Shown here piece by piece: positions 1 to 64,000 of a DNA stretch of 64,000 nucleotides. This DNA comes from Patellaria atrata CBS 101060 (lineage: Eukaryota). A program made the translations under genes and the position numbers. Numbering within the stretch: the stretch's first letter is position 1; every line of letters starts with the position of its first letter. Where the stretch lies: assembly GCA_010093705.1 (NCBI GenBank), contig MU006103.1, positions 531,121-595,120 of the forward strand. Direction: 5' to 3'. The notes below the pieces were generated by a model. The model was not told where the DNA came from, ran no database searches, and worked only from the letters and a program-made list of their open reading frames with translations.

Positions 1-1
1 T

Positions 2-217
2 CGGTTTCCACGATTATCTATACTTGCAATTGAGATCCTCTCAATTCCAGCAATGAGCGATGAACCAGAACGAGTGTTTTCAGCAGCTCGTCGTACGGTA
101 TCATGGGAAAGATCACGCTTAAGTTCAAGAGAGTTAGAACATACTGAATGTCTTAAACATTGGGCAAAACAAAAAAATTTATTGAAAGGTTCGTACGATT
201 TGTTTAGTTTCACCTAA
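2..217 (+). CDS. hAT-family transposase, C-terminal dimerisation domain (5' part outside window)
   Basis: Frame 2 reads RFPRLSILAIEILSIPAMSDEPERVFSAARRTVSWERSRLSSRELEHTECLKHW...*, matching the hAT dimerisation signature (FP-L...LSIPA-S...ERVFS...R-RL....E...CL..W). Confidence 0.9.
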   Translation, partial: RFPRLSILAIEILSIPAMSDEPERVFSAARRTVSWERSRLSSRELEHTECLKHWAKQKNLLKGSYDLFSFT

Positions 218-319
218 TGGCTACTGATCTCAGACACACGTAAAGGTACAGATCACGTCTGAGTGCTACCAACAGCCCTGGATAGCTAGGCAAAGCAGAA
301 CACCGAAACGCCAGAACGC

Positions 320-886
320 TTAAACGCCAAAGAATACTTCGTACGAAGCTCTGCTCAACCAATGATTATAGCATTTTGGGGAGTAGCCCCTCATCGTCAT
401 CCAGCACAATAGCATTCCCAGGGGCGGTGCCGTCAGCTCCGTCAACCCCTGAACCAGGTCCAAGCACCCTGGCTCCTTGAGCAGGCTTATCTGGACCACC
501 AGCTCGTACGGAACAGCGTGCTGTATGGTCGCGCCATTTGCAGTTGGCGCATGTTCCGCCAAAGTGTCCCTCAGCGCGGTGACAACTAAGGAAGGGACGG
601 AAATCTCTCGTACGACAAGCCGCACAAGGATCAACGTCACCTCCACGAGACTGGATAAGAATCCCATTGACATATGACTGCCTATGAGATCCAATCTGCT
701 CGGTGTGATAGAGTCACGTACGAACTCAACATCAACACCTCCACCGACGGCCAGAAGTGCTCTATTCTGTGGGCTGTGACACCACGGAGCCAATTGCTGC
801 TGTGTTACGAGTAGCACCGGGTTGCGGTTCGCGTGAGCGGCAGCCGTGATCGCTGGGTTATAGAGAACTACTTGCGTATTGGCCAT
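320..886 (-). CDS. Hypothetical 188-aa intronless protein, no recognisable family
   Basis: Open ATG-to-TAA ORF, richer in GC than its AT-rich flanks, convergent with the hAT transposase. Confidence 0.5.
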   Translation of the reverse strand: MANTQVVLYNPAITAAAHANRNPVLLVTQQQLAPWCHSPQNRALLAVGGGVDVEFVRDSITPSRLDLIGSHMSMGFLSSLVEVTLILVRLVVREISVPSLVVTALRDTLAEHAPTANGATIQHAVPYELVVQISLLKEPGCLDLVQGLTELTAPPLGMLLCWMTMRGYSPKCYNHWLSRASYEVFFGV

Positions 887-1407
887 ACTATAGTCTTATT
901 AGCCTTCGTACGATAGGTTTAAGCTGAGTACTTACACTTTGAGTTACTAAAATCAAAGATTGAGAAGGAGAGAAGAAGAGAAGAAGAGAAATTCAAAAAA
1001 AAGATGTATTTTATACAAATTGGCAGGTAGGCAGGTGGGCCAGTAGACAGGTGGACAGGCAGGCACGTAGGCACGCCCTCGTGCCTTCTATCTTAGAACA
1101 GCTATAGATGTTATTCATAGCTATATAATCCCTTCGTACGAAGAGTATCTTTATTTTAATTAAATTTCTAAGAAAACGATAATATTTTAGTTGAATTCTA
1201 AAGAATATTAAAAAATCTTAAAATGCCAAGAGTATTGTTAAGGTATTATGATATTCGATACAATACCGATGAAATACCGAGAATACTAATACCTTATCGA
1301 TACGGATCGTTGGCCACACTGTTCGTGCAGATTGTCGATTTTCGAAGTTTGCCGCTCCACGATCGTAGCTTAAATGATATTGTACCCCACAGCCATTAGC
1401 CGTCAAT

Positions 1408-2696
1408 ATGCCTCAAAATGAGTATATGGAAAGATGGCAAAAGCTTCACGGCAAACGTCTCGACTGTAAGTTCTGAATAATCGCTCGCCAGCACTGGACA
1501 TTAGGCGTATCTAAAACTGACGGTCTAATAGTTGACGAACGACTACGTAAACGGAGGGCAAGAGAAGGTCATAAACAATCCCAAGATGCACAAAAACTTA
1601 CAGGATTACGAGCCAAGCTGTTTCAGGAGAAGAGGAGGAAGGAGAAGATCCAGATGAAAAAGGCGATCAGAGCGCACGAGGAAAGAAATGTCAAATCTTC
1701 TGGACCGACCGAACCATCTTCCACTCCTCTCCCGCAGTATCTGTTAGATCGGTCAGACCAGAACAATGCCAAAGCACTTTCGAGCGCTATAAAGAACAAA
1801 CGAAATGAGAAGGCGGCTAAGTTCAGTGTACCGCTACCGAAAGTTCGGGGAATAAGTGAGGAAGTAAGTTAGGAAGATAGACAGTGCCTGGGCGGGCGGT
1901 CACTTACACTATACTAGGAAATGTTCAAAGTAGTCAAAACGGGGAAGAAGATTCAAAAGAAGGGTTGGAAGAGATTAATCACGAAACCAACATTTGTCGG
2001 ACCGGATTTCACGAGGAGGCCCGTTAAGGTAAATCCTATCATTTTACGTAGCATCTTCCATGATCAGTCGCTAATATCGTCAAGTATGAAAGGTTTATAC
2101 GCCCCATGGGCCTGAGATACAAAAAGGCGAATATTACCCATAAGGAGTTGGGAGTGACCGTCCAGCTGGTTCGTCACTGGCCTTGAATCTAATTTTACGT
2201 CGAAAGAACTGACTAATTTTCCACAATCCAGCCTATTCTTAGCGTGAAGAAGAACCCGCAGAGTCGTATGTGCCGTTCAAGTTCTCATACTCGATTAAAC
2301 TAATTGAATTGTAGCTTTATCTACCCAACTAGGCGTACTCTCAAAAGGGGCAATTATTGTAAGGTCACTGTATACACCTTGTATCACCTCTTCTAACCGT
2401 ATCCACAGGAAGTGAATGTTTCAGAATTGGGATTAACTACTGCAGGAGGTAAAGTCGTATGGGGTCGCTGGGCGCAAATCGTAAGAATCTCCTGTATACC
2501 TCTCCGAAATAACAATTACTAACATATTTTGCAGACGGTAAACTATGAGTACAACCCAAAAATCGACGTATAATTTACTAACATAACAGCAGAACAACCC
2601 AGAGAATGACGGCTGCGTGAATGCGTAAGTCACCTCCATGGCACGGCTCCCTCATGAAACTATTTCTGACTACAAAACAGGCTTCTCCTTGTATGA
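1408..2696 (+). CDS. NSA2: Ribosome biogenesis protein Nsa2 (10 exons by manual splicing)
   Basis: Spliced translation [19 protein letters not shown]...[42 protein letters not shown]...[26 protein letters not shown]; nine GT-AG introns. Confidence 0.95.
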
Positions 2697-3184
2697 TTTT
2701 GAAGACATGATACCATAAAAGAAGCATCTCTTGGAGTCTGGCGTCTAAGCGATCATTAGGTTTATGGCATTTGAACAATTGGAAGGTTTAGCCCTCTTAA
2801 ACGAGTGATTGCACTTGTTTGAAGCTGTAAATAGTTAGAATCCTCAAAATGCAGTCGACAACCAGATTTCTCATGAAGTATCCGTGTTACGGTTTAACGT
2901 ATGTAGATTAACTTGTACGTGGTCAATATGGAAGGAGACCTTTCAACTTGAAAAGGGAGGCTACTAAAAGATATCTTAATCATATGATGATCTAAACACG
3001 TCACACCGCAGCATTTTTTGCATGACTCGTGTGCGCCTTTCACTCCTTCTCTATCAAATGTGCTGTTCTAACATCTCGCTAATCTTATAAGTGAAGATAC
3101 TTCAACGATGTACTCTCTAGAAGATATACTGACCGTTGGAGGTGAACTCAATTCAGGAATAAGTTGCTAAGAATCATCTTTTAC

Positions 3185-4006
3185 ATGACGGTCCCTAGAA
3201 GTACAATCAATTATCCGCCATCTATTCATTATTCCAATCGTACTTCCAACGAGTCAATTAGCTTGTTCCAGGATGGTACAGAACCTGATCTTCGATTTGA
3301 AGCTACAGAGCTCAGGTCGACTTCCTGTGAGGAATCTCAATTGAGGCAAAGAAGGTTATCTGATTTAACCACCTTACCGGACGACATCGAGACAGAGGAA
3401 ACAATTCGACGATGTCAACTGCGAAGGCAAGAACTTCACTGGTATGATGGGATTAACAAGTTTTGGAAGAGGCAGGTCGCTGTGGCTGTACCTGCGAATG
3501 CTCAAAGAGACCATCTAGGTGATCCATGCCCCTTTTATATCTTTGAGTATACTGTTTGATATTAGTATTATTACTAACTTGATAATTACTATATGTATAG
3601 CCCTTGAGCGCACGTTCCTAGGCTACCTCCGAACTTCGGTAATGCTATCAATGACAGGTGTAATTATAGCTCAGCTCTTCCGTCTCCAACACAGTGTCAA
3701 GCCAGACAATGAACTAGGATACTTCGTCCTAGGGACACCTCTTGCTGCGGCATTTATTAGCGCTGCAATGTTGGTGACAGCGTTGGGAGCATTCAGGTTC
3801 TGGAGACAGCAGAATGCAATGGTTCGCGGGAAGATCTATGCAGGTGGGTGGGAGATCACAGTCATCATGGTGGCCAGCATATTGGTGAGCATGCGACATG
3901 CTAAAGAGACATATATATCGTCAGATGCTGACCTTTTCGGGACGAATAGCTCTGTACGGCTACTTTTGCGTTGGCACTGGGAGCAGGCATACGAAGAGAT
4001 ACATAA
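3185..4006 (+). CDS. DUF202 membrane protein (2 introns)
   Basis: RDHL|ALERTFLGYLRTS motif across an intron, followed by hydrophobic segments. Confidence 0.85.
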
Positions 4007-4637
4007 TACATCAGGAACTATTTTTTGAGAGCAACCAGCGTGGACTTGTATTCAGAGGGAAGACTTCGGTGATATTTCTACTTTGAATCGCATTCAATAG
4101 ATTGGTTTGGTCTGATATTGGCTCTGTGGAGATACTCATCAGTGTTCACCGTAAGTTCTAAAAGCAAATGAATTGCTGTTTTACAGTCTCGTTAAAGAGC
4201 GTGTGGGAATTATTCTCTGTAAAACAGCCGACAAAGGGAAGTGCTTTCAATACTCTGGTGACTGTACAGTAAAGATTAATAAGATACCGTAGCGTATTCT
4301 TTTTCTTTGGCTTTTTGCGGCAATGAGACGCCACTTTCGGTTCAGGTTCTATTAGTTCTAGCTCACAGTTATAGTCCTACCGGAACAAATTCGGATCGTT
4401 GCCATCGAGAGTCATAGCGACCGTCTCCGCATAAGAAAACCGAATATTTCCATGCCAATCCTCGTACTCTTGTAACATTCACAACCTCTCATGACAATTC
4501 ACATTACTTTCTTCTAGCTCTGTGAATAATTTTGAGAGCCGATTTCTGTATCCTTCATTTTGCGCCCTTCCACGGGTTGCTAACTTACTCTTCTGTTTTT
4601 CTTTGCTCAGTGACGTCTTTTCCCGTAGTCCTCAAGA

Positions 4638-6540
4638 ATGGGCTTCTCCAAGTCAACCAGAATTGGTATCCTCCTTGGGATTGACACTGCTTTCTTCTTA
4701 TTAGAACTTATTGTTGGTATGAGCTCAAACCTCTATCTCTAAAGAATCAACTAACGCTTACACAGGCTATGCGGTTCACTCTCTTGCTCTTGTCGCAGAC
4801 TCCTTTCACATGGTACGTCTTACCATCCGAGGTATCCCTCCACACGGAACCTTACATAATATAGTTAAACGATGTTTTATCACTTTGTGTAGGACTATGG
4901 GCAGTGAAAGCGGCGACCCAGAAGACTAGCTCAAAAATGTACACTTATGGGGTGAGATGCTCAATTGCTGGTTTGGTCGTATATGGGAAGTTGACGTATT
5001 TTGATAGTGGCAACGCGCAGAAACTCTCGGCGCTTTAGTCAACGGAGTATTTCTCGTGGCATTATGCCTTTCAATCTTTCTCGAAGCCATCCAACGCATC
5101 GTTGAGCCTCAAGAAGTTAGCAACCCCAAACTCGTTCTTATTGTCGGCTGTTTTGGTCTGGCATCGAATATCCTAGGTCTCTTCCTCTTCCACGAACATG
5201 GACACAGTCATGGTGGAGAGGAGCATTCTCATAGCCATTATGATCAGGTAAAATCAGCTGAGGAAGGGCGTAACAGACAAGGTTGTCATGGAGATCCCGA
5301 ATCAGAAGTAGTGGCTGATCAGTCGGGAAATATTGCAGACGTCCTCCCACAAAGTCGAATCGGAAATTGGCCCTCCAGTAACAACCAGAAACTTCAATTC
5401 AAGGAACCTTCAGTGGATGGCCCAAGCGAAGATCGCACTCGCTCTCCCGCTTTTAGGCGCGAATACTCCTATAAACGTCACCATAGTCGATCAAGGTCTC
5501 GAGCCTATTCCGGTCTTGGAGATATTCCAATCCATCCTGCATCTTTCCGGAATGAAATCATTGCTGCATCACACCTCGAAGACATCGAATCTTCCAGTAT
5601 TGATACTGAAGCAGAACAGGGAGACGTCGAAAATCAGGACGTCGCCACCGAGACGACTTCTTTACTCAAGAGATCAAAGAGTAATTCTTCGCACATAAAT
5701 AAGTCCCATCGTCATGCAATTATATCTCCCAATAGCCCCGATCAACCTTCTCATGAAGACCATAAGCACAATAAACCCAAGGAAGCGGGTAAAGGTGAGC
5801 ACGGACATTCTCATGGGGATCTTAATATGCGAGGAGTCTTTTTACATGTAATGGGCGATGCACTCGGCAATATTGGTGTTATCGGATCTGCTCTCGTCAT
5901 CTGGCTCACAGATTACTCCTGGCGTTTCTATGCCGATCCAGTCATCTCCCTTGTGATTACCGTCATCATACTCTGTTCCGCCATCCCACTTTGTAAAGCT
6001 GCCTCTCGCATTCTACTCCAAGCAGTTCCAGCTGGTATCAGTATCGATGATATTCAAGAGGACATCGAAGACCTTGATGGTATCATTAGTTGTCACCATC
6101 TCCATGTCTGGCAACTTAGCGATCTGAAATTTGTTGCCAGTCTACACGTCCAGGTTGACTTCGATTTCAAGAATGAGGGCTCTGCGCGCTACATGACACT
6201 TGCGCGTGCGGTCAGAAAGTGTCTACACGAATACGGTATTCATTCGTCTACCATCCAGCCTGAATTTTGCCTGGATCCAGATCATCCGCATGCGGTCGCT
6301 TCGCGCAAACCGCATGATCATGAACACGATAGTGAGGATAGTGAACATGGCGCATCTTCGAACGGTTCTTCAAGACGAGGAAAGTCTGTTAGCAAACAGA
6401 ATAGTAGAACTGGAAGTCTCAGATCAGAGCTAGGTGCCTGCTTGCTGGAATGTGGGGATGAATGCGCGACGGCGAAGCAGTGCTGCGCTCCTAGAAGCTC
6501 AGAGGGTAGTGCAGATGATGGTCACGGACATAACCATTAG
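4638..6540 (+). CDS. ZRC1: CDF-family zinc/cadmium transporter (Zrc1/Cot1-like)
   Basis: SLALVADSFHMLND, YTYGWQRAETLGALVNG, a His-rich loop, LNMRGVFLHVMGDALGN, HHLHVWQL and IHSSTIQPE; three short 5' introns. Confidence 0.92.
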
Positions 6541-7259
6541 CCCTTTTACATTTTAAATGTACATATTGCTATCTCAATATCTTTCCTTTTGTATTAGCGG
6601 CTTGGGATGGACTCTCAGGATTGTTCAAAAGCGACGTATCATGGCGCCTTATGAATTCCATGTGTAAGATAATTTCGGTGGCGGTTAGTCTAGTTACAAC
6701 GGGGCGTATGGTTGGGATAAATCCCGGTGGCTATTGAGTTTTGGATAGTTGTCTCTATGTATTCTACGGGTTCTATATTTGATCGGAAGAGTAAGTTGTC
6801 AGTCGTTTATACAGTCGTGTGACTCTAGCCGTGCCGTGTTTGTCGTATGATTTGACACCCGCGCCGCCCCCTTAAATGTACTCAACGGGGCGTGCAATAA
6901 GTGTTTTTAACTACGTTCTCGGTAAGACTGAACTATGTAAATGACCTACAGTTGTACGACTACCGTACGTGCATCGTGAACATCCCCAAGAGCGGTCTAT
7001 ACTTCAGAGGTTATGGTGTGCTGTTAGTACAGTAAGCAGATAGTGAGCAAGGCTGTCAAATAATGTCGAACCCAATTTAAAATGTACTAAGAGATTCTTT
7101 TTGTCGTTCCATTCATATGCTTTTAAGGTACTATTCCTCCAACGTCGGTTAAGCATCGTGTGAATGTACCAATGCTTCCCTCTCGAAATGGACCATAAAA
7201 TACAAGCACAACTAACATCTCTGCCAGATCTCCTACTTCATTCTCTACCCACGCTTCTC

Positions 7260-8472
7260 TCACTCCTTCGTAAGCCTATGTATCTCCTCAAAATAGAATT
7301 TGAGATCCTCCGGATCCACAAAAGGCGTGATCCCGTGTCCTAAGTTCGCAATCCATCCCTGTTTCCCACGACCGAACCCCTGCACCATCTCTTCCACCAC
7401 TTTGGTAATGGCATCGTGTCCGCCATACAATACACCCGGGTCTGCGTTTCCCTGTAGTACCTTACCATGCGCCTGTGCGATGGCGTACGCTTCAGCAGGT
7501 GCGTGGAGCCAATCCAACCCGATGACGTCGTAGTTCGTGTTGCACAGTGACTCGAGGGCATACCACGCCCCTTTCGCGAAGACAATCATTGGTACTTTGT
7601 CCTGCTCGAGCTCTGCTAGGCGTGTAGGAAGCGTATCCGCTATGTGTTTAAGATATGGCAATGAAAACTCAGCAAAGCACGAGGGCGAGAGTTCTCCTGC
7701 CCATGAGTCGAAGACTTGGACTATTTGCGCCCCGGCGATAACTTGTTGAGCGAGGAACTCAACACAGAGGCCGGCAATCTTTTGTAAAAGGGGATGGGAT
7801 GATTGACCGTACTTGAAGAGCCACGTTTTGGCTTGTTGGAATATTTTAGACCCGCCACCTTCTACCATGTAGGCGAGGAGAGTCCAGGGAGAGCCACAGA
7901 AGCCGATTAAGGGGACACGGCCACCCAGCTTTTTACGGGTCAGGGTAATTGCTTCGAACACATATGACAACTTTTCCTTTACGTCAACCTCGCGGGAGAG
8001 TATTTCGGCGTACTGGGGATCTGAGGGAGAGGTTAGGGGAGAGGGGAAGTGGGGCCCTTTCTTGTCGACCATGATCACCTCCATGCCCATTGCTTGCGGG
8101 ATCACTAGAATATCGGAAAATATGATAGCCGCATCGATAAGACCAGCGTATCTTTCGATAGGTTGAAGGGTGAGAGTACAGGCAATAGAGGGAGTGCGGC
8201 AGCATGTGAAGAAGTCATTGTCGCCTTTGGCCTCATGGTATTCGGGGAGGTAACGTCCGGCTAGAGTTTAGAGGTCAGAGAGATGATAGTGAGACAGGCG
8301 CATGGGACGAGGAATGACATACCTTGTCGCATCACCCACATTGGTGGTCGTTCGACCTGTTCGCCTGAGAGGGTATTAGACCGTTGGAGGATGGGGAGAG
8401 GGGCGATAGAGGTCTACCTCTTGCGGCCCGAAGTAGAAGATCATTCTTCATGGGTGGAAATTCGTGAGACAT
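7260..8472 (-). CDS. HEM12: Uroporphyrinogen decarboxylase
   Basis: MSHEFPPMKNDLLLRAARG, PPMWVMRQAGRYLPEY, AAIIFSDILVIP, QVFDSWAG, LQGNADP, WIANLGHGI; 2 introns. Confidence 0.96.
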
Positions 8473-8731
8473 GATAACTGATGATACGAATCTTTCTTTT
8501 TCTTTTGCAATATTGGAGTTCTTGAAAATGTGTCACTTCCACCATCCCCCACCTGCGGGGGGATTTTCTTCGGATACCGTAGTCATGATGCAGAGATTAA
8601 AATAGTTTCTATCCCTGTCAGATCTGCAGACATGCTTAAGCGAAAGCTTGTTCTGAGCCGCAAGCAAGCTACAGTGCCACAAGTTCTTTTAACAAACTGT
8701 TGCACGAATATGACAGATGGGAATATAAAAG

Positions 8732-11700
8732 ATGAGGCGAGGTCAATATGCAGGCCAATCTCTCAGGGTGTGGTTGCTATTCCTTTTTCCTGAAAATAGT
8801 TCATCCAAATTTATTCACCCGGTTCTCCTATCGCGATCCGCGAACACGCGTTCGAAGCGTACCCCTTTTCAACGACACCCCATAACGACAGCTCATACCC
8901 ATCGTGCGAAGAAGAAGACAACGATAGAATTTAGTGAATTGCCTCAGGGAATTGTGAAATCTACTCTTCCAATTCCGGTAGAAGAGGATGATGGACCTGT
9001 ATATTCTCCTGTTGTTCAACAGGCACGTAACAATATGAGGAAATTTAATCACTGTGTTCTTTTGACCCGAGTTGGGAACTTTTATGAAGTACCTTGTACC
9101 CTAAATCTGTAGCTAGTCCGGTCACTGATCCTGTTAGTTGTACTTTGAGCATGCGGAGGAATTTGCTCCATTGTTGAATCTAAAACAGGCCACAAGATAT
9201 CCGAGCTTAAAGTCTGGAGCCCCTCCCTATCCAATAGTAAGAAGAACCATATCTTTCATGCGGGAAAAATAAATCTGATAGACTTGTCTAGGCAGGTTTT
9301 CCGTATTACCAGCTGGATAGATATCTCAAGGTTCTCGTTCAAGATCTCCGTAAGCACGTGGCGATCAGTGAGGAAATTCCTAATGATGCTTCCGATGAAG
9401 CGAAATCCGGTCTACAGAATGACCGGAAAGTGACTCGGGTTGTTACGCCAGGGACATTAATTGATGAGAAATTCATGGATCCGTGGGAAAACAATTACCT
9501 TCTCGCTATTCACCTAGAGAACCGAAATCGTACCCAGAGGTCATTAGAAGAAATCGAGGTAAAGAAGAAGGATGCTCAACTAAGCGATATCACTTCGAGT
9601 ATTGGTCTCGCGTGGCTAGATCTGTCCAGTGGAGAGTTCTTTACCCAATCTACCAATATGGAATCATTAGCAACTGCTGTGGCACGTATCGGACCTCGAG
9701 AGATTGTAGTAGATTGTACTACAGAGGATAATGATGGTCACCCTTTTGCTGCTATCATGAAGGAAGACCGGCATACTATCACCTACTATAAGGCCGACTA
9801 CAACCTCACTTCTCTTAATGATAGTATCTCTTCGATCTCTAAAACCGTAACAGGATTCAAACAAGCGAACTTTACCGAAAATGAGCTCACAGCGGCAGGA
9901 TTTTTGCTCGACTATGTACGGTCTCGACTGCAGGGTGTAGAGGCTAAAGTTCAAGCTCCAATGCCACACGCTGATAGCGAATATATGAGTATTGATAAGA
10001 GTAGTTTGAGGGCTTTGGAAATAAAGGCAACCCTTAGGGATGGTGTATTGGAAGGAAGTCTCTTACACGCTGTAAGAAAGACCGTGACAAAGAGTGGAAC
10101 AAGGCTACTAACACAGCGGTTAGGTAGGTCATTTCTCAGTATTTGATTGAATTTTATCTAAACTATCGCAGTTTCCCCCTCAATGTCACTGAGTACGATC
10201 AATGAGCGCTTGAATCTTGTAACAGAAATGTTAGGGGACCATATCATGAGACAGGATATAGTAGCACTTCTGAGACGCACACACGATACCGCTCGGCTTG
10301 TCCAGAAATTCTCGTTTGGAAGAGGCGATGCAGATGATCTACTCGGTATTTCGCGTACGATCCAGATTACTGAGCAAATAGTCAATGCTTTGCGAGAACA
10401 TGTTTCAAACAAAGAAGTGCATGATGATAAGTCACCGATTGGTAAAATGATCGAGAAATTCATTCTCAAAGAACCCTTAGCGCTATCGACACGTATCTTA
10501 GAAGCTATAGACGAGGAAGGGTTATCTTTAACACATTCAATTGAAGAGGAGGAGGTAGCCGAGCGCGTAGATCTTGCCGCGAGCATTCTCGCTGATGAAG
10601 CAGCTGGAGCGAAGATAGAGGACCTACCAAAAAGACAGAGATCGAGATCAAATATCACTACTACCAGGGGACTCATCTCCGACCGTGATGACATTTGGAT
10701 CATGCGCAAAGAAGCAAGCCCAACACTTCGTCGGCTCCACAATGAGCTCGACCAACTTTATAAAGAAAAAGATAATCTGGGGAAAACCCTCAACGAACAG
10801 CTAGGCACATCAAACCTCACCCTACGGTGGGCGCCTGGTTTGGGCCACTACGTCTACATCACCGGTCGGGATGTTCGCGCCTCATTTTCCGAGTTTCCTA
10901 CCGCCCGTACTGTCCGCTCCAGTAAGTCCACCAAATCCCTTCACCTACCATCATGGACGCGACTCGGCGAGCGCCTTGACGAATCCAAATCCCGCATCCG
11001 TGGCGAGGAGACCCGAGTTTTCTCCTCCCTCCGAAAACTCGTGTTACACAGCCTCCTCAAATTACGCTGTAATGCTGCTCTTCTCGATGAGCTTGATGTC
11101 GCTGCTTCCTTCGCGGGACTTGCTGAATCGAACAATCTTGTCCGTCCTGATTTGAATCGTGGCACCAGTCATCATATCGTCGCGGGCCGCCACCCCGTCG
11201 TCGAGCGCGCGCTTCAAACTTCCGGTCGCTCCTTTACACCGAATGACTGCGCCGTAGGTTGTCCGGGTGACCAGATTCTCCTAATTACAGGTCCAAATAT
11301 GGCAGGCAAATCAACCTTCCTCCGACAGAACGCGCTTATCTCCATCCTAGCGCAAACCGGCTCGTACGTCCCGGCAGCTTACGCTTCGCTGGGACTGGTC
11401 GATGCAATTTTCACACGGGTCGGTAGCGCAGATGATCTGTATGCGGATCGCTCAACATTCATGCTCGAAATGCTGGAGACAGCGCGGATCCTTCGAGCGG
11501 CGACGAAGCGAAGTTTTGTGGTTATGGATGAGGTGGGTAGGGGTACGACGCCAGAGGATGGGGTAGCTGTCGCGTTTGCGGCTTTACATCATCTCAAGTT
11601 TGTTAACAAGTCTAGGACTTTGTTTGCGACGCACTTTTATAGGTTAGCGGATATGACGGAAGGGTGGAAGGGAGTGGGAAGGTGGTGTTCTGATGTGACT

Positions 11701-11910
11701 GAGAATGATGAGTTGCACGAGGAAAGAGGGAAAAGGAGCTGGGTTTATGTGCATAGGTTGAAGGAAGGGGTTAATAGGAATAGTCATGCATTGAAGGTTG
11801 CTAGAATGGCGGGAATGCCTGTGGAGGCAATGAGAATAGCAGAGAAGGCGCTGAAGGAGATGAAAAGGGAGAGGAGAGAGAGACATATAGGGGTATATGA
11901 AGGGGAGTAA
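8732..11910 (+). CDS. MSH1: Mitochondrial MutS homolog
   Basis: VLLTRVGNFYE|LYFE mismatch-binding motif, RVVTPGTL, Walker A ITGPNMAGKSTFLRQ, STFMLEM, MDEVGRGT, LFATHF; 3 introns; basic N-terminus. Start codon uncertain. Confidence 0.92.
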
Positions 11911-12212
11911 ATGGTGGTAGAGTAGCAAAAGATGACATAAAGAAACCAGGGGAGAAAGAACTAGGGGGATGACTTGAGTGGTATGTTTTGAGTGCATTGG
12001 CATATTATCTTTTGTTTGGAGATACCCCCTCTATTTTGTTAGTATTTTGTGGAGTCATTCTACCCTTGTATAATAGTTTTACCCGTTATAGTCGCGTATA
12101 CCTTCTCTTGCTAAAGCCAAGGCGGGAAGTAATTGTTGAACATCCTTCTAGTAGACTATATGTACATGACGCTAAAAAAAGGAGATAACGTTATTCATAT
12201 ACACTCATGGTT

Positions 12213-13898
12213 CTATACGGTGGTCATTACAGATGCGTTTTTATACCAAGTGAGCAATGGATTCTCGCCATTCCTTGTCTGAGTGTCCTCAACATACGCC
12301 CAGCGTGTCAGAAAATCCTCGTGTGTTAGGACCCGCGTTAATTTGCCCGTCACGGCGCGATATATGTCTTCCATGATGGTAAAATTGGTGGGAAATAGGA
12401 TATCAAAGTAGCCTTGTTGCACCTATTCAATGTTAGCTTGATAACAAGCAATAATATGAAGGAGTGATTGCATGAATTAGATCTCAGCACAGTTAAATAG
12501 CCGTTTCAAAGGTTGTATCACACTCTTTCCTTTCTCAAATCAAGGGTAAGACTCACAAGTGGGGTTCGAACAGGGACTGTTCTTCTCTTGTACCTTGTCT
12601 GCACAACCGGCGCGTTAACCCCCTTAATCGTGTCAGGGAGCATGTGAAAATCGCTCGTCAGGAGCTTGTGGTTAGGGAAGTACATCTTCAAGATATCGAA
12701 AAACTGCAATAATCTTGTGGGTATATATTCTGGATCCGTGAGGTTTCCCTCCAATGGCATCAAGGAGCGGATAACGCGCTGGAGTTTAGAAGGGCATAGG
12801 GGATGTGGGTATGCGCCCGAACATGCAGCTTCGCGCACACGGAGGTATCGTGATGCTACGGGGTCGATATCATGGGTGTAGAACTCGAAGAAATCACCTT
12901 GAGCATCGATAAGAACGTTGCATTGTAGCGGCTCTTTTGTGACCGGATGGTAGCGTAATGCGTCGTGCGCAAAATTGTCGAATACCTCGAGAGCAAGGAA
13001 GAAACACGGGGACGGAACGTACATATCCCAATCAAAGATAGACCTGTTGATGATTTCAACCTTATTGGTATGACCTGCTGCGTAGGTGGAGCGGGTAAGT
13101 TGCTGCGATTGAAGGGTTGCGAGAGAGCTGGAAATTTCGATCACTTTAAATTTCGTGCGAGCGTAGACTTCTGGGTCCACTTCGCGAATATAATCGAGGA
13201 TATTCAGCATAAGAGTCCCATTCCCGGCACCCATTTCATATATGAGGAGATCGTGATACGGAAAGAAGGAAAGCTTATAGTTGGTTATTAGGTAGCGGGC
13301 GATGGCTTCCCCATAATACGGTCTAAAGAGTTCTGTTGGTGTATGCCAAAATTGCCTGGTTTCACTAAACTCTTTTTCGTCTAATTTATCCTCGACTGCC
13401 GTATATTGTCTTCCCAACTCTTTATAGAACTGAGACTCGTCTTCCAACTTTTGAAAATTGAACGGTTCATCCATTGAAAATATGACCGCTTGTTTCGGGA
13501 AATAGCCGTAATTAGGGTTATACAAGCTGTCTGATATAATGTCAGCTTATTTGTTCCCTAGGACATGTAGAAACAAGCTGACCTTCTATGAAATCCCTCA
13601 TTAACATCTTCACCCTCTTGGGTCTTTCTCTCCTTGCTTTTAACCCATCCGCAGTTACGGTAGGATACCTCTTGAACTCTTCTAATCTATTATCAGGGAA
13701 TAAATCCGTTCTTTGTTGCCATCTACTCTCAACTGCCGTATCTCCTTCCCTCCGCTTTCCATGACTGGAATTGTACCGCTTGGTGGTAATGGAGGAGGAT
13801 GGTCGCGCTGTGGAAATCAACGGTCGCAGGCGTGTAGCTTCACATGGTTTGTGTGTGAAGAACTGACGGAAGAGTCTCGAAATAATGGGCGAGTCCAT
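12213..13898 (-). CDS. NDUFAF7/MidA-like SAM-dependent methyltransferase, mitochondrial
   Basis: MLMRDFIE|DSLYNPNYGYF, IYEMGAGNGTL, ALEVFDNF, QGYFDILFPTNF; presequence-like N-terminus; 2 introns. Confidence 0.9.
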
Positions 13899-14117
13899 AA
13901 GAGAGACAACAGAATGGGTTGGTTACTCTCGAGTCTCAAGTGGAGCGACTTCGAATGATTGTAAGTGAAGGAAAGGACTGTGTCAGTTAAGACGCGATGT
14001 GGTCAAAGCTCCTAAAGCTCGTCTATCACCTTATCACCACTTCACCCGACCTCTAAGGTTTACATAAAACTACTATTACCCTTATTATCGAAATTCCGAC
14101 ATGATCGATACCAGAGA

Positions 14118-15636
14118 ATGGAACACCGTCAAAAGATATACTTAGCTATAGCATTCATTGCTGGTGTTTCATTGACTCTAGGATTCAAGGACGTCTACCC
14201 AGACTTGGACCGTCGTTTCCGGCAGTATCGAAGAGAACGTCGACGTGCTAACGCAGATAGAAGGAGGCCATCCTTGATAGGTACCATCTCTCTAACTGAT
14301 AATACAGTTAAAAGTGCGACGGAGAAAGCCATAGAGTCTTCTAGTGATAAGATTCTAGACGGAATTGAAGGCTGTATTGGAAATACCCCCTTGATAAGAA
14401 TAAGGTCTTTATCAGATGCTACTGGATGTGAAATACTAGCTAAAGCAGAGGTATCAGCATCATTATTGATGGCTGCGGTTGCGTTTAAAGATGCTTATGA
14501 TATAATAGTTTCTCAATGGAGCAGGTAATAGCCCCAAAGATCGAGTAGCTCTAAGTATCATCAAAGCTGTAAATACTCTTTATAACCTAGTCATACATAA
14601 TATACTAAGATATAGTAGGCTGAAGAAGAGGGTCATCTAACTCCACACTCTGGAGACATGATATACGAAGGCACCGTCGGTAGTACTGGTATCTCTCTAG
14701 CCGCAATATGTAGAGCAAGAGGGTATCTGGCACATATGTACGCTTATATGAGCATCTTATCTATAAGGTGAAGGGTCTCCAAACTGATGATTTTCAAGAT
14801 GCATGCCAGACGACCAAGCTACTGAAAAGTCCGATCTTCTCCTCAGATTGGGTGCTGAAGTTGAACGTGTACGACCTGCTCCCATTGTAGACCAAGATCA
14901 ATTTGTCAACAAAGCACGTAATCGCGCTTTAGAGCACACAGTCGATCCCTCGAAGCCTGGTCGTGGCATATTCGCCGATCAGTTCGAAAATGAAGCAAAC
15001 TGGCAGGCCCACTTTAACGGCACTGGTCCTGAGATCTATGATCAAACTTCCGGTCATCTCGACGCATTTGTATCTGGAGCTGGAACGGGAGGGACCATCT
15101 CTGGCGTTGCACTATTTCTCAAACCACGGATACCGGACCTAAAGATCATTCTGGCGGATCCACAGGGCAGCGGCTTGTTCAACAAGGTGAAATACGGGGT
15201 GATGTTTGATCCAAAAGAGAGGGAAGGTACTAGACGACGACATCAGGTCGATACGATTGTTGAAGGGATCGGTATCAACCGTGTAACAAACAATTTCGAA
15301 GCTGGTAGAGAACTTATCGATGATGCTGTGAGAGTTACTGACGAGCAGGCGATTGCTATGGCAAGATGGCTTGTGGAGAAGGATGGGATATTCGTTGGAA
15401 GTAGCAGTGCGGCGAACTGTGAATCGACTTTCTTCATTTCTCATTGTGTATACACTAATCTCAACTTAGGCGTTGCTGCGGTACAAGTAGCCAAACAACT
15501 TGGTCCTAGACACAGGATAGTGACCATCCTTTGCGATAGTGGGACTAGACATCTCAGTAAATTCTGGACGAAAGCTGGAATTATAGGTGGAAAGGATGAT
15601 GTAACAATGGATGAGATCCTCAGCATGTATGCGTGA
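14118..15636 (+). CDS. Cysteine synthase-like PLP enzyme with N-terminal membrane anchor
   Basis: IGNTPLIRI, AKAE|FLNGAGNSPKDRVA (PLP lysine), EGTVGSTGISLA, GAGTGGTISG, VEGIGI, FVGSSSA, LCDSGTRHLSKFW; 4 introns. Confidence 0.92.
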
Positions 15637-17032
15637 TAGGTATGTGATTGCTTTTTCCTCTTTCTACCACCAAACGTTAAACAGACTAATATGAGATAAA
15701 GGATACACACAAAACTAGTGTCGTCATAGGTCTCTGCGACTCCGGTAAGGGTTTAACAAGAATCTTACTCCAGTCGGATATCAAGTGTGAGGATGCTAAG
15801 CATCTATTAGCGATCTCGATAGATACCCTTCCTGCAATACTCCCATCTCAGTTTTACCGGCCGTGTCCAGCATCATTCAAGCGATCTCATCATCTCTTTG
15901 GTGCAGTTCAGCTTCTGCCACCTCTAGCGCAGCTAGTCTTTTTCGTGCGATGCTTGGTCGAGCCCTCTCGAGACCTACCGCAGGAATTGGGACATATCAG
16001 CTTCGTAATTTTCTTCTCGATGCTGGATCAAACTTTGCTTTGTGTGACTGCTTGGTATTGTAATACTGTCGGGGAACGCAATGGTACTTTCTCCTTTAAC
16101 CTCTATCATTTATGGACAGGAGTACAATAGAGAAGAAATAATCCGTTCCTGTCATATCATACTTTTGCACACCATCTCTAACTCTATTACATTCTAATAT
16201 CACATCTGTCCCAGTTGAAATTATCCCCTCGAACATGATATTCAGCTATCCCAACTGACCCTGGTCTTCTCACCATAGAGGATAACACTATCCCCGTAAA
16301 ATTCGACATATCTGCACTGTGCCGCTGGTATATTTCGGAACGTCTTCACTCTTGTCCTAAATGCGTAATAGAGCTTCAGATCTGGAAGCGATAGATACTT
16401 TCAAATTGGGCACGTCAACCCCACGAAGTCTGAATTCCCGAGACTGGTCTAGGGCGATAGACTGTCGTTAGTCTCGATTCGGACCTCCTCTCGCAGACAA
16501 TGCCAAGTGTTACTATTCATCTCCTCCGTCGACATCTATCTCTTCCGGAAATTTGATATAAGGAACGATGTAGATAGCAAAACCAATTTCGAAAATCCAT
16601 CGCCTTTCCATATGGGCACGCCTTAAGAGGAAGATATTCTAATAGGTTATACTCTCTTTCATGTTTATCTTCTGCTCAAGGAAACCATGTAACTGCGTAT
16701 TTTCTAGAGGGGGAGCGACGAGAGATCTTAAACAGGCCTCGTGCTTCAAGGGTACAATTATCTATAGGTATTGTAGAGGCCCCCGTACCTCTTCTTATAA
16801 AGCAATATATACAACCACTACCCGGATTCTTGATAGAGGAGTGACTTTCGTCAATTCCTACAACAAACCGAACGCCGAGTTACTGATATATTGAATAACA
16901 ATAGGTTAAACAAAGGTCTGCTGGTAATCTTCTTCCGACTACATACAATAGCACCCAGACCGCGGTATCTCTTAATGAGAAAAGTTTCACCCCCTAGATT
17001 TCACTACATATTCTCCCTCCTCTTTTCTCGCA

Positions 17033-18580
17033 TCAATTCTTCTTCTTAAGAAAGTTCCACTTCCTGCTCCTCCCCCTTTCACCCAAGTGTATGTAATCCG
17101 CCATAGAAATTAACTCTCCCATTGACCCTGCCTCTTCCGCACTACCTGTATCCCCACCAATCCCATCAATCGCACTAATCTCCGCATTCACATCATCAAT
17201 AATAATGCTTTTTCTCACGACTCCACCAAACGCGCCATCCCACTGCTACTAGAATCGTCAGCGGTACTGTAATCGCCCAGTAAACCCAGAACATATGTGA
17301 GATTGTCTTTTCCCGCATCGGAGGTGAATCGGCCCCAATTCCCGCACTGCTGAATTGTGAGTTAGATGCTCGATCAGTGGCAGTTTGTTGCGAATCTGAA
17401 TCAATATGCCAGTTGAACATGCCTGTGCTGAATATCGTGGCAACGTACGTCCCTGGTAAGAACAGCGTTGTCAAAAAGGCGAGGGTTTTCATGGCCGCTG
17501 CCATTATGACATTGAGACGGTTATTAACCTGGGAGATGATACTGTACAGCTGTGCCGCGGTTCAGTAATATTGAACACGAAGATGGACAGGGTTGAGCAA
17601 TTGGGGAAACTAACGACGTTCATATTAGCCTGACTGTTCTCCTTCAGAGAGGTATTATGCTGCTTAATACTCAACGCCATCGCAGCCAGGTGCTGAATGC
17701 GGAATTTCATTGCTCCTATACCCTTCAAATCATTTTTCAAATCGTTGATCTCTGTAAGGACGTCGCCCAGAAACTTCAAAGTCCTACACTGCCACTCGGA
17801 CGCTCCACAGAACCAAATTGCGTCAAAAGTTAAGCTGCTCGTCGCGATTGTTAAATCCCTCAGATTTAACTTGGCCTGCTGCACAGGCAAGTCCTTCACA
17901 ATATCCCGCACTTGGCCGCCGTATAACCGTCCCGCGCGGGTAGTGCACAACTGGCGCTGCACTTCCGTCAGCTGGTCAGACAGAAGCACTCTGCAGAAAT
18001 AGTCTGTCCTTTGCAAGTGATGCTGCGTCAAAAGCACTGCCAAACCAAGTGGATGGGGGTCCAGAATTATGGGGTTATTTTCATAATCTCGAAGAGTTCA
18101 ACAGAGGGGCGCGAAGCCCACGGCTTGTAGTCCATACTATGGTGTGTAACACCTGTACCATGGATGATAACGGTGGAGAAGCCCGTCGTAGGATCATAAG
18201 AGAAAAAGAGACCCTAATTGCCGACCTGAAACTTTTGGGATATTTTGATGACCATGTCCAAGCGCTTTAGATTACCACTCTCATCGAGCTCGATGCTGTG
18301 AGATGAAAGACCGGAATTGTCGGCCAGAGCGAGCAGTGTGAACTCGGGCAGGTGGAAATGCTGTGCAATAGAGAGGTAGGTGTCCTTGATATTGAGGCTG
18401 GGGGGATGAAAGTATGCTCGCTCAAGAATCAAGAGAGGCGTACCCGCCTTGAAGTTTTGAATTTGAATTGGCGTGCTCCAACGGGTTGAAAGCGCTGCGT
18501 TGGTAGACCTAGTCGAGAACTTCCTCTTGTATGAGTGCACCGGCGCGGGAATAAGTCGTTGCGTCGGGATCAAGAGAAAT
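17033..18580 (-). pseudogene. Degraded fungal CorA-like transmembrane-domain gene
   Basis: AMKTLAFLTTLFLPGTYVATIFS and FWVYWAITVPLT C-terminal TM pair. In-frame stops (QVGN*GLFFSYD; KITP*FW) and a frameshift before HPLGLAVLL. Confidence 0.7.
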
Positions 18581-19189
18581 AATTCTATTCTATAACACTG
18601 TGTTAGGACATGTTACTCAGTACATGATCTAAGTTGGAGAGTTACGGTTGAGAAGCTGAGAGCTACAATGTGCTCAGCTCGCTCGAGGCCACAACCAATA
18701 TCCCATATTTGGTTCCCGATCGTGGAGGTTAGGGGTAACCCCACTTCGGTGCCTTGATCGCTACGGCGCGCGTAGGAGAGCATGATAAGCTTCTTGGATC
18801 TATTGTCGAATTCTAATGATCAATTTATCTTCTGTTGCTTTTATAGTTCTAGTATATCCGGCCATTGTGTCTCAGCCATACCACGGCACGATCCGTGGTC
18901 CAAAGAGTCGAGTGCAATTTAACCTTTGTGCTATTTTTAGTCAAGCCAAAACCGACGCCGAAGTGCCGGTACCGGCCCGGAGTACTACGGTATTTTAGGT
19001 AATACGGTATTACAACCAGGGTACGAGCGTTACTCTGGTTTCTTTAGACCTAGTGTCAAGCTAGGAATTTAGCTTCGCGTTATTAGTTCTAGTCATGTCA
19101 TCAATCATGCTTGTGATCTCTCATCCTGCCGTCAGTAACAATGTTGTTCCTTGTAAAGCTGTTATGAATTTTTGTTGATCAATTCTATA

Positions 19190-19553
19190 CTTTATATTTA
19201 CTAAAGAATATCTCCGTAATATATTGAGGTACGAGTAGTTATAAACTTAAATATTAGTTTATGAGTAATTATTTCTAGACTAATATTTAAAAATAAAAAA
19301 GTAATTAGGAGAGTGGAAGAAATACTACCAAGCGCGGGAATTTGCTAAAGAATATCTCAGCAATATTATATATAGCTGGATCTTTCCTGAAATGGATTTT
19401 ATAGAAAAGCAGGAACAAAATAAGGCCTTATTCAATCTGTATGTAGAGAGAATGGCTGGACAGAAGTCTATAGAAGATATACGGGGAATGTGGCCGTTCG
19501 CCGAGGGGATTAAGAGAATGGGTCATGGAAGAGTAGGCAATACGCCTACTTAG
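19190..19553 (+). pseudogene. AT-rich remnant of the C-terminus of a fungal phosphotransferase-family (APH-like) gene
   Basis: About 19310-19553 reads EWKKYYQAREFAKEYLSNIIYSWIFPEMDFIEKQEQNKALFNLYVERMAGQKSIEDIRGMWPF; the upstream part is very TA-rich with many stops. Confidence 0.5.
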
Positions 19554-21116
19554 TAGAACCCTTGGGTTGGAAGTATTTTGGGATTTCTGTATGGGGACTT
19601 CAGCAGTGTACATCGGGTTGCAGATGGTGAGTATACAAATCGATGCATACTACCTGATAACATTATGGGCAGCGCTGTACTGTACCAACCATCCGCGCAC
19701 TGAGAATAGATTTTAACGCGGCATACAGCAAGGGACGTCTGGAGGTGTGGCTGAGTGACGATGAATAGTTCTCTTTCATTCAGGTTAGCTATCGGCTACT
19801 TTACGCTAAACAGCCAACACAACAACCTAGGAGGAGGGGTCTTTCCACCAACCTGGCACCGTTAAAAGGGGATTGAACTCAACGAGCCACTGGCACCGCT
19901 AATAAGACGAGCATCCGTTACAGCCTCTTTTCTATGGAGCAAAGATCAATAGCTATTAGTTCTATGTCGTCAAGGCGTGGTTGAGTTGGAGGCTCAAGGT
20001 ATAGAGACCGTATGCGTGCAGGAGATGGTTGAACGCTTCATTCACGTGTGTGTCGCATAAACTGCACGGGTAATCTAAACATGGTGAGTTACAAGGTCTT
20101 GGGGAAGATAAGGTACTCCTGGTGGACTAACATGAATTTGTAGTGTCAAAACAGCCCGGTATAACGATAACGATGGTATTGGATAGCAGACCTAAGGTAG
20201 GAAAACATCGTCCTCTCCTCTCTCCATTGCAACAGTATCTGAATAAAATATACCTTAAGAGGATGTCGTTTTAAAGTTATTGGGGTTACCGGTACGCACC
20301 ATACTAGTTACCCCCTGCTCATTAGAACCAGTTCTATATCCTGTCTGAAGTTCCACCAGCCGAACTTCTTATCCCAAACATCACAAGGATTGAACCACGA
20401 CGCGAGCTTGTGGTTTCTACCACACCAGAATTTGATAAGATAGAACTACGACAATGATGACCATGCATTTCTACCCTCATATACCTCATCAGAAATTCAG
20501 AGAATCAGAGGAAAAAGATCGCACTACAGCAAGGTAAATCCACTAGAGGTTAGACGCGCGAAGAACTAATGTGAACACTGCCACCGTCTCAGATCAATTC
20601 TTTTATGATATGAGAATAGATGCAAAGCGTAAAAGAAGTCGTCGTTCCTAGTTGGCAAATTTGGTAGAGTTGACAAGATCTGCAACACTAATTATAGTGA
20701 ATGGGAGAATTCGTTAATCAAATTCCGACATGAATGTAAGTACTGGGCTGTGTCAAAGGGCTGTGTTAATGCATCTAATACACCTTGGGGCCACCCCTAC
20801 TTGCATCGACTAAGCAGGTAGCGGAAAATGTACTGCATTACTGCACATCGAGGAACTCGACATTATTCAACCACGATCTACAGATGTAGATATATGAGGA
20901 TCTGTTTCCGGCCTTGGAACTGGTGTCCAATCAACCAACAATCATCTATATAACATGGGTGCAGCTCGGCAAGACTCTTGCCAATAGGCTGTCGCATGGA
21001 TATGATAAAGAACCGTAAACTCTCGAAAGGATCTACTGCAGTTCATCTCAACGTTCCTGTCATTCTACATCTATCCATATTCCCACACCTCCTTATTCTC
21101 TGTCATATCAAGCACA

Positions 21117-22326
21117 ATGGCAGGTCTATCGCCCGATGAATTTTCGTATCAAAAGACACACATACATCAAGACCAGGGCCCTAAAATTATAGGCATCTCA
21201 ACTTTCCTCGTCATCCTCACGTCGGTAGCGGTTGTCTCACGCTTTATAGCGAGACGGAGTCGAAATATGCGCTATGGGTGGGACGACTGGCTGTGTGTCC
21301 CAGCGTTGATACTAATTATAGGCATGTGCGCACTTAACGTGATATGTAAGCTACCAAGATTATATTCTATCAAAAGTTGGACTTTCTAACTCAGATAGCT
21401 ATTCCTTTTGGGTTGGGAAAACACCTACTGGCTACAGACCCTGCTAAAACATACAAGATTCTGCAAATAGGCTGGATTCTGTCCCTATTTTACACATTGA
21501 GCCACTTCTTTATCAAGATGGCTATACTGAGTTGCTACATACGAATCTTCACTCTGAATATAAGGTGGTTTAAATACACAGTTTACACGATGATGTTCTA
21601 TGTCAGCGCGTGGACAATAAGTCTTTTTGTCGTAGAACTTACAAAATGGTGAGATCAATCAGCCCCTCTATTTACCCCCCCTTGCTAATGTATGTATTCT
21701 ATAGCCGCCCTATTAGCTATTTCTGGGAGAGTAGAAACATATCACGTCGACTGCCAGCAGTTGGAAGGTGTACTAACAACAACGACCTAGCCATAATCTC
21801 TACTGCAGCTCTGAATACAGTCGGCGATATAGCTTTGCTAGTCTTGCCTATAACGGTTCTATGGAGATTAAACTTTAGCAAAAAGACTAAGCTTGGTGTC
21901 ATAGGGATATTTTGCTTTGGCATCTTTGCGTGCATTGCCTCTATGCTCCGCTTAATTTACACTGTTAAGCTATTCGAACACACAATAGATATAACGTGGC
22001 ACATGGTCAATTTATACCTGTGGACTTCCATCGAAGCTGCAATTGGAATACTGTGCGCCTGCTTTCCTGTCATTGGTCCGCTCCTAGCCACATTGGGTCG
22101 CAACGTCATCGCTCTTGTTGGCAAACCGGGTGAAGATAGTACAAGCATGGACATGAGCAAAATCCCGGATGGTTCAAGATATAGCAATATTCGGCGGTGG
22201 CCAAAATCCAAGCAGGAACCGGAGAAATTGTTGGATTTTGTGTACCCTCTCAACGCAAAAAATGGTGGGAGTGCAAGGACCGATGAGTATATCGTCTATA
22301 CCAGCTTAAAAACTTCGCCTGTATAG
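21117..22326 (+). CDS. PTH11-like integral membrane protein (fungal rhodopsin domain, no CFEM)
   Basis: RFIARR...GWDDW, GLGKH, IKMAIL..YIRIF, RPISYFW, DIALLVLPI, KTKLGVIGIF..G..ACIASMLRL, WTSIEAAIGILCACFP; 2 introns. Confidence 0.9.
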
Positions 22327-23044
22327 TCCTGTTAGTAGTGTTTAGGTTCATTACTCCTAGCTATAGTTGCGGCAATACCTAAAATACATGAACTACAGAA
22401 TATCAAATACTGTATATCGATACTAGTAGATCACCCTTCCCTTTGATAAACTAACTGGGCGACGGAAAAGACACCACATCATTATCTTTAACATTGCCGT
22501 CTCTGACACCATCTTTCATATCGCCGTCTCTGATACCACTAGCTTTGATATTGCCTCTTTAACATCAACATCACCTCTTTCATATACGTCTTTCGCACCA
22601 CTATCTTCAACATCACTATCTTGACATCGCCTCTTTGACATTACCATCTTCAACATCGATGTCTCCAACATCACAAGGAAGGTAGTCCTATAATACGATG
22701 TGGTGGAGCCCTTGGGAGCCTTGTGACAATTATTGTGGAGGATATTTAGAGGTACAGTACAGCGCAAAACCTCAAAGCTCACAGCAGATCAAAGTTGGGT
22801 AATAGAAGAGAATCTCGATTTTCTCTTATCTCCTTAAGCTTCCTATTTTAAGTAACCGAGTATTGTAGCACGGTACTTCACTAACTCCTTTCTACCTTAT
22901 TCTCCATTCTTTGACAATAGCTCCGTCGTAACTACTTCCTCCGTAATATTGACGTCTCATATGGGACCATCAGCAATACCGCTGGGGTGAGCATCAACCG
23001 ACATCATTGTACACCAATACGTTAGAGACATACATCAGTCGTAA

Positions 23045-26000
23045 CTACGCCCATATCTTCTTGAACTTGTCATCGAATTCCTCCTGCAACAATATGAACG
23101 CCCTTAGTACGTTAAGCAACCCCTTATCGACATCAAAGGCTTCCCAATCCTTAGAATCACCGTCATCTTTAGATTTCAATAGGCCGCTGTCCGTCTGGTC
23201 CTTCTCACTAGTGGGCTCTAAGTACTTGTCTATCACTTTGTCGTCTTCCCGTTCTTCATGCGCATCGCCACTGCCCATTAAACCTCCCATATCCATATCG
23301 GTCTGAGGGCAGCCCTTGGTGAAGTTGGTCAAGTTCGTGACGATAGTGGCGAGCACAAGGGAAAAGTCTAAGCCTGTATTAAGGACAGTAGTGATATACT
23401 AGATGTTAATGACTTACGATTTAGATAGAACTAAACGTCAGATGAGCGAATCATATTTGCCACCTCAAGCGCCTTAATGTCTCCGTGCTTGTAGAAATCA
23501 TAGAGATAAGCGTTGAGCGGCTCTCTTGGATAGATTGGTAAATGAGGCACTACCTGCTTCACACTCATAGTCCATCTTCGACACCTTTTCATTATCCTTA
23601 TCATCATCGTCTTCCCGTTTCCCCTTCTTCTTGATAGTCTTGGTGACTTTGGCACGAGCTCGTATCACCTCATTCTCTTTTGACCATTTTTCAAATTCCG
23701 TAACCTTCTTCCCTCAGGTGGTATTAGATTGTTTCCATAATTTTTCCTTCTTCTCTAATTCGTCCATCACCGTTGCCGCTAACTCTTCACACATACGGCG
23801 GTCATAGTTGAAGACGATTGCGGGAAGGGCATCCTTAGATTGCAAGTCGGTAAGAATTGAGTGTATCGTGGAAAGGAGATTATCTGCGTCTACTTCTCTG
23901 TTTTCGCATTTGAGATTGCAGTTGTGCTTGGTGGCAAAAGCACTCCGCCGGATAGTCTGGTTAAGATCTTTGCCCAATTTTTGCCGTACACTCTTGATTG
24001 AGGAAGTTAGGTCAGCCATCTACTGTACAAGGATAGATTTCAGATCAGCCTCCCACTTGAAAATATCAATCTTCTTGATAACATTGGAAAGTAGCTCATT
24101 GGGATCAAGTGATGCAGGAAGTGGGTGCTCGTCAGTCGTATATTTGACCATATAGTGCCAAAGACGTAAACAGTCCCTAGCTTCTAGGCTCAAATCGTCA
24201 GGGATGTCGCGAGGCTTGTTGGTCAAGCACGCAACAGGATGGACAAAGGCAAAAGCATCCATTCCATCCAGACCGGGTGTGTGGATGAGGGGATGACCTG
24301 GCAAACCAGAGAAGCAAAAGACTTTCGGAGGTACATAAATGAAACTTCTGTAGGTCTGAGTACCGATGATGTTAAACAGTGACAATCTTGTTACCATTTG
24401 CTTCTCGAGTTGAGCCGAGCCAATCACTGAACTCCTGCGGATATCCAACAGTAGTAGAGAGTGAAATTATGGGAGAAGATGCTTGGGGTAACAACTGTTC
24501 CCAAATAATACCATCATCAGCCTGCCTATTGCAGTGGATTTCGTCGAAAATGATCCGCTTAATTCTACATGACCAAGAAGACGTCTTGTTGGCATTGGAT
24601 GAGGCAAATCACATAATCTGGAGAACATGAGGGAGAATCACAAGTATCTGAGAGCCAGTGGGATTGTTGATGCAAAAATCCCGAGTATGAATACCCCAGA
24701 TCGAGCGACCGGGATGTCTGAAGGCCTTTGAAAATCGAGCCTGAATCTCGGCTGCAATTGGATTTAGTAGAGCCTTGGTGGGTGCTACACATATAGCGAC
24801 ATTATCGTCGGAAGCTTGAAGAATTTTCTTCATTGCATAAAAAGAGATGAATGTCTTGCCGGAACTAGTGGGTGCAACGACAATTAGACTCTCCTCTTTA
24901 TCAATGGCATCGAGAACCTTGCGCTGCCACGCATCTGGGGGAAAAGGTACACGAAAATTTGGTGTAGAGTCGATGGCTCAATCGAGGTACGGTCTGCAAT
25001 GCTCTAGTTGAAAGATCTTTGGGCCGCTGTTTATGGACAAACCGCCATACTTTTGAGTCAGAATATTCACATTCATGTAGGAAAAAGCCAGAGTTCTATC
25101 CGAACAGTTGTTCTGAAACGTAACCTCAAGAAGCTCGAGTGCTTTGGAAATCGTTTGCAATGCTGCAATAATCGTCACCGTCATTCCTACTTCAACCTTG
25201 GAGAGACGAAGATGAGCACCCCAAATCAAAGCCGAAATATCTAATCTAGGGCTAGTATCCTTGCTTTTGTTGCTGTCAGTCCAGATCCGAAGTAAGCAGT
25301 CGATCATGAACAGCTCTATTTCTTGCCTTCGGAGACCACTCATGTCCAGGTTTTGGATATAGGTGCGCGCCAAGGTGTAGCGAAGTTCGACGTTAGGGTT
25401 GGACATGATCTGTTTGTACTTGGATTTCTAGAACGCGGTATCTATATCCGCTTTCGGTCGCTCTCGTTGGACCTTGAGGTTAGCTGCAGCTTCTAACGCG
25501 GCGGCCTTGCCACCTTTCTTCGTAGGATTTCTAGGCTTTTTACAGCCATTCGAAGATGTTTCATTTGCTTGCTTTTGTGCCTTGGTTGACTTGATTTTGT
25601 GCACTATCTTCGTAGATCTAGAGGCTTGAGAGCTCTGTCCAGCAATGATGGTCTCCGGCTCAAGAACCTTGCCGGCTGCATTTGTCAGACTCGCACCATA
25701 AGCTTGCATCTCAACTATGAACAACTGATTTCTTCGACGCGCAAACCATCCCATATGCGTTAGAGAAGCCCGTGGTCTAAAGGCCTTGGTATGGTTATGC
25801 TAGTGTGAAAGCTCTTGAAAGACTTCGGATTCGCCGAAGTTTGAATGAGTGGATGGCTCATCGTCGGTCAGGAGATGAATAGGGGCAAGATGTTGGTTAA
25901 ATACTAGATTTCTGAATGGAAGAACTACTTGTTCACATGGCCCCAGTGGTGAGGGAATCATGGGAATGCTCGTCGTATCCGCGGGTACCGAGGCCGCTGG

Positions 26001-27350
26001 ATTGCTTACGATCTGTTGGCTACTAAGCTGTGAAAGTGCCGCACAGAGTTCCTCGTACTTCACCTTGAGCGGTATGATTCTCAAAAGTGCGAGGGAAAAC
26101 TCACTTTACGCATGAATATGATGAATGGAAATTCGTTAACTAGATCAACAAGGTCGCATGGACGGCATTGACTGTCAAGCTTTTCGATTAACGCGCAATG
26201 GTGGAGAAGATACGTTGCTGTATGTGCGATTTCAGCAATAAGATGCTGCATATCAGCTGTACCGTCCAGCGTCCGTACTCCACAGTTTTCAAACAAGAGG
26301 AATTTTAACGCGCTAGTGTGTAAGAGGAACGTTGAAGCTTCCTCGGTTGATATCTGACCATCTTTAATCGGATTTCGGAGCGCCAGTAGCGTCACCACGT
26401 CGCGTTCGGAAAGAGTGTCTAGCTGCGTCAAGTCGTCCAAGCTGTAGGGGCTAGGTAAGTGATATTCAATAGCGGGTTTGATAGTGTGAAGTGCGTAGAA
26501 GTCTTGAGCATCTTACAACCGTGAAAACTCCATGACAACAGTCAAAGCTGTAGCAAATGTTAGTTTAGGCGAAGACGTGAAAGGTTTCGGTGGGAATTGT
26601 TTTAGGAGCTGGGGGCCTGATATAGTTAGGTTATCTTTGTGTCTTTGAATTGTAATTCGTTGACCATAGCAACATTGTACTGGTTCGAGATGAACCAGGA
26701 GATCATTGCCCGTAGGTTGAGTTGGAGCGACAGTAAGATTGCGTTGAAGAAATCGTTGGATTTGCCGTAGGCTTCAGCTTCGATAGCGCTTCTCAGAATA
26801 GTTTTTTTGCCAATCCTTTTCTTCGTGCTTCTCAGAGCTGGTAGCGGCACCATCATGACACATGACGAAATAAGTACCAGTATCTTTTAGGTGAGTCATA
26901 AAGGCGGCGTCGGTAATTGAACTGAACCGTCGAATGCTGATGCTGGAACTGAGCTTGCATTGCAGGTGGCGTATGATGACCGAACGTGCCAGGAGACACT
27001 TTGAGTGATTTTTGAGCTCAGTTGCACGTGAATACAAAGTTTCTCGTTCTGATGAAAGCAGACGAGGTTAAAGTTGCATTTGGGGGAGACGAGATTTCAG
27101 ACCAGGTTTTCAACAAGGTAGACTGCGTGAAGGAGTTGAAATCCATCTGTCCAATACATCAGCAGAGGAACATCTTGACGGAATCCAGATGAGGTCGAGC
27201 AGTTTACTCACCATGGAAATTAAGCCGTGGGTCGGAGAAGCAGTGAAGAAGTAATGAGTCGGGCTCGATAAGGAACAGTTCACTTCCCGCGTAGTCCCCA
27301 AAAAGATCTACTCGTCTCGCAAAAAGCGAGCGATACCACTGAAGAATGGC
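23045..27350 (-). pseudogene. DDX60/Ski2-like DExH RNA helicase pseudogene
   Basis: PDAWQRKVLD, Walker A VAPTSSGKT (about 24852-24876), VAPTKAL, Walker B IIFDEIH (about 24534-24555), LPAIVFNYDR, LNAYLYDFYKHG, LQEEFDDKFKKIWA*. Broken into more than 10 short ORFs by stops and frameshifts. Confidence 0.85.
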
Positions 27351-27582
27351 CTCTTTAGAAACCAGGGCAGTGATTTAAGAAAGACTCGGATTGCGTGGTA
27401 GGTTGAGAGAAATATAGTGATGAAGTTTGTGTTCGAGGGACAAATCTGAGTTCTACTGTCCCAGAGGTTCAAGACAAGACAGATCAAGCTACCGTGGTAA
27501 GTGCAATGCTATCAAATCTTCATCAATTGTAGATGCGTAGGTATGGAGTGTTACCGTGAGTACAAGTAAGGTAACATGTTTA

Positions 27583-27623
27583 GAAGTCTTGGACACTCCG
27601 TGCACAGAGACACTCCGTGCACG
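27583..27623 (+). repeat. Left TIR containing two direct copies of GACACTCCGTGCAC
   Basis: Exact reverse complement of 29661-29701. Confidence 0.97.
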
Positions 27624-27673
27624 CCACCCCATAAACCTATACTGTTACTTCAAAATTCAATATCTCCATCAAT

Positions 27674-29548
27674 ATGGTAGCTATTGACCTCGCTCTTGAT
27701 GATCTGAATAGCCAATCAGTACCTAATATCAGCCATACTGCTAAAAAGTTTGGTGTTGACCGTACTACGTTGTCGCGTCGATGGAGAGGTATAACCCGTT
27801 CTATGGATACGGCGTACAAGAGGAGAGAATTCCTCAACGAATCCCAGTCCAAATTCCTTATTAAATATATTAACAGAGTCTCTGCGCAAGGCTTAGCGCC
27901 TACTCCATTAATGGTACGGACCTGGGCAGCAGAGATTGCTAAGAAAGAGCCGTCAGCTAAATGGCCAAGCCGCTGGATCAAGCGAAATTCAAAATGTTTG
28001 AAATCTGGATATCTCTCAGGGCTAGATAAATCCAGGAAAAATTCAGAATCTGCCTTCTACTACGCGCTATACTTTGAGCTATTAGCTCGTAAAATAGAGC
28101 AGTATAGGGTTAAAATCCCTAATATATGGAACATGGACGAGAAGGGCTTTCTAATGGGTATACTGCAAAAGCAACGTCGTTACTTCTCTAAAGCATACTA
28201 CGAAACAGGGGCTCTGAAGCACGTACTTCAAGATGGTAGTAGATCGTGGATAACGTGTCTTGCTGCTATCTGTGCTGACGGTAGGCACCTGGATCCAATG
28301 CTGATTTACGAGGCGGTTAGTGGAGATATTCAGGATACGTGGATACAAGACTATAACGAAAATATCCATAAATGCTCTTTTGCTTCCTCTCCAACTGGCT
28401 GGACGAATAACGAGCTCGGATATCAGTGGCTAACACGAGTCTTTGAGCCGTATACTAGACCCACAAGCGATAGAGAGTGGAGAGTTTTAATACTTGATGG
28501 GCACGGATCTCACGTCACAATGAAATTCATTGATTTTGCGTTAAGTCATAGAATCCTGCTGGCTGTTTTTCCTCCGCATTCAACTCACCGTTTACAACCT
28601 CTTGACGTCTCATTATTTGCTCCCCTGGCTCAGTACTATAGTCAGGAGTTGGACATATTCATACACGACTCTGAGGGCCTTTGTAGCGTTACAAAGCGAG
28701 ACTTCTTCCGTCTATTTTGGCCTTCTTTTCAGAAGGCTTTTGCGGAGAAAAATGTACTTTCAGGATTCCGGAAAACAGGATTATCTCCCTTTAATCCTAC
28801 TATTATTTTAGGCGAACTTGACTTCAAAATACCTAGTGAAGATAGTAGACTAGGCTCAGAAGATTCAGTATCTTCAGAAGTATCTCTAACTGATTGGCGG
28901 AAGATAGAGAGGCTTCTAAAGGTTACCTATCGTGACTTTTCTGATAAGGAGACTCAACGTTTAGATGATATCATCCTACAGATCACTTCCGAGATTTCAG
29001 TGCTTCGTGGCCGAGTTGACGGACTTAGACGAGCTCTACAGAATGAGATAAAGAAGCGCAAGCGTCAGAAGCCAGCATTTAAGACTACTGGTCTTAAAGA
29101 GGAGGGTTATGCTCAAGTATTTACCCCGTCAAAAGTAGCATTAGCAAAACAGCTCTTAGCTAAACAAGACACTGAAAAGGAGCGCCAACAGGCTCAAAAA
29201 TACCAGGCTATACTTAAAAGGCAGCAAAAGAACCAGGAGAAGAAAGTACTGCTTGCTGCTCGTCAAAAAGCGAGAGAAGAGAGTAAAAAACAACGTGAGA
29301 CGGAGGTATTAGTAAAGGTATCAGCTCGAGAGCGTGCTACTGAGGCTCGTCAGGCTCAACAACAGCTTATTGGCGATATCAGACAGTCACGGCTACGCAA
29401 TAAGGTATCAAAAGGTGTATTTACTACCACTCAACAGAAGGAAGTTGTTGTTCTATCTCCATTAAAAGTTCAGGATAGTGGTGAAGGTAGTTCTCGTCCA
29501 AAACGCACGCGCAAAGCACCAGCACGATTTTTAGATTTTGAAACATAG
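27674..29548 (+). CDS. Fot1/pogo DD35D transposase, 624 aa
   Basis: N-terminal HTH (AKKFGVDRTTLSRRW), WNMDEKGF, LILDGHGSH, then 35 residues to LQPLDV; uninterrupted ORF. Confidence 0.96.
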   Translation: MVAIDLALDDLNSQSVPNISHTAKKFGVDRTTLSRRWRGITRSMDTAYKRREFLNESQSKFLIKYINRVSAQGLAPTPLMVRTWAAEIAKKEPSAKWPSRWIKRNSKCLKSGYLSGLDKSRKNSESAFYYALYFELLARKIEQYRVKIPNIWNMDEKGFLMGILQKQRRYFSKAYYETGALKHVLQDGSRSWITCLAAICADGRHLDPMLIYEAVSGDIQDTWIQDYNENIHKCSFASSPTGWTNNELGYQWLTRVFEPYTRPTSDREWRVLILDGHGSHVTMKFIDFALSHRILLAVFPPHSTHRLQPLDVSLFAPLAQYYSQELDIFIHDSEGLCSVTKRDFFRLFWPSFQKAFAEKNVLSGFRKTGLSPFNPTIILGELDFKIPSEDSRLGSEDSVSSEVSLTDWRKIERLLKVTYRDFSDKETQRLDDIILQITSEISVLRGRVDGLRRALQNEIKKRKRQKPAFKTTGLKEEGYAQVFTPSKVALAKQLLAKQDTEKERQQAQKYQAILKRQQKNQEKKVLLAARQKAREESKKQRETEVLVKVSARERATEARQAQQQLIGDIRQSRLRNKVSKGVFTTTQQKEVVVLSPLKVQDSGEGSSRPKRTRKAPARFLDFET

Positions 29549-29660
29549 ATAGATCTATTTCTTACTATCTAAATAACTATTCTACCAAATTTGAATATAA
29601 ACGGACTTATGGTTGTTGAGATATTCGTAATTCAAAAGCCATACTGTTGGTGGTGATCAC

Positions 29661-29701
29661 CGTGCACGGAGTGTCTCTGTGCACGGAGTGTCCAAGACTT
29701 C
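29661..29701 (-). repeat. Right TIR of the Fot1-like element
   Basis: Exact reverse complement of 27583-27623, followed by TA. Confidence 0.97.
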
Positions 29702-31419
29702 TACCTGAACATACAGTGACGCCAGAACAATTATTGGGCTTGTTCCCCACGTACGCCAGAGCACCCCCACGTCCTTGACCCGGCCCGACTTAGTTCCAAA
29801 TCGGCATCGGTAGAACTACTCAGAAGATATCCTTTTATACAACCCAAACTTAAATTAAATCATCAACAAACAAATGATCTAACATCTTTCTCTACTCTCT
29901 ATACCTACTGATCATCTTGTACGTTATGCTCTTGATGATGTTGTGAAAAATCTTTCTGTATATTTTGGCCTCGAGAGAGGTCATACTATAGTCTCAGCTT
30001 CCGTCGTCGGATCCGATATGAGTAATAGAAGCACCTAAAACACTTAATTGCTCGCAGATGCAATCCAAAATGAAAGCCATCGTTAAGAAAATCTCGCCCA
30101 TCTTCATCGCTCAAACGCCCGATCCGGGATTGCGAGCCCATCTTAGAAATGAGACCTCTTAGGCCCGTCTCTGGGATCACCGTACAACGAACGGTTACTT
30201 GCTTTGCACAAACTTCCGGTCCGATAGCAAGATCATATGCACGGCAGTCCTAGTCATGAAAATCGGGGTAGAGGATAAAGCAAACGAAGGAAACGCGCAT
30301 ACACCTCTCACTCTAAAAGAAACATATGTTTCGTAAGTAAGTGAGTCTATTGTCGACCTTTGCACCCTCTGGCGAACAACGCTGTAGAATTCGTGTGAAG
30401 ATAATTTACAGCGACGAGACCATGATGGCCAGCTTTATCATTAGCGTAAGAGAGGGTCCAGCTCAAATTTGCCGTTTTCCACTGTGCGGGGAGAAAAGGG
30501 AAGTACAAATACTGTATAATATGAAAATAAGTACCACCCCCTCCTCTAGGAGAGAAGGTACCCAATCTAGAGATGTTGTATTCCATAAATTGCATCGCGT
30601 GGCATATCTAATCGCGTGATCAGACTTTAGCCTTAAAAGAGAAACGAAGGAGTTTGCAATAAGCATACTGAGAGCTGTCGGGGCACGACAGTGCAAGGTT
30701 GGGTTGGGTTCTCCCTTAGAACAGAATAGAGGGGAGTGATACACTTCGAAATCCACTTCCGCTACACTTCAAAACAAGAGGAATAGCTCAAGCTGCTTTA
30801 TTCGGGCCTTTTCATTCTACGCCCCCGTACTGTAAAGCCGGGTTCTGAGTGTAGGCTGAGAATAACATCGTCGATATGCTTGCCTAGCTCTTCCACCTAT
30901 ATGTCGGCATTATCTACTATGATCTTATACGCCCCAGGTTTGTTGGAACTGTCAAGACCTGAATGGGTCGGGAGAAAGAGTGATACGGAGAAAGGGAGCA
31001 ACGCTTTCGAGGCGGGAAGCGAACCAATACAGATTAGAAAGCTTTCGGAGCGGGGGCCTTTCCCCATCACTAAGAGTTAGTACGAAGGGAAGGTATATGG
31101 TGAAAGATGTTCGGGTTGTTATATGAGGACAATAATGGGATAGAATGTAGTTCTACGGAGAACTCGATGTTATCAACCCGAAAAACCACCGCCTTGGCAA
31201 TGACGTACGGAGTACTCAGCAACAGGCTCTTTCCTTGATATCTTCTAATATTTTGATATATTAACGAACAAAAGATCCGGTGTCATCTATCTAACTCCTT
31301 GACCAAACCCCGACGCCGTGTGTATCCAAACAAAGGAAGACATTGTAATGGAATTGTCTATTAGAACTAGGGAATAGAGATCAAATGCAGTGCACCTCCT
31401 TCACAGAACATAAACCCCT

Positions 31420-34400
31420 CTAAATCTTAACGAACGCCTCCGGAGATTTCGCCATTTCGCCCAAACAATTCTTATACCAATCTAGAGCCTCTTGTGCTTT
31501 ACTCTTCGTTATTGCGCGCTCATCAAAGGTGAATTGCGCGACATATTCTCCCTTTGTCGCGGTCTTCCGAATTTCAAGCTGGATCGCATAATTGAAATAC
31601 ATCTTATTCTTGTTCATCTTCATCACAATCCAACGCATTGGATCAGGTTCTCCGCTCGACGGTTCGAATGGTTGGAAGCAGAAGAGACATTTTGACCCTT
31701 CAGAGCGATTGCGACCCAATGCTTGGTATATCTCTCCGAGCGACACTAGGCCGTTTTCCGAGGACTCCCAGAAATCAGCCTGTGTTTGGCTGAGAATTGC
31801 TTTGACAGATGTGTCCGTCGATATCTGGCTTCGAAAAGGCAGGAAATTGGCGCATGTGCCAGTGATGAGTTGCTGCACAGAGACATTAGGGCTAGTAATA
31901 AGTTAAGGGGAGAGGAGAATTTACCGGGTTGTCTATTGGGACATTGCGTCCCGAAATGAGATTGTCATACATAACATCTCGCGATCTACTTAGATGTGCA
32001 AGAAGGAGGCTGAATGCAGTTTGGAAGACGATCGGTGCTGTTACGCCGGCCACCTCCGCCAAGTCGTCCAGTCCAACTTCAACGTCAATTTTACCACTCA
32101 GACCACTGGAGATTTTGGGTTCCAGAGTAGTTGAAAGGAAGTCAAATTTATAACCTCCAAGAACATCTTTCCAGTAGTCGAGTTGAGGCTGCTTCTTTGT
32201 CGTAGAGATATAGTTGATGAAGTCCTTGAAAGGTGTCTGTTGTGGCAATGGAAGATTGTGGTTAAGAGCGACGAACTGGTCATCGAAGATGTACAAGAGC
32301 GATCCATCATACGACGCATGATCCAGCTTGATTACCAAGTCTCGTGTTCCATCTTCCGAATGCTCTAGCAGCATGTATCGAACGAAAGGCTTACCCGCTT
32401 CAAAGGTGGCTTCCCAATCGGCATCTAGGATTTGTTGTCTCTCTTCCTCGGAGCTGTACGACCGGTACGTCAGATTCAACACGGGATGCTTGAGAACGAC
32501 TTGGATAGCAGTTAAGGGATTGTTTTCTTCCAGGTAGAGGTAGAGTGCTCGCAGGATTTGATTGTTCTTGGTCAACTTCGTGGTGAGGTATATCCAACGA
32601 TCGAAGTCGAAACCAGCCGGTAGTCTTCGTACTGTATGAAGTTGCCAGAACTGGTCCTTCTTGATTCCCTGAGACAAGAATTCGATTTGGCCCGCGGTAC
32701 AGGGATATATGTCTTCTACGTCTTTCTTGAAGATGTTCAGTTCGGAAAGTCGCGCGTAGACTTCCGATGGCGGTTCATAGACAATTGGTTCTGCCGAAAG
32801 GACTGATTCCATTTCTCCTTGAAAATTTTTTTTCAAGAATGGTGTCTGTTCTCGAAGTGATGGGTTGGAAAGAATTTCCGAGACTGTGATTTGGTATCCA
32901 TGTCGTCGAGCTGTGCTAGTTAAATTGATGGCCGAGATTGAGTCACCCCCAATTCCGTGGAACGTGGAGTTTGCATGGATCTCCTCCAGTGGGACGTTTA
33001 AAGTGGATGCCCATAGATTTTGAAGTACACGCTCTGGCCCTGTACTGATTTCGACTACTTCAGCCTCACCCAAATACTCCTTCAGCAAGCTCTCATCCAT
33101 ATTTTCAACGAATGCAAGCAATTCCTTTTTGTTTGCTTTGCCAGAAACCGACAAGGGCATCTTTGATACCGGGAACCAAACGGTGGGTATCATATAAGAG
33201 GAGAGGGTTGTCAACTTCTCCGCAACCGCCTTCCAGTCCGGTGCTTCCTCTGGTGGAAGCAGCAAGCTTGTCTCATTAGCCGTTTGGCTCGTACTAGAAC
33301 CCAGGCAAAATGCAACCAGTTGCTTCTTCTTCATGACGGTCCCTACGACTACCGCACATTGACTGAAGTCATTTGTTTGCATGATGACACTTTCGACCTC
33401 ACCAAGCTCAATTCTGTACCCGTTCAACTTGATCTGATCATCTTTGCGGCCGAATAGCTCTATTTCGCCGTTGGGAAGCCATCTTGCAAGATCTCCAGTC
33501 TGATATATTCTGGTGCCGTCGGCTTGGGTATGGAACACCTTAGCCGTCGCCTCCGGACGATTAAGGTAACCCCGAGCAATTTGTGGTCCTCCTACACAAA
33601 GTTCTCCAACATCACCGTGTGGGATTTGCTCCATTGTTTCAGGGTCTAGAATCGCAGCAGTCACTGTCTTAAAAGCTCTTCCGATATTTCGCAAGTTGTG
33701 TTCAGGGGTCACCGTAATTCCAGTAACACAAATAGTTGCTTCAGTGGGACCGTAAAGACTGTAAACGGTCATTGCTCGTGCCCAAATATCTGGGATGAAT
33801 GGGGGGACAGGCTCCCCACCGATGCAGAGTACTTTCAGGGTGGGGATTTCTTCTGGAGAAAGAAGGCTTGCCATTGTAGGCGTGATACTGGCTTCCGTTG
33901 CCTTCATAGAATTAATCAGGCTTCCTAGGTTGGCTACCATAGCGTCTTGTGGAGCCATACAGAGAGTTCCACCAACCGACAGAACGGCAAAGAAAGCGTG
34001 GAAGGACCCATCGAAAACGTAGTTCAACGCCCAAAGACATCGCCATGATGCGGTAACGTTCGTTGACTCAACAATTCCCTGGGTGGCTGCTGCAAGTCCC
34101 TCGTGTGGCAAAAGCGTACCCTTGGGCTTTCCAGTACTACCGCTGGTGTAGACGATATATACGAGTGATTCCGGAGTCACTTCTGGTGCTAAGCATCGCT
34201 GAATTGGTATGCTGTGCCACTGAACATCTTCGATCACAATAACTTCATAATCCACACCTTCAAAAAATTTGCTGTTAGCCTTGTCTGTAATGGAAATCTT
34301 GGCACCGACGTCTTCGATGATGCCTGAATTTCTCTCTCTAGGATTCTTCCCATCAAGGGTCACGAAAGCTCCTCCAGAAATCATGACTCCGAGCATTACG

Positions 34401-37400
34401 ACCGCTGTGTTGATCGATTTGTCAAGCATGACTGGGACGACTTGTTCAGCACGAACTCCTTTCTTTCGCAGCAAAGTTGCCAATTGGTTTGCTTTGATAG
34501 ACAAGCCTGCGTATGTTATACTGTTACCAGAAGCCTCTTGGATAGCGATGTTGGACGGATATACAACAGCCATTCTTTGGATTTCGACGTGGACCATTTC
34601 GTATGTAAGCACAGACTCCGGTGGTTCGAAAAAGCCTTTCCCAGATTCTTGAGCCACGCTCACCGTTATACCGGTGCTCGACAATTCATCATTTCGCTCC
34701 ACGTTGACGTATGAATCTCCATCATCACTTGATGCGGAACTGGATGCAGGCGTAAATCTGTCGTTATCATCATTCTCAGAAGGTGACGCGGATGCGGTGC
34801 TCGAAATCCTTGAGATATCTTTGGTCTCATTATTCAACGGACAGTCAACGGCTGGAGGAGAGTTACGTTGTGCAGGCCCTTGGTGAGATGAGACTCCGAA
34901 GCTTTCCAAAACTCGAGCCACCGAATTCACCAAATTCTGCGATACAGATGATTGAAGTGTTGAGGATAAAACGACTTCGTTTAGTGATCCATTGTTGAGT
35001 TCAACCTTCACATTCTCATTTCGCTCGAGGCTAGCTTCTGGAAGTATAACTAGGCCACCAGCTTGTTGCGTTTGAGGGGCCTTGATCAAGAAGTTCACTG
35101 CTGTATCGAAAATATCCCTTGGTTGTTTGCTCGCCTTGAGAATGTTTCGCATACCATAGAGAGCGTGTCGAGTAACCTTCCAGAGTGTAGCCTGGACATG
35201 CGCAGCAATCGATTCTAAGGACAGTTCTCGATTGATAATTATTCGCAAAGGTGCCATTGTGAGTGCTGGTCCAGCCATTTGCATAATCCCTGAAACAGGT
35301 GCGTCTCTTCCAGAAAGTGTTATCCCAAAGATGATATCATCATTTGAGGAACTATCAGCGAGAACGATTGCCCAGGCAGTATAGAGAAGAACGGCGGGTG
35401 TAACCTTGAGCTTGGATGCTGTGCTCTTTAAGTCAACCTCAACCCTTGCGGTTACAGTATTCTCCGGCGCCATCCTAGACCCAAGCCTGCTAGGAATGGC
35501 ACCAGCGAGATAGCTTTGCCAGAAATCGTGCATGGCCTCTTGATCCTGCCGATGAAGATACTGGACATATCTATTGAAGGGCGTTCGTTGAATCGGTTTT
35601 CCGCCTGTCAGAATAGATGTAATATCTTGGGGTATAAAGGCGTTGGACCAATAATCAAATAATGCATGGTGAACAGTGATCACAAGAATGTCTTCAGGTA
35701 AAGTTATTACTTTCCACCATAAACCCCCGAAAGCCATCGACTCCGGATCTTGCTTCAGATAAACCTTCAGGTTCTTGTTGACAACTTCCCAAGGGACATC
35801 TACTGATTTTTTTACGACTTGCAAGTAAGAATGGCCGTGTGCCACAAATGTTGTGCGGAGAAGAGGTTGGGTTTTTATCAAGGTTTGTAAAGCTTCTTTG
35901 ACCGAGCTTACGCTATGTCCTTTGAAACTGTATGCTCGCCTGTAGATGAAGTCTACGCCACCCATGACCGCATTTGTGATCACACCCTCTTGAAATGGTG
36001 TAACGGGGAACACGTCTTCGATATCAGAGCTCTTGAGGCCGAGATCTTCAACATGGAAGTTTTCTTGCATTAATCCGAAAGGGCCGATACCGACATTACT
36101 TTCGAATTCCTCATGAGGTTTGACCTGGATAAGAGCGGCAACCTGAGCGAGAGAACCACCTAAGATGACATCTTCAACCCGAAGAGTTAAAGAGTATTCG
36201 GAATGTAGTTTGGAAGCAATCTGAACCGCTTCTAATGATGATCCACCCAGAGCTATAAAAGAGTCCTCAAGAAGGATATCAGACTCCTGGACGGGTAAGA
36301 ACTCCGACCAAACCTTTCTCACTATCCTTTCGTTATCGTTGAGATCATCCTCATTCGCTTCGCCTCTTGATCCAGGGGGGAGAAGTCGCCCGTAAAGAGC
36401 CAACGACTCAACCTTCTTTCGAATAGCTGCAATATCGACTTTTTGGTTGAGGTTGAGGGGCAAGGAAGAGGCCGGAACCCAGAAGCTGGGAACCATATAT
36501 AATGGCAGCTTATCACCAATGGCTGACCGGAGCTCGTCAACAATTGAATTCCAGTCGCTGCCAGCACGACTGACAATCATTGCAACGAGAACTGTCTTCT
36601 TTCCAACTACAGTTGAGACGACGGCAGATTGCTCCACTTCCTTGTGAGATTGAATGATCGCGTTTGGCTCTGCGGGATCAACCTTCTGGCCATTGATCTT
36701 GACTTGGTAATCTATTCTACCGATCATTTCAATTGATCCATCGGCATGACGAACAGCCAAATCGCCTGTACGGTACAATCTTCCACGACCAAATGGGTTC
36801 TTAATGAATCGCTTTTTCGTCTCCTCTGAATTGTTCAAATACTCTTTGGCCAGTTGAGATCCACCAAAGCAAAGCTCACCCGGAATGAGAAGTGGTGAGA
36901 GGTTGGTAGTTTCTGGTGTAAGGATATACGTAGTCGTTGTATCAAAAGCCTGTCCAAGGAAACGAGCTTGGGAAGCGTTCACCAGACGACGACGAGCATT
37001 GAGCTGCGTACATTCGCTAAGCCCATATGAGCTGAGAAGTTCGACTCGAAGTCCCCACATCTCGACTAAAGCAGGACTAGGCATCTCCCCTCCCAAAGCT
37101 AGTCGCCGAAGAGAAGGTGTAGTTTCTGGCGAGATCAGGAATGCTGTGGTGGATGTCATTTCAATGGAATTGATGTTCATCGAAGCTATCGTTTCGGCTG
37201 TGTGAACTGTCAAGTTCTTCTTGCTGGCCAAGCACAAGCAGCCGCCCGTGCACAAAGGGGCCCAGATGGACCTTTGCGCCGCTGAAAATACTGGATTGAA
37301 GAAAAGAAGCTGACGACGATCGTGAGACTTTGGGAAAGCCACCAGACCGTTGAACGCAGCATTGTGATCAAGCACCGCTGCCTTGGGCTTCCCTGTCGAG

Positions 37401-39248
37401 CCGGAGGTGAAGATTATATAGGCCGAATCGGTTGGCTCCTGGTCTAGAGCAAGGTCGGATCCATCATTATGCTTTGAGAGCTCGAGCAAATCTTCAATAG
37501 GAGTCTCGTTCTCAAAGAGACCAGCCGTGCTGTTGTCCACCAGGATATGGGTTGCCTCGACCGTTTTAATAATGAGACGGTTGCGGTCGGCGGGAGCCTC
37601 TGGATCCAAGATCACGTATGCTGCCCCCGCTTTAAGGATTGCAAGGAGAGTAAGTATCAGTTCAGAAGTCGTGCGCATTAGTACCGGTACAACTAAGCCT
37701 CTATGCTGTCGGATTTGGCGCGCGAGCTGATTCGCTCTCTTATTGAACGTGGAATACGAGAGCGGTTCATCAGATTCAAACTGAACTGCGCTCAAATCAG
37801 GCGTTAACCTTGCTTGCTGTTCAATTAGGTTGTGAAGAAGACCTCGTTGAGGCTTGAATGCTGCCTTCCCAGACTGGAGAATGAAGTCTGTTTCGCTCGG
37901 TAAAAACATTTGAATATCTGAAATGCGGCATTTTGGGTTTTCGACCATGTATTCCAAAGCTGCCACAAAATGCTTCATTAGTGCTTGAGCATCACATGCA
38001 GGGACGGATGAATTGTGTCGCAGGCTGAATTTCAGCTGTGTGGCAATAGAGATATTGAGAACCACTATCACTTGTAGTCAGTCTCGCGTCCTTGTTTTTT
38101 TTTTTTTCGGTTTTTCGGTTGAAGAGCAGCAACTTACAAGCAAAATCATCATCGTCAGTCATCACGTCGTAGCCATCATCGGTAAATCCGATTGAAACCT
38201 TTATTTGCGGTTGTTTGTAGTTGGCAGCCTCCAAAATTTGCTTATAGCCGATAAAAGCGTTGCAAGACGCCTCAGCTGTCACGTCCCTGACATGACCAAT
38301 CCAAGCAAGGGTATCTGTATTGTCTGGTATGGACAACATCAGTGGAAACTTTTGGTCAACCAGTCCGATCACCGATTCATGCTTGAAGAACGTTCTATCT
38401 CGACTCTCAACTACAAAGCATGCGTTCCGTTGACCATTGAGCCTATGCCTATCGGCAACGATAGCCCATGCAGCGTATAACAAGTCATGGGCCCGCATAT
38501 CGAAAGTTTCCATGAACTCCAACATTTCGCCGAGTAGTTCATCGCATGCAGTGACTACTGTCTCAACTCTGGGAGACTGGTGCACCTGAGGAAATGAATA
38601 GAGTGATGATGGCTCCTCACCCTCAGGGAATAGCTTTTTCCAATAATTTTGGGCTCCTTGTATGTCTTTCGTGGAGATGTGCTTAACATAAGCGGCCATT
38701 GACTGATTTGGCTCTAAAGGATATCCATTGAAGCAGAGAAAAAATTTCCTTTGAAGTAAAGCCAGTGAGGTTTTGTCAATCAGGGCTGGGTGTATGTATA
38801 GCACGACAACGGTTTCGCCATCCTCGGCCACTACTTCAAGCAGCCCGCCCTCACGGGAATGTGGCCTAGTAGAAAGGTATTTGATGGGATTTGCGGCTGG
38901 ATGGATTACCTGAGAGTAAACACCGTCTTCAGAGGTCTGGATTCGAGTACGCAACACCGGAGTATTCCGAGCTATGGTCTGCCAAGTGGAGGCTATTCTC
39001 TCGATCGTTTGATTAGAAGTATCTGGTATCTTAAGTAGGACAATTGAGGTAACTGCATCCTGATTTTCCCTGCAAATGGCTTCTTGTTGTGCTAATAAAT
39101 GGACGTTCTCATTGAAGGCGAATTTAGATTTAATGTCAGAGACTTTATCTTGAAGTGCTTTCCGTCCCAGTTTGGATGTTTTTGTTCGAAAAGAAGAGGT
39201 TATCGAAACTGGTTCTTGGCAGGTCGGTTCATCAATGAAAGGGGCCAT
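31420..39248 (-). CDS. Bimodular nonribosomal peptide synthetase, C*-A-T-C-A-T-C, about 2569 aa
   Basis: Exons 39248-38138, 38070-31925 and 31872-31420. A3 motifs FTSGSTGKPK and YTSGSTGKPKG; YRTGDL and YQTGDL; T domains LGGSSL and IGGDSI; C motifs IHPALID, HHALFD and DHASYDG. Confidence 0.93.
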
Positions 39249-41392
39249 GACGGATTTAGCACCAATTACGAGCACTCTGTCAAAGAGAACCGCGACAGAA
39301 CCATAAAAGACAGGGGTAAAGAAAGAGGAGCTCTGAAAATGAGAGGGTTGAATAAAAGATATCAACTACAGAAATGATTCAAAGTAAAGATCGGGCTCTG
39401 GCCAATATCTAGGAATCTCCGCACACTCTCCCTTTTAAAGATACCCTAAATTTTCTCTAAGCAGTCCCAATTTCCAGCTCACTCCGTGCTCAACCGTGAT
39501 TCCGGTATCAGGTCTAGGTGTAATGATCTTACAGAGCTACCACCTTCCGTCCGCTAACGTTTGAAAGTTTACCATGTTGGAACTTGGATATCAACAGAGA
39601 AAACATGGTTTCTCCCTTCTGTGCACAGATCGCAAGCTGTTTGCTGAACTCCTGTTGTCGCCTTAGCGGTTCCATGACAATACGAACTTCGTAAGTATTG
39701 ATCTCCAAGATACTACTCACAAGCAGTGATGCCCATGAGCTGGAAGTTAGTCGGTTGGACCGGATTTCGGCACCCGTTTCGAATGGTTTCAAAATGACCG
39801 AACTGGGATGGATATGGATTCAACTACCAGAAAATGCAGTCAGATCCATTTGAACTTCCTCCCCGGAAATCCCTCTCCTCTCTCCCCTCCCCTCTCGCCT
39901 TTTTGCCCCTTTTTACTATGACCCGTCGGATGTACCCGAATAAGCAGCAGATGCCTAGCCCGTGCGTAACCCGTGCGGTGCGGCGTAGCCGTGTTATTGA
40001 GTATATTCACGCCTATTACTAATCATTTACATAATAATAGTGGATTCGTTGTATCGGACCGGACTCGGATTAGATCCGCCATTGGATCTTACCTTGCTTT
40101 AGATTCGACGCTCAATCTGGCTCAGTCAACACTGACATCATTGCCGCTCACTGTGCAATTGTTGGGACTCTCTCCGGCTGATTTGCTGAGAGGCTTATCC
40201 GATACTCGAGACATTGCTTCAACGAGATCTCATCACTTTCACGTAATGTTAGAACCCAGGAGCCCGGGTGAAGGTAAGATCGGGCTGAACGAGGAGATTT
40301 CGCCTCATCGCTCGATACGATGGACCGAATGGACACACTCGGTTAGCAATACCAGATTCTACATTACAAAGGCCGCTTGTACTGATTGAGTTCTCCTCGT
40401 TGAGCTCTCTTACGGACGATCATAGACCCACGAGCTCCTCAGTACTCGACAACTCCCTTTTAAAAAAAATAAAAATTTAGAACAGACAGTTCACGGGCTG
40501 CTCTCTGTAGGAATGAGAGAGTCTACTAAACCTACCTAACGGGTCAAGACGTGGACACACTGTCGATGAAAAGTAGTAAAGATAGACTAATTTACTTGCC
40601 TTAGGGATCGCTTCTTATCGGCTATAGCAATTTGGTCATCAGCGTAGAGAATGATCTGCAAGCTGACATCTAGTTATGAATTGCCGGTAAAGTCAAGACC
40701 CTCCCTTGTCTTGGATGTAGGCAATTAGATTAATAGAACAATAATATCAGAGCTTCGGAGTTTGGCTAGTCAAAACCCATACCCAGGCAGGAGAGGCGAA
40801 AGCGTAAATGCCACCGTAACTCCCCTTTGTGAAACAAGAAAAATAACCATGCATGGGTGAAGATACTACAGATGATTCTGTCCTACAGTGGCTAATTGAT
40901 CGACTGTATAGCATGACAGCTAGCTGGATTCTACCATCTCGCATATCGTGGCTTGACCTTCCTAATTGCGGACTCACTGCAGGGTAGCTGCAGGATCACT
41001 GTACGGGGTTACCTATCTACGTAGAGAACCCTAGCCGAGCGGCCGTGCCTATACCTCAGAATAGAACGTTCTAGTAGTACTCGCTCTGATCTTTTTACAG
41101 CATAGGGGCCGTTACTGGGCCTCTGGACAGTAGCAGGGTTTGCCATATCTCTAATCTTTCTCGGACAGGTCAAGCGGCGTGAATGATATATCGCGTGACA
41201 AGCTTTTCTTTCCTTCGTATCAGTAATAGAGTCGAGCCCTTCCAAATTACTACGAAATGTAATATCTTCTTGACTGTCTCAAGCTCCCACCCTCCCGCAT
41301 ATAAGAACTTAAAATCCTTTGATTCAGGCCCTTTCTAAGGAAAATCTCACTATAATTCTATTTCCGATCAGTTATTCCTCTTTGCAGTTATC

Positions 41393-42545
41393 ATGAGTTC
41401 AATTATTCAAATTGGAAAAAAAGTTACCAGCCCTCTTGGTTTCCAGAAAGGGTACAATGTCATCCTTTGTAAGTGAGAAGTACTCGACGCTTTCCTCAAG
41501 ACATGCTGACTCCGTAGTCATTATTTTTGGAGGAGCGCTGATGGGGTTTGCCCTGGCCCGATTCCAGTTCCTGTCTTTCAAGGGTGTTTTTTGCAAACCT
41601 CTCTCGACCCTAGGGGCTGCTCCAGGAGAATGTTACTGGTATAAGCAAGATCTCTACAAAGCCGGAATTCTACTCCATCTCGGTTGCATGCTCCCAGCTT
41701 CCTTTCTGGCCGCCTTCCAGTTCGTTCCATCCATTAGACACCACCTCTTGATTTTCCACCGTATGAATGGATACATCATCATTCTTTTAACATTGGTCGG
41801 TAACGCTGGTGCTATCATTATCGCACGCCATGTCTTTGGGGGTACTGTTGCTACTCAAACTCTTGTTGGCACTTTATTTCTCATGTCAACATTTGGCATC
41901 CTAAACGCCTACTACAACATCAAATGTCTCCAAATAGACCAACACCGCGCATGGATGCTGCGCACATTTGCTTGGATGGGATCTATTATTACCGCTCGTG
42001 TAATCCTTATTACTATGATCCATGCCATCAGTTCCCTTCCCGCGGGCTACAACTTCTACGATAACCGCTCCTGTGATGAACTGATCTCCATCGCCGGTCC
42101 CGATCCCGTTTACGCTTTCTATCCCGAGTGCGTACCCGGATTCTCAAACAGCACAACTGCTGGCCGTGTTATCCTTCGTGCAACATGGAATTCCGACAAT
42201 CCGTTCGAAAAAGTAGCAGTGGCTGGTCTGAGTTTCCCCGCTACCGTATGGCTTTCCCTCGCTCTCCATGTTCTCGGCATCGAGTTGTACCTTGCTTTCA
42301 CGCCGAGGGAGGGGCAGAGGCTTCGCCAAATCTCCTACGAGAGACAACTTGCGCGCGGCATGAAGAATCCTGGAAGCGCAGGTCTCGTCCCCGAGAAGTT
42401 CGCGGATGCGGATCCTTGGGTTCCCAAACTCGAAGATAGAGAGATTCAAAAAAATAAAGAATCTTCCTCAAGATCGAGTGGAGATGACTTTGCGAACATT
42501 GAGAGGAGTATTACTGATTCTGTTAGGATTTATGCTACAGCTTAA
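41393..42545 (+). CDS. DUF2306-type predicted membrane protein (1 intron)
   Basis: PLGFQKGYN, APGECYWY, His-bearing TM motifs (LHL..LPA, FHRMNGY, QIDQHRAWMLR, ALHVLGIELYL), LRQISYERQL. Confidence 0.8.
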
Positions 42546-43795
42546 CTAAAGAAATCGAGTTGGGTGTTTGGGAAACCTGGTAAGCTTAACTGGGCAATGC
42601 AATCGTTTACAAGTGTCAAGTGTGTTTTTCGTCTCGATCCATTTTGTACTACTGGACAGGTGTATTTGCGTCCGTATGGACTGGGTTGTTTGTGCTTCAT
42701 ACCCGACCGTTCGCAATGAAGCGAAAACCAACTGAAGCTGGAATGGAAGGGGACATGACGGGAGGTAGTCAAAGCTCAGAGCTTTTCATTTCCCGGATCT
42801 GTGCTCAATAAGGTTAATTAACCTTTTTGAACTAGAACAAACGCTAGCTATCTTCGGCTTAGGTAGAGAATTAAGATCTAATGCAAAACCGATACGGTCT
42901 AGTATAGAAACATTGACATCATGCAGTAAGAGCCTTATTTATACTACCTCGCAGAGCACAACTGATCTTTAACACTCACTTGAACCTTTTCTCGGACATC
43001 TCAGTAAAAGTTCTGATTGATGTGGTGTGCTATTTATTGAACTGATAATTTGCCGAATAGGTAGACTTTATCGGATTTTGCAGGATTGCAATTCCTACGG
43101 ATACCCATTTGGCGAACATCCAGAGACCGGCCAGTGGGATAGTAAGAGAAGCTCGCGGGAAACGTGACAGAGAGGGCTTCTAGCCCTATGGAATGGAATC
43201 ACCTCACGCCCTGTCATATTTGGTAGTTACAGTAACAAGGCCAATCGCATCCATCCACTTGCGACCTCCGACCTCCGAGCCCCCGAAGACCGCTCCGGTT
43301 ACACGAGAGAATCCTTTCGACTATAGCCGTGCTGCCGTATCTTTTGTTTCCTACACCCGCTTGAGAAGAGGGCATCATGATCTTTTCGCAATAACTGAGC
43401 GGTGAATAAGCCGCCTAGATAGTGCAAGATGGAGTTTTCCATACGAGGAAATAAGAACGGACGAGACACGATTTCTACATCATCACATTGCGGTGTAGCT
43501 TACGATTGCAATATGACAAAGAATACGGGAATATTCTAACCGGATGCTCATGATTTCACGCAGTTCACAGGTTGAAGGTTAGAAGTGCGAATTCCTTCCC
43601 CATTAGAAAACAGGTGGGTTGTGTATCTCATCAGGGCGAACTTCCCCATCAAATTCCGTTTCTTAGCTTCAGTTCGTTAAAGATCTTCTTTGCAATTATT
43701 AGTCTTCAATTCTATTTTCCAGCCTCCTTCTCTTTACTCAAGATCATTTTCATCTTGCTATCCTAGAAAAAATTGTTGCACTACAGTCAATCGTC

Positions 43796-44470
43796 ATGTC
43801 CACCGTCGCAAACCCAAAAAACCCTCCAGTCTTTGTGGGAATTGCCGCCCCTCCCCCTGCTGGCAAACAAGCTATTGCTTGCCTCGACCCCAACAACTGT
43901 CCTGCCACTCATGAGGCTTGTGGTAAAGTCCTGAACTTTTTCCCCTTTCGCCGCAACATCTTCGAGTTACTCGCACGCTCTTCCGGATCATTTCCTCACC
44001 TCATGCGAACACTTGGCTCAATCTTCAATGGGGCCGAGCGAACAATCCCACTTCTTGACTGGCAGCTCATTGTTTTGCGGGTCGCAGGAAGTTTGGACGC
44101 GGCATATGAGTTCGACGTTAACGAGCCCGTTGCGAGAGTCTACGAAATGGGTGATGATAAGATCCAAGCGTTGAAGGACGGACTTAACACCGAGGACATT
44201 CTCAAGATGGGAATCTGGAGTGAGAGACAGCAATGTATCATTACGCTTGTGGATGAGAGTTTGGCGACATATACCAATAAGGAGAGTACAATCGAGTGGG
44301 CGAAGAAATTGATGACTGAGGATGAGGTCGTTGAGTGCTTTATCGTGCTAGGATTGTACGCAATGATCGCTAGAATCACCAGAGGGTTGAGAGTTCAGAT
44401 AGATCCGGAGATTCCTGGTTTGGACGGATTTATCAGAAAGGGGGTCACGAAGAATGCTAGGGATCCTTAA
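43796..44470 (+). CDS. AhpD/carboxymuconolactone-decarboxylase-like protein
   Basis: NIFELLARS, WQLIVLRVA.....YEF, SERQQCII.LVDE, EVVE...VLGLY.MIARI pattern typical of AhpD-like helical proteins. Confidence 0.75.
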   Translation: MSTVANPKNPPVFVGIAAPPPAGKQAIACLDPNNCPATHEACGKVLNFFPFRRNIFELLARSSGSFPHLMRTLGSIFNGAERTIPLLDWQLIVLRVAGSLDAAYEFDVNEPVARVYEMGDDKIQALKDGLNTEDILKMGIWSERQQCIITLVDESLATYTNKESTIEWAKKLMTEDEVVECFIVLGLYAMIARITRGLRVQIDPEIPGLDGFIRKGVTKNARDP

Positions 44471-44721
44471 GTGGTTGACAACTTAACTCCTTGATGCGAG
44501 AATAATGGAAACCTATGTCGCTATTTTATCTCAATTGGTTTTTTATGGCCCTCGTGATATCTAGCGCGTGTAACGTCAAATTATATTCAAAGTGTATTGG
44601 CATTACCTTTGCGTCTAGGTGTTCGACTTTTAATTCATACGTGTTAAACCATTTTTGTTTATGCTCGGAGAAGATAGAGACCGTACATAAAATCAAAAAT
44701 GAAACCCTTGACATTATACGC

Positions 44722-45789
44722 CTATTCAAAGATGAGAATAGACTTTGTACTATTTCTTTCCATCTTCACAGCATCCGCCACCGCTTCAATCAAGTTCTCC
44801 GAATCCTCTACATTCCATTTGATCTCCCTATGCCTAGGTAACCTCAATTGTCTTGCCTCAAAAAGATCCACGAACCATGCTAACAGGTCAGCCAGTTCCT
44901 TCTCACTCCTTTGCGCCGCCTGTGCCGTAGTTCTAAAACTCCTAAATACACCGGCTTTCCAAAAGATATCTCTATGCGTCAACTGAATCGCACTATCTGG
45001 GCCTCCCCCACCAAACTGTCCATAATTAACGAAAACAGCTCCGTTGCTCATCGCACTCGCAATCTGGCGTGCCGAGCTTCCCCACACCGAGTCGAGCGCC
45101 AGAACAATTTTCCTCCCATCCGCAACCTCAGCGGGGATGAACTCCTTCTCTTCCAGAACCACATCCATGAACGCCGTGAGCGCCACCTTAGCCTCTCGAC
45201 CTGCCGCCTCATCCGGCCTATCGCGAATGATACTCACAGTCCTCGCGCCCTTCAGTCTCGCAAACTGTGCGACCGTCTGGGCGATGGCCGACGAGCCCGC
45301 ATTCTGAACGACCCAATCTCCCTTCTCAAGCGCTTTCATATCCTCGACTAGGAAATACGCCGGGAGAACCACGGTCTTCAGGATAGAGGCGAAGAGGACG
45401 TTCGTGCCGCTTTTGACCTTGACGACGTCGCTTGCTTCGACCAAGGCATGCGTGCGCCATGTGCCGAGTCCGTAAGATTTGGGGATCACTAGGTTCCCTT
45501 CTTTCAGCTCCGTCACTGAACTTCCGACTTTGAGGACGCGGGCGACGCCGTCGAAGCCTGGGATTGGGGAGGCATTGAGGGTGTGCCGGGGTTTGATTGG
45601 GTACCGACCTGCGAGGACGTGAATGTCGAGAGGGTTTATGGGCGCAGCGAGGAGTTTGAGGAGGACTTGGGTTGAGGAGGGGTCTACAAGGGGGAAAGTT
45701 TGGAGGGTTAGGGATTCGTTCAGGGAGGTTGAGTCGGTAAGGGGGTGGTTGATGGTTAGAGTTTGTCCTGCTATTGGGTTGCGGGGCAT
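44722..45789 (-). CDS. MDR-family trans-2-enoyl reductase (Etr1/MECR-like), intronless
   Basis: LAAPINPLDI...GRYP, GLGTWRTHA, GDWVVQNAGSSAI, LALDSVWG, FVNYG. Confidence 0.88.
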   Translation of the reverse strand: MPRNPIAGQTLTINHPLTDSTSLNESLTLQTFPLVDPSSTQVLLKLLAAPINPLDIHVLAGRYPIKPRHTLNASPIPGFDGVARVLKVGSSVTELKEGNLVIPKSYGLGTWRTHALVEASDVVKVKSGTNVLFASILKTVVLPAYFLVEDMKALEKGDWVVQNAGSSAIAQTVAQFARLKGARTVSIIRDRPDEAAGREAKVALTAFMDVVLEEKEFIPAEVADGRKIVLALDSVWGSSARQIASAMSNGAVFVNYGQFGGGGPDSAIQLTHRDIFWKAGVFRSFRTTAQAAQRSEKELADLLAWFVDLFEARQLRLPRHREIKWNVEDSENLIEAVADAVKMERNSTKSILIFE

Positions 45790-46859
45790 TTTTGGTTCTA
45801 TTGAAAGTGGAAGATGGGAAAGGGGAATGCAAGTTGCAATTTGGAGTTTTGGAAGATGCTACTTGAACTTCTAAAGGGCGAGAGAGTTACCCACTATAGA
45901 CTGATTCTCGCATTAATTCAGCATCAAAATAGGTAGCACGTGGGAGACACCAGGGTTGTCTTACAGCAAAACGTTGCTAAGCTGACCCGCGTCGTCGGGG
46001 TATGGCACTATCTAGCGCCTTTAATCCTAGACCTTCTTTAGCGTAATGATCTCTCGGTTTCCGATAACGGGGCATACTCTTACTCGATCTGGCCAAGTTC
46101 CAGATAAGGTAGGTTTTAATGCAAACTTAAAATTTATGGTTACACGGGACGGTCCGTACCTGGTACGGAGTTTACAGGGTGCTTGTCGATCATGCGCCAC
46201 GCTACTTGCACCAAAGGGAGCACGGGCGAACGCTGAGGGTAGGGTTCATGCGAATGCGCCCAAGAGAGGTCCATGTTCTCGGTTTCGGTTTCGGCACTCC
46301 TCATGCTTAGTTCTATTGCCGCTTGAAAAAAAAACTTTGTTACCAGGTTTTGATTGCCCCTATCTTTTGCCTTGGAAGCGGTCTGCGAATATCGCTTTAT
46401 TGATCGAATTTGCGATATCCTGCTCTTCCTATCCGTTCTTTTTTGTCCGTGTACGCCCCAAGGATTTTTGCTATTACGGCGTTTGCTAATCCAAGTTTAA
46501 TTGTACTTTATGGTTGGCTATCACGCTGCTCTCCCTGTGGCGTTTAACACACCGCTACACCCGGCTAAGTTTAGCTGAGGCCTCCTGTGGTTACAACTAC
46601 CTGTTAAGGAGATGAGGATTCACTTTCTGTGTTCGAATCGTTCATGTGGCTCCCTGATTTCTAAGATGGCAAATCAGGGGTTTCGCGTTGGGTTATTGAT
46701 TGGGAATGAAATTAGAGAGAGCGTTTAAGGTCAAGATGTAAGGAAGTAGAAAGAAGAAAGTAACCCAAAAGTTTTGTTCATCGCCGCTAGTTATCATATA
46801 GTCACTTGGAAACGACATTTTCTGAACTCTAACGCGAACCCATCGCAATCGACTTGACC

Positions 46860-48750
46860 ATGAGTTCTTTGACAGAGAAACAGGTTTCTATTAACGAGCA
46901 ATCGTCTCTAAACAATAGTTCTAGTGAGATTGAGAGTCAGCCTGCATCTCAAGGTGATGAAAAGGTCCATGCACCTTTCAAGAGAAAGACAAGAGGGATC
47001 ACTTGGATTCTAGTTGTGGTCGCCATTCTCTCCAGTATCTTCCTCTACGCATTAGACAACACTATCGTCGCAGATGTCGTTCCCTCCATAACTCAGTCAC
47101 TGGGTAGCAGCGAACTACTTCCATGGCTTTCAGTCGGGTAAGCTTCATCACTCAAATGTAAAGATCACATTCTTCAAGGACTGACAATTCTTCCAGCTTC
47201 ATGATTGGTGGTGTTGGTGTTGCACTTCCGTTTGGTAAGATTTTCGGCTTGTATAACGTGAAATGGTTATACATCTTCTCCTTGACGCTTTTTATGGTGG
47301 GCTCTGCACTTTGCGGTGCAGCACCCAACATGAACGCCATGATTGTGGGTCGTGTCATTGCTGGAGTTGGAGGAAATGGAATGTATCTCGGAGTCATTAC
47401 ATTGCTCTCTGTCAACACCGAAGAGAAAGAAAGACCAATGTATCTTGCCTTGGTGTAAGTTTTGTTCCATTTCGCCCTTGGTGTCAATATACAAAATACT
47501 GATATACTCATGCGAGAGCAGTGGTCTTGTTTTTGGCGTTGGGACATGCGTTGGCCCACTTATTGGAGGAGCCTTTGCTGAATCTCCCGTCGGATGGCCC
47601 TTTGCGTTCTACCTGAATTTGATTATCGGCGGACTGTTCGCCCCTGTCTACCTCTTCATGCTTCCAACCTTTGATCCTCGCCCTGGAGTCCCCTATACTG
47701 AACGGTCTCGCGAAATTGACTACGTCGGTACAGTTCTCAGCATCGGAATGATCGTCTTTACCGTCATCGGTATAAATTTCGGAGGTGCAATCTATGCTTG
47801 GAAAAGTGCAACTGTTATCGTCATGCTGGTTCTTGGCGTGTTATCATGCATTGCTTTCTTCGCGCAGCAGGGATTTGCCTTCTTGACCACGAAAGATCAT
47901 AGAGTCTTCCCTATGCAATTCCTCAGACGTCCAGAGTACATCCTACTCTTTTGTCTCACGTCTGCAGCCAATGCTGCTGGCTTCTGCGTCATCTATTACA
48001 TCCCCTTATACTTCCAATTTGCCAAAGGGGAGGCTCCAGTTGCCGCCGCAGTCAAGATCTTACCCCTGATCGTCTTCATCAGCGCAACGATTCTAGTGAA
48101 CGGTGCTTTGATGGGCAAATTCGGATACTACAAGCCATGGTATGTTGTCGGTACGGCCTTAATGCTAATCGGCGGCGTCCTTATCTGTAAGACCATATAT
48201 CCATCCCATACAGCCCAATTCCTCCAAACTGATAAGATATAGCCCGCGTCAATACCTCCACCTCCACCGCCTATGTGTACGGCATGGAAGTTATCCTTGG
48301 TCTCGGCGTCGGATCCCACATCCAGTCAGGCTTCGCCGTCATCCAATCCATAACCGAACCAGCCGTCATGGCCTATGCAATTACATTCATGATGGTAGCC
48401 CAACTCCTCGGCATCGCGATGGGTCTCTCAGTCTCCGGGGCTGTTTTCGTCAACGTCGCCATCTCGAAGCTGCAAGTGGCTTTACCTCGCGTTCCGCGCA
48501 AGACGTTGTTGGCGTTTATTTCCGGGGCACGGTCGGAGCTTTTTGACACGCTTACGGTGGAGGAGAAAGCGGGCACTGTTCATGCTTTGGTGGAGACTAT
48601 TCAAAAGGTTTTCGTCTGTGTGTATGCTGCGGCTGCGTTTGGATTCGTGCTTTCTTTATTCCTAAGGGTAAGTCGAGGTGGTGAACTGCTGGGATTCCTA
48701 GCTAACTCATCTTTTAGCGCCAGAAGGTTGCCAGTCAAATTTCGGCATGA
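46860..48750 (+). CDS. MFS efflux transporter (DHA2, 14-TM type; 4 introns)
   Basis: FLYALDNTIVADV, LPWLSVG, GSALCGAAPNMNAMIVGRVIAGVGG, GPLIGGAF, FYLNL, YYIPLYFQF. Confidence 0.92.
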
Positions 48751-49261
48751 AGAGGAAACGGTACGAATCGATTAAATGAGTGAGCGCTAGACTTGAACCG
48801 CGGGGCTTTAACGCTTTTGTCGCTCTGTAGGACACAAGATGGTGCTTGAGCTATAGACTTGCTGGGTATGTCTTTCGCATCGCTTGCAATGGTTTGCAGT
48901 TATACGAATATGAAGATAGAATTTAGATTGATGTAATATTGGCCGTAACAAATCCTGTTGAGCACTCTGTGTTGTCGAGTCTAATATTCTGTTAATCATT
49001 ACTTTCCTGGAATCTATTGGAAAGAATACTACACACATCGAGAAATAGAATAGCTATGCGAATCTATCTTCTCGACCTCGGAATAAGATTTGTAAGAAGA
49101 GGTTGCATCACACAGCGCACTGGGAGTTCCTTGGTACTTGGACGAAGCAAAATCAAGCTGTGCAGTAATACAGTTTATTTCAAAATAAACATATAAACTG
49201 ATAGTGACATTTTAGAACATTCGCAAAAGAGGAGAAAAGTTCAAATGAGAGTGAACGATGT

Positions 49262-51136
49262 TTAAGGAAGCGAGCCACTGGTCATCCAGTAAGTAACATA
49301 ATTGAACCCTTGCGCATCAAGGTACGGGCTAAGATTAATCATCTTGCCTCCGGCAATTGCTGTAAATTCGAGGTTATCGCTACTACTGCGTTTCAAAGTT
49401 GATAGTGAGAGCGTTGGGTTAGAGTTAACGGTCGAACTACCATAGTTTCCAACTATGACAACTGGACCATATGCTACTGCTGTAAGGGATTTGTTATCGT
49501 TGGTCGGGAGTAAACGGAAGTTCATGGGTAACTGCACGGTGACTGTGTCTCCCGAAGTCCAAGAGCGTGAGATGCTTGCATATGACCCCGAGGTAGTGAT
49601 TACGCCCGAATCTTGGCCATTGATTGATATTTTTGCCCCTGATGTCCATGACGGAATACGGATGTGCATATTCCAATCACCGGTCCCGTTGACCTTCAAC
49701 GTGGTGGTGTCGCTGTTTGGAAATGTTGTGGTTTGCGTTAAGGTAACTGAACGTTGCGACCAGTCCAACATTGAAGGTGTGAAAAGATTGACATACACGG
49801 ATGATTCGTCGTGAAAGTAAATCGAATCCATGAGTTTGGTGTTTGTCTCGATACCAGTGCCCTGGCAACACCAGAAAGAGTTGTAATCAGTGCTATATGT
49901 GCCTCCACCCCATGCAGGACCAACACCGCGCCGTGCTCCTGGTTGAAGTGAGTGGAAATAAGTGACATGTCCGTGATGATCAGCTGGGTTCTGCTGCCCG
50001 ATCATTTGGTTGGTGATGACACGCTCGTAATAGTCGAAGTATGTGGTGCTGGATGGATCCATGACCCAGAGCTCACGAGTGAGTTTGAGCATGTTGTATG
50101 AGTTGCAAGATTCAGCCGTGTCTTTGTTGAGGTAGTTTGCAATGGCATTAGGGGCACGAAAGTGCTCAGCCTGGCTATTTCCTCCAATTGCATATGTGTG
50201 CGCGGTGGTAGTGATCTCCCAAGCGTTTTTAGCAATGTTTTGGTAGGTAGTGTTGCCGGTTGCTTTGAATGCTCTTGCAGCGCCGATCCACTTGGGCACC
50301 TGTGTATTTGCATGCAGACCGTTCAGTTGGTCTCGTCCGTTTGCTAGGGGATCAAGCACAGCTGAGTGGTGGAACCTTTGCGCCACTGTGAGCCAGCGCT
50401 CATCACCGGTTTGGAAGTAGATATCTGATAGGACTTCGCTCATACCTCCAAACTCCGTTCCTAAGATCTTTTGCATCTGCTGGTTGTTGAATTTGCTAGT
50501 CCGGCCATCCACCCAACCGGCCATAGCTAGAAGTACCGTTTTCGCGTTTGTATCCCCGATATTGCGCCATACATTGAGCAAACCTGCCATGGTCTTGTGG
50601 ATTGCGTAATATGGAACGTTGCTGTTGCTCAACCTACCCTGTTCGAGAGCTGTGATATCGGATTCTGGAAATCCAGAGAGGTAACCGGTGGAAAATCCGG
50701 CTGCAGGGTTGTTGGCCTGGCATTTGAGCAATTCTGCAGTGAAAGCCGTGGCTCGGTCGCGGCAAATCGTGTCGCGAAGCTGCGCGTAACACTGTGCCCA
50801 AGCTGTAAGAAAATGTCCTTGGAAGTGACTGCGGAATGGGAAGTCGGGGGCATCCCAACCGCCATTTGCTTGAGCTCCATTAGTGGATAGTCTATGGTTC
50901 GAGCGGAAGACGTAGAGAAGACGATTGATATCGACGAATTTCAGGTACGCTAACGTGCGGTCCTGGTTCTGTTGCCAACGACCACTGTTCAGTATCACCT
51001 GGCTAATGTCGAATGGGTAGGCCTTGATTCCAGAATCCTCTTTGACAGGCGGTACAATCTGACCAATTACGGGTTGAAGTAAAAGAAAGAGACTAGAAAC
51101 CAGTACTATGATGCCTTTATGGATGCAAAACATCAT
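49262..51136 (-). CDS. Secreted GH127/GH146-like (DUF1680) beta-L-arabinofuranosidase-like hydrolase, intronless
   Basis: Signal peptide; GGWDAP..FRSH..GHFL, HANTQVPK, GGNSQAEHF, ESCNSYNMLKL, FWCCQGTG. Confidence 0.9.
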   Translation of the reverse strand: MMFCIHKGIIVLVSSLFLLLQPVIGQIVPPVKEDSGIKAYPFDISQVILNSGRWQQNQDRTLAYLKFVDINRLLYVFRSNHRLSTNGAQANGGWDAPDFPFRSHFQGHFLTAWAQCYAQLRDTICRDRATAFTAELLKCQANNPAAGFSTGYLSGFPESDITALEQGRLSNSNVPYYAIHKTMAGLLNVWRNIGDTNAKTVLLAMAGWVDGRTSKFNNQQMQKILGTEFGGMSEVLSDIYFQTGDERWLTVAQRFHHSAVLDPLANGRDQLNGLHANTQVPKWIGAARAFKATGNTTYQNIAKNAWEITTTAHTYAIGGNSQAEHFRAPNAIANYLNKDTAESCNSYNMLKLTRELWVMDPSSTTYFDYYERVITNQMIGQQNPADHHGHVTYFHSLQPGARRGVGPAWGGGTYSTDYNSFWCCQGTGIETNTKLMDSIYFHDESSVYVNLFTPSMLDWSQRSVTLTQTTTFPNSDTTTLKVNGTGDWNMHIRIPSWTSGAKISINGQDSGVITTSGSYASISRSWTSGDTVTVQLPMNFRLLPTNDNKSLTAVAYGPVVIVGNYGSSTVNSNPTLSLSTLKRSSSDNLEFTAIAGGKMINLSPYLDAQGFNYVTYWMTSGSLP

Positions 51137-53071
51137 ATGAAGAAGTGGAGGTATGTAAATCTTGTTGGAAAGAATTGAAATATAACCTACAAGTCTTTAT
51201 GGTTATGTATACTTCATCTAATCCACAATTTCATTGTTGATCAACGATCGCTCACTTTTTCCTAATGATTTGAACTCAAGATCTCTTGATGGAGAAATAA
51301 TGTCCTAGACCGTGCAGTTATTCATCCTGGGTCCATCTGAGCTTTTTCTTTTGGACTCGCATTTCTGTCTCGTCCTGCAGTAACTGGTGACGTTACACAG
51401 TGTACCGAAAACTGATTTCCTCGATGTGTTTCCCCATCTGGACATTGTATTCGAATTGGTTCCGTATAAGTGGAAAACATAGATTAATTCACTACCTGGC
51501 TCTATATTAGCGCGCTGCATTTGATTGGTGGAGAACATATTTACGGTCAGCAATGAAAACAATTGCGGGGTCGAAAATAGCTGGATCCCCACTAGAGAAT
51601 AAATACAGAGAACATTGAAACTGATTATAGTGATAGATCCTATACGATGTATTATCAACCAGGGGAAACGATAAAACAGCGACAAACTGGACAATTCAAT
51701 TTCATGAGACAAAGCGGTTGGTGGAGAGAATTGATAATAAAATACGGAGATTTTTATCGCATAAGCAACGTGAGAATTTTTAGATCTAGTAATATTAATC
51801 GTATAAAGAGTTATCATAGAATAAAAACTGCTTTACCGTCATACTAGAAAGGATTTTCAGTACTCTGAGAAAAAAAGTTTCAGTTCAAAAGATTAACGTT
51901 CTTCCTATTAGGACTGGATCATATATAAACAAGAGATCTTTTTTCTACTTTTCATTATGAACAGGTAGGGTTTAGTGAGAACATAATTATGGGTATACAA
52001 ATATGACAGAATAAAAAGGATTTCGCCACCTAGCTTTACTTACTATCATTCTCATTCATAGAACCTTCTCCACATTCAAAGCTATCTCTATGATCCTACA
52101 AAAGTACCCTGGGTGACGGACGACTAGAATACATTGGAGGAGGTAGTGTGGCGATACCTTAACCCGCTGATAGTGACTTTAAGGGACTCTTACCTGTTGA
52201 TGGAATCCTCCATATCATACTCAAATTGCATCTTAAACTTCATCCATCTCTTCTACGCGTATACACTAACGCTTTATCATCAGTAATATTTCGTCGGAAG
52301 TTCTGCAATCGACCTTGAATTCTCGTATTCTTTCTCTCCACCATTAGTGGTAGATACCAGCTGCATTTAACTTCCCGTTATGTTTCCAATGCCACGGCTG
52401 ATTTATCAATATCAGAATCCTACTCTTCCCCTCGAGATCCTGTGAGTAGCGGACTAACCTAAAGGCTCAAGCCGGAGCGGACTGGGCGCAAGCATACAGC
52501 CAGCTATTCATCTAGGACTTTCTCTTGATCGATACTGAATTGGCTGATTCTGAAATAAGACCTTGGACGTGATCAGACGGATACGCTAACGACCGTAGAA
52601 AATCGGCCCGTGTGCTGTATAAAGCAAGGTTCAGCATGTTACTCTACTCGAATTCCAGGTACGAGTTCTTCTAGTTCACTGTGGAGTTGAATTTTTCTCA
52701 GGCTAATATCGGCTAATTCGGACTCTTAGGAATACCTCCCCTGTTGCATCGGTCGTACCCGACAATTATGGAACTTCCTATACCCGAAAGCTCCGATCGG
52801 CGATTGGTCGCCCCGATTGGGTCACAGAAATATCTGACCCACCGAATAAAAGTATTTGTCATATCCTGAGGTAGTATTGGAGCGATGGAATAGAAAATAC
52901 ACTACGATGGATGTAAGTTTATTGTCTTTCACTAAAAATGGCGGAGACATGACTACCTCTGCATTCTCTTCTGGTCGTTCTATAAAGCCCTTATAAGGTC
53001 TTCTCGCAGTATCTCTTTTCCGTTGAGCTTCTAATACCACATATGAGCTCTTCTAGGAAGCCTCAATAGCA

Positions 53072-53989
53072 ATGAAATACTTATTCAGTGTACCACTCAG
53101 AGCGCTCTTGAGTGCATGCATCGTGCAAGGTGCACCCAGCGTCAGACGAGTTGGATTTTCCGCGGAATGCAGCAGTATCAGGCTTGACGGCCCATGGTTA
53201 GCTGCGCTATGTCCTAAACGAAACGGACCTTCAATCGAAAGTACTGTATACCTGGGCTTCCAAATTGGAAACCGAGAGGGAAATCTAGAGGTAAGCTATT
53301 ATCCCAGAACTCACCACACTTTGCTAATAACGCTCCCAAACATACAGTGGGGTATTAAGTAAGCATTTAAACGCGCCCTAACCACTTCAAAAGAGCTCAC
53401 ATGCTCAGTGGATCATTCCAAGGATCTTGTAAGGACTGCACCCTTCTCAACAGGGGGTCAGTTCTTCAGTGTACTTGTCAAACTGGTGGCAGACCCACCA
53501 GAACCACAAGCATCAACCTAGGTTCGTAGGCCATACCCCTCTATTTTCAGGAGAGGCCCACTCCAACGACGAACTGTACCCCCTTGCTAAACTGTTGTAG
53601 AGGAGCACATTTCCAATCATAATGGACATTTACTCTCGGACCTCGCAGGTCCACCAACGGTCCCCGTAGACAAGAGTTTCAAATATCCGGGCTACGTTGA
53701 GTACAGTGTCCAGCCCAGCTCTGGAAATACGTGTGGACCCGGATTCAGCTTGTCTGCCGATAGACCGTACGTTTGTTTCTCGTTTGAAATTGCGACCAGC
53801 TACTGGCTGGAGTGGGAAACTGCCAGGTTCTTGAGGGGAAACCCTGGTTATGAGGTTCTGGCGTACGAGAGTAAAGATTGCATTGGGTCTCCTATAGGAA
53901 GAATTGGTGTACAAGGTGCTGCATCATGCACAACCTTTTCCGGGAAGGCGAAGGGTTTATCAATCCTTCCTCTGTGGAACTGGAGCTAG
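53072..53989 (+). CDS. Secreted cyanovirin-N homolog (CVNH) with an extra C-terminal Cys-containing domain (3 introns)
   Basis: Spliced: signal peptide, FSAECSSIRL...LAALC...IGNREGNLE|WGIN|GSFQGSCKDC...LQCTC...SINL|EEHISNHNGHL, then about 115 aa ending LPLWNWS*. Confidence 0.8.
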
Positions 53990-54559
53990 GTAGTGTGAAT
54001 TGAAGCGAACGATGAATGTCCCGGTCTGGTCACACTGTCGACAAAGGGTAGCGCAACAAATCGTCATTTTAAATCTTCCATTGAAATATCATATCAAACA
54101 AATCCGACTCTTTATTCCTCGATACATCCTTGGATTTCTCGCCTGAATGATTTCTTGAAATCGTTTCCTCACTGGAACAACCATTTGAAGGCAGCTCTTG
54201 TTCTTGGAAGGGTTCAACGTGGCACGCGATATGATAATTGTAGGAGTCAGTAGAACTCGGTCAGTCGTGGTTGTTCAAGTCCTTGCTAAATTAGAGAGTG
54301 TAGTAGTACGGTAGGAGTTGGGGATGAGGTGTTGTAAATTTCGTGAGTAGGTAGAACTCGCTCGGTGAAGTTCTAGTTTTAGTTCTAGCCATATTCGGCA
54401 TGGTCTTGCCTTATACGCTTCATTACTTAGGTAACTCAGTTCTAATGTCGTGGACATCAACCTTAACTCAACATTCATCATCTTCAGAATGTAAAGCAAC
54501 AAATAGGCATCAAATACCGAAAAAGTATATCAACGCCCACCATCAAGTCTCAAAGATCA

Positions 54560-55137
54560 ATAATTCCGAAAGTCACCCTCAAAGACCAGCATGAGGCCAT
54601 AGATTTCTCGAATTATCGCGCTCTTCAAGGATATCCAGACCTTGCACTGCTAGCTGAAGGCCATCTCCTGGATAAGAATGCGGATATACGAGCTGTTGTC
54701 GGTATTGACATTGAACCCGACAAGAAGCATCTGCGCGTGGACAATTCGCGCAAAGCAACGTTGTCGGAGTGGCGAGCTTGTGCAGTTCAAACCGACAAAG
54801 GATATGAGTTTCAAGTGGAAACTCTATCACTCAATGGAAACCTGCATCTCCGCCTAATTGTCTTTTCCAACAAAGAACTAGCGCAGACGACTAGAAATGA
54901 TGGTCCAGAAGTGATCGTCTCTGCTAGATAGACTTCTCACTTCTTACCGCAGCAGAATTTAAGGCGCAGAATTCGGAATCACTTAACGAGGATCAAATTA
55001 CCCCTGGGGTCAAGAGGGAGAATCGCGAACGAACGTTGCAGAAGATTTTCCCTCTTGAGAATGAACGAAAGAAGAGTAGAGCCGAGAAGAAAGTATTGAA
55101 ACGTAGGTCGGATGATGATTCAACTTACAAGAACTAG
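54560..55137 (+). pseudogene. Degraded fragment of a fungal restriction-endonuclease-like (PD-(D/E)xK) gene family
   Basis: LAEGHLLDKNADIRAVVGIDIE...SRKATLSEWR and a charged C-terminus; stops and frameshifts. Family recalled from motif resemblance only. Confidence 0.35.
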
Positions 55138-56599
55138 ACCATCTCATGGGAAGATTGGTTTGTCAGTGAAATATTACAATTCTGACCTCAAATTTGTGTG
55201 TCAAAATATGCTCTAGTACCGATCGCTGAACTATGACAGGATATTCGTTTTAGATTTTTTTTAAAATTTTATTCAGTGTATTGTTTTGTTATTTGTTTCC
55301 TCATTAAGGAGTCTAAACAGGCCCCACCTCTAACAATCTATTCATTCTCTATGAGGCATTTTTCTCAAACCTAACCACCGCTCAAGAGGGTCTCAACGCC
55401 TTATCATAGCACTCGAAAATTTAGTGATCTGCCTTCGCACATGCCGGGTTCCGCTGGATGAAGCACTTCTGGACTTCTACAGGCAACAAATTCTCGAGCA
55501 ATATGCTCTCGCTTACCTCTATCAGGCTTCCTCCTCAGTCTTTATGCTTTCTCCGCTCGAAGCTGTATCTGCGCTCGAAGGAGGGTAGGTCCCGCATGTG
55601 TCGCATGGTTCAGCCCCTCACTGTGTGACCGAGAAGCTTATTCCTCCCTCTTTTCCTTCAGATTACTGGTTCTTTGGTGGATGTACAACACCACTCCCTC
55701 ATATAAGGTTACACTGTCGTGAAACAGTACGTAGATGGTCAATTCCCGCCGGCAGCGCGCCATGCCAGTCATATGGTTGGCTTAAAGAACTCCTTTCGCG
55801 TCTCACAGCGTGCTCAGTGAAATTCCCGACCTTTTAACCCCCAGCTTCCAGGCACAAGCTAGCTTGTTATATAGGTTGCCAATCAGACGCAGGCCCATCA
55901 TGTACAATGCACGAATCAGAGAGCGCGGCTATTGAACTGGAGTCCGAGTCGAATGCGCCGTAGAGATTAAAGCTTTCCTCAGACTGCGTCTCCGACATTT
56001 CAAAGAAGATATCGCTATATTGATTATTAGCTTGCATACGATCAACATCCGCCTATCCCGCACGTACGCGCGATCAGCTCTTAGCCTATCGGACATGCGC
56101 AAGCGGGGCCACCGTAAGCGTTAAATTACAATTTAATACTTTTTTGCATCTACTCCTCATTCTTTCGAAGGGCGGCTCCACGCTTCGCTTAAACGCGCCT
56201 CTTTAAGCGCGTTTAATTTCTACTTTGCTGTATACTAGTGCAACTGATACTAGATTGGTCTTACGCTGACGACTGCTGTCCTAACATAATAGAATTCCTG
56301 TCAAGATTTCTACATTAGTGCCTATTTTACAACTTCACAATTGACTGTATAAAGAGTGCCGGAAGAATTAACATATGCAGTCAGCAGTCTTAATATAAAA
56401 CCTAGAGCTTGCAGCAGTTCTGAAAGGGTTTGGTAGAGTAACGAGAATAATCGAAATGTCTAAAGTAGCTATACTGTTCAGTTACATTAATATAATGCTC
56501 TGGCTTTTCTACCTTTCAATTGAAAAGTATCTTTATATTCTCTCCCATTCCATATTTCACAGTTAGAGTTAGTAGACGCTAGAATACTTTTTACACAAT

Positions 56600-57285
56600 A
56601 TGCATTCAGTAACCTTCATCTTAACCTTACTCGCCGCCTGCAACGCTGCCCCGGCATCGAAATTCTCCGCGCTAGACAGCGGCGTTGAAACGACCATGGA
56701 ATGGAGAGGTCCCATTACATCCGACGGTGCAGACGTCACCCTTACTGGAACCATCCAGGTAGCTCCTTCTCGTTACACACGCTTCATATCCTCTCTCGCA
56801 AACAGCTTACCTAAAACAGGAGGTGTACAAGCAAGTGTTAGAACGCAACCCCAACTACCTAACCGACTTTCCCCCGGCGGAAGGCACTTCCCTCGTCGCT
56901 CGCAACCGCATCTGGCCCGTTCAGTGCAACCCAGGCGGTGACTTCGCCGACGTCAATAGGATCTCGGAAGGGATCCGGTACCTCCGCGACCTCAGCGGGG
57001 GAAACGCGCGTTGCGGCGTCAATGGGCGTTCGTGCGCACGGATCAGTTGTTCGTGGGACGCTGGCATCTCGCTTTGTAACGACGTAGGTTTGACCCATCG
57101 CAAGTTGAAGCTAGCGAGCATTAACATGATGACAGAGGAATGATCATATCGATCCGTCGTGTAGGTATCTAGCGGATTATGCAGAGGCGATTGTGAATGA
57201 TTGCACTCGGGTACCTAATCGGGTTAAGGGGCAGCAGTTTGATACGGATAATTATAATGTGCTTGTGAAGCATAATCCGTGTTAA
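56600..57285 (+). CDS. Small secreted cysteine-rich protein, effector candidate (2 introns)
   Basis: Signal peptide, pro-region ending in LVAR, and a mature region with 8 Cys including CARISCSWDAGISLCND, ending GQQFDTDNYNVLVKHNPC*. Confidence 0.85.
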
Positions 57286-57996
57286 GTGGAGATGAGGGTA
57301 GCTATGCTGGGGGAAGAGGTCATAGGTTGTCAGAATGACGATGCTGATAGTGAGTATTGCGATATTGAATTTGAAAAATCAGTGAGGATTAATAGTTGGC
57401 TCCGTTAGATCAGTAAATTAAGGGTAGACATAGCCACTTACGCTCTTTTATATTCACTTTCCGGTGCTTTTTCTTATAAAGGGCGATAACCGATACTTTC
57501 CCCTTTGTAGTGATCTACCCTACTCTCTGTCAATTTCTTCTAAATTCGTCCGTTTTATCCGTCTGAAGTCGTGCTTTTGGGTATGTAAAAGTAGTATATA
57601 GTTAGCTTGTCGCCAGATCTCAGTTGAGGAATCAAGAAACTCCTCTACACTATCTTGGTACAAATTCTGACAACACACTCCCAAAAAGAAGCAAGGAGGA
57701 CTTAAAATCTAATGCAATCGACGGAAATCCAATCAATCAACATCACTCCGAATATTGACAGACTGCAGTCAGGCATCACGATGGGCCTAACGTTTATTGA
57801 TGTGGATTTAGCATTACTTCAAATACTCTACATGTTTGTTGCATTTATGAACTAAAAACTGATGGGTAGCAGATTCAGGTGGTTATGGAAGGCCTAATAG
57901 GAAAAGGAGCAATCAACTTGAACTCTACATCGAATTCATATCAGTTCCTCTATATCGTCTATAATCCCAACATGAACTGAGCAAATGACAATATCA

Positions 57997-59038
57997 TCAC
58001 CAGTCCTCCAGATGATCATCCTGCAGTATCTGTAAATTTGCGCCGATACCCGCACTAACCCCTACACCTTGTGCGATGGCTACCTGCTTTACCATAGTCG
58101 CACAGTCTCCAGCGGCGAAAACGCCATATCGACTTGTCTCCTGGAAGACGTTCTTAACGAAAATATCACCGGTGGGAGTTAGATGCAGTCCGAGCTGAGT
58201 TGCGAAATCACCTCTGAGCCGTGTCTCCGGATGATGGACGATGAAGCCGAAGGTTTCTGTGCTACCATCGGCGAAGGTCACGTTCGTGACTCCACCTGGT
58301 CCTATGTGCTTCAGCTGTGTGATCGGCTGGGTGTTGACCTTGACGCCGTTCTTCTTAGCCAACATGATCTTCTCGTGCTCCTCCAGCTCTGTCACGCCAT
58401 TCAACAGAATGGTGAGGTCCCTGGTGAACTGATGCGACAACTGAATAGCCATACCGGCGGAGTTAATCTCACTGGGCTTGGTCGAAGTGATTAGAGCTGC
58501 TGCGTTCCTCACTCCGGACTCCTCGAACCCATGACAGAAGAGGCAATGAAAGCTATATCATGTCAACATGTGATTGTATCAGCAAGGGGTTAGGCCAACC
58601 TTACATTCCTTTCCCCCATGCTTCAGAGTACCCAGGAACCTGTGGAAAGACGTCGACACTCCCGGTCGCCAGGATCAACTTCCTTCCTTTCCAGACGTTC
58701 CCACCACGGTCACGTATTTCGAAGACGCCAAGATATTCGATAACCGTTTCAACGAAAGTATCGGCAAACGTGATGGTCTTGTACTTCGTCGTCAGCTCCT
58801 CCTTCATCAATTTACGGATCTCGGCTGGGTTCTTGTGGTCGTGCGTGGGAACCGTGTGAGCATGCTGGCTGCTTTTGTTCCTGTACTCTCCGGAATCGAA
58901 CACGACGACACTGCGCAGGACGCGACCAAGGGCTAGCGCGGCGGAGAGGCCAGATGGACCAGCGCCTATGACGAGGACATCCATGACATTTCTATACTTT
59001 GAAGGGAAAGTGGGTGTGAATGTAGCTGTTGTTGACAT
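57997..59038 (-). CDS. FAD-dependent thioredoxin-reductase-like oxidoreductase (GliT-like)
   Basis: DVLVIGAGPSGL, LILATG, WGKGI|FHCLFCHGFE across intron 58553-58604, GVFAAGDC. Confidence 0.9.
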
Positions 59039-59207
59039 TGTGAGCGGAACTGGAGTTAAAAACTTGCTTCTCAACCCGATAATTGAAAATTTAATAGGGT
59101 AAACAACAAAGATTGAGTAGAAATGAGGTATGAATATATTTTTGCAATATATAGTTATCCGTCACGTACCCTTAAGCCATGGTCTCCGCATGCTTCACAG
59201 CTTTTTC

Positions 59208-59283
59208 ATAAGGCGGAAGGTTTTTACTACGGGGCGGAGGGTTCTTAGCTACGGGCGGAGAACTCTTAGTCAGATATCGGAGG
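59208..59283. promoter_or_regulatory. Imperfect tandem repeats of about 21 bp with a GGCGGA core, upstream of the GliT-like gene
   Basis: aaggcggaaggtttttact / acggggcggagggttcttagct / acgggcggagaactcttagt, plus a further tcggagg. Confidence 0.4.
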
Positions 59284-62200
59284 CTTTTCGCTGGAGGTCG
59301 GATGATTTATACAGAACCACCCGGCTTTGGTTGCTGAGATCGAATAATCCAGGGTGATTCGATTGATAAGCAAAGACTTTCACCTGGCCAATTGATAATT
59401 GTAGCTTGTGATTTGAATTATAGAGGGTAAGTGTGCCGACCTAGTCGTAAATTGATGTCGTAAGTTCATGTTTGTGGATCGAATATAGGCATTTCTTCCT
59501 TCTTGTATGTACACTGTGATCTAGCACGAAAGTTGGTCTGTCAATTTCTTAACCTCATTGATAAGTCGGAGCTGGACTGGTATATCTCTACCGAAAAGGT
59601 ATATCTTAGACTAATTAGAGGATGGTATGCTGTGAGCTCTATCTTTCTCTAGCTGCTTCAAGATGGGCATGGGGAGATTTTTGAGCTCCCTTAATAATGC
59701 GCAAACCATCTGCTTCCACAACTCTTTTGGCCAATGTTATCGATTGGCTAGCACTTACCTCCGCAGTAAGCAGGTCCTGTTGGCTACTTAATTCTCGAGC
59801 AGTCCCGAAATATTGTATGTTGGTGATAAGGACTTTAGAAAATCCGTGGATTGAGATTGTCTTCAACTTTAAATAATTCCAATATTTTGCTATACCTGGC
59901 AGTCATAGACACAACTACCGCGCCAACGAGTTACGCATTCTCCATGGCGGAGAGAAAACGGGGATGAGACTAGGAACACATTAGAAATCTTCAAGGCCTT
60001 ACCTCACGAAGAAAGAACACGCCTGAAGGAAGTTGGTCGGTTGAATGTAATTCGCCTACGCTTAGATTGACTGACAGAATATCGCAAGACAACCATAAGG
60101 CCCAAGGTTTTGCTGGCTAGGCTTAAACAATGCTCTCTATCTCTCCAGGGTATTTTTCTATAAGAGAGTTTAATCTGTGGATGTTGTTAGTCTTTCGCTT
60201 ATAGAGGTGGAAGAATGATTTACTCTTGGAAAAAGGGCACTTTGCAAGTATCGACGAGTTATACTCAGCGAGTTCTCTGGTCAGGTGTTCAGCATTTATC
60301 ACGGAGTTATTTCTTGCAGGTCTCGCTATTGAGTGTAGTAACTCGGCTGAGATCGCCCTCGTCTGGCTGGATGGTGCGTTAGGAACCACAGTCTGTAGAA
60401 TTTGCCCATTGTTTCTCCCTTCTTGACTGGTCTGGTGAAGCCTTAGTCACATATATCTATGTCCAATCCTAAGTCTAGGCCTATTCTGAGCCTGAACCTA
60501 AATGGACAGTCAGTTTCTTTATCGCGTTTCGGGAATGAAGTTACTGTAGAAACAAATACTAGTCCCTTTCGTCCCGTTCTTTAACTTTTTCTCTTAGGAA
60601 TCTGGACATCGCTGGTTAAACTGCTTGTATCTGGACTACCTAGTCGTTCTTTTGTTTCAGCTCCTGAAGCGTATGGTCGTGGATCACGTGCCTAACCGTG
60701 TGCTTGCGGACTGCATGTTTGCATGTCAAGTCGCCAATTCCAATGTCTATTTCGTCTGTTGTTCCGTCATCGCCAGCTTCGTTATCTGTTCTGTTGCCAA
60801 CGAGTTCTGAACTAGTTACTTTTATCCAAACTGTCAAACTTCCGCTAACCCGTCATAAGAAGTACCAGTAAATGCTCATACGCCAGGGAAGCGCATAGTA
60901 CTACTAAGGAGTTTAATTACCTAGAGCTCATACTTTCCACCTCTTATCGTATGTTACTGAACTGGATGCTACATCATGACCACAGTTCAAAGTATTTACC
61001 TCATTGACAGTGACGTAGCATATACTAACGATGATATTAATGCATCGTGATTCATGACAACTTCATAAATTGAGTTTGGCCGGTATTCCTAAATTCAAGC
61101 ACAAGATCGATTTACGAAGTTTCCCAAGACAATGACAAGCCTTAACCACTTTTTCATGGTGCCTTGGGTTTACTTACTGGCCAAGTTCAGAAGGCCCTTG
61201 GCCATATTTAAGACATAAAAGCACCCCGGCATATAAAGGGTAGAAGTTCTTCCATCTGTTAACCGGGTAGAGTACAATCTACGCCTTATAAAACCCTACT
61301 TGGCGTTGTTTCGCAATCGCGCCCAACAACAGATGAGTTAGAAAACTAAAAGGCCTATCAGCTGTCCATAGTAATGTCCATTTCGGGAACGAAAACCGAA
61401 GAGTGCGGTCTGGATATCCCGATATTGGTCCTCGAGTATGTATCTTAGAGCTTAGACGTCGTTCCAGGCAAAAGGCGAAACTTTCAACTCCGGAGTAGTA
61501 CGTTAGCCTCCGCCGACGATTCCGATGAGACTTGGACTTGTGCTTTGTATTATTGGTGCGAGTGGCAAGCGAATAAGACTTTGAGAATACTCCGAAAGCC
61601 TCTTGGAGTGGCTGAACAGGACGAATGGACCACGACCCACGAATCCGAGACAAAACAAGTTCCATCCATCAGACATTTTGCATTTTGTATTGGGTGTAAG
61701 CTCCACTCCAAGAGCCTTGGCATCACTCGCGGAGCGGCGGGTGTCGCGGGGTGGCCAAGACATATTTCCCTAACTTGTTTCAGCAAAGGCTCGGCGGAGG
61801 GCTTTTTCGTCTTGGCCAGACCAGAAATAACAGCAAGTTGGAAAGCTTACACGGTCGAATTTCCCATCTCTTCCTGCAAGTCGAATGCGTGAGGCTCTTG
61901 AGTCTTCGATAAGCTCTTTTGCGGATCTTCTTGACCGTCACTTACATTGCTTAGCTAATGATGAGAAACAAAAATTACATTGTCATTTGGATAGAAACTG
62001 GACCGATTGATGGTGGTGGTGGTTGTATATACTCCGCAGTCTATTCCAGTTGTCTCCCTCACTCTCTCCTCATAGCTCTAAACGCGTACCTTTCTCAAAT
62101 TCCTCACATCGCTTTAAACTCTTATCGACAAATTCGTTTTTAATTTGTTTGAAAGTATTGAATGCGCGACTTTTCCAAGCTGCCAAGCGGTATCGAGATG

Positions 62201-62563
62201 GCGATCCGCGCACCAAGTACGCCGTTTCAGGACATCAATTGCTTGAAATTCGTGCGAGACAGCGAACGGCCTCCTGAAGCGCGACCCCCAACTGATCCCA
62301 GCGTCGAATCGTCCAATGTCCTTTCACACAGCAAGGAGCGTAGATCAATACTTTCATACTATTGTATTTCGTAGCGCGTGCGAAAATATTAAGTAGACTG
62401 TCGCGCATCCGTATTAAGTTCTGTAGGAAAGAGTGGGATTGAGTCTGGTACCTTTCTCACTTCTCACCTCATCTTTATCCCGTCCCTCTAACCCGCAATA
62501 TCATCATATTACGGTTACCCAACTTCGGAATCTCGTCCATGTTCCACCGATAGTCCTATCTCT

Positions 62564-62584
62564 TATATATATATATATATATAT
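62564..62584. repeat. (TA)10 microsatellite
   Basis: Directly visible upstream of the antiporter gene. Confidence 0.9.
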
Positions 62585-62739
62585 TCATTGTAATGACATT
62601 GTAACCTCAGCTGGTCTGATATTTACTGTTAACCGCCTTTGCGGATTTCTTTCTTCTTCTCCAACATAGAACTATACATCTATCATACACATTCTTTACT
62701 TTTCATGTTCTTTGTCCTACTCGTAAGAAAGTCGCGACC

Positions 62740-64000
62740 ATGCCTACTCTTGATGTCAGCGAGCTTAACATTGTCATCGCCGTTCTAGGTACGTATATTT
62801 AGAAAAGTGCTTCCAACAGCTTACTCTAACCAAATAATCCCAGGCGCTTTCATCATTGCATATGGCTTCATCTCAGTGAAGATCAAGCAGGTCTGGTACC
62901 TAGGTGAAGCATGTAAGTTCATCGAGTTACTTGCATACAATTGACTGGACTGAACTATCTCAGTACCTGCCGTTGTTATCGGTATTATCCTAGGACCCAT
63001 ATCAGCAAAATTCCTGGACGCGGAAAAATGGGGCTCAGCAGAAGAAGGACAGCAAGAAGCTATCACTTTGGTAAGTAATCAGGGTAAACTTAACATGACC
63101 TTCTCCTAATAACTCTTCAGGGTCTCTGCCGAATCGTCATCGGCGTTCAACTAGTTATCGCCGGCTTCCAGCTTCCCGCCAAATATCAAAAGGCAAACTG
63201 GAGGGAGATGGCACTTTGTCTGCTCCCAGTCATGACCATCATGTGGATTTGCACCAGCTTATGCGTTTTGATCACCGTCCCCAAGATTTCCTTCCTGGCA
63301 GCTCTTGTCATTGGCTCGTGCGTCACCTGTACAGACCCGATTTTGTCGCAAGCTGTCGCCAAGGGACCTTTTGCAGATAAGTATGTCCCTCGTGCTTTGA
63401 GGGAGATCATCTCCTCTGAAGCCGGCGCAAACGATGGGTTTGGGTTTCCGTTCCTTCTGTAAGTCATCGTCTCTCTCTCTCTTTTATCTTCCGAACATTT
63501 CACCTAACATCTCTTTCGATTGGCCACATACCTCATCCGCCATGCCGAACTGGATCATGTCAAGTTCAAAGAGGGTGCTAGCGAACTAGCCCATCGCGCA
63601 GTCAGCATCCTCAAACGCGAAGAAGGCGTCGGTCGTCTAGGTGGAGGTGTTGCCAAGGCCATGGAACAGTGGATCGTTGAAGGTTGGCTGTATATCATCA
63701 TCATGTCTGTTGCAATCGGTGCAGTAGTCGGATTCGGCAGTATGTACGCGATCAAATTCGCTCTGAGAAAGAAGTGGATCGATTGCGAGAGCTTCCTTCT
63801 CTGGCCCATGGCAGTCGGCGTAAGTCACACAATTCTCGAATACAGCACACATGGGGTCTGACCTTTCCTCACAGCTCTTCCTCATCGGCATCTGCGGTGC
63901 GCTTGGCACAGATGACCTTCTCGCCTGCTTCGTTGCCGGAAACGCCATGAATTGGAACGGTCTGTACCTCGAAGAAGCGGAGAAACGGCACGACGAGGTG
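62740..64000 (+). CDS. Na+(K+)/H+ antiporter, CPA1/Nha1-like (runs off the window end)
   Basis: MPTLDVSELNIV, KQVWYLGEA, GVQLVIAGFQLPAKY, TCTDPILSQAVAKG, ISSEAGANDGFGFPF, GTDDLLACFVAGN; multiple introns. Confidence 0.9.

Follow-up and report, generated by a model that had tools for sequence, protein, structure and literature searches.

A five-gene NRPS cluster of Patellaria atrata related to ftp and SidE carries an AhpD-fold protein and a paralogue of Etr1/MECR enoyl reductases

Analysis of a 64,000-nucleotide stretch of contig MU006103.1 of Patellaria atrata CBS 101060 (hereafter the window) revealed a five-gene cluster which is related to the ftp and SidE clusters; its core chemistry is known, and its set of helper genes differs. 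Its nonribosomal peptide synthetase (NRPS) is, from its sequence, the orthologue of Aspergillus fumigatus NRPS7/AFUA_3G15270, which we take to be FtpA. The cluster had been labelled undescribed in the initial annotation, a description that had to be abandoned since this orthologue stands at the core of ftp, an A. fumigatus cluster already characterised in part. We propose with moderate confidence that the cluster is an ftp/SidE-family pathway coupling a small dicarboxylic acid to one amino acid through an amide bond. We predict as the likely product an amino acid N-acylated with a dicarboxylic acid, either as such or closed to an azlactone or imide, with the acyl unit possibly reduced to the succinyl type.

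All five genes modelled as open frames that can be spliced through predicted introns, in agreement with the earlier view that they are intact, and their coordinates matched the arrangement first described, two divergent pairs around an AhpD-like gene. The NRPS (39248-31420, minus strand, 2569 aa; exons 39248-38138, 38070-31925 and 31872-31420) was assigned the bimodular organisation C0-A1-T1-C1-A2-T2-CT from the gene model, Pfam and tree analysis. Divergent to it lies a gene for a DUF2306 membrane protein (41393..42545, plus strand, 367 aa, intron 41469-41517; gene model and Pfam). The AhpD/CMD-fold protein (43796..44470, plus strand, 224 aa) was recognised by its predicted fold. The second pair encodes a paralogue of the Etr1/MECR-like 2-enoyl-thioester reductases (44722..45789, minus strand, 355 aa; alignment and Pfam ADH_N) and an MFS transporter of the drug-efflux type (46860..48750, plus strand, 552 aa; Pfam MFS_1), with introns at 47138-47196, 47455-47521, 48187-48242 and 48668-48717. 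Two of the seven predicted introns thus modelled are in the NRPS gene (GT-AG), one in the DUF2306 gene and four in the MFS gene; the AhpD-like and reductase genes are intronless. The cluster is bordered by a DNA transposon at 27581-29703 and a GH127 gene at 49262-51196. The Pfam domains found were AMP-binding, PP-binding, Condensation, DUF2306, ADH_N and MFS_1. As stated previously, no P450, PKS or transcription factor was detected by Pfam among the scanned ORFs (30 of the 77 of at least 110 aa and 30 further, mostly short intergenic or flanking ones), and their sole methyltransferase domain is 18 kb off (12521-13546). The assembly showed zero differences over 30500-50400 from two runs that are probably DNA of one sample and probably not independent of it.

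The NRPS is 52.9% identical to P0139 over residues 193-2562 (59% in A1 and 57% in A2), and members of the P0139 cluster carry the name A. fumigatus NRPS7. In the A1 tree, the two proteins grouped together inside a 100/100 clade holding 20 of the 56 rows; the A2 and CMD (AhpD-like) trees were congruent, with the same order. P0143 (49.8% identity) aligned from residue 1 of our longer NRPS model, and the deposited shorter model, P0121, was rejected on this basis as the true start. Published work equates nrps7 with pesH and AFUA_3G15270, places the gene in a 'partially characterized ftpR cluster' and cites aromatic fumaric acid amides for it; fumaryl-Tyr/Phe is described as the substrate of FtpM, and the reported ftp products are unsaturated fumaryl amides, fumaryl-Tyr/Phe and their methyl esters. 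The window and ftp (AFUA_3G15240-15290) share orthologous NRPSs with A1 domains of the same Ser235/Arg239 type, an AhpD-like gene near the NRPS and, by annotation or domain, an MFS efflux gene (AFUA_3G15250 in A. fumigatus). Only the window's cluster has the enoyl reductase and DUF2306 genes, whereas A. fumigatus has FtpM and FtpR; Pfam detected no FtpM-type methyltransferase or FtpR-type regulator among the scanned ORFs in and around the window's cluster.

The C0 domain, most of which is encoded by 38138..39248 on the minus strand (Pfam Condensation, E 2e-13), is full-length but degenerate, whereas P0139 aligns from residue 193 only. Its motif, IHPALID, is missing the second, catalytic His and C0 is therefore probably inactive, its role being probably structural; HHAL is kept in only 5 of the 55 aligned relatives. 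Starter acylation by C0 was rejected because this His is absent and the A1 substrate would have no amine. The C1 motif, HHALFD, is intact. With code positions fixed through alignment to LgrA, A1 (36434..37840, minus strand, code SAREAGSQLK) carries Ser at the Asp235 position and Arg at 239, and is identical to P0139 (SARDVGSQLK) at 8 of 10 positions. A1 is thus predicted to have a pocket of the dicarboxylic-acid, non-amino-acid type; we take the Ser235/Arg239-type code to denote fumarate. From the product class first suggested, the N-acylated amino acid with an acyl unit that is dicarboxylic or unsaturated agrees with this code and the orthology. A siderophore or diketopiperazine NRPS was ruled out, A1 being without Asp235. 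A2 (33128..34597, minus strand) retains Asp235, the mark of an alpha-amino acid, and its code, DGHSCGLICK, is identical to that of P0139 (DGYNAGSICK) at 6 of 10 positions and differs at 4. Because this code is unlike that of the A. fumigatus enzyme, which takes an aromatic amino acid, the A2 substrate is probably different from the Tyr/Phe used there. A-domain codes are poor predictors of fungal substrates, which counts against our main proposal.

SidE (AFUA_3G03350) is described as an A-T-C-A-T-CT enzyme associated with fumarylalanine and fumarylazlactone. The window's NRPS belongs to the same family and shares the Ser235/Arg239 A1 pocket, the two modules and the terminal CT; it differs by the additional C0 and by Glu278 where the SidE type has Gly at A1 278. 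Identity was 36-37% to P0238, a protein compared in place of SidE, considered SidE-like by inference and placed in the other main clade. Two locus numbers from SidE, AFUA_3G03330 carries the annotation 'mitochondrial enoyl reductase'.

Pfam gave zero matches for the AhpD-like protein, and a search of solved structures with its single sequence returned chance matches only. Its predicted fold nevertheless agreed with the AhpD/CMD-like call of the initial annotation, matching the CMD-family protein SMU.961 (3lvy; Z 17.9, rmsd 3.1 Å over 175 residues) and Atu0492 (2gmy; Z 17.0, rmsd 2.1 Å over 145 residues). Identity to proteins of the same fold (SMU.961, Atu0492, Bmp8 (6ohi) and AhpD (1gu9)) was 10-18%. 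A profile search of solved structures gave one weak match (Atu0492, E 0.05), in which the CxxC...H stretch of Atu0492 aligned with AxYE...N; in the two closest Atlas clusters, 12-61% of members carry PF02627. The protein has no CxxC and no conserved cysteine pair, and Asn109 is present in 119 of 119 relatives, which were chosen by likeness to the query, as were those counted for the reductase, a point against our main proposal. Other conserved residues are Q90, Y104, R53, R82, R95, R144, R193 and D203. An AhpD peroxidase role was rejected because the redox CxxC with its His is replaced by AxYE and Asn109. PcaC, the 4-carboxymuconolactone decarboxylase of the beta-ketoadipate pathway, has the same fold; the genomic context here is NRPS clusters. 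The gene is present as a single copy in the genome and its product is 55% identical to P0012 of A. fumigatus, where the AhpD-like gene and the NRPS are three accessions apart (EDP52231 and EDP52234). AFUA_3G15240 is its probable orthologue, and has been reported to be induced (log2FC 5.83) together with 15250, 15270, 15280 and ftpR.

The best solved match of the reductase was Etr1/MECR (E 4e-37). Alignment to MECR, which underlies the pocket argument, placed Tyr63 at the catalytic Tyr94, common to both, and Lys138 and Arg286 where MECR has Gly165 and Trp311; among the similarity-selected relatives, Tyr was found in 117 of 119, and K/R likewise in 117 of 119 at each of the other two sites. Trp311 presumably contributes to the long acyl tunnel of MECR. 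A side chain at position 165 has been reported to shorten this tunnel. The acyl tunnel of the window's reductase is accordingly predicted to be short and cationic, as would suit an enoyl thioester that is short and carboxylated. A separate, housekeeping-type copy in the genome, 33% identical to the cluster reductase, has Ser at the Gly165 site and Trp at the Trp311 site; this copy and the Lys138/Arg286 substitutions led us to reject a housekeeping mitochondrial role for the cluster reductase.

Linkage of the helper genes to the NRPS was assessed by a proxy, matches on contigs of equal size being taken as one contig. Among the 118, 119 and 118 matches listed, this gave 24 CMD-NRPS, 21 CMD-reductase and 15 reductase-NRPS pairs, and at least 11 such pairings were confirmed by consecutive locus tags. 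Of 15 metagenome loci, 4 combined NRPS, CMD, reductase and MFS genes and 5 had MFS relatives (38-57% identity) adjoining CMD relatives; one locus (L004) had a CMD gene with no NRPS match inside 10 kb. Some fungi encode CMD-reductase fusions, in one order in P0310 and in the other in P0314 and P0317. Collectively, adjacency in many fungi, the congruent tree and co-induction indicated that the AhpD-like gene constantly accompanies this NRPS family, which in most branches also retains the re-tooled reductase. In the Aspergillus-rich ftp radiation, the AhpD-like gene is present and 0 of 41 NRPS rows were paired with a reductase (hand count, proxy), indicating that the AhpD-like protein needs no reductase. 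The earlier expectation that the neighbours are linked to NRPS orthologues elsewhere therefore held for the AhpD-like, reductase and MFS genes, and for DUF2306 in the nearest relatives only.

It is very improbable that the NRPS alone matters and that its neighbours are unrelated housekeeping or stress genes: the repeated adjacency, congruent trees, fusions and co-induction of the CMD, reductase and MFS genes argue against it, as does the separate housekeeping-type reductase, and for CMD and reductase it is refuted. What speaks for chance is the DUF2306 gene: its family is widespread among fungi (497 representatives at E <=1e-10), it was absent from all 15 CMD metagenome loci, and its locus tags in Candelaria and Phlyctema lie far from those of the NRPS or CMD gene. 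This single-copy gene encodes about 5 hydrophobic segments, and its best relatives (59-60% identity) were proxy-linked to reductase and NRPS relatives. Its linkage is confined to the nearest sister group and its membership of the cluster is uncertain; we put a chance neighbour at slightly under even.

From the observed gene structure, orthology, linkage and residue changes we infer the following chemistry. A1 would activate a dicarboxylate of C4-C5 size, either fumarate or an acid close to it, and load it on T1, as orthology and the A1 code suggest. The Etr1-like reductase may then use NADPH to convert the 2-enoyl bond of a tethered or CoA-bound carboxy-enoyl unit to the succinyl type, in keeping with its residues and linkage. 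A2 would activate an alpha-amino acid, probably other than Tyr/Phe, and C1 would form the amide; by analogy with SidE, CT might release an acid, azlactone or imide for export by the MFS protein. The least certain step is that of the AhpD-fold protein, which may act alongside the reductase as a non-peroxidase enzyme on the carboxylated acyl unit, most likely by an elimination or decarboxylation through which the enoyl unit is made or altered. Against this proposal, there seems little gain in reducing fumaryl to succinyl if succinate could be loaded by A1 directly, and ftp clusters giving unsaturated amides offer no evident role for the AhpD-like protein in making the acyl unit. A wider form of the proposal, which we advance tentatively and which may well prove wrong, is that a Cys-free AhpD-fold lyase/decarboxylase and an Etr1 paralogue with two basic residues are a widespread trans tailoring pair acting on NRPS-tethered dicarboxylic acids, the window's cluster being the older, reductase-bearing form from which Aspergillus ftp was cut down.

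The same genes could instead serve self-protection, which we consider unlikely: the NRPS, like FtpA and SidE, would make a fumaryl amide or azlactone that is unsaturated and a Michael acceptor, and the reductase, AhpD-fold and MFS proteins would detoxify or remove this electrophile or stray fumaryl thioesters without shaping the product. The SidE azlactone is reported to be highly reactive, ftp is reported to yield fumaryl amides while probably carrying the AhpD-like gene, and the predicted cationic reductase pocket would suit a fumaryl group in either role. However, 0 of 24 SidE-type NRPSs (Gly at A1 278) were proxy-linked to CMD or reductase, as opposed to 35 of 95 with Asp/Glu at this position (hand counts, over phylogenetically non-independent relatives). 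Etr1-type enzymes act on thioesters, and a tethered intermediate is therefore favoured over a free amide.

A branched-acid route appears quite improbable, although it would give a reason for having a reductase at all. Here the AhpD-fold protein would derive a mesaconyl or citraconyl unit from a C5-C6 acid (aconitate, citramalate) by decarboxylation or dehydration, the reductase would set a 2-methylsuccinyl stereocentre and CT would close an imide of the versimide, violaceimide or pencolide type. The several invariant arginines of the AhpD-fold protein would suit a polycarboxylate, and a reductase-O-methyltransferase fusion (P0328) was proxy-linked to the NRPS P0175. Fungal methylsuccinimides exist, with methylsuccinic acid as their proposed precursor. 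Against this route, no producer of versimide, violaceimide or pencolide was tied to the cluster, no biosynthetic study was among the literature matches listed, and the products reported for A. fumigatus, whose enzyme is orthologous, are plain fumaryl amides.

That a bimodular NRPS can join a dicarboxylic acid and an amino acid is familiar from SidE and ftp. We found no published description of a reductase-bearing version of ftp, or of an activity for its AhpD-like and reductase proteins. What calls for explanation is that this NRPS family has retained an AhpD-fold protein and, mostly, a re-tooled enoyl reductase; with five genes and intronless helpers, the roles of these two proteins are easy to test. 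The analysis singles out AFUA_3G15240 as a gene of the A. fumigatus ftp cluster that is co-regulated yet unexplained. If true, both a reductase acting on carboxylated enoyl thioesters and a new AhpD-fold reaction would be useful biocatalysts, and the tailoring pair would account for fungal succinyl and 2-methylsuccinyl amides and imides of the versimide/violaceimide type.

Gene modelling confirmed both the five intact genes described in the initial annotation and their orientations. The NRPS (39248-31420, minus strand, 2569 aa), the DUF2306 gene (41393-42545, plus strand, 367 aa), the AhpD-like gene (CMD; 43796-44470, plus strand, 224 aa), the reductase (45789-44722, minus strand, 355 aa) and the MFS gene (46860-48750, plus strand, 552 aa) each gave a frame without internal stops. 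Predicted GT-AG introns with CTRAY branch sites and ascomycete homologues indicated that the DNA is fungal; the sequencing runs located are probably of DNA rather than RNA. The claim that P450, PKS and regulator genes are absent also held among the ORFs scanned with Pfam (30 of the 77 ORFs of at least 110 aa, plus 30 more, mostly short). An intact-looking pogo/Fot1-type DNA transposon was found at 27581-29703, 1.7 kb past the NRPS stop. Its terminal inverted repeats, 43 nt long, match perfectly, and the frame at 27635-29545 (DDE_1 and HTH_Tnp_Tc5) is open. Short frames between this element and the NRPS (29989-30770), with weak matches to DUF7924 (E 3e-5) and a transposase (E 0.005), are possibly decayed gene remnants. 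Next after the MFS gene lie an intronless GH127 beta-L-arabinofuranosidase-like gene (49262-51196) and, beyond it, a CVNH (cyanovirin-like lectin) domain (53057-53359); neither showed any sign of cluster membership.

The NRPS displayed the domain order C0-A1-T1-C1-A2-T2-CT. The deposited version, P0121 (2318 aa), begins only at Met184 of the 2569-aa model and is missing roughly 68 residues more; the longer start is supported by the relative P0143. Among the best 120 of 1182 matches to module 1, the closest were 52-58% identical and many were named 'Nonribosomal peptide synthetase 7'. P0139, which stands for 162 sequences (A. fumigatus NRPS7 being the name of most of the 15 listed), was 52.9% identical across residues 193-2562. 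A maximum likelihood tree of 56 A1 domains (the window and 55 of the 119 listed matches) placed the window protein inside a 100/100 clade of 20 rows, in the order P0143/P0144/P0149, window, P0139-bearing radiation (96/89, 91/91). The same order was obtained with 34 A2 domains using FastTree. P0238 (P. expansum, 2108 aa) was placed in the other main A1 clade. One ground for calling it SidE-like is its code, which we take to be of the SidE type; the other is fumarylalanine in P. expansum, as given in the available text of bioRxiv 2023.11.02.565319.

The A1 code was SAREAGSQLK in the window and SARDVGSQLK in P0139. Read by hand, Ser at the amine-binding Asp235 site together with Arg at 239 was present in 118 of the 119 listed matches, the remaining row being gapped. 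The A2 code, DGHSCGLICK, kept Asp235, with four positions unlike P0139; most similar to it among the listed matches were the codes DGHSIGGILK (P0144, P0145, P0147, P0149) and DGHSSGAILK (P0162). The C1 (HHALFD) and CT (DHASYD) motifs were those seen most often in the family. C0 probably lacks catalytic activity, because it carries IHPALID in the window and HHAL is retained in only 5 of 55 aligned relatives. Basidiomycete members of this family with a SARG-type A1 code (P0179, P0181, P0183, P0222, P0229) were found in Taiwanofungus, Rickenella, Amylostereum and Mycena.

The top solved-structure match of the reductase was human MECR (E 4e-37), and a second, housekeeping-type reductase, 33% identical to the cluster's own, is encoded elsewhere in the genome. 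The catalytic Tyr was kept in 117 of 119 relatives. Two gapped rows apart at each site, these relatives carried Arg (73) or Lys (44) at the MECR Gly165 site and Arg (107) or Lys (10) at the Trp311 site; in the housekeeping-type copy these sites are Ser and Trp, respectively. The accessible part of PMC9899272 reports that Gln at position 165 of MECR shortens the acyl tunnel and excludes long chains. Judged from the alignment, a predicted short tunnel with two basic residues would fit an enoyl thioester that ends in a carboxyl group, for instance fumaryl or mesaconyl. P0328 is a reductase-O-methyltransferase fusion on a contig of the same size in bases as that of the NRPS P0175.

The AhpD-like protein, encoded by a single-copy gene in the P. 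atrata genome, gave no Pfam match. Its AlphaFold2 model (pLDDT 90.8, built from 32 sequences) matched 3lvy (Z 17.9, rmsd 3.1 A, 175 residues), which identifies an AhpD/CMD fold; 2pfx, 2gmy and Bmp8 were further matches, Foldseek agreed, and the Atlas value was 0.97. A thiol peroxidase role was rejected because AxYE...N aligns, albeit weakly, with the CxxC...H stretch of Atu0492, and because of the residues conserved among 119 relatives: N109, Y104, R144, R193 and D203 in all 119, R95 in 118, R82 in 117, Q90 in 116 and R53 in 115. A putative arginine-rich site would suit carboxylates. The AhpD-like tree (33 rows) mirrored the NRPS order, with P0017/P0021, then the window and P0002, then the P0012 group.

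Contig sizes were compared to assess linkage. Two matches on contigs of equal size in bases were counted as paired, using 118 CMD, 119 NRPS and 118 reductase rows from the best 120 per search, after the window's own entries and two that lacked a contig had been removed. By this size proxy, the listed matches contained at least 24 CMD-NRPS, 21 CMD-reductase and 15 reductase-NRPS pairs, all three genes shared at least 4 contigs, and 37 of the 82 CMD matches on contigs of at least 12 kb had a partner. Adjacency was confirmed directly by locus tags, for example, for CMD and NRPS (BBP40_010605/010607, Q9216_004999/005001, GJ744_001144/001142, CNMCM5793_003562/003560), CMD and reductase (MMC16_000016/000015, MMC07_004776/004777, BST61_g6646/g6647) and NRPS and reductase (M1835_004799/004800, VTN77DRAFT_9352/9353, CHGG_10752/10750), as well as for an NRPS and a fusion (GX51_01403/01402). 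CMD-reductase fusions, which may be faulty gene models, occurred in both orders (P0310 reductase-CMD; P0314 and P0317 CMD-reductase). Hand counts by the same proxy, in rows that are related and not statistically independent, gave a CMD or reductase partner for 35 of 95 listed NRPS matches with Asp/Glu at A1 position 278 and for 0 of 24 with Gly; CMD pairing was 12/41 and reductase pairing 0/41 in the P0139 radiation, and reductase pairing 2/5 in the sister group.

Fifteen metagenome loci held CMD relatives: four with MFS, CMD, reductase and NRPS, a P450 sitting between MFS and CMD; five, near-identical, with CMD and NRPS; one with CMD, reductase and P450; one with CMD and MFS; three shorter than 3 kb; and L004, in which no match to the NRPS lay within 10 kb. 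In L004 (7838-10528) the AhpD-like relative forms a divergent pair with a gene whose product has a cucumopine synthase C-terminal domain. L002, L006, L013 and L014 (about 3800-20500) represent a sister cluster type (MFS, P450, AhpD-like, reductase, NRPS; A1 SARE[T/V]GAQ, A2 DAYMNC), for which we know of no product; in L002 and L006 it is preceded upstream by a GMC oxidoreductase gene. The proposed five-gene linkage stood for the AhpD-like, reductase and MFS genes, which recur with NRPS relatives, and is uncertain for DUF2306, found in none of the 15 loci. The best DUF2306 relatives, P0415 (60%) and P0582 (59%), lie on contigs equal in size to those of NRPS P0144 and reductase P0301 (170,106 bases) and of reductase P0300 (22,619 bases), and for more distant relatives the locus tags showed no linkage; therefore, all five genes probably occur together again only in the sister group. 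A chance neighbourhood is very improbable overall, and is still live for DUF2306.

The window cluster probably works like the A. fumigatus ftp cluster, with which it shares an orthologous NRPS and AhpD-like gene. Unlike that cluster, it has a different A2 code and an added, re-tooled reductase, and the ORFs scanned in the cluster and its surroundings showed neither FtpM nor FtpR. We take AFUA_3G15270 to be FtpA, presumably preferring fumarate and Tyr/Phe in vitro, and AFUA_3G15280 to be ftpM. The sources, as far as accessible, equate NRPS7 with pesH and AFUA_3G15270 (PMC6737921), bound the cluster at Afu3g15240-15290 (PMC3689640) and name fumaryl-L-Tyr and fumaryl-L-Phe as FtpM methylation substrates (PMC9307002). 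The available text of PMC13068945 calls AFUA_3G15250, 15270, 15280 and 15290 (ftpR) a 'partially characterized' cluster, citing Kalb et al. 2015 for aromatic fumaric acid amides. P0012 (A. fumigatus, 55% identical to the window AhpD-like protein) is three accessions from the NRPS (EDP52231/EDP52234; KAH1987801/KAH1987804), from which we infer that it is AFUA_3G15240. In PMC13068945, AFUA_3G15240 is induced (log2FC 5.83) with 15250 (7.05), 15270 (4.98), 15280 (4.67) and ftpR (8.67), and AFUA_3G15260 is not. The initial description of the gene set as undescribed therefore fails for the ftp-orthologous NRPS and AhpD-like gene. It may hold for the reductase-bearing version: neither this nor a function for the AhpD-like gene was found described in the literature listings searched (MIBiG and most subscription papers excepted). 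The accessible parts of PMC12568646, PMC10512231 and PMC10478498 added SidE citations and nothing further on this point.

We propose that A1 would load a small dicarboxylate and that the reductase would saturate the enoyl unit while it is tethered. One amino acid would be added by A2 and C1, and CT would release the product as an acid, azlactone or imide for export by the MFS protein. We favour this whole route, at somewhat better than even confidence; its amide-forming core is likely. The CT domain of SidE sets free a reactive azlactone, according to the available part of PMC11101550; that the reductase, AhpD-fold and MFS proteins instead serve self-protection against an electrophilic product is rather unlikely. 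A route to methylsuccinimides, compounds described in the accessible part of PMC10077240, appears improbable. Within the dicarboxylate route, the most likely task of the AhpD-fold protein is to edit the acyl unit on which the reductase also acts; its role is less settled because the ftp cluster carries an AhpD-like gene without a linked reductase, yet fumaryl products are reported. Tentatively, and as a possibility short of a probable one, the two proteins may form a trans-acting lyase and reductase unit for NRPS-tethered dicarboxylates.

What the first reader, a model, noticed from the sequence alone, without database searches (positions are those of the whole stretch)
36380..37830. First adenylation domain lacks the amino-binding Asp and has Arg in the pocket: likely a dicarboxylic-acid starter
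Seen: the A4 motif reads NPVFSAAQRSIW instead of FDxS, while A2 keeps YVFDGS. Manual alignment to GrsA gives approximate codes S-A-R-E-A-G-S-Q-L-K for A1 and D-G-H-S-C-G-L-I-C-K for A2. Known: Asp235 binds the substrate alpha-amino group, and bimodular fungal NRPSs such as SidE (fumarylalanine) load a non-amino acid first. Inferred: A1 activates fumarate, succinate or a similar diacid, or a side-chain carboxyl, with Arg binding the distal carboxylate.
Basis: partly seen in the sequence, partly recalled or inferred. Interest (0 to 1): 0.7.

Follow-up and report, generated by a model that had tools for sequence, protein, structure and literature searches.

The report
Fungal fumarate-loading peptide synthetase cluster
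This fungal enzyme most likely joins fumaric acid to an amino acid, as its studied relatives in Aspergillus do, so the odd binding pocket belongs to a known family; less expected is that two small uncharacterised enzyme genes next to it accompany such synthetases across many fungi.

Summary
The pocket is a family signature, not a one-off: 118 of 119 homologous A1 domains carry it, against 0 of 412 background A domains. The gene (C*-A-T-C-A-T-CT, 2567 aa) is 54% identical to A. fumigatus NRPS7/PesH, the synthetase of the ftp (fumaric acid amide) cluster. A1 and A2 both fall beside NRPS7 in the tree. A1 most likely loads fumarate (about 0.75; some diacid about 0.88). The product would be an N-fumaryl amino acid or its azlactone; the A2 substrate is open. 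SidE itself was not retrieved and the primary papers were not readable. The added finding is the neighbourhood. A cysteine-free AhpD/CMD-fold gene and an Etr1-like enoyl reductase gene flank such synthetases in 10 and 9 of 11 informative metagenome locus groups, and fused forms exist. There is no FtpM- or FtpR-like gene in the window. Verdict: new member of a known kind, interest 0.35.

The parts
31420..39248 (-). NRPS gene, C*-A1-T1-C1-A2-T2-CT, 2567 aa; exons 38138-39248, 31925-38064, 31420-31872; GT-AG introns 38065-38137 and 31873-31924
   Evidence: Pfam; open spliced frame and intron ends; homologs P0023, P0031 and P0037 align from 39248. No RNA confirmation.
38138..39248 (-). N-terminal condensation-like domain (C*), probably not catalytic
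   Evidence: Pfam Condensation E 2e-13; motif Asp conserved in 32 of 32 covering rows, His at the catalytic column in only 9 of 32
36410..37846 (-). A1, the domain of the finding; predicted fumarate (diacid) activating
   Evidence: model pLDDT 87.7 matches NRPS A domains incl. 1AMU, TM 0.76
37283..37285 (-). Ser at position 235, in place of the amino-binding Asp
37271..37273 (-). Arg239, proposed counter-ion of the distal carboxylate
   Evidence: 118 of 119 homologs; role inferred
37004..37006 (-). Gln330, third family-invariant pocket residue
   Evidence: 119 of 119 homologs
36440..36445 (-). Catalytic Lys517, preceded by Gln where 117 of 119 homologs have Gly
36236..36238 (-). T1 phosphopantetheine Ser
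35666..35668 (-). C1 catalytic His (intact HHxxxD motif)
33098..34600 (-). A2, alpha-amino-acid type (Asp235); code not shared with any of 111 homologous A2 domains, substrate open
32939..32941 (-). T2 phosphopantetheine Ser
32318..32320 (-). His of the terminal CT domain (xHxxxD), proposed release or cyclisation
   Evidence: role by analogy with AlSidE
41397..42545 (+). DUF2306 membrane protein; not conserved beside relatives
   Evidence: no match in 29 loci
43796..44470 (+). AhpD/CMD-fold protein, 224 aa, no redox cysteines; conserved partner gene of this NRPS family
   Evidence: one match in the own genome
44722..45858 (-). Etr1-like MDR enoyl reductase, tail-to-tail with the AhpD/CMD-fold gene; conserved partner gene
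   Evidence: a 33% paralog lies on contig C1
46833..48775 (+). MFS efflux-type transporter (several exons, 3' end not mapped)
   Evidence: homologs in 5 of 11 informative locus groups, other MFS genes in three more

Best explanation
The gene is a bimodular fungal NRPS of the FtpA/SidE family. A1 adenylates one carboxyl of fumaric acid: no alpha-amino group has to be bound, so Ser replaces Asp235, and Arg239 (helped by Gln330 and the acidic residue at 278) holds the second carboxylate. Fumaryl passes to T1. A2 loads an L-amino acid on T2; its identity is open, an aromatic or hydrophobic residue being likeliest by kinship with FtpA. C1 forms the amide. CT releases the N-fumaryl amino acid, possibly as a reactive azlactone that hydrolyses, as shown for AlSidE. 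The MFS protein exports the product, and the AhpD/CMD-fold protein and the enoyl reductase act on the enoyl product or protect the cell from it. Shown: sequence anatomy, residues, clade, gene linkage. Inferred: substrate, contact roles, release mode, partner functions.
For: Pocket signature in 118 of 119 homologs against 0 of 412 background domains. A1 is 59% and A2 57% identical to A. fumigatus NRPS7, the whole protein 54% over 2343 positions. The A1 code differs from NRPS7 only at 278 (Glu for Asp) and 299 (Ala for Val). A1 and A2 each branch as sister to the 17-row group holding NRPS7 (support 96 and 98, FastTree). NRPS7 = pesH = AFUA_3G15270 (PMC6737921; PMC3689640 supplement), which lies in the ftpR cluster cited to Kalb 2015 on fumaric acid amides (PMC13068945). 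[quoted passage not shown] Fumaryl-L-tyrosine is the FtpM substrate (PMC9307002). A3, A7, A8, Lys517, both T serines and the C1 motif are intact.
Against: No assay. The SidE and FtpA primary papers were not held, so FtpA's measured preference for fumarate is recalled, and equating FtpA with NRPS7 is inferred from cluster tables. SidE was not retrieved. The exact code of the window A1 is shared by none of 119 homologs. A1 departs at 9 of 129 conserved columns (median 3; 15 of 119 homologs have 9 or more), including Gln before Lys517. PlmJ A1 with Ser235 activates Met. Labelled fumarate did not enter the fumaryl chain of sorbicillactone A (PMC10894215).
Confidence: 0.75

Rival explanations
1. 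A1 loads a different C4-C5 diacid (succinate, maleate, mesaconate or citraconate), perhaps supplied by the AhpD/CMD-fold enzyme.
For: Glu278 with Ala299 is unique among 119 homologs, and positions 278, 299, 301 and 322 vary across the family. The partner has five invariant Arg, as expected for carboxylate binding. Negative fumarate feeding in sorbicillactone A.
Against: Both changes are conservative and each occurs singly in the family (Glu278 in 7, Ala299 in 3 of 119). The gene sits next to the NRPS7 clade. AlSidE makes its fumaryl products in vitro.
Confidence: 0.13
2. A1 is degenerate or skipped, and the gene is a decaying copy.
For: 9 departures at conserved columns, including Gly516Gln and an invariant Leu changed to Phe. 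A skipped Ser235 module is described for PlmJ.
Against: Frame open over 2567 aa. Catalytic motifs and the whole pocket signature are kept. Non-Gly residues occur at 516 in 20 of 412 background domains. The partner genes are intact.
Confidence: 0.06
3. A1 activates an alpha-amino acid, or an acidic amino acid through its side-chain carboxyl, despite Ser235.
For: PlmJ A1 has Ser235 and activates Met. McyG lacks Asp235 and activates Phe (PMC11253843).
Against: The PlmJ A1 code has neither Arg239 nor Gln330. The clade's characterised members make fumaryl amides.
Confidence: 0.05

Closest known systems
A. fumigatus NRPS7/PesH (AFUA_3G15270), the synthetase of the ftp cluster, inferred to be FtpA; P0024
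   Same: Bimodular with an N-terminal C-like part; A1 59%, A2 57%, whole 54% identical; 8 of 10 A1 code positions; sister placement in both domain trees; an AhpD/CMD-fold homolog (55%) three accession numbers away in strain A1163.
   Different: Glu278 and Ala299 in A1; A2 code differs at 239, 278, 299 and 322; longer C* (443 against about 277 residues before A1); no methyltransferase or Zn2Cys6 regulator detected in the window; an enoyl reductase lies in the window's cluster but none is listed in the rows seen for the A. fumigatus cluster.
SidE / AlSidE (AFUA_3G03350): fumarylalanine and fumarylazlactone synthetase
   Same: A-T-C-A-T-CT core; Ser for Asp235 in A1 per PMC10549243; SidE and PesH A domains fall in the same group in PMC6737921.
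   Different: SidE has no N-terminal C domain in the topology given and loads alanine. Its sequence was not retrieved, so identity and code were not compared.
PlmJ A1 (penilumamide NRPS)
   Same: Ser at code position 235.
   Different: Activates Met, has no Arg239 or Gln330, and its module appears to be skipped.
AhpD / carboxymuconolactone decarboxylase fold proteins (for the neighbour gene)
   Same: Fold: Foldseek probability 1.0 to 2OYO, 6K40, 2PRR (TM 0.63-0.65); Atlas clusters named CMD-like.
   Different: 13-17% identity; the Cys-x-x-Cys and His seen in 2GMY are replaced; no invariant Cys in 77 homologs.

Membership tests
FtpA/SidE-type fumarate-loading bimodular NRPS | Ser in place of Asp235 in A1 | tested here: met
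   feature stated in PMC10549243
FtpA/SidE-type fumarate-loading bimodular NRPS | A1 groups with the A1 of A. fumigatus NRPS7/PesH | tested here: met
   50-row A1 clade with support 100; window sister to the group holding P0024 (96). 48 of 119 homologs were used.
FtpA/SidE-type fumarate-loading bimodular NRPS | A-T-C-A-T-CT core with an amino-acid type A2 (Asp235) | tested here: met
FtpA/SidE-type fumarate-loading bimodular NRPS | Catalytically competent A1 | tested here: inconclusive
   core motifs intact, but 9 of 129 conserved columns differ, including Gly516Gln
FtpA/SidE-type fumarate-loading bimodular NRPS | Direct sequence kinship with SidE itself | tested here: inconclusive
   A. fumigatus SidE was not identified among the listed hits
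FtpA/SidE-type fumarate-loading bimodular NRPS | Measured adenylation of fumarate and a fumaryl amide product | not testable with these tools
   needs an enzyme assay or heterologous expression
ftp gene cluster of A. fumigatus | Carboxyl methyltransferase (FtpM) and Zn2Cys6 regulator (FtpR) beside the NRPS | tested here: not met
   Pfam scans of 26 long and 118 short ORFs of the window; exons under 62 aa would be missed; the rest of the genome was not searched
ChyA-type (anthranilate-loading) bimodular NRPS | A1 kinship with anthranilate-activating domains | not tested
   no ChyA sequence was available from a tool
AhpD peroxidase (neighbour 43796-44470) | Cys-x-x-Cys redox pair | tested here: not met
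Carboxymuconolactone decarboxylase (neighbour 43796-44470) | CMD fold and decarboxylase activity | tested here: inconclusive
   fold met; no Pfam hit at E 0.001; activity not testable

The most novel reading that the evidence does not exclude
Fumaryl amino acids are not the end products of most clusters in this family. The cysteine-free, Arg-rich AhpD-fold protein and the Etr1-like reductase form a dedicated two-enzyme unit, sometimes fused. It either tailors the fumaryl arm (decarboxylation to acryloyl or isomerisation, then reduction) or disarms the electrophilic fumaryl-azlactone as self-protection. This would give a new activity for the AhpD fold and an unrecognised class of fungal acyl-amino acid metabolites. 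The window's cluster, with its unique A2 code, would be a compact test case.
Probability: 0.3. Interest if true: 0.62.

Novelty: new member of a known kind. Interest (0 to 1): 0.35.

Why it matters
The pocket itself adds one more member to a characterised family. The triad Ser235/Arg239/Gln330 is a clean marker for it, spanning ascomycetes and a few basidiomycetes. The larger value is the conserved partner pair. SidE-type enzymes release a reactive azlactone that feeds other pathways non-enzymatically, and how producers control or modify it is open in the papers I could read. A five-gene cluster makes that question directly testable.

Tried and rejected
1) Retrieving SidE with a second homolog search: the list was filled by long bacterial NRPSs, which then served as background. 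2) Reading Kalb 2015 and Steinchen 2013: not held. The supplement of PMC10549243 has no FtpA or fumarate rows. Supplements of PMC11253843 could not be read and may list the codes. 3) One search used wrong indices for positions 299-517; its codes are void and were corrected. 4) The IQ-TREE run did not finish, so only a FastTree tree exists; the C11 paralog and P0121 are long branches of unsure place. 5) Expression: no RNA holder listed. The two runs laid are probably DNA contigs of one sample; they show no differing letter in the NRPS and no joints, which is not independent support and says nothing on introns or expression. 7) DUF2306 and GH127 as cluster members: no match in 29 loci. 8) Pencolide-, versimide- or xylaramide-type products were considered from memory; the search listing showed no link to this NRPS family and those papers were not opened. 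9) Earlier scan notes: nothing relevant. 10) No complex prediction was run, since no binding is claimed.
Full report
Observation. The finding lies in a minus-strand fungal NRPS gene. Pfam gives two A, two T and three C regions over three ORFs. Joining them at two GT-AG introns gives an open frame of 2567 aa from ATG 39248 to 31420, with architecture C*-A1-T1-C1-A2-T2-CT. The public record P0003, named Patellaria atrata, is 100% identical over A1 but starts at 38699; homologs align from 39248. Alignments to LgrA and TycA put a Ser in the Asp235 column. The ten code residues of A1 are Ser235, Ala236, Arg239, Glu278, Ala299, Gly301, Ser322, Gln330, Leu331 and Lys517, and A2 keeps Asp235.

The family. 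A search with A1 listed 120 of 7676 hits, all fungal where named. Leaving out P0003, 118 of 119 first A domains have Ser235, Ala236 and Arg239 (one is gapped) and 119 have Gln330; 111 of 111 second A domains have Asp235. In 412 A domains from the other 104 proteins, mostly bacterial, Asp235 occurs 406 times and Ser235 with Arg239 never. The pocket is therefore an inherited signature. P0024 belongs to a cluster named A. fumigatus 'Nonribosomal peptide synthetase 7'. It is 59% identical in A1, 57% in A2 and 54% over 2343 positions, and its A1 code differs at two positions. In a FastTree tree of 107 domains (48 of the 119 homologs, the window, a paralog, 8 background domains) all A1 domains form one clade (support 100). 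The window's A1 and A2 each branch as sister to the 17 rows that include P0024 (support 96 and 98).

What the literature says. I saw passages of PMC6737921: nrps7 = pesH = AFUA_3G15270, listed as uncharacterised, sidE makes fumarylalanine, and the A domains of both fall in the same group. Passages of PMC13068945 place AFUA_3G15270 in the ftpR cluster, cited to Kalb 2015 on aromatic fumaric acid amides. Passages of PMC9307002 give fumaryl-L-tyrosine as the FtpM substrate. [quoted passage not shown] I read section 7 of PMC11101550 whole: AlSidE (A-T-C-A-T-CT) releases fumarylazlactone, which hydrolyses or reacts non-enzymatically. Passages of PMC10894215 repeat this and note that labelled fumarate did not enter sorbicillactone A. 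Passages of PMC12390756 say SidE most likely needs no other enzymes. I saw supplement rows of PMC3689640 for the AFUA_3G15270 cluster and passages of PMC11253843 for the GrsA code positions and McyG. Passages of PMC12568646, PMC11905612, PMC4551469, PMC10478498, PMC11051388 and bioRxiv 2020.12.01.406157 added little. The two primary papers were not held: the name FtpA for this gene and its measured preference for fumarate are recalled, not read.

Mechanism. Shown: intact A3, A7, A8 and Lys517, both T serines, an HHxxxD motif in C1 and an xHxxxD motif in CT. The model has the A-domain fold (pLDDT 87.7; TM 0.76 to 1AMU). Inferred: A1 adenylates one carboxyl of fumarate while Arg239 holds the other (that position 239 lines the bottom of the pocket is established knowledge, not measured here). 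A2 loads an amino acid, C1 joins them, and CT releases the amide or its azlactone. The A2 code occurs in none of 111 homologs, so the amino acid is open. C* keeps the motif Asp in 32 of 32 covering rows but His in only 9, so it is probably not catalytic. Against full activity, A1 departs at 9 of 129 conserved columns (median 3; 15 of 119 homologs have as many), including Gln before Lys517.

The neighbourhood. Upstream lie DUF2306, an AhpD/CMD-fold gene, an Etr1-like MDR reductase and an MFS transporter. No methyltransferase or Zn2Cys6 gene was found near the NRPS among 26 long and 118 short ORFs; the nearest methyltransferase hit is 18 kb away. A metagenome scan gave 29 loci, which collapse to 17 groups. 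Six have under 2.7 kb upstream, show no partner and are uninformative. Of the other 11, 10 carry the AhpD/CMD-fold gene, 9 the reductase, 8 both and all at least one. In 7 of the 8 with both, the two are tail-to-tail as in the window. The A1 domains there carry Ser235 and Arg239; four groups add a P450. In annotated genomes the AhpD/CMD-fold homolog is one to three tags or accession numbers from the NRPS in 17 pairs that I matched by eye, for example BBP40_010605/010607, Q9216_004999/005001, GJ744_001144/001142, PADG_02837/02836 and A. fumigatus EDP52234/EDP52231. Other pairs were not adjacent by number (A. bombycis 14 apart; Pseudogymnoascus records 9, 21 and 160 apart; a second A. tanneri record 9 apart; P. 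coprophilum non-sequential on one contig; P. flavigenum on another contig), and accession order need not be gene order. For 26 hand-matched pairs plus the window, identity matrices of A1 and the partner correlate (rho 0.83; 0 of 2000 permutations), which species kinship alone could partly give. Two proteins join the partner and the reductase, in both orders (P0471, P0483). P0471 is an annotated gene model and could be a merge; P0483 has several 590-609 aa members from different sources. The partner has the AhpD fold but lacks the Cys pair and has five invariant Arg plus Tyr104 and Asn109 in 77 sequences. It is thus unlikely to be a peroxidase and more likely binds a carboxylate (inference).

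Is the partner pair in print? A search for all of 'carboxymuconolactone decarboxylase', 'enoyl reductase', 'NRPS', 'gene cluster' and 'fungal' gave 0 papers. A search for three of six terms including azlactone, AhpD and CMD gave 2 papers, neither with AhpD or CMD. The library lacks most subscription papers, including the primary ftp, sidE and azlactone papers, so this is weak evidence of novelty. Against a tailoring role: SidE is said to work alone, AlSidE makes its products in vitro, and A. fumigatus has the partner yet reports unmodified fumaryl amides and their esters.

Verdict. Fumarate 0.75, another diacid 0.13, inactive 0.06, amino acid 0.05. Interest is 0.35, most of it from the conserved, apparently unexplained partner genes and the unique A2 code.

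Noticed in passing
L001:4514-7810 (G000:C11, about 415.5-418.8 kb): A second, single-module A-T-C NRPS in the same genome also has Ser235, Arg239 and Gln330; it is a long branch in the A1 clade and has no AhpD/CMD-fold neighbour.
   Followed up: partly
P0471 and P0483: Fused reductase/AhpD-fold proteins in both orders; P0471 (PADG_02837) is next to the family NRPS PADG_02836 and a P450.
   Followed up: partly
L006, L009, L016, L017, upstream of the NRPS: Clusters of NRPS, reductase, AhpD-fold gene, cytochrome P450 and MFS, whose A1 has Glu278 like the window's; an oxidised product is possible.
   Followed up: no
L026:213-9200 (also L023, L024): A second NRPS and a Zn2Cys6 gene lie next to the family NRPS and its AhpD-fold partner.
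   Followed up: no
L028, L030: Loci with the reductase but no AhpD-fold gene within 5-8 kb upstream of the family NRPS, whose A1 has Ser at position 330 instead of Gln in the pairwise alignment.
   Followed up: no
window 38699-39248 and about 34600-34900: The public model P0003 (2318 aa) starts 183 codons later than homology suggests and appears to omit part of the Ser/Asp-rich C1-A2 linker that is open in the window.
   Followed up: partly
window 27635-29704: Pogo/Fot-type DDE transposase with an open 637-aa frame, 1.9 kb downstream of the NRPS; higher contig depth at its right end suggests several copies.
   Followed up: no
window 22400-27500: Multi-exon DEAD-box helicase gene on the minus strand with a weak DDX60 PIN-like hit.
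   Followed up: no
window 49262-51196: GH127 beta-L-arabinofuranosidase-like gene in a single long ORF; not conserved beside related NRPSs.
   Followed up: no
P0062, P0065, P0076: The NRPS family, mostly ascomycete, has members with the same pocket in three basidiomycetes (Rickenella, Amylostereum, Taiwanofungus).
   Followed up: no
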